A DNA stretch of 43,707 bases, taken from positions 1 through 43,707 of the forward strand of contig MCFE01000705.1 in NCBI GenBank assembly GCA_002104905.1, read 5' to 3'. Below, piece by piece: positions 1-43,707 of this stretch; positions within the stretch are counted from its first letter, which is position 1; each line of letters opens with the position of its first letter. The notes beneath the pieces are model-generated. The model did not search any database, was not told where the DNA came from, and worked only from the letters and a program-made list of their open reading frames with translations. This DNA is from Basidiobolus meristosporus CBS 931.73 (taxonomy: Eukaryota; Fungi; Basidiobolomycota). The translations under genes were made by a program, and so were the position numbers.

Positions 1-275
1 GATGTATTCATGGCAGAAGTGGCAACAACCAAGCATATGTTTGCAAGATGTATACACTACCAGCAGTACAAGGTATATGGCAACTTTGCAAGTATCACAC
101 TAAAAAGCCGTAAAGTTGAGGTGATAGAAGTATGTCAATTGTGGCAGGTGTGCATGTTTGTGGAGGTTAGTAAGCAGGAGGCCATATTTTTTTTGATTTG
201 AACTATATGTGAAATACCCAAGGTAGTAATGGGTAAGCAAATAAAGAAAGTTGATTCTACAGTGGAATATATGAA
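1..275 (+). mobile_element. Decayed fragment homologous to the downstream part of the CACTA-like element at ~30220-30490 (inverted copy)
   Basis: The reverse complement of 1-275 aligns by eye with 30220-30490 (shared blocks such as atggcctcctgctt, cacctgccacaattga, tatacatcttgcaaacatatgctt), roughly 75-80% identical. CpG-poor. Confidence 0.6.
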
Positions 276-2110
276 TTGCACAAGGGGAGGTAGAAAAAGG
301 AAATACCATTTGGTAAATTGGTACTGTAGCATTATACAGAACCAGCGGCAGGCTGTCACACTGCCAAGAAAAAGTCATAAGAGTCTTGCTGTGAGGCTGT
401 CAAAATACCGTCAAGTTTCTTGCTATATAAGGCAATTGGAAGTCCTGGCCAACTGGATCCACTCAAAATAGTAATAGAGCGCTGAAACACCACAATAATA
501 CCATGCAAATATTGTCACAGCACCAATCAAAAATTGTCAATTTTTATCCCTTTATTTGGCTGTAAAATTTACAAAACACCATCATGATCTTGTTATAAGA
601 TTGTCAGGAGGGTCACTAATTCCAAGCTGCTGTGATTATGATGATCTCTAAACAGCATCTTGATGGATGATCTGGAATGGATCCACCTGCGGGACCAAAT
701 TATTTTTCATAGGGTAATTTTATAGTTCTTTTCCAGGGCTAAGCAAATTTTATCTAACTTGCACTCAAAGTGGCCTATGGTAACTACATATTAGCTTAGG
801 AGGGAGCAGAGCACTCTTTGGATAGTCCTTCATATTATGTCCCAATGCAGCCCTCTGAACATGTACAATCCCTATTGCCTGTTGGAGATTGCCTAGAGCA
901 AACTGAGCAGTTCATTTAATGTGCTTACAATTGTACATGGCTTGCGGTAAGAAAGACTGATAAAACTTGCGGTCACTTTTCATTAGCAGTAACTCTACCA
1001 CATGATTTGCCTCTAACATTGCTAGAACTATATGCTTGTTTCAATACCAAGGTATTAAGCTTTAGTATTCAATCAAGACCAGACTTGAAATGATTCACTT
1101 TGGCTGCTACACTATCAAAATTAGCCAGCAACCTAGTATAGCTTTGGCTTATTAACAAATGATGTTCAAAGTTGCAGTAAGAAAGGAAAAGACTAATCTT
1201 TGAGAGTTCTGATAAATATATATTTTTGAGAATGTGTAACATTAGCCTCTTTGTCTCCTGCACCATTCCCTCCTTGACAACATTATCTTGATTATAGGTA
1301 TATTCATGTTAAATTGCTTCAAGCATGGAATATAAGCATTTGATGAGGACTTTATGATTCAGTGATTTGTATCTTGCAAATGATGTAATATATAGAACTT
1401 GTAGATGATCCCAATGATGTCCATAGAATGGAAGTGCTAAGTTCCACAGCAAGTTGCAATGATGATGCACTCAAGTTAGTTCCTTACAGAAGTTGTCTAT
1501 ACCATTATGGAGGATAGTGGTTTTGCATCCAAGGGTAGTTACTATGGATAGACAGAAGACTTATCTAGATGGTGATATGAATGGAATCCGTTTATTAAGA
1601 AAGAAATGAAATGATATGGTTTTCCTCTTGATACTATTTATGCAATTGAAACATTGAAATTAGTACTCCTATGATGTTATGGATATTACTATTGATAGTG
1701 TTATTTAATCAAGTTAGCCCACTCAAGACACCAGTCAACCCCAACATAATACAGGTCAGTCAAAAACTGAGTTATGATGATGTAAACTACAGTCTCTATA
1801 ATGGCTTCCTTCTTTATAGCCAGTACAACTTGGCAGATACTCTCCACTACTCATACTCAGCTAGCTCAAAGGGCTTGGAGACACATACTCTTCAAAGAGG
1901 ATGTAACTTATTGCTTGCTAATCCAGTAGAGCTTATTGTCTACTGTTCAGGCAGTAGTAGCTATCATTGATTGACCATATTGTAAGAGTGTCAAAGTGTA
2001 TAGCAAAAGATGCTGGTATAACTCAATAATATGGAATTTATAGTCTTGGAATGCAAAATGGCTCAAGACCCATAGCCCAAGCAATTATTATTGAGGAGAT
2101 CTTGGAATGG
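276..2110. other. CpG-depleted, AT-rich degenerate sequence, probably decayed repeat DNA of unassigned class
   Basis: Only a handful of CpG in ~2 kb versus abundant CpG after ~2110. No ORF with a recognisable motif. Composition resembles the TE block after 27200. Confidence 0.45.
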
Positions 2111-2811
2111 ATAGCGACCATAATGTCAACTGCAGTAAGGCCTTCGAAGAGACTGCGATCTGAACGCAGCGCCTTGGCCACCTCACCCATCTGTAAATTT
2201 TTGCAATTGTTACATAGTTAAATACGGTCCAACGTAATAGAAGGAAAGGCGGCGCGAAGTCCTAAATAGGAAAACATAATTAGCCCACACAACATACCAA
2301 CATTTCGTAGTCATGTGTGTACCTACCTCTATTTCTATTAGTCGGCAGTTGGTTTGGATATAGATCCTGAGCCAGAAGGAAGAATATCATCCCATCACTG
2401 ACGGACTCAACTATTTCCTCTATCCATTATATTCTAAATAGATATTAGGAGAAAAACAAAGCCACAATGGGCTTAGTTGGTATTCAGAACAACACATTAA
2501 TGCCAGCCAATCTTCCACGCAGAGCACTACTTGCCATCACCAAGGCGTCGGACCTCAACCCTGCCGATTATGGCCTATTCTTTGCTTCTGCCGGCATTTT
2601 AATTCAGTATTTTCTCTGGCGAGGGTTAAAATAATGTAGTGTCCCTCCTAACAGATTGCATATGATAAAATACTTGCAACCCAGGTGGGGGGGGGGGGTC
2701 GAACCCACAAGACATTTATATTATAAATAGAGAAGTGATATCGATTAAGCAATTTTATTTATGGGTGATATAGATTATAAATACGTTATCATTCTACCAT
2801 AACTCCGTGTG

Positions 2812-3942
2812 TTACTGACAATTGTCATTACCATTCCCGGTGCCATTACCACCATTGTTTCCCGAATCATTAGCACTAGCACCGTTTCCACTGCCATCTC
2901 CATTACCCCCGTTGCCGTTACCACCGTTTCCGTTTCCAGAGTCATAAGCACCTGTTCCATTTTCACCAGTTTCATTGCCATCATCATTGCCTCCGTTTTT
3001 GTTACCAGCGTTGCTGTTTCCGGAGTCGTAAGCGCCAGCACCGTTGCTACCGTTTCCATTACCGCTATTACTATCTCTATTGCCAATGCTACCTTCCCCG
3101 CTACCACCATTACCATTACCATCTCCATTACCTCCGTTGCCGTTACCGCCGTTTTCGTTTCCACCATTTCCAGAGCCATAGGCACTGGCTTCGTTGCCAT
3201 CGTTTAAATAAATACCAGCTCCGTTCCCTCCATTCCCGTTGCCACCGTTGCTACTGCCGCTATTTCCATCTCCGTTGTCCCCATTTCCAGAGTCATAGGC
3301 GCCGGCTCCGTTACCTCCATTTCCATTACCACCGATTCCGTTTCCACCGTTTCCATTGCCGTCTTCATGGCCTCCACTTCCATCACCACTGTTGCCGTTT
3401 CCAGAGTCGTAAGCGCCAGCACCGTTTCCATTACCGCTATTATCATCTCGATTACCTTCATTGCCGTTACCGTTCCCGCCGTTTCCATTACTACCTCCAC
3501 TGCCAGAGTCATAAGCACCGGCTCCGCTACATCCATTTCCATTACTATCTCCATTACCGCCGTTTCTGTTGCCGCCATTTCCGTTTCCTCCATTACCACC
3601 ATTGCCGTTTCCAGAGTCATAAACACCAGCACCGTTACCGCCGTTGCCATTACCGCCGTTTTCATTACCATCATTGCCAGAGTCGTAAGCAGCAGCACCG
3701 TTACCACCATTTCCACCGCCTTGGTTTCCGTTGCCGCCATTTCCAGAGCCATAGGCACCAGCTCCGTTTCCTCCATTACCATTACCACCATTGCCGTTAG
3801 AATCGCCATTTCCACCATCAAATACATCCGTCACATCATAGGCCCCACCGCTTCTAGCTTGCAATCTCCGATCGAAAGCTGCAGCGTTGATTGCTGCCAA
3901 ACCAGAGAGGAAGCACAAGATTCTAGGAGCGGAGAATTTCAT
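2812..3942 (-). CDS. Secreted Gly/Asn-rich repeat protein, copy 1 (376 aa)
   Basis: Hydrophobic N-terminus MKFSAPRILCFLSGLAAINAAA, a dibasic RR, then GNG/GGNG repeats punctuated by GA-Y-D-SG units, ending in CQ. TATAAATA upstream. Paralogue at 4836-6089. Confidence 0.85.
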   Translation of the reverse strand: MKFSAPRILCFLSGLAAINAAAFDRRLQARSGGAYDVTDVFDGGNGDSNGNGGNGNGGNGAGAYGSGNGGNGNQGGGNGGNGAAAYDSGNDGNENGGNGNGGNGAGVYDSGNGNGGNGGNGNGGNRNGGNGDSNGNGCSGAGAYDSGSGGSNGNGGNGNGNEGNRDDNSGNGNGAGAYDSGNGNSGDGSGGHEDGNGNGGNGIGGNGNGGNGAGAYDSGNGDNGDGNSGSSNGGNGNGGNGAGIYLNDGNEASAYGSGNGGNENGGNGNGGNGDGNGNGGSGEGSIGNRDSNSGNGNGSNGAGAYDSGNSNAGNKNGGNDDGNETGENGTGAYDSGNGNGGNGNGGNGDGSGNGASANDSGNNGGNGTGNGNDNCQ

Positions 3943-4002
3943 TCTATTTTAAAAAGAGATATAGCACTTAGTGGATGCCTTGATATATCTCACTAGAGCT
4001 TC

Positions 4003-4010
4003 TATTTATA
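4003..4010 (-). promoter_or_regulatory. TATA box of Gly/Asn protein copy 1
   Basis: TATAAATA on the minus strand, at the same distance from the ATG as in copy 2 (6150-6157). Confidence 0.6.
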
Positions 4011-4835
4011 CAAATTTACAGCATTAGCCTTTTGGACATAAAGAATATGCACACTGACGCCCCTTTCTTTTTCTAGTTATGTCTCAGCAAGCCAAGGTAC
4101 ATTTCAATGAGTTAACTATCGTAATGAGTCCACCCCCTGCCTGGTGAATTGAGTAAACGAAACCTTCTTCCCCACATTCACCTTAACTTCCTCTACCCCG
4201 TGGCTGGTGAGTTGCATCATATCAAGTAAGCGATGTTTCACTGGCTATTCTGGAGAATCGGGAGTTAGGATCTCGATAACATTTCGGTATTTGCACCAAT
4301 CGAATAGAATATGTTGATATACTGCAACTATGGACAACTGATTAGGAAGGATTTATTTATATAGTGATGTTATTGTAAAAGTGGGAATTACTCTCACCAA
4401 AACGACAAGCAACTCTTTGCTAAACTCTGATATGTAGAGTAACCACCATATAGCGCAAGAATATTTTAAGAAAGGTGAGTAAATACACAACTCATTGCAG
4501 TATTTAGCTCTAGTTTGAGTGCATAGTCCAACCATTTTACAGACAACCTCATTATTCTGGAACATTACTCTCTACTTGGGTAGGGATTAGAGAATGGAAA
4601 TAATCCCAAAAATCGATGAATCTTCGACTGAACTTGGAAAATGACTATTGGAGCCATAGATCAACAAACAGCTTTTAGGTAGGAATTTACTGCTTTCTTG
4701 TATCCTGAGTGGTTAGTGAGGGTTTTTCCACACTTTTTGCCACTGTATTACTTCGGGTCGTGAGTACCAGCTATATTCGATTTTATTTATGGAATTTATA
4801 TATAAAAACTAATTTTAGATTATATGGTTTTACAA

Positions 4836-6089
4836 TTACTGGCAATCGCCGTTACCGGTACCTGCACCACCATTACCATTCCCATTACCTCCGTTTCCAG
4901 AATCATAAGTACCAGCTCCATTTCCTCCATTGTCATTGCCACCACCATTGCCTCCGTTACCATTGCCATTTACATTTCCGCCACCGCTTCCAGTATCATA
5001 AGCACCAGCTCCATTGCCGCCATTGCCGTTACTATCTCCATTTTCTCCATTGCTATTGCCTTCACTACCGTTACCGTTACCATGGTTTCCAGAATCGTAG
5101 GCGCCAGCTCCCTTTCCTCCATTGTCATTGCCGTTGCCATTACCTTCGCTTCCGGAGCCATAGCCACCAGCTCCGCTGCCGCCATTACCGTTACCATCTC
5201 CATTGCCTCCGTTACCAGCTCCATTTCCTCCATTACCATTGCCGCCTCCGTTTCCAGTATCATAGACACCAGCTCTATTGCCGCCATTGCCCTTATTATC
5301 TCCATTTCCACCATTGCCATTGCCTCCGTTACCGTTACCATCATCGCCGTTTCCAGAATCGTAGGCACCAGCCCCATTTTCTCCATTGCCATTGCCACCA
5401 CCGTTGCCTCCGTTACCGTTATTATTGTCACTGTTTCCAGAGTCATAAACACCAGCTCCATTGCTTCCATTGCCACCGTTTCCAGAGTCATGGGCGCCAG
5501 CTCCGTTTCCTCCATTGTCATTGCCGTTGCCATTACCTTCGCTTCCGGAGCCATAGCCACCAGCTCCGCTGCCGCCATTACCGTTACCATCTCCATTGCC
5601 TCCGTTACCGTTACCATTACTATTACCGCCGTTTCCAAAATCGTAGGCGCCAGCTCCCTTTCCTCCATTACCATTGCCACCACCGTTGTCTCTATTACTG
5701 TTTCCAGAATCGTAGGTGCCAGCTCCATTTCCTCCGTTGCCATTACTACCATTACCATCTCCATTACCTCTATTACCGTTGCCATTACCACCATTTCCAG
5801 AGTCATAGGCGCCAGCTCCGTTCCCTTCATTACCTCCGTTGCCGTTACCGCTGTTTCCGTTGTCACCATTTCCAGAGCCATAGGTACCAGCTCCGTTTCC
5901 TCCTTTACCATTACTACCATTGCCGTTAGAATCGCCATTTCCGCCATTTCCACCATTTCCACCATCAAATACATCCGTCACATCATAGGCCCCACCGCTT
6001 CTAGCTTGCAATCTCCGATCGAAAGCTGCAGCGTTGATTGCTGCCAAACCAGAGAGGAAGCACAAGATTCTAGGAGCGGAGAATTTCAT
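4836..6089 (-). CDS. Secreted Gly/Asn-rich repeat protein, copy 2 (417 aa)
   Basis: N-terminal 44 aa identical to copy 1. Same GNG / YDSG repeat grammar, ending in DCQ. Confidence 0.85.
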   Translation of the reverse strand: MKFSAPRILCFLSGLAAINAAAFDRRLQARSGGAYDVTDVFDGGNGGNGGNGDSNGNGSNGKGGNGAGTYGSGNGDNGNSGNGNGGNEGNGAGAYDSGNGGNGNGNRGNGDGNGSNGNGGNGAGTYDSGNSNRDNGGGNGNGGKGAGAYDFGNGGNSNGNGNGGNGDGNGNGGSGAGGYGSGSEGNGNGNDNGGNGAGAHDSGNGGNGSNGAGVYDSGNSDNNNGNGGNGGGNGNGENGAGAYDSGNGDDGNGNGGNGNGGNGDNKGNGGNRAGVYDTGNGGGNGNGGNGAGNGGNGDGNGNGGSGAGGYGSGSEGNGNGNDNGGKGAGAYDSGNHGNGNGSEGNSNGENGDSNGNGGNGAGAYDTGSGGGNVNGNGNGGNGGGNDNGGNGAGTYDSGNGGNGNGNGGAGTGNGDCQ

Positions 6090-6149
6090 TCTATTTTAAA
6101 AAGAGATATAGCACTTAGTGGATGCCTTGATATATCTCAAAAGAGCCTC

Positions 6150-6157
6150 TATTTATA
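6150..6157 (-). promoter_or_regulatory. TATA box of Gly/Asn protein copy 2
   Basis: TATAAATA on the minus strand, positionally conserved with copy 1. Confidence 0.6.
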
Positions 6158-6945
6158 CCAACCTACAGCTTTCCCTTTATGGGCCAGCGAAACATGGGGT
6201 ATCCCGTATGTAAACAAGTGCCCCTTTCCTTTTCCTGCTCTGTCTCATTAAGCCAAGATACAGTTCAGTGTGTTAACTATCAGAATCAACCCAAATTTAG
6301 CCAAAAATGGCGATTGGTAGTTCACCCCCTGCCTTGTGAATTGAGTAAACAACGCCTTATTTGCCATTATATGGTTTACCCCGCACTCGATAAGTGGCAC
6401 ATCATATCAAGAAAGCAGGGCAAAATATTTTACGTGTATATTGCTGGCCGTCCAGGATCTGAACTGAATCGGAACTGGATTTTATTTGCATGTATAGATG
6501 ATTTTATAATGTAGTCCAAAAATTGTACGGGCCAGCGCTTCTGCACAAGCTCTTGACCACTTAAACCACTGACGGAATCAGCAACATCCTAACCATTACC
6601 TCCATTCCGTATCCAGAACCGGTTCATTTCCATTATTAATGCATGCTAGCTCCGATGATTCCAGAACCACCTCTACGGGTATCATCACTAGTCAGGTACG
6701 TAAAGGCAAAGTATCCTGATGCAATGAGCTGAGTCAAACACTTTCAACCACAACTCAATGCCTGTTCATTTATGTATGTCAAGTCTTATTGTGTGGCGTT
6801 GAGAAAGAGAATTCAATTCGGAAATGTTCTAGATAAACAACACCTTTGCCATCGTGGCAAATGATTATGTTATTGAATAGATGTGCTGTTCATAACAATT
6901 ATAATGTATTTCCATCAATCCCTCAGTTCTTTATTATTCCAGCAA

Positions 6946-7479
6946 CTAGTAATTTGGCTCAGCTGGAGGGGCACTATCATCCGTATGAGAGTTTGTGACT
7001 GGGGGAACATCATCAGAATAAGGTTTTGGTTCAGGGGCTGGAGTTGTTGGAGGTTCTGGATTTACAACATAGATCTCAGATTTACCTGATCTGCCTGGCC
7101 TACCAGGTCTTCCTCGCTTTCCTTGTCTCCCCCGCTTCCCCTGTCTTCCACGTCTCCCACGTGGACCTCGTTTTCCAGCAGTTCCGTGCCCGTGCCCGCG
7201 TCCGTGTTTCTTTCCTTTGCTACTGTTTCCCAGATTTAGAGGACTGCCTTGAATTACGGGTACACTTCCGGCAATGCTATGAGAACTGAAGAGAGCGGGG
7301 CCACCACCGTACCGCTTTTCCAGGCGAATGACTTCAGGACCCGGCACCGCGGCTCCACCATCAGTAGTCCCCTGACTGGCAACAGCTGTGCTACCATCTT
7401 CAACTTCCTGACTAGCAACAGGATTGTGAGTAAGAGCAATCGCAACGCTGATCAACAGTAGGGATTTTATGATGGACAT
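6946..7479 (-). CDS. Secreted protein with a cationic collagen-like (Gly-X-Y)12 segment and Pro-rich acidic tail (177 aa from the ATG at 7479)
   Basis: Signal-like MSIIKSLLLISVAIALT. Kex2-like LEKR. GTA GKR GPR GRR GRQ GKR GRQ GKR GRP GRP GRS GKS at 7078-7185. The upstream 52 codons of the listed ORF (TTG/ATG extension) look like promoter/UTR. Confidence 0.7.
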   Translation of the reverse strand: MSIIKSLLLISVAIALTHNPVASQEVEDGSTAVASQGTTDGGAAVPGPEVIRLEKRYGGGPALFSSHSIAGSVPVIQGSPLNLGNSSKGKKHGRGHGHGTAGKRGPRGRRGRQGKRGRQGKRGRPGRPGRSGKSEIYVVNPEPPTTPAPEPKPYSDDVPPVTNSHTDDSAPPAEPNY

Positions 7480-8394
7480 GGAGGGCAGACTGGTGAGGAA
7501 ATGGATGTTCCAATCACTTTTTATGTACTGATTGTGAGTCGCTGCAGGAATGTTGCAATTAGTTTGATTGATACTTTCTATGCAGCCTAGAACTGAGCCT
7601 CTGTAACCCAGTGGTTGTTTTGGCATTTCAAACACTGTGTATCATCTCCATCCCTGTACAGTTGGTGTAGCCCTGGAATCACCGAATAATGATCCCTATG
7701 CTGTGATTTCATACTTGGCCAATCCTCCGGTTCGTTGCGGAAACAATGCAACGATGTTTGGTCAAGTCCTTTTACTATTCATCGTGTTTCATGTGATTAC
7801 CTTATTTTTACTGAATACCTTGAGAGGTAAAAGCGACTTTCTGTTACTGCAAAGACATCATAATCTCATCGTTTTCAAGGCTTCATCAAAGTGAAAGCAT
7901 TTTTCAATATTGGTCAAAGCCCGGTTCAAATCTGTATAGAGTTGTTAGTGTCTACTTGGAATGTATGCTGTCTACTAAAATTCAATTATCCCCATTAACA
8001 AAGTCGATCTACCAGGAGTATTGTAGTATAGAATGCATATAGTGAATAGTGTAAGTAATAACGAGTGAACTAACCAGACAATAGTAAGCCAGAACACATT
8101 GCACCAAACATCTACTCAAACAATGATCGTTTTTGGGTGCATATATCCACATTCCCGAGGAATACTGTCCACAGATACCGATTACTGGTTGATGGTTACG
8201 TGTGGCTGTTCGTATCATGGTGGCTAAACTGTCATAATCATGTATAATCTTAATCGTTCATTTGTTCCGACAAGGGAGCAAGTACCCAGTTGTATCAATA
8301 ATAGATTACCGCTTTAAACATGATTGATGAGAGTTGGTGATGAATTTATTCGAAAAGATTTATTTAACGAATTTTACAGTGACGTGATGGTAGA

Positions 8395-9285
8395 TTAAAA
8401 TTTGTTACCACAACGACCAATGGTGGCAGTGATGTATCCAGAGAAGTCAGTCACTGGCGAGAAAATCGTCATCTCCTGGCCAGCATTGGGTAGATTGAAG
8501 GGGGCAAGGTTGGTAGTAAAGTGGTGACTGTTGGGGAGTGCGTAGTACACATCCTGGACTTCAGGGAACCGCCTCAAGATTAACTCGGCCATACGGTACA
8601 TGGTGGCCTGAACGGAGGCAGAGTCATCGTGAGCGAACACATCCAGGGTGGTCTTGCGCACTCCTTCAAAGATGCGGTCAAATGGAACGTTCTCGACACC
8701 GATTGAGGTGTCGATGTTGTAGTGGGCCTTGACAGTGGTGGAGAAGATTCGGTCATCGGCATCCTGAAGGGTGGTGTTCTCGCAGAGATGGAAGTTGGTG
8801 AAGGAGGAGCCGGTGGTCTTCAACACAAGCAGCCCTTCCAATCCCGATTTGATGCTCACTCTGTCAGCAGCAACAGTAACCCAGGTCTCTCTGGTCTCAC
8901 TGCCATCACGGTAGAAGGAGTGAGGATGCGGCTCACCATTGACATTGATTCTAGCCCAACGTTGTTGGACAATGTGGACACTGGCATGGGTGACGTGGGA
9001 GTACTTGTCAACAAAGTGCTTGCCAAGCTCGTAAGCATAGCGCTCGATGGTCTGGACGTGGTCGGACTTCTTGGCAATAACGTAGCAAGTGTTCTTGACG
9101 GTGTCAGTGGGGACAACCATGCTGTTGTCAGCCTTGGTGTAGGCCTCTTTGAAGTCACCCTCAAGGAGCACTTGGCAGGTGAGCTCGACAATGTCGTTAT
9201 ATTGGGCGGTGTGACGGATAGCCTTGGTGACTCTGACCTTGGCCTTGCCATAGGCTTGACGCTTCAGCTCAGCTGCTCCGGACAT
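8395..9285 (-). CDS. uox: Urate oxidase (uricase) A, 296 aa
   Basis: Uricase motifs YGKAKVR, VPTDTVKNT, VLKTTGSSF, DRIFST, SASVQATMY, LPNSH. TATATAAA at 9332-9339. Confidence 0.95.
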   Translation of the reverse strand: MSGAAELKRQAYGKAKVRVTKAIRHTAQYNDIVELTCQVLLEGDFKEAYTKADNSMVVPTDTVKNTCYVIAKKSDHVQTIERYAYELGKHFVDKYSHVTHASVHIVQQRWARINVNGEPHPHSFYRDGSETRETWVTVAADRVSIKSGLEGLLVLKTTGSSFTNFHLCENTTLQDADDRIFSTTVKAHYNIDTSIGVENVPFDRIFEGVRKTTLDVFAHDDSASVQATMYRMAELILRRFPEVQDVYYALPNSHHFTTNLAPFNLPNAGQEMTIFSPVTDFSGYITATIGRCGNKF

Positions 9286-9766
9286 TTTGTAAGATAGTAG
9301 ATAATTACTACTATCTACGACCTAGTACCACTTTATATACGAGCAGCGGTATTTGCTTCCATCTCCACACATATAGCTTCGGACTGGCGCTAAGACCATA
9401 TTCTAGTCACCTTTAGTCCAGCTCCCAAAATCTGAGTCTAGACTTAGATCAGTAGCTAGTTATGCCAGCTGAATAGATCAGATTTGACTTATTGGACTGG
9501 CGACACGGCAGTTTATGTCACACAGCTCATCTGTGATAGGAGCGAAATTAAAGGATGTGGAGTAGATCTCAATCGTTGAGAATATCTATGTTGGGTGGCA
9601 ACTTGATTTACCCTTCGACGATAGGAGGACAAGTGCGAACAAAGGCCGAGACTACCAGAGAACCGACCCAGCATTATGCTAATGCAAGCCAACTATGTAC
9701 TATATAATCGGGAGAAACCCTCATCACTATTTCACACAGAGCATTAGCCAAACACCCATCCACAAA
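9286..9766. promoter_or_regulatory. Shared divergent (bidirectional) promoter region of the two uricases
   Basis: 481 bp between two outward-facing ATGs. Outward-facing TATA boxes at 9332-9339 (-) and 9701-9707 (+). Confidence 0.65.
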
Positions 9767-10660
9767 ATGGCCAACACCTCCAATGCCTACCTAAAGAAGC
9801 AAGCCTACGGCAAGACCAAGGTTCGCATCACCAAGGTCATCCGCCACACCAAGAACTGGCATGATGTTGTCGAGCTCACTGCTCAAGTCCTCCTCGATGG
9901 CAAGTTCGAGACCTCCTACACCGAGGCTGACAACTCTGTTGTTGTCCCAACTGACACTGTCAAGAACACCCTCTACGTCCTTGCCAAGAAGTCTGCGAAT
10001 GTCCAGACCATCGAGCGCTTTGGTTACGAGATTGGCCAACACTTCATCAACAGATACTCCCACGTCGATGATGTCTTCATCAAGCTCATCCAACACCGCT
10101 GGACCCGTGTTGAGATCGATGGCCAACTCCACCCTCACTCCTTCCTCCGTGATGGCGATGAGACTAGACGTGTCGAGATGACAGTCTCTCGGGATGGAAA
10201 GGTGTCCATTGAGTCTCGCCTCAAGGATCTCCTTGTGTTGAAGTCCACTGGTTCTGCCTTCACCAACTTCCACCGCTGCGAGTACACTACCCTTCAAGAC
10301 GCCACTGACCGAATCTTCTCCACTAGTGTCGATGCCAAGTGGACCTACAACCTCGAGAAGTCCAAGATCGAAGAGATTCCATTCGACGAGATTGCCAACA
10401 GTGTTCGTGAGATCACCCTCAGCACCTTTGCCACTGACGACTCCGCCTCGGTGCAAGCCACCATGTACCAGATGGGTGAGAAGGTGTTGGTTCAGAATGT
10501 GGATGTTCGCGAGATCAGCTATGCACTCCCGAACAAGCACTACCTCAGTATCAACCTGAAACCCTTCAACCTTCCCAACGAAGGCAAGGACATGAACATT
10601 TTCCAACCCATTAGTGACCCCTCTGGCTACATTACCGCTACTATTGCACGTGGGCAATAA
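9767..10660 (+). CDS. uox: Urate oxidase (uricase) B, 297 aa from the ATG at 9767
   Basis: YGKTKVR, VPTDTVKNT, VLKSTGSAF, DRIFST, SASVQATMY, LPNKHY. Context cacaaaATGG. TATATAA at 9701. AATAAA ~50 nt after the stop. Confidence 0.95.
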   Translation: MANTSNAYLKKQAYGKTKVRITKVIRHTKNWHDVVELTAQVLLDGKFETSYTEADNSVVVPTDTVKNTLYVLAKKSANVQTIERFGYEIGQHFINRYSHVDDVFIKLIQHRWTRVEIDGQLHPHSFLRDGDETRRVEMTVSRDGKVSIESRLKDLLVLKSTGSAFTNFHRCEYTTLQDATDRIFSTSVDAKWTYNLEKSKIEEIPFDEIANSVREITLSTFATDDSASVQATMYQMGEKVLVQNVDVREISYALPNKHYLSINLKPFNLPNEGKDMNIFQPISDPSGYITATIARGQ

Positions 10661-11690
10661 TTTTACTGCTCATTCATCGTACCAAATCTCTCATGCATAA
10701 TTTGGATACCGAATAAATCCCATTTATATATACTATAACTATACCACCAAACCTCGGCTCCAAGTAACGGGAGCCTGAGCGACCTACCTCCGTGGTATAG
10801 AAATGCGTCGGCGATTCTCCACGGCGGCCTGTTCCTTCATTTGGGTTTTCGAAATTGGTACTAATTCACCTCGATTGCGGACTTACTCCAAATGAAATGG
10901 TGGAAATTCATCCAAAGCTGGCCTGAATATCCATCAATCGCTATACACCCACTCATCACCGATGGAGCGGCCGCCAGCTTGGAGTTTTAACCAAGCATCC
11001 TTCTATTAGGTGACTGCACTCTCAACTTCATGATGCTCTTCAGGCTTTGTTTCCACACCAGTATCAACCAGCACCTGGAAACGTAACCTCTTGGCATTCA
11101 AGTTCCACCCTATCTTTACAGTCTAGCATCCTCAAAATCGCCCCCATTAGCCCTAGATCTACCTCCAACACCCTTCACACGATCGTCGAATTAAGCATGG
11201 ATCATCCTCAGCCATACGAGTCGGATGGATCCGAGTGGTTGAGATTTCGGCTTTTATGGAACCGGTATCTTACCAACTGAGAATCAGGTCAACCGTTTGC
11301 TTGGACTTTCCACCGGGGTCCCATGCATGCACCGATATGGCTGAAATTGATTGACCCCCAGTTCGCACCAGTGCGTACACAGAGCTGGTTAGCTCATTCA
11401 GCGGTGCGACGTTCGGTCGAGCTTAGGTGAGGATACGTGAGGTCCTCATTCGTGGACCCTTAGTTGGGAACTGGAGATATGATCCACAAGCCTGATTAAG
11501 TGAGGATCTACGTGAACGTGAGCCACCATTGGCGGAGATGTGAGATGGTTATTGACGAAAATCTTCGCTCCCAAGAGGAAGTTGACAAGCGAGAGGAGTA
11601 TAAAAGAATCAAGCGCACCATCATCAACGGCAAGTGATCTGCGCTCTCGATCTTGACCGACCACCAGACAGACCCTCTTCCCTTACCCAG

Positions 11691-11942
11691 ATGAAACTTC
11701 TCACCCTCGTTGGACTTTTCGGCGTCGCCAACGCCGGCACCGCCTACTACTGGTGCTCCAAAACCCGCAACTCCTGCAACGCTGGCATCGATCCCGTCAA
11801 CACCGAATACTGCGCGGTCACCGTCCTCAACCGCGGGGTTACCCAATGGGGAGCCCTCGCCGACTGGAGCCAGTCCACCTTCAACAAGTTCCAATCCTGT
11901 TGCCACAGTGGCAACAAGGGCGGCTGCTACAGCAAGAACTAA
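11691..11942 (+). CDS. Small secreted cysteine-rich protein (83 aa, 6 Cys), effector/toxin-like
   Basis: Signal-like MKLLTLVGLFGVANA. Cys at 22, 29, 41, 70, 71, 79. C-ending codon bias like the uricases. TATAAAAG at 11599. AATAAA at ~11988. Confidence 0.75.
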   Translation: MKLLTLVGLFGVANAGTAYYWCSKTRNSCNAGIDPVNTEYCAVTVLNRGVTQWGALADWSQSTFNKFQSCCHSGNKGGCYSKN

Positions 11943-12801
11943 GCATTCCCACCGCCTCGAATAGACTCCGATCCCTCCTGGTGTTGGAAATAAACTCCCC
12001 TTCGCCTCGTCTAAATCTGCACTTTAGGTTGATTTTGAATGACATGGATCATTTCCGCTGGGGTGCGTCGGGTTCGTGAACCATGTGGATATTCTAATGG
12101 AAGCCAGCAATCGAATGGTCAAGAACTGATGCAGCTTCCTGTGTATTTACTTGTATAAGAAGGCTTCTTTCGGAGGTAAATGGTCGATTGTAGGAGGTGG
12201 AAACCATGAAGTCCGGCAGAGTGTGGACCTAGTTGGGATAAATAGAGCTGAACTATGTGTGATTAGTGAAGTAGCGCTGTGGAAGAAGTACTCTTTGATT
12301 CGGACAATGACATGGAGATTCATGTGGTAATCGAACCAAGAATTCCCCGAGTACCCATGAAAATGTTGACAAGTGGGGTGTGTGCGGACTTCCATACCAT
12401 GAGTGTTGCCCGTTTTAGATGTATTCTCACTCCACCCCACTGTCCACATAACTTGAAATGGCTGATCATACTTTCATGTACACGTTCGGCTGAAGTGTGT
12501 GTCTGAACCATCAAATACCCATGCAGCCCAGAGCATTCCCAACCTATCTCTTAACACGGAGACTTCCGGTGAGAAGTTGAGTCATCTCATGACTGCAAAT
12601 TCAACAACTTTGGATGTGACTAGGGTTGGCCCATTCGGCTTCTAGCTTGCCATTCATCTGAGTGCATAACAAGAGCAATAACGGGTTGTCCACCAGTTCA
12701 TATGGTGTCATATTTGAAGACGTTGAGTGAAGTGTCACTCTGCTGCGCTTGGGGCAAAAGGCTGTTTTACCTCACATTGATAGGAATAAATAAATAAAAA
12801 G

Positions 12802-12874
12802 CAACCAAGCCAGGGGTCGAACCTGGGACCTTCCGCTTAGGAGGCGGACGCTCTATCCACTGAGCTACGAGGCC
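12802..12874 (-). tRNA. tRNA-Arg(CCT), possibly a pseudogene (acceptor-stem mismatches)
   Basis: 73 nt: GGCCTCG TA GCTC AGTGGATA GAGC G TCCGC CTCCTAA GCGGA AGGTC CCAGG TTCGACC CCTGG CTTGGTT G. D, anticodon and T stems pair perfectly. A T-run Pol III terminator follows. The acceptor stem has 2 G-T pairs and 2 mismatches. Confidence 0.8.
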
Positions 12875-14450
12875 GAATTTAACTGTTACAGAGTAAAGAG
12901 TCAGTCGATGTTAAGTGATATCAACGCATACAAAGACGACTTAGTAGCCAGGGAAAAGCAAATCCAAGACAAATCACCAGACTCACAATAAGGTATAAAT
13001 ACCAAACAAGCAACTAAATAAAAAGGGAGTTTTTGGTTATAGGCAGAAGAGCGTAGTAGGAACGAATATTAGCTTGAATATATTTCTACAAAGTCACCAC
13101 CCTAACCTTTTAAAGAGATATTCTTACACTACCCCGTCGAATCTACAAGATAACATACACGTTATCCCTTTTTGTACTCTCTAAAGGACATTACTCTTTA
13201 AGTACGTAACATAACAATGTTAAAATAGTCTGAGACCTGACCTGTGCGTACTTAGTATCTATGACAAAGGTTTAAATTGATGAAGAAGTAACTTGCAATA
13301 AAGACAGGCCTCTTTCGGATATTTGACGCATCGGAATACAATACAATTTTACAGAGTCAAATAGGCCTAGTATCTCGTGCCGATCATTCACATCGGAGAA
13401 ATATCAACTGATGTCAATCCTGCAGGATATTTGGTCATTATTCAGAAACCAATCTATCGCTAACCCCCACCAGATTCCCAAGAGATTGTTGTTTAGTCGC
13501 GGCTTCCGTTTACGAACTGTACGAAAATCATCCCGATAGAGCTATCTTTTTTTTTTCCTCATTTTCTTAAATCTACCCGCAGGGAACGTGATTTTTTTCA
13601 GCCAGTCAGCCAATGGATAGGTCGGATTAGGAGTTCTCAACAATTCCCCCCCCCCCCTGCTACGTATCCCACAATATCAACAGCGGTCTGGTTGACTTTA
13701 AATACGGTCCAGGCGTCTTCGTGACACTTCAATTCTCAGTAGGAAACTTTTACCTGTTATTTTATAAATAACATATAGTTTTCTTTATGATGTAATTGGG
13801 GATCATTACTCACTAATGATTAATACCACCCAGGCTCACCCGGATTGCAACCCGGGTTGGGTCGATTGCTGACCTGAGAACTCAACAATACTTTTAAAAA
13901 TCAAAAATTTCAACAACTGTGTTTAATACTCGGGATTTATGGGTTGTTCAGGAGTAACACGAATCCTCGTTTGAAGGGAAAATAGTGTGGGCAATGTTCC
14001 CCACACTGGATGAAATATGTTCAAGTCATTGTTGTCGGGAGTTGCTTTCATAGTAAATGTACTCAGACGATTGGGTTCCACGCAAACAATTTCGCCTAGT
14101 TGCGCATTTTTCAAAACTACTGGGTCGAGTGTCAAAAGGAGCCGCATTCAAGAAATAGTCAGGCTGGCGCTCGTTACTAGCAGATTATCATATACTTTTC
14201 CTAGACAGGAGTTCCCTATATTACAGATAGCCCATAATCTACTGTGTAACCATAGAGAAGGCCTAGAGAGCTGCTTAAAGGAGCTGCACCATCATTCGCA
14301 TGCGTGATTTTAGCTATTGCAACGGCCTACCAATCGTCCATAGGTGATGATAAATGAAAGTGGCACAATTCACGTGAGGAAGTGATGGACAATTGGACCG
14401 ATCACGAGGCATTGGTGGATACAGTAAGAAAGATCGGTCCGATTGAGAAA

Positions 14451-15099
14451 GTGAATTTATAAAAAGCAGGAATCGGCCTTGGTACCTGCATACTCTATCA
14501 TCATTAAACATTCCAACATGGCTTCCCAACAAACCGTCAAGGTCTGCTGCTGTGGCGAGAACTGCCAGTGCGAGCAATGCCAATGCCAAAAGGCCGAAGT
14601 GAAGGCCACCTGCTCTTGCAAGGACAACTGCACCTGCGAGAAGTGCGAGTGCGCCAAGGCCGTTGAAGTGCCACCCTGCGAGTGCAAGGGCGGTTGCAAG
14701 TGCGTCAACTGCCAAGGCAAGAAGCAACCCGGATGCAACTGTGGCGAGGGGTGCAAGTGCGGCTCCGCCTGTAAATGCGGCGAGGCCAAGAAGAGCAAGT
14801 GCTGCTGCGGGGACGACTGCAAGTGCGAGTCGTGCGAAGGCCAAAGTGGCAAGTGCTGCTGTGGTGACAACTGCAAGTGCACCAAATGCCCCACCCATTA
14901 AATGCGCATTACAATGTATATCTCCAAAGTAACCCTCTACACTTGTACTATTTCATTCCACACCAATAAATTCTACTTCGCAATCATAGTATTTGACGTT
15001 TTCCTGTGTTCGCTAGGCCAGAGTGTTTGGCTTTTTCATGTTCCATCGAGTTGTTCGATTGTGAATTGGTTTTGAATCCAGTGACATACAAAACGATGC
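14451..15099 (+). repeat. Segmental duplicate (MT1 plus flanks) of 23231-23879
   Basis: Colinear at constant offset 8780 from gtgaat through aaacgatgc. CDS differs at 6 of 384 nt. Weaker homology continues to ~15340 / ~24140. Confidence 0.85.
14518..14901 (+). CDS. Metallothionein-like MT1, 127 aa, 36 Cys, six modules
   Basis: MASQQTVKVCCCGENCQCEQCQC...CCCGDNCKCTKCPTH, no aromatic residues. TATAAAAA 60 bp upstream of the ATG. AATAAA downstream. Confidence 0.9.
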   Translation: MASQQTVKVCCCGENCQCEQCQCQKAEVKATCSCKDNCTCEKCECAKAVEVPPCECKGGCKCVNCQGKKQPGCNCGEGCKCGSACKCGEAKKSKCCCGDDCKCESCEGQSGKCCCGDNCKCTKCPTH

Positions 15100-15328
15100 G
15101 TTTCATACATATTGTGTCGGTTTAATGCACTATGACTGAACATATTATCTGCTACCAGGAAGTAAAGGGGACAAGGTTCGGTAACTGAGGCGTAGAAGAA
15201 AATTTCAATAACAATAGGGCTTCAATGGCGAAGAGCAGGTTTGGAACTAATTTATTATGACAAACACTTCCAAGGAAATTTACAAGGTACAATGGCGGAA
15301 GTAATGAGGGTTAAGTCTTTCTATTGAA

Positions 15329-15502
15329 TTAGTGAGTAGGGCGCTTGGTGCACTTGTTCTTCTTGGCCTCGCCGCATTTACAGGCGGAGCCGCACTTGCA
15401 CCCCTCGCCACAGTTGCATCCGGATTGCTTCTTGCCTTGGCAGTTGACGCACTGGCAGTTCTCGCCACAGCAGTAGATCTTGACGATTTGTCGGGAAGCC
15501 AT
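15329..15502 (-). CDS. MT2, internally deleted MT (57 aa, 12 Cys); intact ORF or pseudogene
   Basis: MASRQIVKIYCCGENCQC|VNCQGKKQSGCNCGEGCKCGSACKCGEAKKNKC|TKRPTH with two in-frame deletions. TATAAAAA 60 bp upstream (15555-15562). Confidence 0.7.
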   Translation of the reverse strand: MASRQIVKIYCCGENCQCVNCQGKKQSGCNCGEGCKCGSACKCGEAKKNKCTKRPTH

Positions 15503-15586
15503 GTTGGAATGTTTAATGATGATAGGATATGCAGGTACCAAGGCCGATTCCTGCTTTTTATAAATTCAATTTCTCAACCGGACCGA

Positions 15587-15766
15587 TCAACCGTCCTTGC
15601 ACTCGCAAGGCGGTGCCTCCGCGGTCCTGGCGCACCCACATTTCTCGCAGGTGCAGTTATCTTTACAAGGGCATGTGACTTTCACTTCGACCCTTTGGCA
15701 TTGGCATTGTTCGTATTGACAATTGTCGCCACAGCAACGGATCATGGCGGTTTGTTGGGAAGTCAT
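15587..15766 (-). pseudogene. MT3, 3'-truncated MT (59 codons, 13 Cys) fused to the MT2 promoter
   Basis: MTSQQTAMIRCCGDNCQYEQC...PPCECKDG*. The stop is created at the junction with MT2 upstream sequence. TATAAATA 60 bp upstream. Confidence 0.7.
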
Positions 15767-16598
15767 GTTGGAATGTTTAGTGGTGACAGAGTATGCAGGT
15801 GCCAAGGCCGATTCCTGCTATTTATAAATTCACTTTCCACTCCGGACCAACGGATCACCCATACCTCCTAATAGCGTAAATCATACCGTACCACTTAACC
15901 AGCCTGGTTACCTCCGCGCCAGTACGCTTTGTATCGATTCCTACGGAACTAGATGACCCGAAAACCAAATGGGCGATAGTGGTAAATATACTTTCACTAA
16001 TTTCGAATGAATCCTGTGTGGTGACTGGAATGCGATATGATCTATATGCAACTCATCGGACTTTCCTTACGAATGAAGCTGCCAACACATGCCGGTTGTA
16101 CTCAACACACCCTGCGAAGTCAAACTCTTCAGGTTACGCAATGATTCAAAAAGGTGATTAGGTGTCGAATCAAACCACCTCCCAGAAATGTACATCACAG
16201 ATCGGCTGGCTTCCACTCTAGGCACTACTTCACACGCTTCTCCGATCATATTCTGGATCCGGCTTTTGGCTTTACTTTCGATGCGGATCAAACATGATTC
16301 TACTACTCGAAGCCTCGTATACTGTGTAACACTCGATAAGCTTAGGGATTCATCCGTTGCGTTATTTTAGCTATTGGGGGAGATTCACATATCGTCAGTT
16401 TGTAGCATTGTGGAGAATTATTCGTGAAGAACCGCGTTTGTCACTAAGAGGAGAGCGATTGGGCCGGCCTTGATCGGAGGCGCGATATACGCCATTGGTC
16501 AGCATGAATGTCCGTTGGTGCGGGTGAGTATGTGAAAGCATATAAAAAGCAGGAATCGGCCTTGGTACATGCATACTCTTCTGAATAAACACCGCAAC

Positions 16599-16950
16599 AT
16601 GGCCTCCCAACAAACCGCCATGATCCGTTGCTGTGGCAACAATTGTCAATACGAACAATGCCAATGCCAATGCCAAAGGGTCGAAGTGAAAGTCACATGC
16701 CCTTGTAAAGATAACTGCACCTGCAAGAAATGTGAGTGCGCCAGGACCGCGGAGGCACCGCCTTGCGAGTGCAAGGACGGTTGCAAGTGCATCAACTGCT
16801 AGGGGAAAGCAATCCAGCTGAAAATGCGACGAGATCAAGAAGAATAAGTGTTGTTGCGGGAGCGACCGCGATTGTGAGTCGTGCGAAAGCCATAGTGGTA
16901 CCTGCTGTTGTAACAACATTTGCGAGTGCGCCAAGTGTCCCACCCATTAA
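16599..16950 (+). pseudogene. MT4: open 67-aa, 17-Cys ORF (16599-16802) followed by a decayed 3' half
   Basis: CAG>TAG at 16800. The downstream homology has a frameshift and a TGA but ends in CCC ACC CAT TAA at 16950. TATAAAAA at 16541. Confidence 0.7.
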
Positions 16951-17402
16951 TCACTCACCGTGCGGTATATCTCCATAAGATATCTTCCAAGCTTGTGCTT
17001 TGAAATTCCAAATAAATCAATTCCGCTGGACTATCATCGTTATTGCGTTATTGGTTTATTCTTTATTCCTGTAGGTTGGGTCTCCACTTGGATGGGTGAA
17101 AATCACTTATTTCGGAGTTCATTGAGGAAACTTGTGATAAGCAACGTGAAGTTCCCCATAATCTACAATCCGACATTCTTCCGCAGTGCATTGGGCATGA
17201 GGCAGAGATTCTCTCTGAATGTTGTGCAGAATATGATGAACTCAAGGTTCTGTGACTAAGATCTACAAGCACGCAATAGTGGGAACCATTGATAGTGTGG
17301 GGAAAGAAGGGGCAAAGGGTAGATTTGTAGCCAATTTATTATACCATATAGTTCGAGAATATTTACAAGATATGATGGGAGTGTATGCAGGGTTAGGCTT
17401 TT

Positions 17403-17534
17403 CTAATATTTGTGGGCAGCGCACTTGATGCACTGGTTGCTCTGGCCTTCGCCTTCGCCTCCACCCCCACCTTTGAGCATTGGAAACGTTCGTCACACCA
17501 ACAATTCCTGACTGTTTTTTTTTTGGGAAGCCAT
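17403..17534 (-). pseudogene. MT5, heavily decayed MT remnant
   Basis: TATAAAAAGCAGGA 60 bp upstream of ATGGCTTCCCAA. A poly-A run causes a frameshift. Ends TGC ATC AAG TGC GCT GCC CAC AAA TAT TAG. 3' flank resembles those of MT2/MT12. Confidence 0.7.
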
Positions 17535-17734
17535 ATTGAATAGTTTGTGAAGAACTGAGCATGCACGCATCAAGACCGAATCCTGCTTTTTATACAATCA
17601 CCCTCCCAGCTGGAACAACACATCTCACAGCATCCTCTAATGGCGTAAATCTCGCATAAACTCATCAACAGTCCAATTGATCTTCTTGTGGCCATAGCAG
17701 GCCAAACATGCTATATTCCTCAAAGACAATAACT

Positions 17735-18137
17735 CCCTATCTGACCGTTGCATCATACCTGCTTGTAACCTAACTTATGGTATGCATTAAACGTCCATCT
17801 ACCACTCGCAGTAAAGCCGCGTCCATTGGGTTACTATGGAAAAGTCCAGAAATTTGCCTAAAGGAGATGCTTCATCGATCCAATGCGTGATTTTTGCCGT
17901 TGGGGATGATCACTTACTAATCGTGGATTGAACATGACGAAAAATCAACGCCGATGCTATCATGTGACGAATTTCTCGGAGCAGAGGAGAGCGATTGGAC
18001 CGGCCTTGATCGGAGGCGCGATATACGCCATCGGTCAGCATGGGTGATCCATTGGTGCGGGTGAGCAAGTGAAAGCATATTAAAAGCAGGAATCGGTCTT
18101 GGTACATGCATACTCTATTCTGAATAAACACCGCGAC
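17735..18137 (+). repeat. Near-identical upstream duplicate of 19742-20144 (MT6/MT8 promoters)
   Basis: Colinear at offset 2007 from ccctatctgaccgttg to the ATG, with only scattered substitutions. Confidence 0.85.
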
Positions 18138-18485
18138 ATGGCCTCCCAACAAACCGTCAAGATCTGCTGCTGTGGCGAGAACTGCCAGTGCGAGCAATGC
18201 CAATGCCAAAAGGTCGCAGTGAAGGCCACCTGCTCTTGCAAAGACAACTGCACCTGCGAGAAGTGCAAGTGTACCAAGGCTGTTGAAGTGCCACCCTGCG
18301 AGTGCAAGGGCGATTGCAAGTGCGCCAACTGCCAGGGTAAGAAAAAATCCGGATGCAAATGCAGCGAGGCCAAGAAGAGCAGATGTTGCTGTGGGGACAA
18401 CTGCAAGTGTGAGTCGTCCGAAGGCCAGAGTGGCAAGTGCTGCTGTGATGATAACTGCAAATGCACCAAGTGCCCCACCGATTAG
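18138..18485 (+). CDS. MT6, 115 aa, 31 Cys (short module 4)
   Basis: Open ORF MASQQTVKICCC...KCPTD, lacking the 12-aa CNCGEGCKCGSA-equivalent segment. TATA variant TATTAAAA at 18078. Confidence 0.85.
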   Translation: MASQQTVKICCCGENCQCEQCQCQKVAVKATCSCKDNCTCEKCKCTKAVEVPPCECKGDCKCANCQGKKKSGCKCSEAKKSRCCCGDNCKCESSEGQSGKCCCDDNCKCTKCPTD

Positions 18486-19250
18486 CGGCCCATCAAAATG
18501 CATCTCTCCAAAACAACTCTCCACACTTGTACTATTACCTTCAAAACCAATAAATATTCCTTAGTAACCTGCTGTTTGCTATACTTATCTGTATGATTTT
18601 TTACATATGGTGGGGATTTTTCTGCTCACGGAATCATTTTGAATGATGTAACAAGCCACCCAGTTTTTCCGTAACTACGACCCGGGTTCGTCTGGCAGCA
18701 AAGTGTATGTTTACTGTAGAATCCAAACGAGCTTTTCCAGTTACCTTATACACACGATACCCCTAACAATCGAATTCACTCTAGTCAGGCTACGCACATC
18801 TTGCATAAATTCTAGTGGGTAGTTGTTGAAAGGAACCGCATCCCTGAAGTCAAATGGCCTCCAGGCAAGAGCCTAGTACACGCACTACTCGACATGTTAT
18901 CCCCGGATGAAATTTTTTCTGGCGATCTTTACCTGGAGCCAGCGAGTAACCCTACTAGTTGAGACGACCGAATGTACTACCTCAACTCGCAGTAGAACCT
19001 CACCTAATGCGCAGCCATTATCAGAGAAACGCCTAGAAATTTGATTTAAGGGGTAGCTTCATCGATCGCACGCGATGATTTAGCTATTGAGGTGTATTAC
19101 CTACCAATTATAATTGATCATTAGGTACGGCGAGGTTTACGCCATTGGAGGAATTCGCGAGATGCGTTATTCCGACTTGGAAAACGGTTTTATAAAAAGC
19201 AGGAATCTGGCTTGGTACCTGCATACTCTATCATCAATAAACTACTCAAC

Positions 19251-19580
19251 ATGGCCTCCCAACAAACCATCAAGATCTGCTGCTTTGGCGAGAACTGCCA
19301 GTGCGAGCGATGCCAATACCGAAAGGTCGAAGTGAAGGCCACCTGCTCTTGCAAAGATGACTGTACCAGTGAGAAATGCGAGTGCGCCAAGACCATGGAA
19401 GTACCATCCTGCGAGTGCAAGGGCAGTTGCAAGTGCGTCAGCTGCCAGGGTAAGAAGCAATCTGGATGTAACTGTGGCAAGCAACGCAAGTTCGGCTTCG
19501 CCCGCCAATGCGGTGAGGCCAAGGAGAGCACGGACTGTTGTAGCGATAATTGCAGATGCGCCAAATGCTCCACTCATTAG
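19251..19580 (+). CDS. MT7, 109 aa, 23 Cys, diverged with several Cys substitutions
   Basis: Open ORF. C>F, C>Y, C>S, C>R substitutions relative to MT1 and one C-terminal module missing. TATAAAAA at 19191. Confidence 0.75.
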   Translation: MASQQTIKICCFGENCQCERCQYRKVEVKATCSCKDDCTSEKCECAKTMEVPSCECKGSCKCVSCQGKKQSGCNCGKQRKFGFARQCGEAKESTDCCSDNCRCAKCSTH

Positions 19581-20144
19581 ACGCTCGATTTAATGTATAT
19601 CTCCAGGATAACCCTCGACATTTGTACTATTTCGTTTTGAATTAATAAAGTCCATTTGGTAATCATACATGCTATGTTTTACTCACTCAGTAAACTCATT
19701 TTTTTCAGGTAAATTTGGCGGAGTCATGTCGAAGAATAATCCCCTATCTGACCGTTGCATCATACCTGTTTGTAACCTAACTTTTGGCATGCATTAAACG
19801 TCCATCTACCACTCGCAGTAAAGCCGCGTCCATTGGGTTACTATGGAAAAGTCCAGAGATTTGCCTAAAGGAGATGCTTCATCGATCCAATGCGTGATTT
19901 TTGCCGTTGGGGATGATCACTTACTAATCGTGGATTGAACATGACGAAAAGTCAAAGCCGATGCTATCATGTGACGAATTTCTCGGAGCAGAGGAGAGCG
20001 ATTGGACCGGCCTTGATCGGAGGCGCGATATACGCCATTGGTCAGCATGAGTGATCCATTGGTGCGGGTGAGCAAGTGAAAGCATATAAAAAGCAGGAAT
20101 CGGTCTTAGTACATGCATACTCTATTCTGAATAAACACCGCGAC

Positions 20145-20528
20145 ATGGCCTCCCAACAAACCGTCAAGATCTGCTGCTGCGGCGAGAACTGCCAGTGCGA
20201 GCAATGCCAATGCCAAAAGGTCGAAGTGAAGGCCACCTGCTCTTGCAAGGACAACTGCACCTGCGAGAAGTGCGAGTGCGCCAAGGCCGTTGAAGTGCCA
20301 CCCTGCGAGTGCAAGGGCGGTTGCAAGTGCGTCAACTGCCAAGGCAAGAAGCAATCCGGATGCAACTGTGGCGAGGGGTGCAAGTGCGGCTCCGCCTGTA
20401 AATGCGGTGAGGCCAAGAAGAGCAAGTGCTGCTGCGGTGATGACTGCAAGTGTGAGTCGTGCGAAGGCCAAAGTGGCAAGTGCTGCTGTGGTGACAACTG
20501 CAAGTGCACCAAATGCCCCACCAATTAG
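20145..20528 (+). CDS. MT8, 127 aa, 36 Cys
   Basis: Full six-module ORF, 9 nt different from MT11. TATAAAAA at 20085. AATAAA at ~20592. Confidence 0.9.
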   Translation: MASQQTVKICCCGENCQCEQCQCQKVEVKATCSCKDNCTCEKCECAKAVEVPPCECKGGCKCVNCQGKKQSGCNCGEGCKCGSACKCGEAKKSKCCCGDDCKCESCEGQSGKCCCGDNCKCTKCPTN

Positions 20529-20634
20529 AAGGGCATCATAATGTACATCTACAAAATAGCCATCTACACTTGTACTATTTCATTTCACACCAATAAATTC
20601 TACTTCGCAATCATATTGTTTGACGTTTAAGTAC

Positions 20635-20853
20635 CAGTGCGCCAAGACCGTGGAAGTGCCACCTTGTGAGTGCAAGGATGGTTGTAAGTGCGTGAGATGG
20701 CAGGGTAGGAAACAATCCGGATGCAAATGCGGCGAGGCCAAGAAGTACAGGTGCTGCTGCGGGGGAGACTGCCAGTGCGAGTCATGTGAAGGCCAGAAGG
20801 GCGAGTGCTACTATGGTGACAGCCACAAGTGTACTAAGTGTCTCACTCTTTAA
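20635..20853 (+). pseudogene. MT9, 5'-truncated MT fragment (no ATG, no promoter)
   Basis: Begins at ...CAKTVEVPPCECKDG, joined directly to the MT8 3' flank. Several Cys lost (C>W, C>Y, C>H). Confidence 0.75.
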
Positions 20854-21989
20854 ACTTCCACCATAAAGTATATCTCAAATTAGCATTTTACACATGTACT
20901 ATTATATTCCCAACTAATAGATCTCTCTTGACAATCACTCCTTGTGCAATATTCCGGTGTTCCGCATACTTTTTCCCTCTATCCTTTGAGTTCTATGCGT
21001 CAGGTTACGCAATCCATTGAACATTTTGGTGATAGATTGTTGCACGATTGCGCTTCCCTGCAATCATCTTTTTCCACAGACTGGCTCTCGTTCACCTTAC
21101 GACTTTACATACCTCTCCAGGTTGCAACTTGCTTGGAATGGCTGCTTTATTGATCCCTTGCGTTATTTTAGCTATTGGGGAATGCACCAACCATTGGTCC
21201 GACACTACAAGATTTGTCATGCTCTTGCGTTTACTTGATTGTATGATTCTTGTCACGATTCCGTTTCTGAATCAAGTGGGTGAAGTGTGTATCTGAAGTC
21301 CATATATCGTGATATGGTGAGTGTTAAAGAATCACAGAATCCAGGCGAATATCTTAATGGTTCGGGGTTAAAAGGGTCACCGAACTCCGCTTTCTCCCCT
21401 CCGCCGCTATACTTCAAAAAGAATCCAGTTGATCTGGGTGATTCTGTACCTCTATTATTTATAAGGTAATGGCGCAGTGACTTCCATTGCTTTGGAGTAT
21501 TACTCAATTATTGGTGGGCGTATATTCATTTCGTCGGAGTTCGCTCTCGTCAGGTTACGTATCTCAGCAATCAAGTATGGATCGAATATTCCCCGTATGT
21601 ACAATACCTGAAACCAGCTTGTAGCTTGAATGCTTAGGCGCTTTCACTACTCGTGGCATGGCCTCAATTGATGCGCAATCATAACCAGAGAAAAGCCAAG
21701 ATATTTGCTTAAAGGAGCTGCTTCAATTAACGCTTGCGTTATTTTAGCCACTGGGGAACGTCAGCTGCGGATCACCAATGGATATTGATGATGACGATTT
21801 GGGTGGCATCTCGCGTGATGTAATTTCTGAGCCGGAGAGTAGAGTCTTTGAATAGAACATTTGGTACAGCGAGATTTACGCCATTGGGAGGGAATAGTGA
21901 GATGCGTCGTTCCGACTTGAAAATGAATTTATAAAAATCTGGAATCTGGCTTGGTATTTGCATACTCTATCATCAATAAACTACTCAGC

Positions 21990-22265
21990 ATGGCTTCCCA
22001 ACACACCGTCAAGATCTGCTGCTGCGGCGAGAACTGCCAGTGCGAGCAATGCCAATGCCAAAAGGTCGAAGTGAAGGCCACCTGCTCTTGCAAGGACAAC
22101 TGCACCTGCGAGAAGTGCGAGTGCGCCAAGGCCGTTGAAGTGCCACCCTGCGAGTGCAAGGGCGGTTGCAAGTGCGTCAACTGCCAGGGCAAGAAGCAAT
22201 CTGAATACCAATGTGGCGAGGTTAAGAAAAGCAGTTGCTGCTGCGGTGACAGTGGTAAATGTTAA
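21990..22265 (+). CDS. MT10, 91 aa, 23 Cys, shortened C-terminus
   Basis: First three modules are essentially identical to MT8/11/12. The 3' end is deleted and frameshifted (…GDSGKC*). TATAAAAA at 21930. Confidence 0.8.
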   Translation: MASQHTVKICCCGENCQCEQCQCQKVEVKATCSCKDNCTCEKCECAKAVEVPPCECKGGCKCVNCQGKKQSEYQCGEVKKSSCCCGDSGKC

Positions 22266-23297
22266 AGTGCCTTATCCATCAAATACTCATTGTAACGAAT
22301 ATCTCCCGCCAAATCCTCCACACTCGTACTATTAATTTCTAAGCCAATAAATCCCGTTAGACAATCATCAGCTTTGTATTATTCCTGTGTTTCATACGAT
22401 TACTTGTTCGGTCTTTATTCAGCTCGGCTGAATTGCCAACTTCCGAAACCCGTAGGAAGCATCGTCAAGACCTCGTAAATTACGATGAAGGATTCGTGTG
22501 CGGCCCAATGGACCTATATTAGGGAACTCCGACGAACTTCATACCGCCTTTCAGAATGTGAAGCGCTCCAGGTTATATGGCTGAGTGATAGAGTGAAGCG
22601 TCGATAATTAAAAGAACAAAAGGCCAAAGCTCAGACTTGAAATGAATTTTTCAAGCCGAACACTTCCGGAGAGATTTCCAAGGCACGACGGCGAAGTAAT
22701 GAGGGATGTGTTTTCTAATGCATTTAAGGGTGGGGCCCCAATACAAATGGATTTCATACGGCCATGAGGCTACGCATTCCATCCCAAATGTGCAGTGGTA
22801 AAGTGTCGTGAGGCTTCGTGCCCTAGAAGTCGTCTTCTTCACCGGGGTGGTTACTACTACAGACATGACTTCAGATGCTTTTCCCTGAGGAAAACGTGGT
22901 TTCCGATCTTTGCCTGGAACCTGCTTGTAGTCTTACTGTTGGGGTGTATTAATCCTGATGCTTCTACTCGCAGTAAAGCCTCATCTACAGTGTAACCATG
23001 GAATAGCCTAGAAATTTGCTTAGAATCGCTATATTAATTGGTTGCGTCGTTTTAGCCATTGGATAGAATTACGTACCAATCGTCTGTTGGTGATGATGAA
23101 AAATGATCGCGTCCGATATCATGGGATATATCCATGGAGCAGAGTAGATGAGTGATTGGATTGATCATAAGGTACGGCGAGATTTACGCCATTGGAGGAA
23201 TTGGCGAGATGCGTTGTTCCGGCCTGGATAGTGAATGTATAAAAAGCAGGAATCGGCCTTGGTACCTGCATACTCTATCATCATTAAACATTCCAAT

Positions 23298-23681
23298 ATG
23301 GCTTCCCAACAAACCGTCAAGATCTGCTGCTATGGCGAGAACTGCCAGTGCGAGCAATGCCAATGCCAAAAGGTCGAAGTGAAGGCCACCTGCTCTTGCA
23401 AGGACAACTGCACCTGCGAGAAGTGCGAGTGCGCCAAGGCCGTTGAAGTGCCACCCTGCGAGTGCAAGGGCGGTTGCAAGTGCGTCAACTGCCAAGGCAA
23501 GAAGCAATCCGGATGCAACTGTGGCGAGGAGTGCAAGTGCGGCTCCGCCTGTAAATGCGGTGAGGCCAAGAAGAGCAAGTGCTGCTGCGGGGACGACTGC
23601 AAGTGCGAGTCGTGCGAAGGCCAAAGTGGCAAGTGCTGCTGTGGTGACAACTGCAAGTGCACCAAATGCCCCACCCATTAA
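23298..23681 (+). CDS. MT11, 127 aa, 35 Cys
   Basis: Full six-module ORF with one C>Y (CCY). TATAAAAA at 23238. Confidence 0.9.
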   Translation: MASQQTVKICCYGENCQCEQCQCQKVEVKATCSCKDNCTCEKCECAKAVEVPPCECKGGCKCVNCQGKKQSGCNCGEECKCGSACKCGEAKKSKCCCGDDCKCESCEGQSGKCCCGDNCKCTKCPTH

Positions 23682-24131
23682 ATGCGCATTACAATGTATA
23701 TCTCCAAAGTAACCCTCTACACTTGTACTATTTCATTCCACACCAATAAATTCTACTTCGCAATCATAGTATTTGACGTTTTCCTGTGTTCGCTAGGCCG
23801 GAGTGTTTGGCTTTTTCATGTTCCATCGAGTTGCTCAATTATGAATTGATTTTGAATCAAGTGACATAAAAAACGATGCTTCCCAAGGATTTGCTATACA
23901 ATTTGGACTAGTTTATTAGACTACGGTAGCGCAGCCAGGCGAACATGCTATTAACTACTAGGAAGTGAAGAGTACAAGGTTCGATGACTGAGGCGTAGAG
24001 GGAGATTTCAATAATAATAGGGCTTCAATGGCAAAGAGTAGATTTGGAACTAATTTATTATGTCCAATACTTCCGGAGAAATTTACAAGATACAATGGTG
24101 GAAGTAATGAGGGTTGGGTATTTCTAATGAA

Positions 24132-24515
24132 TTAGTGGGTAGGACACTTGGTGCACTTGCAGCTGTCACCACAGCAGCACTTGCCGCTCTGACCTTCGCA
24201 CGACTCACACTTGCAGTCGTCCCCGCAGCAGCACTTGCTCTTCTTGGCCTCACCGCATTTACAGGCGGAGCCGCACTTGCACTCCTCGCCACAGTTGCAT
24301 CCGGATTGCTTCTTGCCTTGGCAGTTGACGCACTTGCAACCGCCCTTGCACTCGCAGGGTGGCACTTCAACGGCCTTGGCGCACTCGCACTTCTCGCAGG
24401 TGCAGTTGTCCTTGCAAGAGCAGGTGGCCTTCACTTCGACCTTTTGGCATTGGCATTGCTCGCACTGGCAGTTCTCGCCACAGCAGCAGATCTTGACGGT
24501 TTGTTGGGAAGCCAT
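24132..24515 (-). CDS. MT12, 127 aa, 36 Cys
   Basis: Full six-module ORF convergent with MT11. Unrelated 5' leader with TATATAAA at 24575-24582. Confidence 0.9.
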   Translation of the reverse strand: MASQQTVKICCCGENCQCEQCQCQKVEVKATCSCKDNCTCEKCECAKAVEVPPCECKGGCKCVNCQGKKQSGCNCGEECKCGSACKCGEAKKSKCCCGDDCKCESCEGQSGKCCCGDSCKCTKCPTH

Positions 24516-25103
24516 GTTGTTAATGATAGGTGATACGTGGATTATGAATGCCCTACACTTCCCACCAAGATTCATTTATATACCATCCTATGAATGGGAG
24601 AATTCATGCGTCATATTATTGCACCAATCGCATAAACCCCTTCCAGGTGGTCGAAATTTCTTCTACGAATCAATCAGACCAAATCCATATTCGTGCCACC
24701 AAACAATCTCGCTGCCGCCCTCCAATTGGGGTGAGGGGATTCTTATTTGGATGAAAAGATGGCCCTTACAGTACAATGGGAATCGGTAACCCCTCTCCCC
24801 CCCTGGCCAAATGCTGCATGGGTAGTGTAATACTGCTTCGTGAGTATATTTGGTTATTTCAGTGCATCCTTGATGATGATGATCCGGTCCAGAACTCGTA
24901 GGGTTCGTTCGGGTTGATCAACACTGGTTTGTGCAACGGGAAATCAGGTTTCATTTATTTACGATGGTCAAGGGACTTTAGCCTGTTTGTTTCTACATAA
25001 CGGCCGATGGACCATGACAGAAAAGGTACATACAAGGTTAACGCCCTAAGGGAGGGGGCAGGGTGATTGGCCCGCTTTTCTCCACGGTGATTGTGCCGGT
25101 GTA

Positions 25104-25313
25104 TTACTTTCTTGAGCAGTTGGTGCATTCACAGTTGGGGCCGCAGGTGCACTTGGGAGTCTCATATTTCTTGTCGCATTTGCAGTCGGAGCAGGTGCAA
25201 TTCTCTTTACACCCGCAGACCAACTTGGCCTCTACCTTGTGGCAGTGGCAATCATTGCACTGGCAGTTCTCGCCGCAGCAGCACAGTTTCTTGGGTTTTC
25301 CGCTGGACTCCAT
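25104..25313 (-). CDS. MT13, divergent three-module MT, 69 aa, 18 Cys
   Basis: MESSGKPKKLCCCGENCQCNDCHC-CGCKENCTCSDCKC-CTCGPNCECTNCSRK, with the same 7/6/5 Cys spacing as modules 1-3 of MT1. TATAAA at 25394-25399. Confidence 0.85.
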   Translation of the reverse strand: MESSGKPKKLCCCGENCQCNDCHCHKVEAKLVCGCKENCTCSDCKCDKKYETPKCTCGPNCECTNCSRK

Positions 25314-26691
25314 TCTTGATATGAGTTATAGGTGTACGACGTTCGAAGGGGGGGGGATATTGGAATTGGTTGACTGGGTCGATGACCGGCGGCTTTATAA
25401 CACCCTCTCTCTATCGGGTCATGCAGTCTGTTGCTGTCACTTGTCATCAGGTCCATTCTCGTATCCAATGGCGAAATTCACTTGGTTCGATGGTGTCATA
25501 TCACTACCTGCACATTTCCAATGGCGAAACGCGCGCGCCATCCCTGATTGGGCTCAGTCCCTCCTAGTGATGTGACATCACAGCTGCCCCTCCTCATTTG
25601 TTAGGCAGAGAAAGGGGCCGCAATGCGGTTCGGGTACTGATTCACGACACGGTGTCGCTTGACGCAACCTGACCAAATATCGAAAGTCACTTACATTAAG
25701 CAAGCCCGGTCGTAAATCTGATATCTGGTTCCCTGCTACCCGGATCGATGTAACGGGCTAGACATCGGGATCTTGCGGATGAAGAGTTGGTTGAGCTTCC
25801 ATCTCCTCTACGGATTCAAATTCCAAGCCTTCTCCCTAACCAGCAAATCTTCCTCGCGACCCGCACATTTCCGGACCACCCACCAAACCGCCCTATGATT
25901 AGTTACGGACAGTCCTGTCATAAGTATAAAAATCTCTAAAACCACCTAGAGTTCCCGTTCCCATCCTCCTTCCTGTGCCACTACTCTATAGTTCCTGATC
26001 GGTTTTCAGGGCCCCTGGGTTCAAACCGGGTGGCCTTGAATGGTGCCTACTTTGGGTAGTGTAGTGAGGGCTATCCACGATTCACTGCAATAAGCATCGA
26101 TGCCATTCCATAATATCGCCCCTGCGAAAATCCCCCGTAAATGTTATGATAGTCAAGCGGGCCTATTGCGCTGTGTAACGGATCAACGGTGCTGACGGTG
26201 GGCGATCGGCAGCTCCAACCTTGGGTTCAATAGGAGCTCAACCCAGATCTCCAACACTTTACTACGCACTATGCGTTAGAATAGTGGTGTCATAGGTGTT
26301 TGGTGATGCCAACTTGGAATTTGCACCGAGATGGAGTTGGCGACCGTAAGTGGGTGCCAGCAATTTTCCAAGGAGCTCCTCGGCTACTAATGAACTCCAC
26401 CGTCACAGCCAATGGGCCGATCCGAAGAGGGACTTCTAGTTCCCCTTTCGACATTCCGCCACGAGTGCTCGACGAATCCGAAACCCATCGAGTTTCTGGA
26501 ATGGATGGTACTGGTCGATTCGTGATCTTCGGACGGTGGAATTCTGTCTTGCGTCCTGACCTCTGGATTGGCTCCAATGTATCCCTCGTGATCGGTCAAG
26601 GGATTCGCGTGGCGATGGAGATTTGTCCACATCCGTTTCCCCTATAAATTCTCATCGCTCTTCCTACCCGCCCGGGCTCAATTCTCACTTG

Positions 26692-27102
26692 ATGACCTTT
26701 TCCACCATCAACACCAACCCGACGGGATCCCTTTGGCCCACCCAGGGCACCGAAATCACATACGAGGGGATTCAAACCCTCATCGCTCATCCCCCGGAAA
26801 CCCGAGGTATCTTGCTGATAGACGTCCGGGGGAGGGAGGAATTCCTTCAGGGGCATATCCCAACCTCGGTGAACTTACCCTTGGATGAGCTGGAGAAGGC
26901 CCTCCACCTGTCTGATGAGGAGTTCTTTCGAACCTACCAATTCCAACCCCCTAAGCCCCACTCGAGGATTGTCGTCAGCTGTCGCTCGGGCAGTCGTAGC
27001 ACCCGGGCCCATAAGTGGCTACTGGAGGCCGGGTTCCAGTCCGTCCTCAACTACCCTGGCGGCTGGATCGAATTCTCCACCAGGCAACCTGCTCGAGAGT
27101 GA
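26692..27102 (+). CDS. Single-domain rhodanese / thiosulfate sulfurtransferase (GlpE/RDL1/TSTD-like), 136 aa
   Basis: LIDVR...E...GHIPTSVNLP, active loop SCRSGSRS, NYPGGW. The listed ORF start at 26623 is TTG; the first ATG is 26692, 49 bp after TATAAA (26643). Confidence 0.9.
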   Translation: MTFSTINTNPTGSLWPTQGTEITYEGIQTLIAHPPETRGILLIDVRGREEFLQGHIPTSVNLPLDELEKALHLSDEEFFRTYQFQPPKPHSRIVVSCRSGSRSTRAHKWLLEAGFQSVLNYPGGWIEFSTRQPARE

Positions 27103-27199
27103 GCCACGCAGGCAGGTTGCGAAAATGTTTGAGCAAAGTTTAAGGCTCTTTAGACAAGTTTGAGACCTCTCATGTCCATGGTGCCTGATGTTTTGGTGA

Positions 27200-29653
27200 A
27201 ATATATCGAGTAAATCCCAGCCAGGAATTTGGTTGGAATCCTTTACAATTTGTCAACTATGATCCAAGCAACTTTGTTGGATGAATATCTGAGTGTAACT
27301 ACCAGGTTTACCACCACTTCTTTTGCTTAATGCCACCATACCAAAGGGAATTGCGCTTCCTACCACCCCATATGCCATTTATATATAGCACTATAAAATC
27401 ATGCCCCTCTGTCATCTCACCCACTACAAGTGTGAGTATTTCATATATAACATGAATCAAGAAGTATTGCTACCTCCGGCTTAATAACCTTAATATACAC
27501 ATGCATACCTGCTGAAATTGATACACTTCAGTTATCTGACATTTATGGCATTTCAGTGGAATGCTTACAAAGCAGCCATTGGCCATGTACAGTTTGTTGC
27601 ACATACTTCTGCTAAGTGTGTGTGATTGCCATCACTTTTGCTAAGAATACCTGCCAACTGATGTAAGAGAAGTAATTATACTTTTGCATGGACTTTGTGA
27701 GACAATGGATTGAGTGTAACTGGAAAGGTCCTAATGACAACCCTACAAAAAATAATTGTGATGATCATGCCAAAAGGCCAACACAAGATCTGAATCCTGT
27801 GACTAAGAGGTATTGATGCCATGAGGACACTGTGCAAAGACTTTTCAAAAATAATTGCGCTTCAGATATCACAAAAAACTTGGTCAAAAATTTTCATCAC
27901 AGCAGTACATACATGGCTGTTGCTTGGTTCTCAGCCAATTCTCCCACTTTCTGATCCTAGACACTCAATCACCTCCTACATTTGTGCACACTGTTTGGTT
28001 ATTGCCCCTTGCTCATACTCCTTACTTCCTGACTCAAACAATGCTCCTACTTTTTATTCATACAAATTGGTTTATTTGCATTCAAACCTCAGACATAACT
28101 TAATTGCCAATTGAACTGACCTATACAAGTCCCATATCCTTACACTAATGCTGAGCCCAACCTCATGCTCAACAAGTAAATACATTAAAATCCACCAGTC
28201 AATAAGCACTTCTACTGTAAAACCCTTAATGCATGACTTTGGCAGGTACCCTATGGCTTTATTGCTGTAATTATTAAGTTGTTGCCTAAATATTGATGTC
28301 AATTTAGTCACATAGATTGTATTTTACGCCTAGCATTCTGCTCTGACCAATTTTCTTAGTGTGGTTGATGTAGAATATTGTCACCAAGCTATCAGGTATC
28401 CAGATTGTGACCTTTCTCAAGGTTATCCAAAAGACCCCAAACTTTGCATATATACTCCTGGAAGCTTTGTTAGCAAGCACTGCACATTTGTTTACTTTAC
28501 CTTATCAAAAGTAAAAACACCATATTTTTGATCAATAAATCCACATATGAATAATATGTAAATTTTCTAGTTCTCCACATCACTTTCAACACTCCTTACA
28601 ATAACATGGCAAGCTATGAGCCCCAAGCTTGCTGTCCTCTTGGTGTCTACTTTCCTTTATATCTGTTTCTGCTAGCTTGGAGAAAGACTTTCCATACTAC
28701 TGTTCAGCTAAAAGTAAAAGATGACTACTGCTACTAAAGGACAATGTTTATGAAGATATTGCTATGGAAACAAAGGCCTTGCCTTCAAAAGATTCTCTCA
28801 GTGAATACTCAAGTTAGTTAAGAGTATGAGACTATCAAACTGGCATGTAAACATATCAAGATCTATAATATGCGGGTGCTCTATTACCACCAAAAAAAAT
28901 TGAGAAACTTCAGCAACTGAAGGTCCACATCTACAATGAAACATATTGATATATGTACTCATATAACCCCAGTCTGCTGTTAGGCAGGCTTTTATATAGG
29001 AGGTTATCCGGAATTGCAAAAAAAATAAATCATATTCAATAATTACCAGAGGAGGAATCTACTAAGATCTGTTGCCACTCAAAATAGGGCTGTAAATGCA
29101 AACACTGGAGCTGTTAGCCGCCATTCTGCACTCCCAATCAATGGAAGAAAACTGCAGAAACAAGCTCCCAGAGTTGTAAGGATCCTGATTATATACAAGA
29201 CAAATATACCCACCTGGAGAACAGGTACTTACTAAATGATTTTTAAGGTAAATTCTACTTCTGGAAGAGCACCAATCTCAATTCTACAAGTGTATTATGA
29301 TACAAAAAATGCAGCTTTATCTGCTGAAGTCAATAGAGGCCCTCTGAGAATAGCTACAAAAACCCTTGTCATTGTTGCATACCAAACATGGTACAGCAAA
29401 GAAGTAAAAGGACTTTAACTTCACTGTAAAAGGTGTGAACAGTTCAAAGAAGGTTGTTGCTACTCAAGGAAAACAAAGATGACTATTCTTGATCAATTTT
29501 GTGGATCTGAAGCATTAAACAGATGTGGTTCAGGTGGGGTAGGCTATCTCAGCTCAAAGCTGAGCAAAAACTCTTGTTGGCCATATTGCATATGCCACAA
29601 AGCCAGTAAATGAGGAAACTTCAGATCAAGTGGAAATGACAAAATGTTTACTC
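27200..29653. other. CpG-depleted degenerate sequence, probably decayed TE DNA of unassigned class
   Basis: Abrupt loss of CpG after the rhodanese. Only short motif-less ORFs. Confidence 0.45.
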
Positions 29654-30003
29654 TGTGGCAAGAATCTTGGAGATGTTGGAAGCAACTGGGAGTGCAAGTA
29701 TATTATGTGGTTTTCACTTAATGATTGATTAAGTGAAAAAGTAGCATTTATGCTTTTATATGGTCTTGGCATAGCAAGATTATAGAATATGCTGAGTAAG
29801 GTTCCAAGAATATGTGTGCAAAGATTTGGACTGTTCATACAACTTTGAGAATTTTCATATTGTGGGTACCTGATGTGTTGGGTTAGAATATTCTAAATAT
29901 ATCCTATCCAGGAATTCAGTCAGTGTTCTTTAAGATTTGCAGGTATTGATATAAGTGACCTGGTTAGGTGAATATATAGGTGGAATTATATATTTTTAAT
30001 ACA
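29654..30003 (-). mobile_element. Isolated, diverged Ty1/copia-type LTR (same family as 35207-35555)
   Basis: TGTGGCAAGAATCTTGG...TTTTTAATACA aligns end to end with the copia LTR at 35207-35555 (350 vs 349 bp). No TSD visible. Confidence 0.75.
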
Positions 30004-30219
30004 AATTTGAACCCCAGTAGACAATTATTTTTACCTCATATAAAGTCAGCAATATGAAATCTACTGTCCCTGAGCTTAATATGAACATACAGTGAAGTTG
30101 TCTAACAGCACTAGACAGTTGCCTGGAAATTAGGAAACTCCATATCTTCTGTAAGTGACAAAACCTTAACTTTACCAAAACTGGGTGAGTTTTGCTCAAA
30201 TTAGAAGCAGTGGATATGT

Positions 30220-33200
30220 AGAATCACCCCTCTTTATTTGCTTATCCACTACTACCTTGGATATTCCATATATAGTTTGAACCAAAAAATATTATGGCCT
30301 CCTGCTTGCTGACCACTACAAATTTCTCACACCTGCCACAATTGATATACTTCTATCACCTTAACTTTACAGCTTTTCAGGGTGATGCTTGCAATGATGC
30401 CATATACTTTGTATTGCTGGTAACATATACATCTTGCAAACATATGCTTCCTTGCCTCTACTTCTGCAATGAATACCTCCTGAATATCTGCAAAGAACTT
30501 CTTGGTATTTAGCCAATATATTCCTTCACCCTACTAGATTCTAGTCCCCCTATAGGTGCATTCTGGCACTTGTTTGGGTGAATTCCATATTGAATGGTGT
30601 AGAAATTGACTTGTGACCAAGAGAAATCCAATATACCTGGGTAGAGCTTTCCTAATAAACATTATTGGCATGTTGCACCCAACCCAGCTTTGCATTACTT
30701 AACTGATTACCCACACATTGGGGCTGCTTAGCTTCTTAATGCCATAGGCATAGGTGTCTCCATGTACACATCTGTCCTTAGCATTTTCTAACTTTTCCTG
30801 GCTGTCCTCCGTGTGCCAACTCATCACATCCATGATGGACTTGAAGGTAATATTCTTGATGAGATTGAGATATGGTAGTACCTGCAACTTAACTTGTCTT
30901 TCTATCTCCCCACATGTCCACTCCATAGGAAACTCCCAAAAGGTGAAACAAGGTCCAATATTCTCAACACACCAAGCAAGATGGAGTAGCAAATGGATAC
31001 AGTAGTAGCAGAGATCTGCACATTGTAGTGGGGTTACAATGACACCCACTGACAGATGTGCTCATTCCCATATTTTCTACTTCCCTCTTTTCTACTACCC
31101 TTATATTAGTTTTATCCTATTTTTCTTACTTAATCAGTACTATACCATAAGCTCACTTACTATTGTACCAGCTTACCTTATTGCAAAAGTTATCCCTCAC
31201 TTTATGCAAGATTACTTGATGTAAGTGCTTCTATATTAGGCAGGTACCTGCTCCAGTACCTGTAACACATGACCAAACTACATCCCCATCCCTACCATTT
31301 TCATACCATATATGGTATCTCTATGTTACACAGGTCTCAGAATACTGATCCCTGATTGGTTGGGTGTGCTGTGCCTCTTAGAACCTTCTGGCACCTACTT
31401 AGAACATTCTTTGCTCATTCTGATGTCATTGAGATTTCTATTTGACCACAAGAACCTTCTGGAACACCATGATTAGTAATCACTTTGCCAGTGAGAAAAG
31501 TATAAAAGGGGGTAATCCCTCATCAAGAATAGTATATAAGGAAGGCTATCCCTCAACAATAAATCATCATCCCTTCTATAAATATACCAACATATTGATC
31601 AGTGTAATCACTGCTACCTGCTGCTACCTGAACCTCCAATCCCAGACCACAGGACACTCCCAGACAACTGTGCTGACAGCCAACTGACCTAGGAGGCACT
31701 GCTTGTGAGTAATACTCCAGGTAGGTAACACTTATTATATTTGATCCTTTCCCAAATTTGTTCTTCTACAGGCAAAGATACTTTTCTGTCTTTGTAACTA
31801 TTGACCACAGCTGCATTCTTATCAAGTCCCTGCTGGTGGAGTTTACAGTTGTTTTGACTTTGGAAGCTTTAGTACATTGTCATCTCAATGGATGCTGAAC
31901 CCCGCACATACTTTTGTTAAGATGCCAACTAGGTTGGGGATTGTAGCTCAATAGTTTTCCCTTGACATGCTTGTAGCTTTATTTTCCATGACATTAGATT
32001 AGAGACAGAACCCAAGTATTCCTAGCAAGCTTTTGCAAAATGTCATTGCACCTAGTGAACACTCCGCACACATTACACTTGAGAGGTGTTGGATATATCT
32101 CCCTAGGACTTATACACCACCACAACATGCCGCTTTATGTTTGTAGTACAGCTGCTCAAATCCCATCACAAACTCTATGCACAAAAGTTGTAGATGCATT
32201 ATGTTGGCAATAGTGATCTGCTTCTGGATAAATACTGCTACAATGTCCACATATGACTCCCAATGCTTCCAATGTACTCTTGGTAGAAACAGCTTCACAA
32301 GGCCACTTAAACAAATACATATCCAGTTCATCCAGTCCTTGCACTTGTATTGTTGGCTATGAGTATTCATGCTGATTGGAGCCCATGAGAAGTACTTGGG
32401 GTAGCAGATTCTCTGTAATATCTTGCCAATACTTTCATATTTCTCCAGTATCTCAAAGGGCTCATTTAGCTTAAAATTCCCCATGTACAGCTTAGTCATC
32501 AATATAGGGATATTGCTGAAAAGCAAATGCATTGCTCCCAATGGAAAGCTTTTGCTCCAGCGGATACCCATTATTTTAAATATCTCTGGTTTCTGGTTAA
32601 TTGCATATTCCAGCCAATGGCTTATAGCTTGCTAACTTCGCTGCAATTGCATGCTGACTTTTTTATGCTCTCTCTGGAGAAAGATGGTGTTCTAAGTGTT
32701 GGTGTTTGAGTACTCTAAGAAACAAATTTAAGAAAAGGCCAGCAAAATATCATCATAATATCAGCTGAATTCCAAGTGTCTCAAAATTGACAACTATCAA
32801 CATCTCCAATATTGGCTCATGAGCAGGCAAGCAAAAAAATCTCCAGGAGGAGACTAGACTAAGCTATCCAGGTTGAACAGTGATTTAGACCCAGATACCA
32901 GTGAAGCTACCATTAAGTTTCTGCTCTTATACTGTAAGATAGGTAGCAGATCCAAATTGATGAGAATCAGTGGCCAGCAAGATTTGTTGGTAGAGTACTT
33001 GTTTATTGAAAGTCCATCAAGTGTTAAGGCAAAGGCATTGTCATACATATCTTCAAAGTTGCTCTTGCTTCTTGCTGTTTGTCATGTTTGCTATCAAGTA
33101 TATCTGATATGTTTGCACTTAATTGATACTGAGTCCAGTACTTTATAGATTTGCAATATTTGTTGAACTGCATGAGCTTCCTTAGATGGGGTATTATTGG

Positions 33201-33925
33201 AATAGATCTGCAGTGTGAAAAATGTTTTCCCCAATTGGTGGTAGATTCCTGACAATTTGGACACCTTGCATTGTTGGCATTTCCTGACGTGAATACCAAG
33301 CTACTGTTAAGATATGCTGGTATCAGGACAGTCTCTAGGTCATATGTTCCCAGCCACATGACAGTTTTCCATTTATACCATGAACATGGTGATCTGCATC
33401 CCAGGATGATTTTGACAAGTAGTAGTAATAAATTTTCAAAGCCCCCATTACTGATATTAGTGGAAATGTGCACTCCACTAGCCACAACATCACATCATTC
33501 ACCAGTAAACCAATTACTGGGCTCACTTGACTCCATAAAGTATCATTGGCATATTTTTCCACAGATGTTGTCTCATTGCATAGTGGGATTTTGTTAGGCT
33601 CATGCAGGGTACTGTTGTTAGGGAAGATAGGCTCACAATCAATGAGTGAGCCTGCTTCTTCAGAGCTATCACTCTGCATGCCATATTCAGAAGGCTGGGG
33701 TGAGCCCAAAGGTGTCACAAACTCTCCTGACTCCGTTTGCACAAGGTGACAAGTACAGTCAGATGCAATTATAGAAGTATCAAGTGGCCAGCAAGATATT
33801 GCTGGTGGTAGTGACTGGCAAATGGTCAAATATGACTTGTGTGGCATAACACTGGCTGTGATCCTTGTAATAATTCCTATGTTATTTGCATGCTTCATGG
33901 CTGAAAGGCCTACTACAATAGCCAC
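30220..33925 (-). pseudogene. Decayed CACTA/EnSpm (Tnp2/Transposase_21-like) transposase, interrupted by a solo LTR
   Basis: Ordered motif fragments on the minus strand: CPNCQE...IPIIPHLR...SDILD (33024-33485); FALTLDG...WPLILINLDLLP...N...SGSK..NLDS (32854-33048); SFPLGAMH, DWMNWI, HLLLHL..VENIGP..FWEFPMEW.CG...PYLNL (32571 to 30699). Family assignment is from recalled motifs. Outer boundaries are approximate. Confidence 0.7.
31024..32124 (+). mobile_element. Solo Ty3/gypsy LTR (1101 bp) with 4-bp target-site duplication ACAT
   Basis: TGTAGTGG...CCACCACA termini. ACAT at 31020-31023 and 32125-32128. Inverted homologue of 38041-39111. Confidence 0.9.
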
Positions 33926-34486
33926 ATGGTCTTTTTTCTCTTCTCTTACGGCATTGAGTCAAAGTAGTCTTGTCCATGGGGCAAAAAGTGTGACACTCAA
34001 CAATGTAATGCTATTATACCACTTTTTTGTCAATACTCATGTGAATTTAAGACAGTCTTGATTTTGAGTCATTACACCTACATGAATGTAAGATTCAATG
34101 ATGACCTGCCATAGTAAGCATTATAAATAAAGTTGTGGCACCATATACACACATTTATGCAACATTACCTCCCCTTTAGTCTCACTCACTTACATATATA
34201 TGCCACCAGAAAATAAAGCAAGGTTGTCTGGTTCCCAACAAAACCCCACCACTGACAGCAGCAGAAGAAAAGTTGGACAATAGCTTGCTTTGACATTCAG
34301 TGCAACAAGCAGGGCTAGAGCCAAAAAAGGCCCTGTGGACAGTGTACCCACTGAAGGTTATAATGCAGACTTCTCAGGCTCTCAGTCAAGTAGGCAATTG
34401 GAAATCTCTGCAGAGCAAAAAGCCGACAATATTGTGGAGGCAGATGTGAATGTAGCAAAAGCAGTACCTTCAGTTGAAGACCATAA

Positions 34487-35206
34487 GTGGCCATCATAAC
34501 ATCACCACCACCTGTATTAGCAATTATGTTGTCAGCCCATACCAAAGCATTAATGAGGCAACTAGGTGCAGTGGCTGACAGGATAGATGCAAAGGCCCAG
34601 AGAAAGCAGGAAATAGTCCAGAAGCAAGATGAGCAGATAATAGGTGTAGAGAAATCAATATCCCAGGTAGAGAAAGCAGTATTCTTACTGGAAAGAAGGA
34701 ACTCACATATCTCATTGTCACAGCCAAGAATTGAGCCATTTCCCAATGTAGGAGCAGAGGAACACTGTATAGTCTTTGAAGCACAACAACAGTGCCCAAA
34801 GATACAGCCCACAGAGAGCCTATCACAGCTTGGGAGGGAGAAAATGTAGTGTGCATACCAAGGCCTAAAAACCAAAAGACATGGAAGATCTGTGAAGTTT
34901 TTGATTGCAATGATGAAGAGTGCGCTAATATTCAAGAGGCTGTTGGAAGTCTGGCAAGCCATCACTCTAAGGCCAGCATATCATGGGACCATCAGGAACT
35001 CAAGGCCAAGCACAATGTGCTTGACTTGCTCCATGAGCATTATCCTGGATTCAAACAGGCAAACAGCTTTTGGGCCAGCATTGGTATGCTAAGAAAGTAT
35101 CTCAAGAATAGCAGAAGCTATCAAAGGCAGAAGAACAAGGGTGCCATGGCTAAAAACCAGCGGCTTCCTCAAGTGCCTGTTATAAGCAGGGCCATAAGCT
35201 CCAAAC
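34487..35206 (+). pseudogene. Possible decayed accessory ORF of the CACTA-like element (coiled-coil plus helical domain), cut by the copia LTR
   Basis: Two overlapping ORFs (34487-34849 coiled-coil-like; 34792-35214 with YPGFKQANSFWASIGMLRKYLKN). The second runs into the LTR at 35207. CpG-depleted. Confidence 0.35.
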
Positions 35207-35555
35207 TGTTGTAAGAGTCTTGGAGATATTGGAAGTGATTTGGAGAACAAGTAGATTATGTTGTTTTCACTTAATGATTTATTGAATATAAAAGTAGTAT
35301 TTATACTTTTACCTGGTCTTAACATTACAAGCATGTAGAATAAGTTAAGTAAGGTCCCAAGAGCATGTGTGCAAAGTTTGGGGCTGTTTGGACAACTTTG
35401 AGAATTTTCATGTTCTGGGTACCTGGTATTTTGGTGAAAATATTCTAAGTAAATCCCAACAAGAAATTTGGTCAGTATTCTCTAGGATTTGAAGGTGATG
35501 ATCTAAGTGACTAAGTTAGGTGAATATTTAGGTGGAAATACAAATTTTTACAACA
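35207..35555 (-). mobile_element. 3' LTR of the Ty1/copia element
   Basis: Perfect terminal inverted repeat TGTTGTAA...TTACAACA. Polypurine tract TGAGTGGGAG (35556-35565, minus strand) directly precedes it. Confidence 0.9.
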
Positions 35556-35566
35556 CTCCCACTCAG

Positions 35567-38040
35567 CTAAATGTTCATACTGACTAGTCCTAATTTTGAC
35601 CTAAGATATTCAAACTTGTCTCTAGCTAATGGTTTGGTAAATATGTCTGCAATCATTTCATTTGTAAGACAGTAAACTAAGCTAACCAAGTTAATCTCTA
35701 TAGCTTCATGTATGAAATGATGTCTGATATTTATTTGCTTGGTTCTAGCATGAAAAGTTGGATTTTTACCTAATTGTATACATCCTGGATTATCTTGAAA
35801 TAAAGTAATAAGTGTTTTTTGACATAGGCCTAAATCTGTAAAGAGTTTTCTTAACCATATTGCTTCTTTTGTAGCTTCACAGGCTGCCATATACTCTGCC
35901 TCTGTAGTAGAAAGTGCTATGGTTGGTTGTTTTCTTGAATTCCATGAAACTGCTCCTTCACAGTAAAGAAAGGTGTATCCTGTGGTGGATCTTCTGTCTT
36001 CCAAATTTTGTCCCCAATCAGCATCAGAGTATCCCACAAGATCCTGTTCTGATTCCTTATAAGTGTATCTTAAGCAGATATCAGCAGTTCCTTTTAGGTA
36101 TCTAAAAATCTGCTTAACTGCTGCAATATGATCAGATCCATAATTCTGATTATGTTAGCTAACAAATCCCACTGAATATGAGATATCTGGATGTGTTCCA
36201 AGCATGCTATACATCAGACTGCCCACCATAGATTGATAAGGAAAGTCAGGGCTTTCAGATGGCACCAAGCTCTCTTGGTTTGGTTGAGTTTTGACCAAGT
36301 TAAGGTTTGTCTCCATTGGGGTAGCTGCCGGTTTACAGTCTTCCATTTTGTACTTCTTTAGTATATCTTGAATATACTTGGATTGACTTAGGGTGATAGT
36401 CTGGGTACTTCTGTCTATGGAGAACTTACTCCCTAAGTAGTAACTAAGTTCTCCTAGATTGGACATCTTGAACTCCTTAGATAGGCTGGATTTAGTCTCT
36501 ACCAAGGTTTCTAGGTTATTGGTGGCTAAAATAAGATCATCCACATATACATCTAATAGAACTGGATTTGCTCTATCTGGCTTATAGTATATACTATAGT
36601 CAGCATTACTTCTTTTGAAACACAAAGATTCCAAATAAGAATCTATCTTGCAATTCCAGGCTCTTGGTGATTGTTTGAGACCATATAGTGACTTTTTAAG
36701 CTTGCAGACCAAATAGGGGTTATCTTGGTCAACAAATCCATCAGGCAGGTCCATATACATGTCCTCATCATGTTCTCCATTCAAAAATGCAGTTTTTACA
36801 TCCATTTGATGAATAAAAAACTTATATTTGGCTGCAATAGCCAATATTAATCTGATGGAATTAAGCTTGGCTACCGGTGCAAAGGTCTCAGTATAGTCAA
36901 GTCCTTTTGTTTGAGAGTATCCTTTGGCTACAAGTCTTGCTTTGTATCTTTCAATTGTACCATCAGCCTTGTATTTTGTCTTGAAGACCCATCTGCATCC
37001 AATTGATTTTTGGTTGACTGGTAATTTGACTAAGTCCCAAGTTTGATTTTCCATCATGGCCTGATATTCCTCAGTCATTGCAGATCTCCAAAACTTTGTC
37101 TGAGGGCTATTTAGGGCCTCTTTTACAGTCTGGGGTTCATCAATATGGACTGAATAGGCATAGGCTAGGTTTGTACCCTCATGGATAGAGTAATTTGGGC
37201 TATTTCTTGTCTGATTGGATCTCCGGGCCTTTGATACTGGAATGATCACTTCTGGGATATTCCTGGGCACTGATTCTGGCTGAACCGTGGTTGTAGAGTC
37301 CTCTGGAGTGAAAAAAATGTCATTGCTTTGCTCTGATTCAATCCTGACAGTTGGTGGACTTGAGATCAAATTTTTGTCATCTTCTGATGTCATTTTTTGT
37401 GAGAATTTTGAATTTTCTTCAAACAACACATCCCTGGACTTGATCAGCTTCTTTGCTTTGATATTGTAGAGTCTGTATGCCTTACTCTCATTGTAGTAGC
37501 CCAAAGATATGCATTTTAAACTTTTTGGCACAAATTTTGACTGATTTCCGGCCAGTTTTTTGGCATATGCTGTACACCCAAATATTCTTAGTTGTTCTGC
37601 ACTTGGTGTGCATCCATACCATGCTTCAAATGGAGTAGAATCACAAAGTATTCTGTTATAACTCCTATTTTTAGGGTATACAGCAGTGGCAACTGATTCC
37701 ACCCAAAAATCATAGGGTAATTTTTGATCATGGATCATAGATCTTGCCATATCAATTATTGATCTGTTAGCTTGTTCTGCTACTACATTTTGCTGTGGGG
37801 AGTATGGTACAGTAGTCTCTTGCTTTATCCCATGAATTTTGCAGAAGTGGATGAAGAGTTTTGAGGTATATTCACCACTATTGTCAGAGCGTATTTTCTT
37901 GATTTTTTCACCAGTTTCTCTCTCAACCATGGCTTTAAACTCCCTGAGCTTAGACCAAGTCTCTTCCTTTCTCTCCATGAAGTAGACCCATGTGTATCTT
38001 GTATAATCATCAATAAAAGTGATTAAATACTTCATCCCGC
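35567..38040 (-). pseudogene. Ty1/copia pol (integrase-RT-RNase H), one premature stop, 5' part displaced by a gypsy insertion
   Basis: Integrase TFIDDYTR / RSDNSGEY, RT ARLVAKG / MDVKTAFLNG / YVDD, RNase H GYSDADW / TEAEY. ORFs 36155-38134 and 35567-36037 are in one frame, separated by a single TAA (36155-36157) and 39 sense codons (…AVKQIFRYLKGT…). Confidence 0.92.
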
Positions 38041-39111
38041 TGTGGTGGTGTATAAGTCCAAGGGAGAGATACATCCAACACTTCTCAAGTGTTTTGTGTG
38101 TGGGGTGTTCACTGGGTGCAATAACCTCTGGCAAAAGCTTGCTAGGAATACTTGGGTTCTGTCTCTAATCTAATGTGAAGGGGAATAAAGCCACAAGCTT
38201 GTCAAGGGAAAACTATTGAGCTACAATCCCCAACTTAGTTGGCGTCTTAACAAAAGTATGTGCTGGGTTCAGCGTCCTTTGAGATGACAATATACTAAAG
38301 CTTCCAAAGTCAAAACAACTGTAAACTCCACCAGTAGGGACTTGATAAGAATGCAGCTTTGGTCAATAGTTACAAAGACAGAAAAGTATCTTTGCCTGTA
38401 CAAGAACAAACTTGGGAAAGAATCAAATATAATAAAAGATACCTACTCTGAGTATTCCTCACAAGTAGTGCCTCCAAGGTCAGTTGGCTGTCAGTGCGGT
38501 TTCCTGGGAGTGTCCTGTGGTCTAGGGTTGGAAGTTCAGGTAGCAGCAGGTAGCAGTGATCACACTAATCAACAAGTCGGTATATTGATAAAAGGGATGA
38601 TGATTTATTGTTGAGGGAGAGCCTCCCTTATATACTTTTCTTACTGGCTAAGTGATTACTAATCATGGTGTTCCAGAAGGTTCTGGATATCAATAGAAAT
38701 CTTAATGACATCAGAATGACCTAAGAATGTTCTAAGTAGGTGCCGGAAGGTTCTAAGAGGCACAGCACATCCAACCAATCAGGAATCAGTATTCTGAAAC
38801 CTGTGTAACATGGGGATACCATATATGGTATGGAAATGGTAGGGATGGTGACACGGGCTGATCATGAGTCACGGGTACTGGCGCGGGTACTTGCCTAATA
38901 TAGAAGTACTTATAGCTAGTAATCTTACATAAAGTGAGGGGTAACTTATGCAATAAGGTAAGCAGGTGTGATAGTCAACCGGCTTATGGCATAGTACTGA
39001 TTGGGTAAGACAAATGGGATAAAACTAAAATAAGTGTAGTAGAGATATAGGGAAGTAGAAAATAAGGGAATGAGCACATCTGTCAGTGGGTGTCACTGTC
39101 ACCCCACTACA
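38041..39111 (-). mobile_element. 3' LTR (1071 bp) of a Ty3/gypsy element inserted into the copia integrase
   Basis: Inverted homologue of 31024-32124 with the same termini. PPT GAGAGGGGGGTGGA at 39112-39125 (minus strand). Confidence 0.9.
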
Positions 39112-39150
39112 TCCACCCCCCTCTCAGCTTTGAACTTGGGTCAAAGCAAA

Positions 39151-42100
39151 CTAATCTTGATGTGCAAAATTCCTATGCTTGAATAACTTAAGTTGATTTC
39201 CATCAACTGGTGCTCTCAACTGGGTGCTGTCAAGCTCAGATATGTAATAACTTCCATTTCCAATCACTTTGGAAATGAGGTAGGGGCCAGTCCATTTGTT
39301 GTTAAACTTCCAACTCCATTGCTTGTCCAAGGTAGAATCTTAGAGTAATACTGGGTCTCCTAGTGATAGTGGTTTTGGCCTTGTTGGGTGTGATTTGTCA
39401 AAGGGCACCTTGTTCTTTAGTTGTGTGTCCTTAAGTTGTTCAGCAGCTCTGCTAATATTCAAATCATGGTGATCAAGTTGCTGTATGCAAGTTGCAAGGA
39501 GGTCTTCAGTCTGCATATCGGATCTCCAATTCAATGAGTTCCAAGTGACTGTGTTTAACTCAACTGGTAGTATGCAGTCATGTCCATAGAGTAGCTTGAA
39601 TGGCAATAATCCAGTTGTTCTCTTGGTAGTAATTCTATCTGCCCAGAGTGCTAGATGTAATTGCTGTGGCCACAGTGTTGTGTTATTCTCACAAGTCTTG
39701 ACAAGAGAGTTCACCAATGGTCCATGTCCTCTCTCTATCATTCCATTGGCTTGAGGGTGGTAAGCTGTTGTAAAAGCAAGGTGTATCTTGTATTTTGAGC
39801 ACAACTCCTGGATCATTTGGGATGTCATCTCTCCTCTGTCAGCAACAAACTGCCGGATGCAGCCAAATCTGCAGATGATGTCTTCAAGTATAAATCTCCA
39901 TATGGTATGGCTCTTGTTGTTGGGCAAGGCTTGAGCCTCTGCCCATCCACTAAGGTCATCTCTAGCAACAATCAGGTACTTTTTTGATCCAGCTGTTGGC
40001 ATGTGGACAAGGTCAATGCCAACCTTTTGCCATAGACAGATTGTGTAAGTAGGATGCAGTGGTTCTTCATAACGCTTGGAGGATCTCTTCTGGCAGGCTA
40101 CACATGACTCAACAAAGTGTTGGATATCATAGTACATGTTTTCCCAGTAGTACCTCTGAGCTGTAGTATTGTATGTGGCTTCTCGTCCTCTATGTCCTCC
40201 TGGTTCTCCTTGGTGGATACTTGTCATGATGTTCAGTTGCTCTTGAGGGGTAGTGACTACTCTTCTTGGCATAAGTCCAGGTTTCACTCGCTTAAAGAGA
40301 TGATCATCTTTAAGATAGTAGTGGTGTGCCTTCTTCCTGAGTTTTCTAAACTCCTGAATATCCATCCAACTAGGTTTCTTAAGTGTCCTTAGATATTCCT
40401 TGATCAGACTCCAGGTAGTTCTCTCTTGGTCTTTGATGGCAATCTGTCGGATCTCTGCGTCAATAATATCATCAAAGTGAGGGTCCAAGTCTTCAAATAA
40501 TTGTGGTCCCTTCCTGGAGAGTGCATCAGCCACAACATTTGTCTTGCCAGGGATATGTTTGACCTCAAAGTCAAACATTTTCAGCCATGCCATCCATTGG
40601 TTTGTGGCATCATCAGGTAGGTCAGGCTTGTTGATCATTCCTATAAGTGGCTTGGCATCTGTCTCCAGGATAAAATGTGTCATGTAGAGTTGTGACTTCA
40701 GTTTCCTCAGCATCTTCACAACTCCTGGTAGTTCTCTCTTAATCTGTGAGTATCTTTGTTCTCTAGGAGAGAATAGGCAGCTCTCATATCTGCAGGCATA
40801 GCGGTTGCCATCTTCATCATCTTGTCCAAGTAGTGCTCCAGCTCCTATGGGGCTTGCATCCACTGTCAAAATAGGTGGGCATTCAGTGTTTTGATAGTCA
40901 AGAGGTCTTAGAGCTGGTGGAGATACTAAGGCCTCTTTCAGTAATTGCATGGCTTCTTCTTGCTCTTCTCCCCAGATAAATGGGGTATTCTTTCTCTGTA
41001 GTTGGTAGATTGGTTCTGCTATCTCAGAAAATCTTGGGATCCAGATCCTAAAGAACCCACAAGCAGCCACAAAGCCACGAGCTTGCGTTAGATTTGTGGG
41101 GGTAGGCCAGTTGCATATCTTTTGTGTCTTGGAATCTCCAGGTGAGCGACCAAAGGTATTGCATTTTTGTCCAACAATGGATATCTCTGACACACCAAAG
41201 CTGCTTTTCTCACCACTGATGGTGAGTCCAGCTTCTTCAATGGCTCCTAATATGGCATCATTGTCTGAAATATGATCATAGACAAACTCTCTGACTCCAG
41301 GCATGACTTCAGTGGTGTCCTGGGTTTTTGGTCCTTTGATGCCTATGTCAACAACAAAGACAGCAAGTTTCTCAGGTATAAACTGGTATAGCACATTCAC
41401 CATGCATCTCTGGAACTGAGCCACAGAGTTTGTAGCCCCTTGGCTGAGTCTTGTCATCCTTAATAGTCCAAATGGTGTCTGTAGTGCAAACATATCTCTT
41501 GATGTCTCATCAAGGGGAATCTGGTCATATCCTGAGTAGAGATTGTATGTTGAGTAGATGGAGTGGCCACTAAAGCTTTCTGCAAAGTCATCAATAGATG
41601 GAGGTATAGCAGCATCTCTGATAGTGACAGCATTTGCAGGTTGCATGTCTTGAATGAATCGGAGCTTTCCGTTCTTCTTTTTGGTCACAAACCATCTGTT
41701 AGCATAGGGTCCATGGCAAGGTACTAGGATACCAGCTTCTATCTTCTTCTTAAGTAGGTCATGCACATCAGCTTGGTGTCCTCTGGGCAGTGGGTAAGGC
41801 TTAAATGACCAGGGTGTGTGAGGCACTGTATGAATCTTGATGGGTTTTTCAACCGATGTCTTTAAGAGTCCCATCTCCTTGTCATTATATGAGAAGACCT
41901 TATCATGCCTTTTCAAGGTCTCCTTAAATAATAGTATCTACTCTGGTGTAAGGTTTCCATCACCAATGATAAGTTGCTTAAGTCTCTCAGGTGTAAGTTG
42001 TATATCATCTGGTGTTTCATCTGGTGGTCTAATGTAATCAGCAGGTCAAGATCCATCAGTCAGTGGGGTAAGTGATGGTCTAATCTTCTGTTCTACTGTC

Positions 42101-43707
42101 TTGTATTTTGTTTGAACCATAGCTGTTTGCTCCTGTATACCTAATGAGCAGCTCCAAATGTTGGGGTGTATATTGTCAGGCTCCTCATCTTCTTCCATAA
42201 TAAAATGTGTCTTCTGGCAAGCAGTATGTGTCCTCTTATTGTTGGGTGTTACACCACAGAAGGTTGACTGTAGTCCTGGGTTAGATCCTTGTATGGTGTA
42301 CCATACTGACCCATTGGAATAGTTGGTAGTTGTAGCCTTAGTACTGGTCTCCCATGGTCTACCTAGCAGAAGGTCAAAGTTTGCCTTCTGGCAGATGAAG
42401 AGGGGAAGCCAGACCTTGATTCCTTGTACCTCAATAGGGAACTTGTGTACTACACCATAGAGTGGACTAGATCCTGAGTTTGCATCGGTCATGTTCCATC
42501 CAATATTTCTATCAGCAGGCAGTAGCTCCTTGCTTTTAAGTGTCTTCCAGAAGTCTAGCGGCATAACACAAATCTCTGAGCCACTGTCAATATGGCAGTC
42601 AACAGGGTCATCATATATATACCCTTTTACCACAGCAGTTGCAACTGAGTAAAAGGTCTTATATTCAGTAGTGTTGTCATCATTTTGGTGGTCTTCATGG
42701 TTTGTCTGAGTTATATGGGTGTCCATATGTTCAACAGCTTGTTGTCTTGTTCTAAGCTGCTCATCAAAGGTCTTCCTAACAGATGGGGATACACTCATGA
42801 TTTCTCCAACCAACAAAGTGAGGTTCTGCTTCAGCAGCTTCTCAGTAATCAGTTGAGGGCTTGAGTAGCTTGCTATCTTTGAGGTCATCTGAAAGTGAGG
42901 CAATAGATCTTGGGTGGGCAGCATACTAGGCCTCTTGTCAATAACAACTTCAGGTTCTTCAAAGCGTGGTCTTCTAAGGATGGGCTTGGCAGGTTCTTCA
43001 GGGAGGTGTCTTTTGGTAGCAAAGGCATCAACTTCATATTGTCTGTTGTCAGGGCTGCTTGGATTCACTTTATGAGTCCCAATAGGGGCATCAACAGTAA
43101 TCTTTCTGGTTGCTGAGTCAGATTTCTGGAAAAGGGCTCTCATCCCTCCTCTTTGGAAATTAGTGGGAATCCTTCTTCCTTCCTTGTCTGCAAGCATTCC
43201 ATCAGCATCAAACTGTACTGCTCCTTCTCTGAGTAGCTGACTAAGCTCTGAGCATTCTTGTCTGGCATGCTGAGTAGAGTGACACCAGATGCAGTGCCTG
43301 GGCAAGGGTCTTTGTCCCTCAGTAGCAACCTCAGCTGAGCCATTAATCTTGAGGGCTAGCTTCTGTAGCTGTTCAGCAAGTTGGTCAATTCTGTTGGTAG
43401 TGTAGGTCTGATTGTCAGCAGCAGCACTCCTTGGCTCCTTGGTTGACTGGTCTGGCAGATTAGATGTCAGGAGTCTCATAAAGGTAGAAGTTTGCTTTGC
43501 CTCTAGGAGAACACGTTTCATCTCTGCAAAGCAAGGAATGCCAGACTTGTCATCCTTGGCTGCATGTAAGTCAACTTTCCTTGCCAAGTCCTGGGGAAGC
43601 CCTTGTGCAAGGTAAAGTGTCATGGTAAACTCAGTTATAGCCTGGGACTCTAGGAGTGGCTTGGCCATATCTTCATACTGTTGAATGAACTCTTCAAGTG
43701 TAGCTTG
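39151..43707 (-). pseudogene. Ty3/gypsy gag-pol (partial, runs off the window), three in-frame stops
   Basis: One frame throughout: zinc knuckle CIWCHSTQHARQEC, protease HIDSGSE, RT, RNase H LTVDAS, integrase GHRG/CVAC/GIDL/ADRG/IERG, and a GPY motif (KWTGPYLI) after the stop at 39340. Stops at 42046, 41938 and 39340. The frame is open to the window edge (QATLEEFIQQYEDM…). Confidence 0.92.

Follow-up and report, generated by a model that had tools for sequence, protein, structure and literature searches.

What does an 11 kb run of short, cysteine-rich genes on a fungal contig encode, and which of its members look functional? The question is raised by positions 14518–25313 of the window, i.e. 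the complete 43,707-nucleotide stretch of Basidiobolus meristosporus DNA analysed here, for which the original prediction listed 13 homologous metallothionein-like loci in both orientations. Metallothioneins serve to buffer metal ions or to detoxify them. The loci were located via an ORF listing, a scan of the Cys fraction, blastn and tblastn searches of a 127-aa copy against the window, and pairwise DNA alignments. All 13 were recovered by ORF, blastn/tblastn and alignment, eight on the forward and five on the reverse strand, and are numbered MT1 to MT13 in map order, MT13 excepted. Four encode products of 127 aa with 35–36 Cys, the remaining open forms measure 115, 109, 91, 69, 67, 59 and 57 aa, and two loci are remnants; these lengths and Cys counts agree completely with those first reported. 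All MT genes of the array are intronless.

The full-length product comprises 127 aa with 36 Cys (28%) in the intact copies MT1 (14518–14901, +), MT7 (20145–20528, +; the reference copy) and MT11 (24132–24515, −). MT10 (23298–23681, +), convergent with MT11, is also intact, with 35 Cys and one Cys-to-Tyr change. MT5 (18138–18485, +; 115 aa, 31 Cys) lacks one 12-codon segment, visible as a 36-bp in-frame gap against the 127-aa copies, and MT12 (25104–25313, −; 69 aa, 18 Cys) is a divergent three-module paralogue. In MT7, three CCC, 12 CxC and five CxxC motifs form a regular six-unit pattern. Phe, Trp and Tyr are absent from MT1, MT5, MT7 and MT11, while MT10 and MT12 contain one Tyr each; His is limited to at most one residue in the 127/115-aa copies, C-terminal in those of 127 aa, and two residues in MT12. 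No signal peptide, hydrophobic N-terminal run or hydrophobic segment was found. The sequence hallmarks of metallothioneins (Cys at about 15–30%, CxC, CxxC and CC(C) motifs, few or no aromatics, little His) are all present, and the products are thus metallothionein-like by every criterion visible in the sequence, as had been proposed on the basis of Cys-richness, CxC/CCC motifs and the lack of aromatics.

Each 127-aa chain carries six variants of the unit (CCC or CxC)-x3-CxC-x2/3-C(xC), separated by linkers rich in Lys, Glu and Gly. At the DNA level the CCC unit at the N-terminus matches each of the two CCC units at the C-terminus (78–89% over 27–46 nt, blastn). MT12 aligns to modules 1–3 only, with 52–54% identity and a dS of about 1.1. 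As only units 1–3 are present in MT12, the long form seems to have grown from a short ancestor through internal duplication at the C-terminus, with MT12 as a candidate for the ancestral short form. The AlphaFold model has a pLDDT of 47, a value that fits a metal-dependent fold and is not diagnostic of one. CCC and CKC motifs are mixed within one protein; in Tetrahymena, CCC is of the Cd type and CKC of the Cu type (PMC4862169), and because of this mixture the metal preference is not readable from the sequence. The length of 127 aa exceeds the classical size limit of metallothioneins, yet lies inside the accepted range of long metallothioneins (PMC4755600, PMC4862169).

Relatives were sought in 1.84 billion protein representatives, a word index, metagenome contigs and prokaryotic genomes, and none was detected. 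No Pfam metallothionein family, fungal and ciliate families included, was reached at threshold; hmmscan at E ≤ 10 returned nothing beyond PF02068 (Metallothio_PEC) and a faint PF01439 signal (E = 8.9). For PF02068, the best score was 23.6 bits (MT12), followed by 13.8–15.8 bits for the long forms, against a gathering threshold of 31.8 bits. With no known family above threshold, the proteins are assigned by their composition and Cys spacing and not by homology. Still, every one of the closest weak similarities is to a metallothionein: Pfam Metallothio_PEC, the wheat Ec domain 2kak, and an Atlas cluster, the nearest one being plant PEC metallothionein (0.82). Over about 40 residues the array proteins have the spacing CxC-x3-CxC-x2-CxC ... 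CxC-x3-CxC-x2-C in common with wheat Ec-1 (2kak), a match that remains sub-threshold both in Pfam and against PDB (E = 6). Plant Ec metallothioneins possess conserved His ligands to which nothing corresponds in the 127-aa copies; convergence is the probable source of the resemblance. Yeast Crs5 (family 13) likewise has 69 aa and a TVKIC start, but its similarity falls short of significance (BLASTP E = 0.09; hhalign probability 18.8%). The public protein set includes only one of the 13 loci, the degenerate 109-aa MT6 (P0001), in line with the suspicion that such short genes are missed by annotation. The literature search returned no paper linking metallothioneins with Basidiobolus, and metallothioneins went unmentioned in all of the 15 top-ranked matches for the early-diverging fungal phyla.

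Several characterised systems invite comparison. With CUP1, Saccharomyces cerevisiae increases its metallothionein capacity via tandem gene amplification. CUP1 consists of identical head-to-tail repeats encoding a 61-aa protein, whereas the units described here are diverged, lie in both orientations, carry mosaic promoters and in many cases have decayed. For family 8 (Neurospora crassa/Agaricus bisporus) the pattern is CxC-x5-CxC-x3-CxC-x2-C (PMC4755600), and the earlier equation of the module CxC-x3-CxC-x2-C with its last five Cys agrees with this pattern. None of the copies has the strict seven-Cys pattern; all that occurs is the sub-pattern of the last five Cys (twice) and a variant with x8 as first spacer. 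The Cu-thioneins CnMT1 and CnMT2 of Cryptococcus neoformans and TmMT of Tremella mesenterica, with 122, 183 and 257 aa, are long fungal metallothioneins as well, which arose when a Cys unit akin to the seven-Cys pattern of Neurospora/Agaricus was amplified in tandem, and they too were mis-annotated or missed by automatic annotation (PMC4755600). They differ from the Basidiobolus proteins in that their unit is a seven-Cys box with spacers, while the proteins of the array contain CCC. In addition, they are basidiomycete proteins, the Tremella gene has 10 exons as opposed to the intronless genes of the array, and no gene array was reported for them (PMC4755600). The Cd-metallothioneins of Tetrahymena (family 7a; 99–181 aa, about 24–30% Cys) are similar in size and Cys density, in abundant CCC motifs, in modularity via internal duplication and in the presence of several paralogues per species (PMC4862169). 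Conversely, no sequence similarity to these ciliate proteins was detected, their C2-3X6 modules ending in CXCCX differ from the (CCC/CxC)-x3-CxC-x2-C of the fungal array, and a 13-locus array of mixed orientation is not described for Tetrahymena in that study (PMC4862169). Long modular metallothioneins are known from Tetrahymena, Cryptococcus, Tremella, molluscs and tunicates, and tandem metallothionein arrays are known too (PMC4862169, PMC4755600, PMC8476144). The array is therefore not a new kind: it extends a known type of metal-buffering system to another fungal lineage. The suggestion of an undescribed family accordingly holds as far as detectable relatives and Pfam thresholds are concerned, and does not extend to the long modular architecture or the tandem arrangement.

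Most loci have a common core promoter, TATAAAAAGCAGGAATC, which occurs 10 times at ≤3 mismatches against 0.21 expected. In MT7 (promoter 19735–20144, +), similar blocks of which lie 5′ of nine other loci, SCSATTGG is present at −147 and −111, TATAAAAAGCAGGAATC at −60 and an A at −3. The TATA element starts exactly 60 bp 5′ of the ATG in MT1, MT2, MT3, MT6, MT7, MT9, MT10, the remnant MT13 and, as TATTAA, in MT5, which matches the count of nine given in the original prediction; in MT4 it is found at −58. The promoters of MT11 and MT12 differ from the common core type, MT12 having two GCCATTGG elements of its own, and that of MT1 is homologous to the other copies only downstream of about −85. 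No enrichment of canonical MRE, CuRE, ACE1 or ZRE elements was observed in the array promoters.

Coding regions of the long copies are 96–98% identical while their flanks differ. Between MT7 and MT10, identity is 98% in the coding region and 77% in the 5′ flank; conversely, MT7 and MT5 have 5′ flanks identical at 98% (300 bp) and coding regions at only 92%. MT1 and MT10 (dS 0.015) have a common 3′ flank (93%). In MT11, homology to MT1, MT7 and MT10 (96–97% in the coding region) runs from 4 bp before the ATG to the stop codon, and the flanks cannot be aligned. High coding identity next to diverged flanks indicates gene conversion, and the data point to coding regions of the long copies being kept near-identical by this process while promoters and 3′ flanks differ. 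The promoter mosaicism proposed earlier is apparent in the same comparison of flanks and coding regions.

Pairwise DNA alignments revealed visible damage in seven of the 13 loci, in the form of truncation, frameshift or loss of Cys. MT2 (15329–15502, −; 57 aa, 12 Cys), convergent with MT1, is an in-frame deletion form with two internal deletions, a Cys-to-Arg change near its end and an intact TATA box. MT3 (15587–15766, −; 59 aa), closest to MT4 (dS 0.03) and with relaxed GC3, is truncated at codon 59 and joined to the MT2 promoter. The pseudogene-like MT4 (16599–16951, +) is open from 16599 to 16802 (67 aa); it has a 6-bp insertion and a premature TAG after codon 67, and C-terminal homology runs on out of frame to 16951. 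MT6 (19251–19580, +; 109 aa, 23 Cys) is degenerating, with 13 Cys lost and F, Y and R in their place. MT8 (20617–20853, +) is a 5′-truncated remnant of codons 38–126, devoid of ATG and promoter and with Cys replaced by Y, H and W, while MT9 (21990–22265, +; 91 aa, 23 Cys) is 3′-truncated, its homology stopping at 22221. The remnant MT13 (about 17400–17594, −) retains a core promoter, an ATG at 17534 and a degenerate coding start. The “module-number variation” of the original prediction therefore survives for MT5 and perhaps MT2, which are clean in-frame variants, whereas much of the rest is decay (cut and fused MT3, stop in MT4, Cys loss in MT6, 3′ truncation of MT9, fragments MT8 and MT13). 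In summary, some six loci appear to be functional (MT1, MT5, MT7, MT10, MT11 and MT12), and the remaining ones appear to be decaying products of unequal recombination.

With damage in over half of the loci and coding regions homogenised by conversion, the array might be read as largely or wholly unexpressed relics, the low dN/dS being no more than the trace of recent conversion by a single live copy in this array or on another contig. Among the 127/115-aa copies dN/dS is 0.05–0.17 (0.11–0.17 for MT5 against the 127-aa copies), and by this measure they are under purifying selection. The four intact copies differ mainly synonymously (40 of 62 differences at third codon positions), contain no stops or frameshifts, and retain TATA box and ATG context. 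Their codon bias is stronger than that of the damaged copies (GC3 of 0.79 compared to a relaxed 0.62–0.69; 0.38 in a retrotransposon), and their preferences for TGC, AAG, GAG, AAC and CAA are the same as in the neighbouring uricase genes. Moreover, MT12 kept all its module Cys despite a dS of about 1.1. A mere collection of relics is improbable in light of these features, and codon bias together with purifying selection suggest, if only indirectly, that intact copies are expressed. Coding by the opposite strand, where His/Leu/Gln/Ser/Pro-rich or Ala/Leu-rich ORFs of 110–200 aa are open over most copies, is even less plausible and can practically be dismissed. The frame that shares the wobble position has a pN/pS of 0.16, as low as the sense frame, but it begins with GTG or TTG and never with ATG in every copy listed, and it is open merely because the sense protein is nearly free of Tyr and C-ending codons are preferred. 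The in-register Ala/Leu-rich frame has a pN/pS of 2.4. The position of TATA at −60, the conservation of start and stop codons, and the homology of MT11, bounded exactly by the sense CDS, all accord with the sense strand.

Near-identical tandem units are hard to assemble, and collapsed or expanded repeats or stitched haplotigs could mimic an array or inflate its copy number. Here, copies are 2–30% different (dS from 0.015 to >1), with distinct flanks and orientations, and the array is set between unique uricase and rhodanese genes inside the contig. Divergence between copies and unique genes on both sides identify distinct loci and not one sequence repeated by the assembler. Exact-sequence look-ups of MT1, MT7, MT10, MT11 and MT12 match this contig only, and PacBio long reads were used for the genome provided that the accession is the expected one (PMC7466969); an artefact is very unlikely. 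Somewhat less remote, albeit still unlikely, is a Cys-rich protein of another kind, be it a disulfide-bonded structural or secreted protein, a zinc-finger-like nucleic-acid binder or a reserve of cysteine, sulfur or redox equivalents. Such a reading draws on the lack of homology to any characterised metallothionein family and on the best PDB profile match, the CCCH zinc fingers of Nab2 (E = 0.002). That alignment, however, pairs few Cys, and the His required by those fingers is absent. Adjacent CCC/CxC triplets at 28% Cys are unsuited to disulfide frameworks, signal peptide and hydrophobic segment are missing, and the lack of aromatics along with Lys/Glu-rich linkers is typical of metallothioneins. 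The array is thus probably a lineage-restricted group of intronless genes that code for cytosolic metallothioneins and undergo birth-and-death evolution.

If the proteins behave as characterised metallothioneins do, their thiolates would enclose Cu(I), Zn(II) or Cd(II) in clusters. Going by the ratios in those proteins, one molecule would be expected to take up about 12 divalent ions or about 25 Cu(I), and expression of several near-identical copies would add capacity through gene dosage. Metal binding, expression, “high capacity”, a dosage benefit and the choice of metal are all points that we infer. A more far-reaching scenario appears possible but rather doubtful: an orphan metallothionein family restricted to Basidiobolus, arisen de novo or diverged past recognition, was amplified, with conversion fixing the coding regions while promoters diversify for metal or life-stage responses, SCSATTGG serving as the site of an unknown metal-responsive regulator, and the whole being an adaptation to herptile gut and dung alongside the uricase arrays. 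If true, no fungus would be known to have a larger or more dynamic complement of metallothionein genes. The array represents expected rather than surprising biology, and its interest would increase only with an unusual genome-wide copy number, regulation or metal specificity. Still, it provides a candidate metallothionein from Zoopagomycota, shows concretely how short Cys-rich genes are overlooked by annotation, and illustrates within a small region how coding sequences evolve in concert next to promoters that diverge. It adds one more independent instance in which repeated Cys units make up a long metallothionein, and offers a natural length series (69, 115 and 127 aa) in which unit number may be tested against metal capacity.

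Between 14518 and 25313, 13 homologous metallothionein-like loci (MT1–MT13, numbered in map order except for MT13) were delineated by an ORF listing, a scan for Cys fraction, blastn and tblastn searches with a 127-aa copy, and pairwise DNA alignments. Eight lie on the plus strand and five on the minus strand. Four of them (MT1, MT7, MT10 and MT11) encode 127-aa proteins with 35–36 Cys, accompanied by shorter forms of 115 aa (MT5), 109 aa (MT6), 91 aa (MT9), 69 aa (MT12), 67 aa (MT4), 59 aa (MT3) and 57 aa (MT2), while MT8 and MT13 are remnants. Together with the promoter count, these analyses bore out every checkable detail of the array as described in the original prediction.

The protein encoded by the intact reference copy MT7 (20145–20528, plus strand) contains 36 Cys, 19 Lys, 13 Gly, 11 Glu and 9 Gln, and is devoid of Phe, Trp, Tyr, Leu, Arg and His. 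As MT7 lacks a hydrophobic N-terminal run, it is not considered to be secreted. Its Cys residues fall into six units of a single type, (CCC or CxC)-x3-CxC-x2/3-C(xC), and homology of the N-terminal CCC unit to the two C-terminal CCC units is still recognisable in the DNA (78–89% over 27–46 nt). The divergent paralogue MT12 (25104–25313, minus strand) is 52–54% identical to the long copies (dS ~1.1), with an alignment that covers units 1–3 only, where MT12 stops. On the simplest reading of these alignments, the long form would be a three-unit ancestor lengthened via internal duplication. A 27-nt stretch, TGCTGCTGYGGCGAGAACTGCCAGTGC, is identical in MT12 (within 25251–25290) and in MT1, MT5, MT7 and MT11 despite a dS of ~1.1 elsewhere, and could mark either a tract of local conversion or a site under constraint. 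An AlphaFold2 model displayed no confident fold (pLDDT 47), which is expected of an apo-metallothionein, yet not diagnostic. That the product is a Cys-rich protein of another kind is regarded as less likely.

Pairwise comparison of the 127- and 115-aa copies gave dN/dS values of 0.05–0.17 at dS of 0.015–0.41, and of the 62 differences found when the four intact copies are compared, 40 affect third codon positions. GC3 amounts to 0.79, with codon preferences matching those of the adjacent uricase genes, and drops to 0.62–0.69 in damaged copies. Only two of the six reading frames look constrained, namely the sense frame, with a pN/pS of 0.12, and, at 0.16, the antisense frame with shared wobble positions. 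The latter value could be taken to mean that the antisense gene is the real one. Still, this is the less likely option, as the antisense frame starts with ATG in no copy, and is open only because the sense protein is almost free of Tyr and favours C-ending codons. Moreover, the homology of MT11 to the other copies extends from 4 bp before the ATG up to the stop. Along with the conserved ATG and stop and a TATA at −60 (see below), these limits identify the sense strand as coding.

The condition of the individual copies is uneven. Judged from their sequences, MT1, MT7, MT10, MT11, MT5 and MT12 are likely functional; MT5 differs by a single 36-bp in-frame gap with Cys codons at both edges in the pairwise DNA alignment. 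The status of MT2, with two in-frame deletions, 12 Cys and an intact promoter, and of the 3′-truncated MT9 (23 Cys) is uncertain. The remaining five appear as decaying or dead copies: MT6 (19251–19580, plus strand) has lost 13 Cys and carries an 18-codon deletion, the coding region of MT3 is cut at codon 59 and joined to the MT2 promoter, MT4 is interrupted by a premature TAG, beyond which the homology runs out of frame, MT8 is without its 5′ end, and MT13 comprises a promoter and a degenerate coding start. Damage on this scale would suit an array that is dead altogether, a reading that is less likely given that most differences among the intact copies are synonymous. The uneven condition of the copies speaks for birth-and-death evolution of the cluster. 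Thus, copy-by-copy alignments attribute much of the “module-number variation” of the original prediction to decay.

The duplicated units measure 0.5–0.9 kb, and the convergent pairs MT1/MT2 and MT10/MT11 have in common a 933-bp unit of 91% identity. MT7 and MT5 are 98% identical in the 300-bp 5′ flank and 92% in the coding region; conversely, MT7 is 97–98% identical to MT1 and MT10 in the coding region and only 77% in the 5′ flanks. For MT11, the coding region is 96–97% identical to those of the other long copies whereas both flanks are unalignable. This discordance between flanks and coding regions indicates that the long copies are homogenised by gene conversion, or else by recombination that stays within the coding region. 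Repeated units of high identity could also stem from an assembly artefact; this is held to be less likely, and the genome of Basidiobolus meristosporus CBS 931.73 was PacBio-sequenced (PMC7466969).

With up to 3 mismatches, the 17-nt core promoter TATAAAAAGCAGGAATC occurs 10 times compared to 0.21 expected. Nine loci, among them MT5 (a TATTAA variant) and the remnant MT13, have its TATA starting precisely 60 bp ahead of the ATG; in MT4 it starts at −58. Neither canonical MRE, CuRE, ACE1/Cu-fist and ZRE sites nor STRE, YAP and HSE sites were enriched in the array promoters. The reverse CCAAT-like motif SCSATTGG was found 12 times in the promoters, where ~2 are expected from its density in the window, and is present upstream of MT4, MT5, MT6, MT7, MT9, MT10, MT11 and MT12. 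In six promoters it sits near −110; one of the six is that of MT11, which otherwise resists alignment, and the likewise unalignable MT12 promoter contains it twice. SCSATTGG is proposed as a candidate cis-regulatory site.

The neighbourhood of the array is eukaryotic and of fungal style. Shortly upstream of it, at 8.4–10.7 kb, two uricase genes are arranged head-to-head and divergently (8395–9285, minus strand, and 9695–10660, plus strand), and a single-domain rhodanese with the active-site loop CRSGSRS (26692–27102, plus strand) directly follows the array. The latter is of the sulfurtransferase type, as opposed to the Acr2-like arsenate reductases; its proximity is probably a coincidence. Long open reading frames on the minus strand belong to a copia-type retrotransposon (35567–38134; integrase, RVT_2) and a gypsy-type retrotransposon (39340–43668; RVT_1, RNase H, integrase and a DUF4100 ORF), together spanning 35.5–43.7 kb with a GC3 of 0.38, much lower than in the host genes. 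Telomere repeats were absent from contig MCFE01000705.1 (assembly GCA_002104905.1), which the window covers in full. Two paralogous genes (2812–3942 and 4836–6089, both minus strand) code for secreted repeat proteins (376 and 417 aa) rich in Gly and Asn. The two products share the same first 44 residues, the signal-like start MKFSAPRILCFLSGLAAINAA among them, contain repeats of the type GNGNGGNGAGAYDSGNG, and have no match in Pfam. The ORF at 6946–7635 (minus strand) combines a signal-like hydrophobic stretch with a strongly basic, collagen-like tract (GKRGRQGKRGRPGRPGR) and gave only a sub-threshold Collagen match in Pfam. Another ORF (11691–11942, plus strand), a gene call in the collection's table, encodes 83 aa with a signal-like N-terminus and 7 Cys.

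No above-threshold Pfam match was obtained for the array proteins, the only hit being Metallothio_PEC with 23.6 bits for MT12 and 13.8–15.8 bits for the long forms (cut-off 31.8). A word-index search with MT7 and a profile search with the three-module core returned nothing but P0001, the product of MT6 itself, as did a full HMMER scan of MT7 against 1.84 billion protein representatives. The word-index search with MT12 gave zero candidates, and exact-sequence look-ups of MT1, MT7, MT10, MT11 and MT12 no further match. JGI metagenome contigs, queried with a protein profile and a conserved 27-nt pattern, were blank, as were prokaryotic genomes, searched as a gene-transfer test. Sequence and profile searches of the PDB produced spurious matches to Nab2 and EGF domains; a profile alignment to the wheat Ec domain shares the Cys spacing and is insignificant (E = 6). 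Homology to Crs5, considered because of a common TVKIC start, was rejected as the similarity is not significant. Only one of the 13 loci (MT6) is represented in the 15-billion protein collection, which draws on NCBI and UniRef. In other fungal genomes, too, relatives would probably have escaped annotation, which limits the weight of the blank protein-set searches.

In Tetrahymena, Cd-type metallothioneins are typified by CCC motifs and those of the Cu-type by CKC motifs (PMC4862169). As both occur in the array proteins, no metal is assigned. Characterised fungal metallothioneins are mostly Cu-thioneins (PMC4755600), which tips the balance slightly towards Cu(I). Taken together, we consider it likely that the array represents a lineage-restricted metallothionein family, whose binding of metals, choice of metal and expression are predicted properties. 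Its metal capacity would arise from the many Cys in each molecule and from several copies being expressed.

Tandem amplification of metallothionein genes is classically exemplified by yeast CUP1. The nearest analogues in function and architecture are the Tetrahymena CdMTs, which are modular proteins of 99–181 aa with 24–30% Cys and CCC motifs (PMC4862169), and the long Cu-thioneins of Cryptococcus and Tremella, which consist of repeated 7-Cys boxes (PMC4755600). By sequence, the array family belongs to none of these three, and the strict 7-Cys pattern of Neurospora is absent from its proteins. Across molluscs, tunicates and chelicerates, metallothioneins that are lineage-specific or modular, and even some of de novo origin, are a repeated finding. 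The kind of system is thus already known, and the Basidiobolus array adds another member of it.
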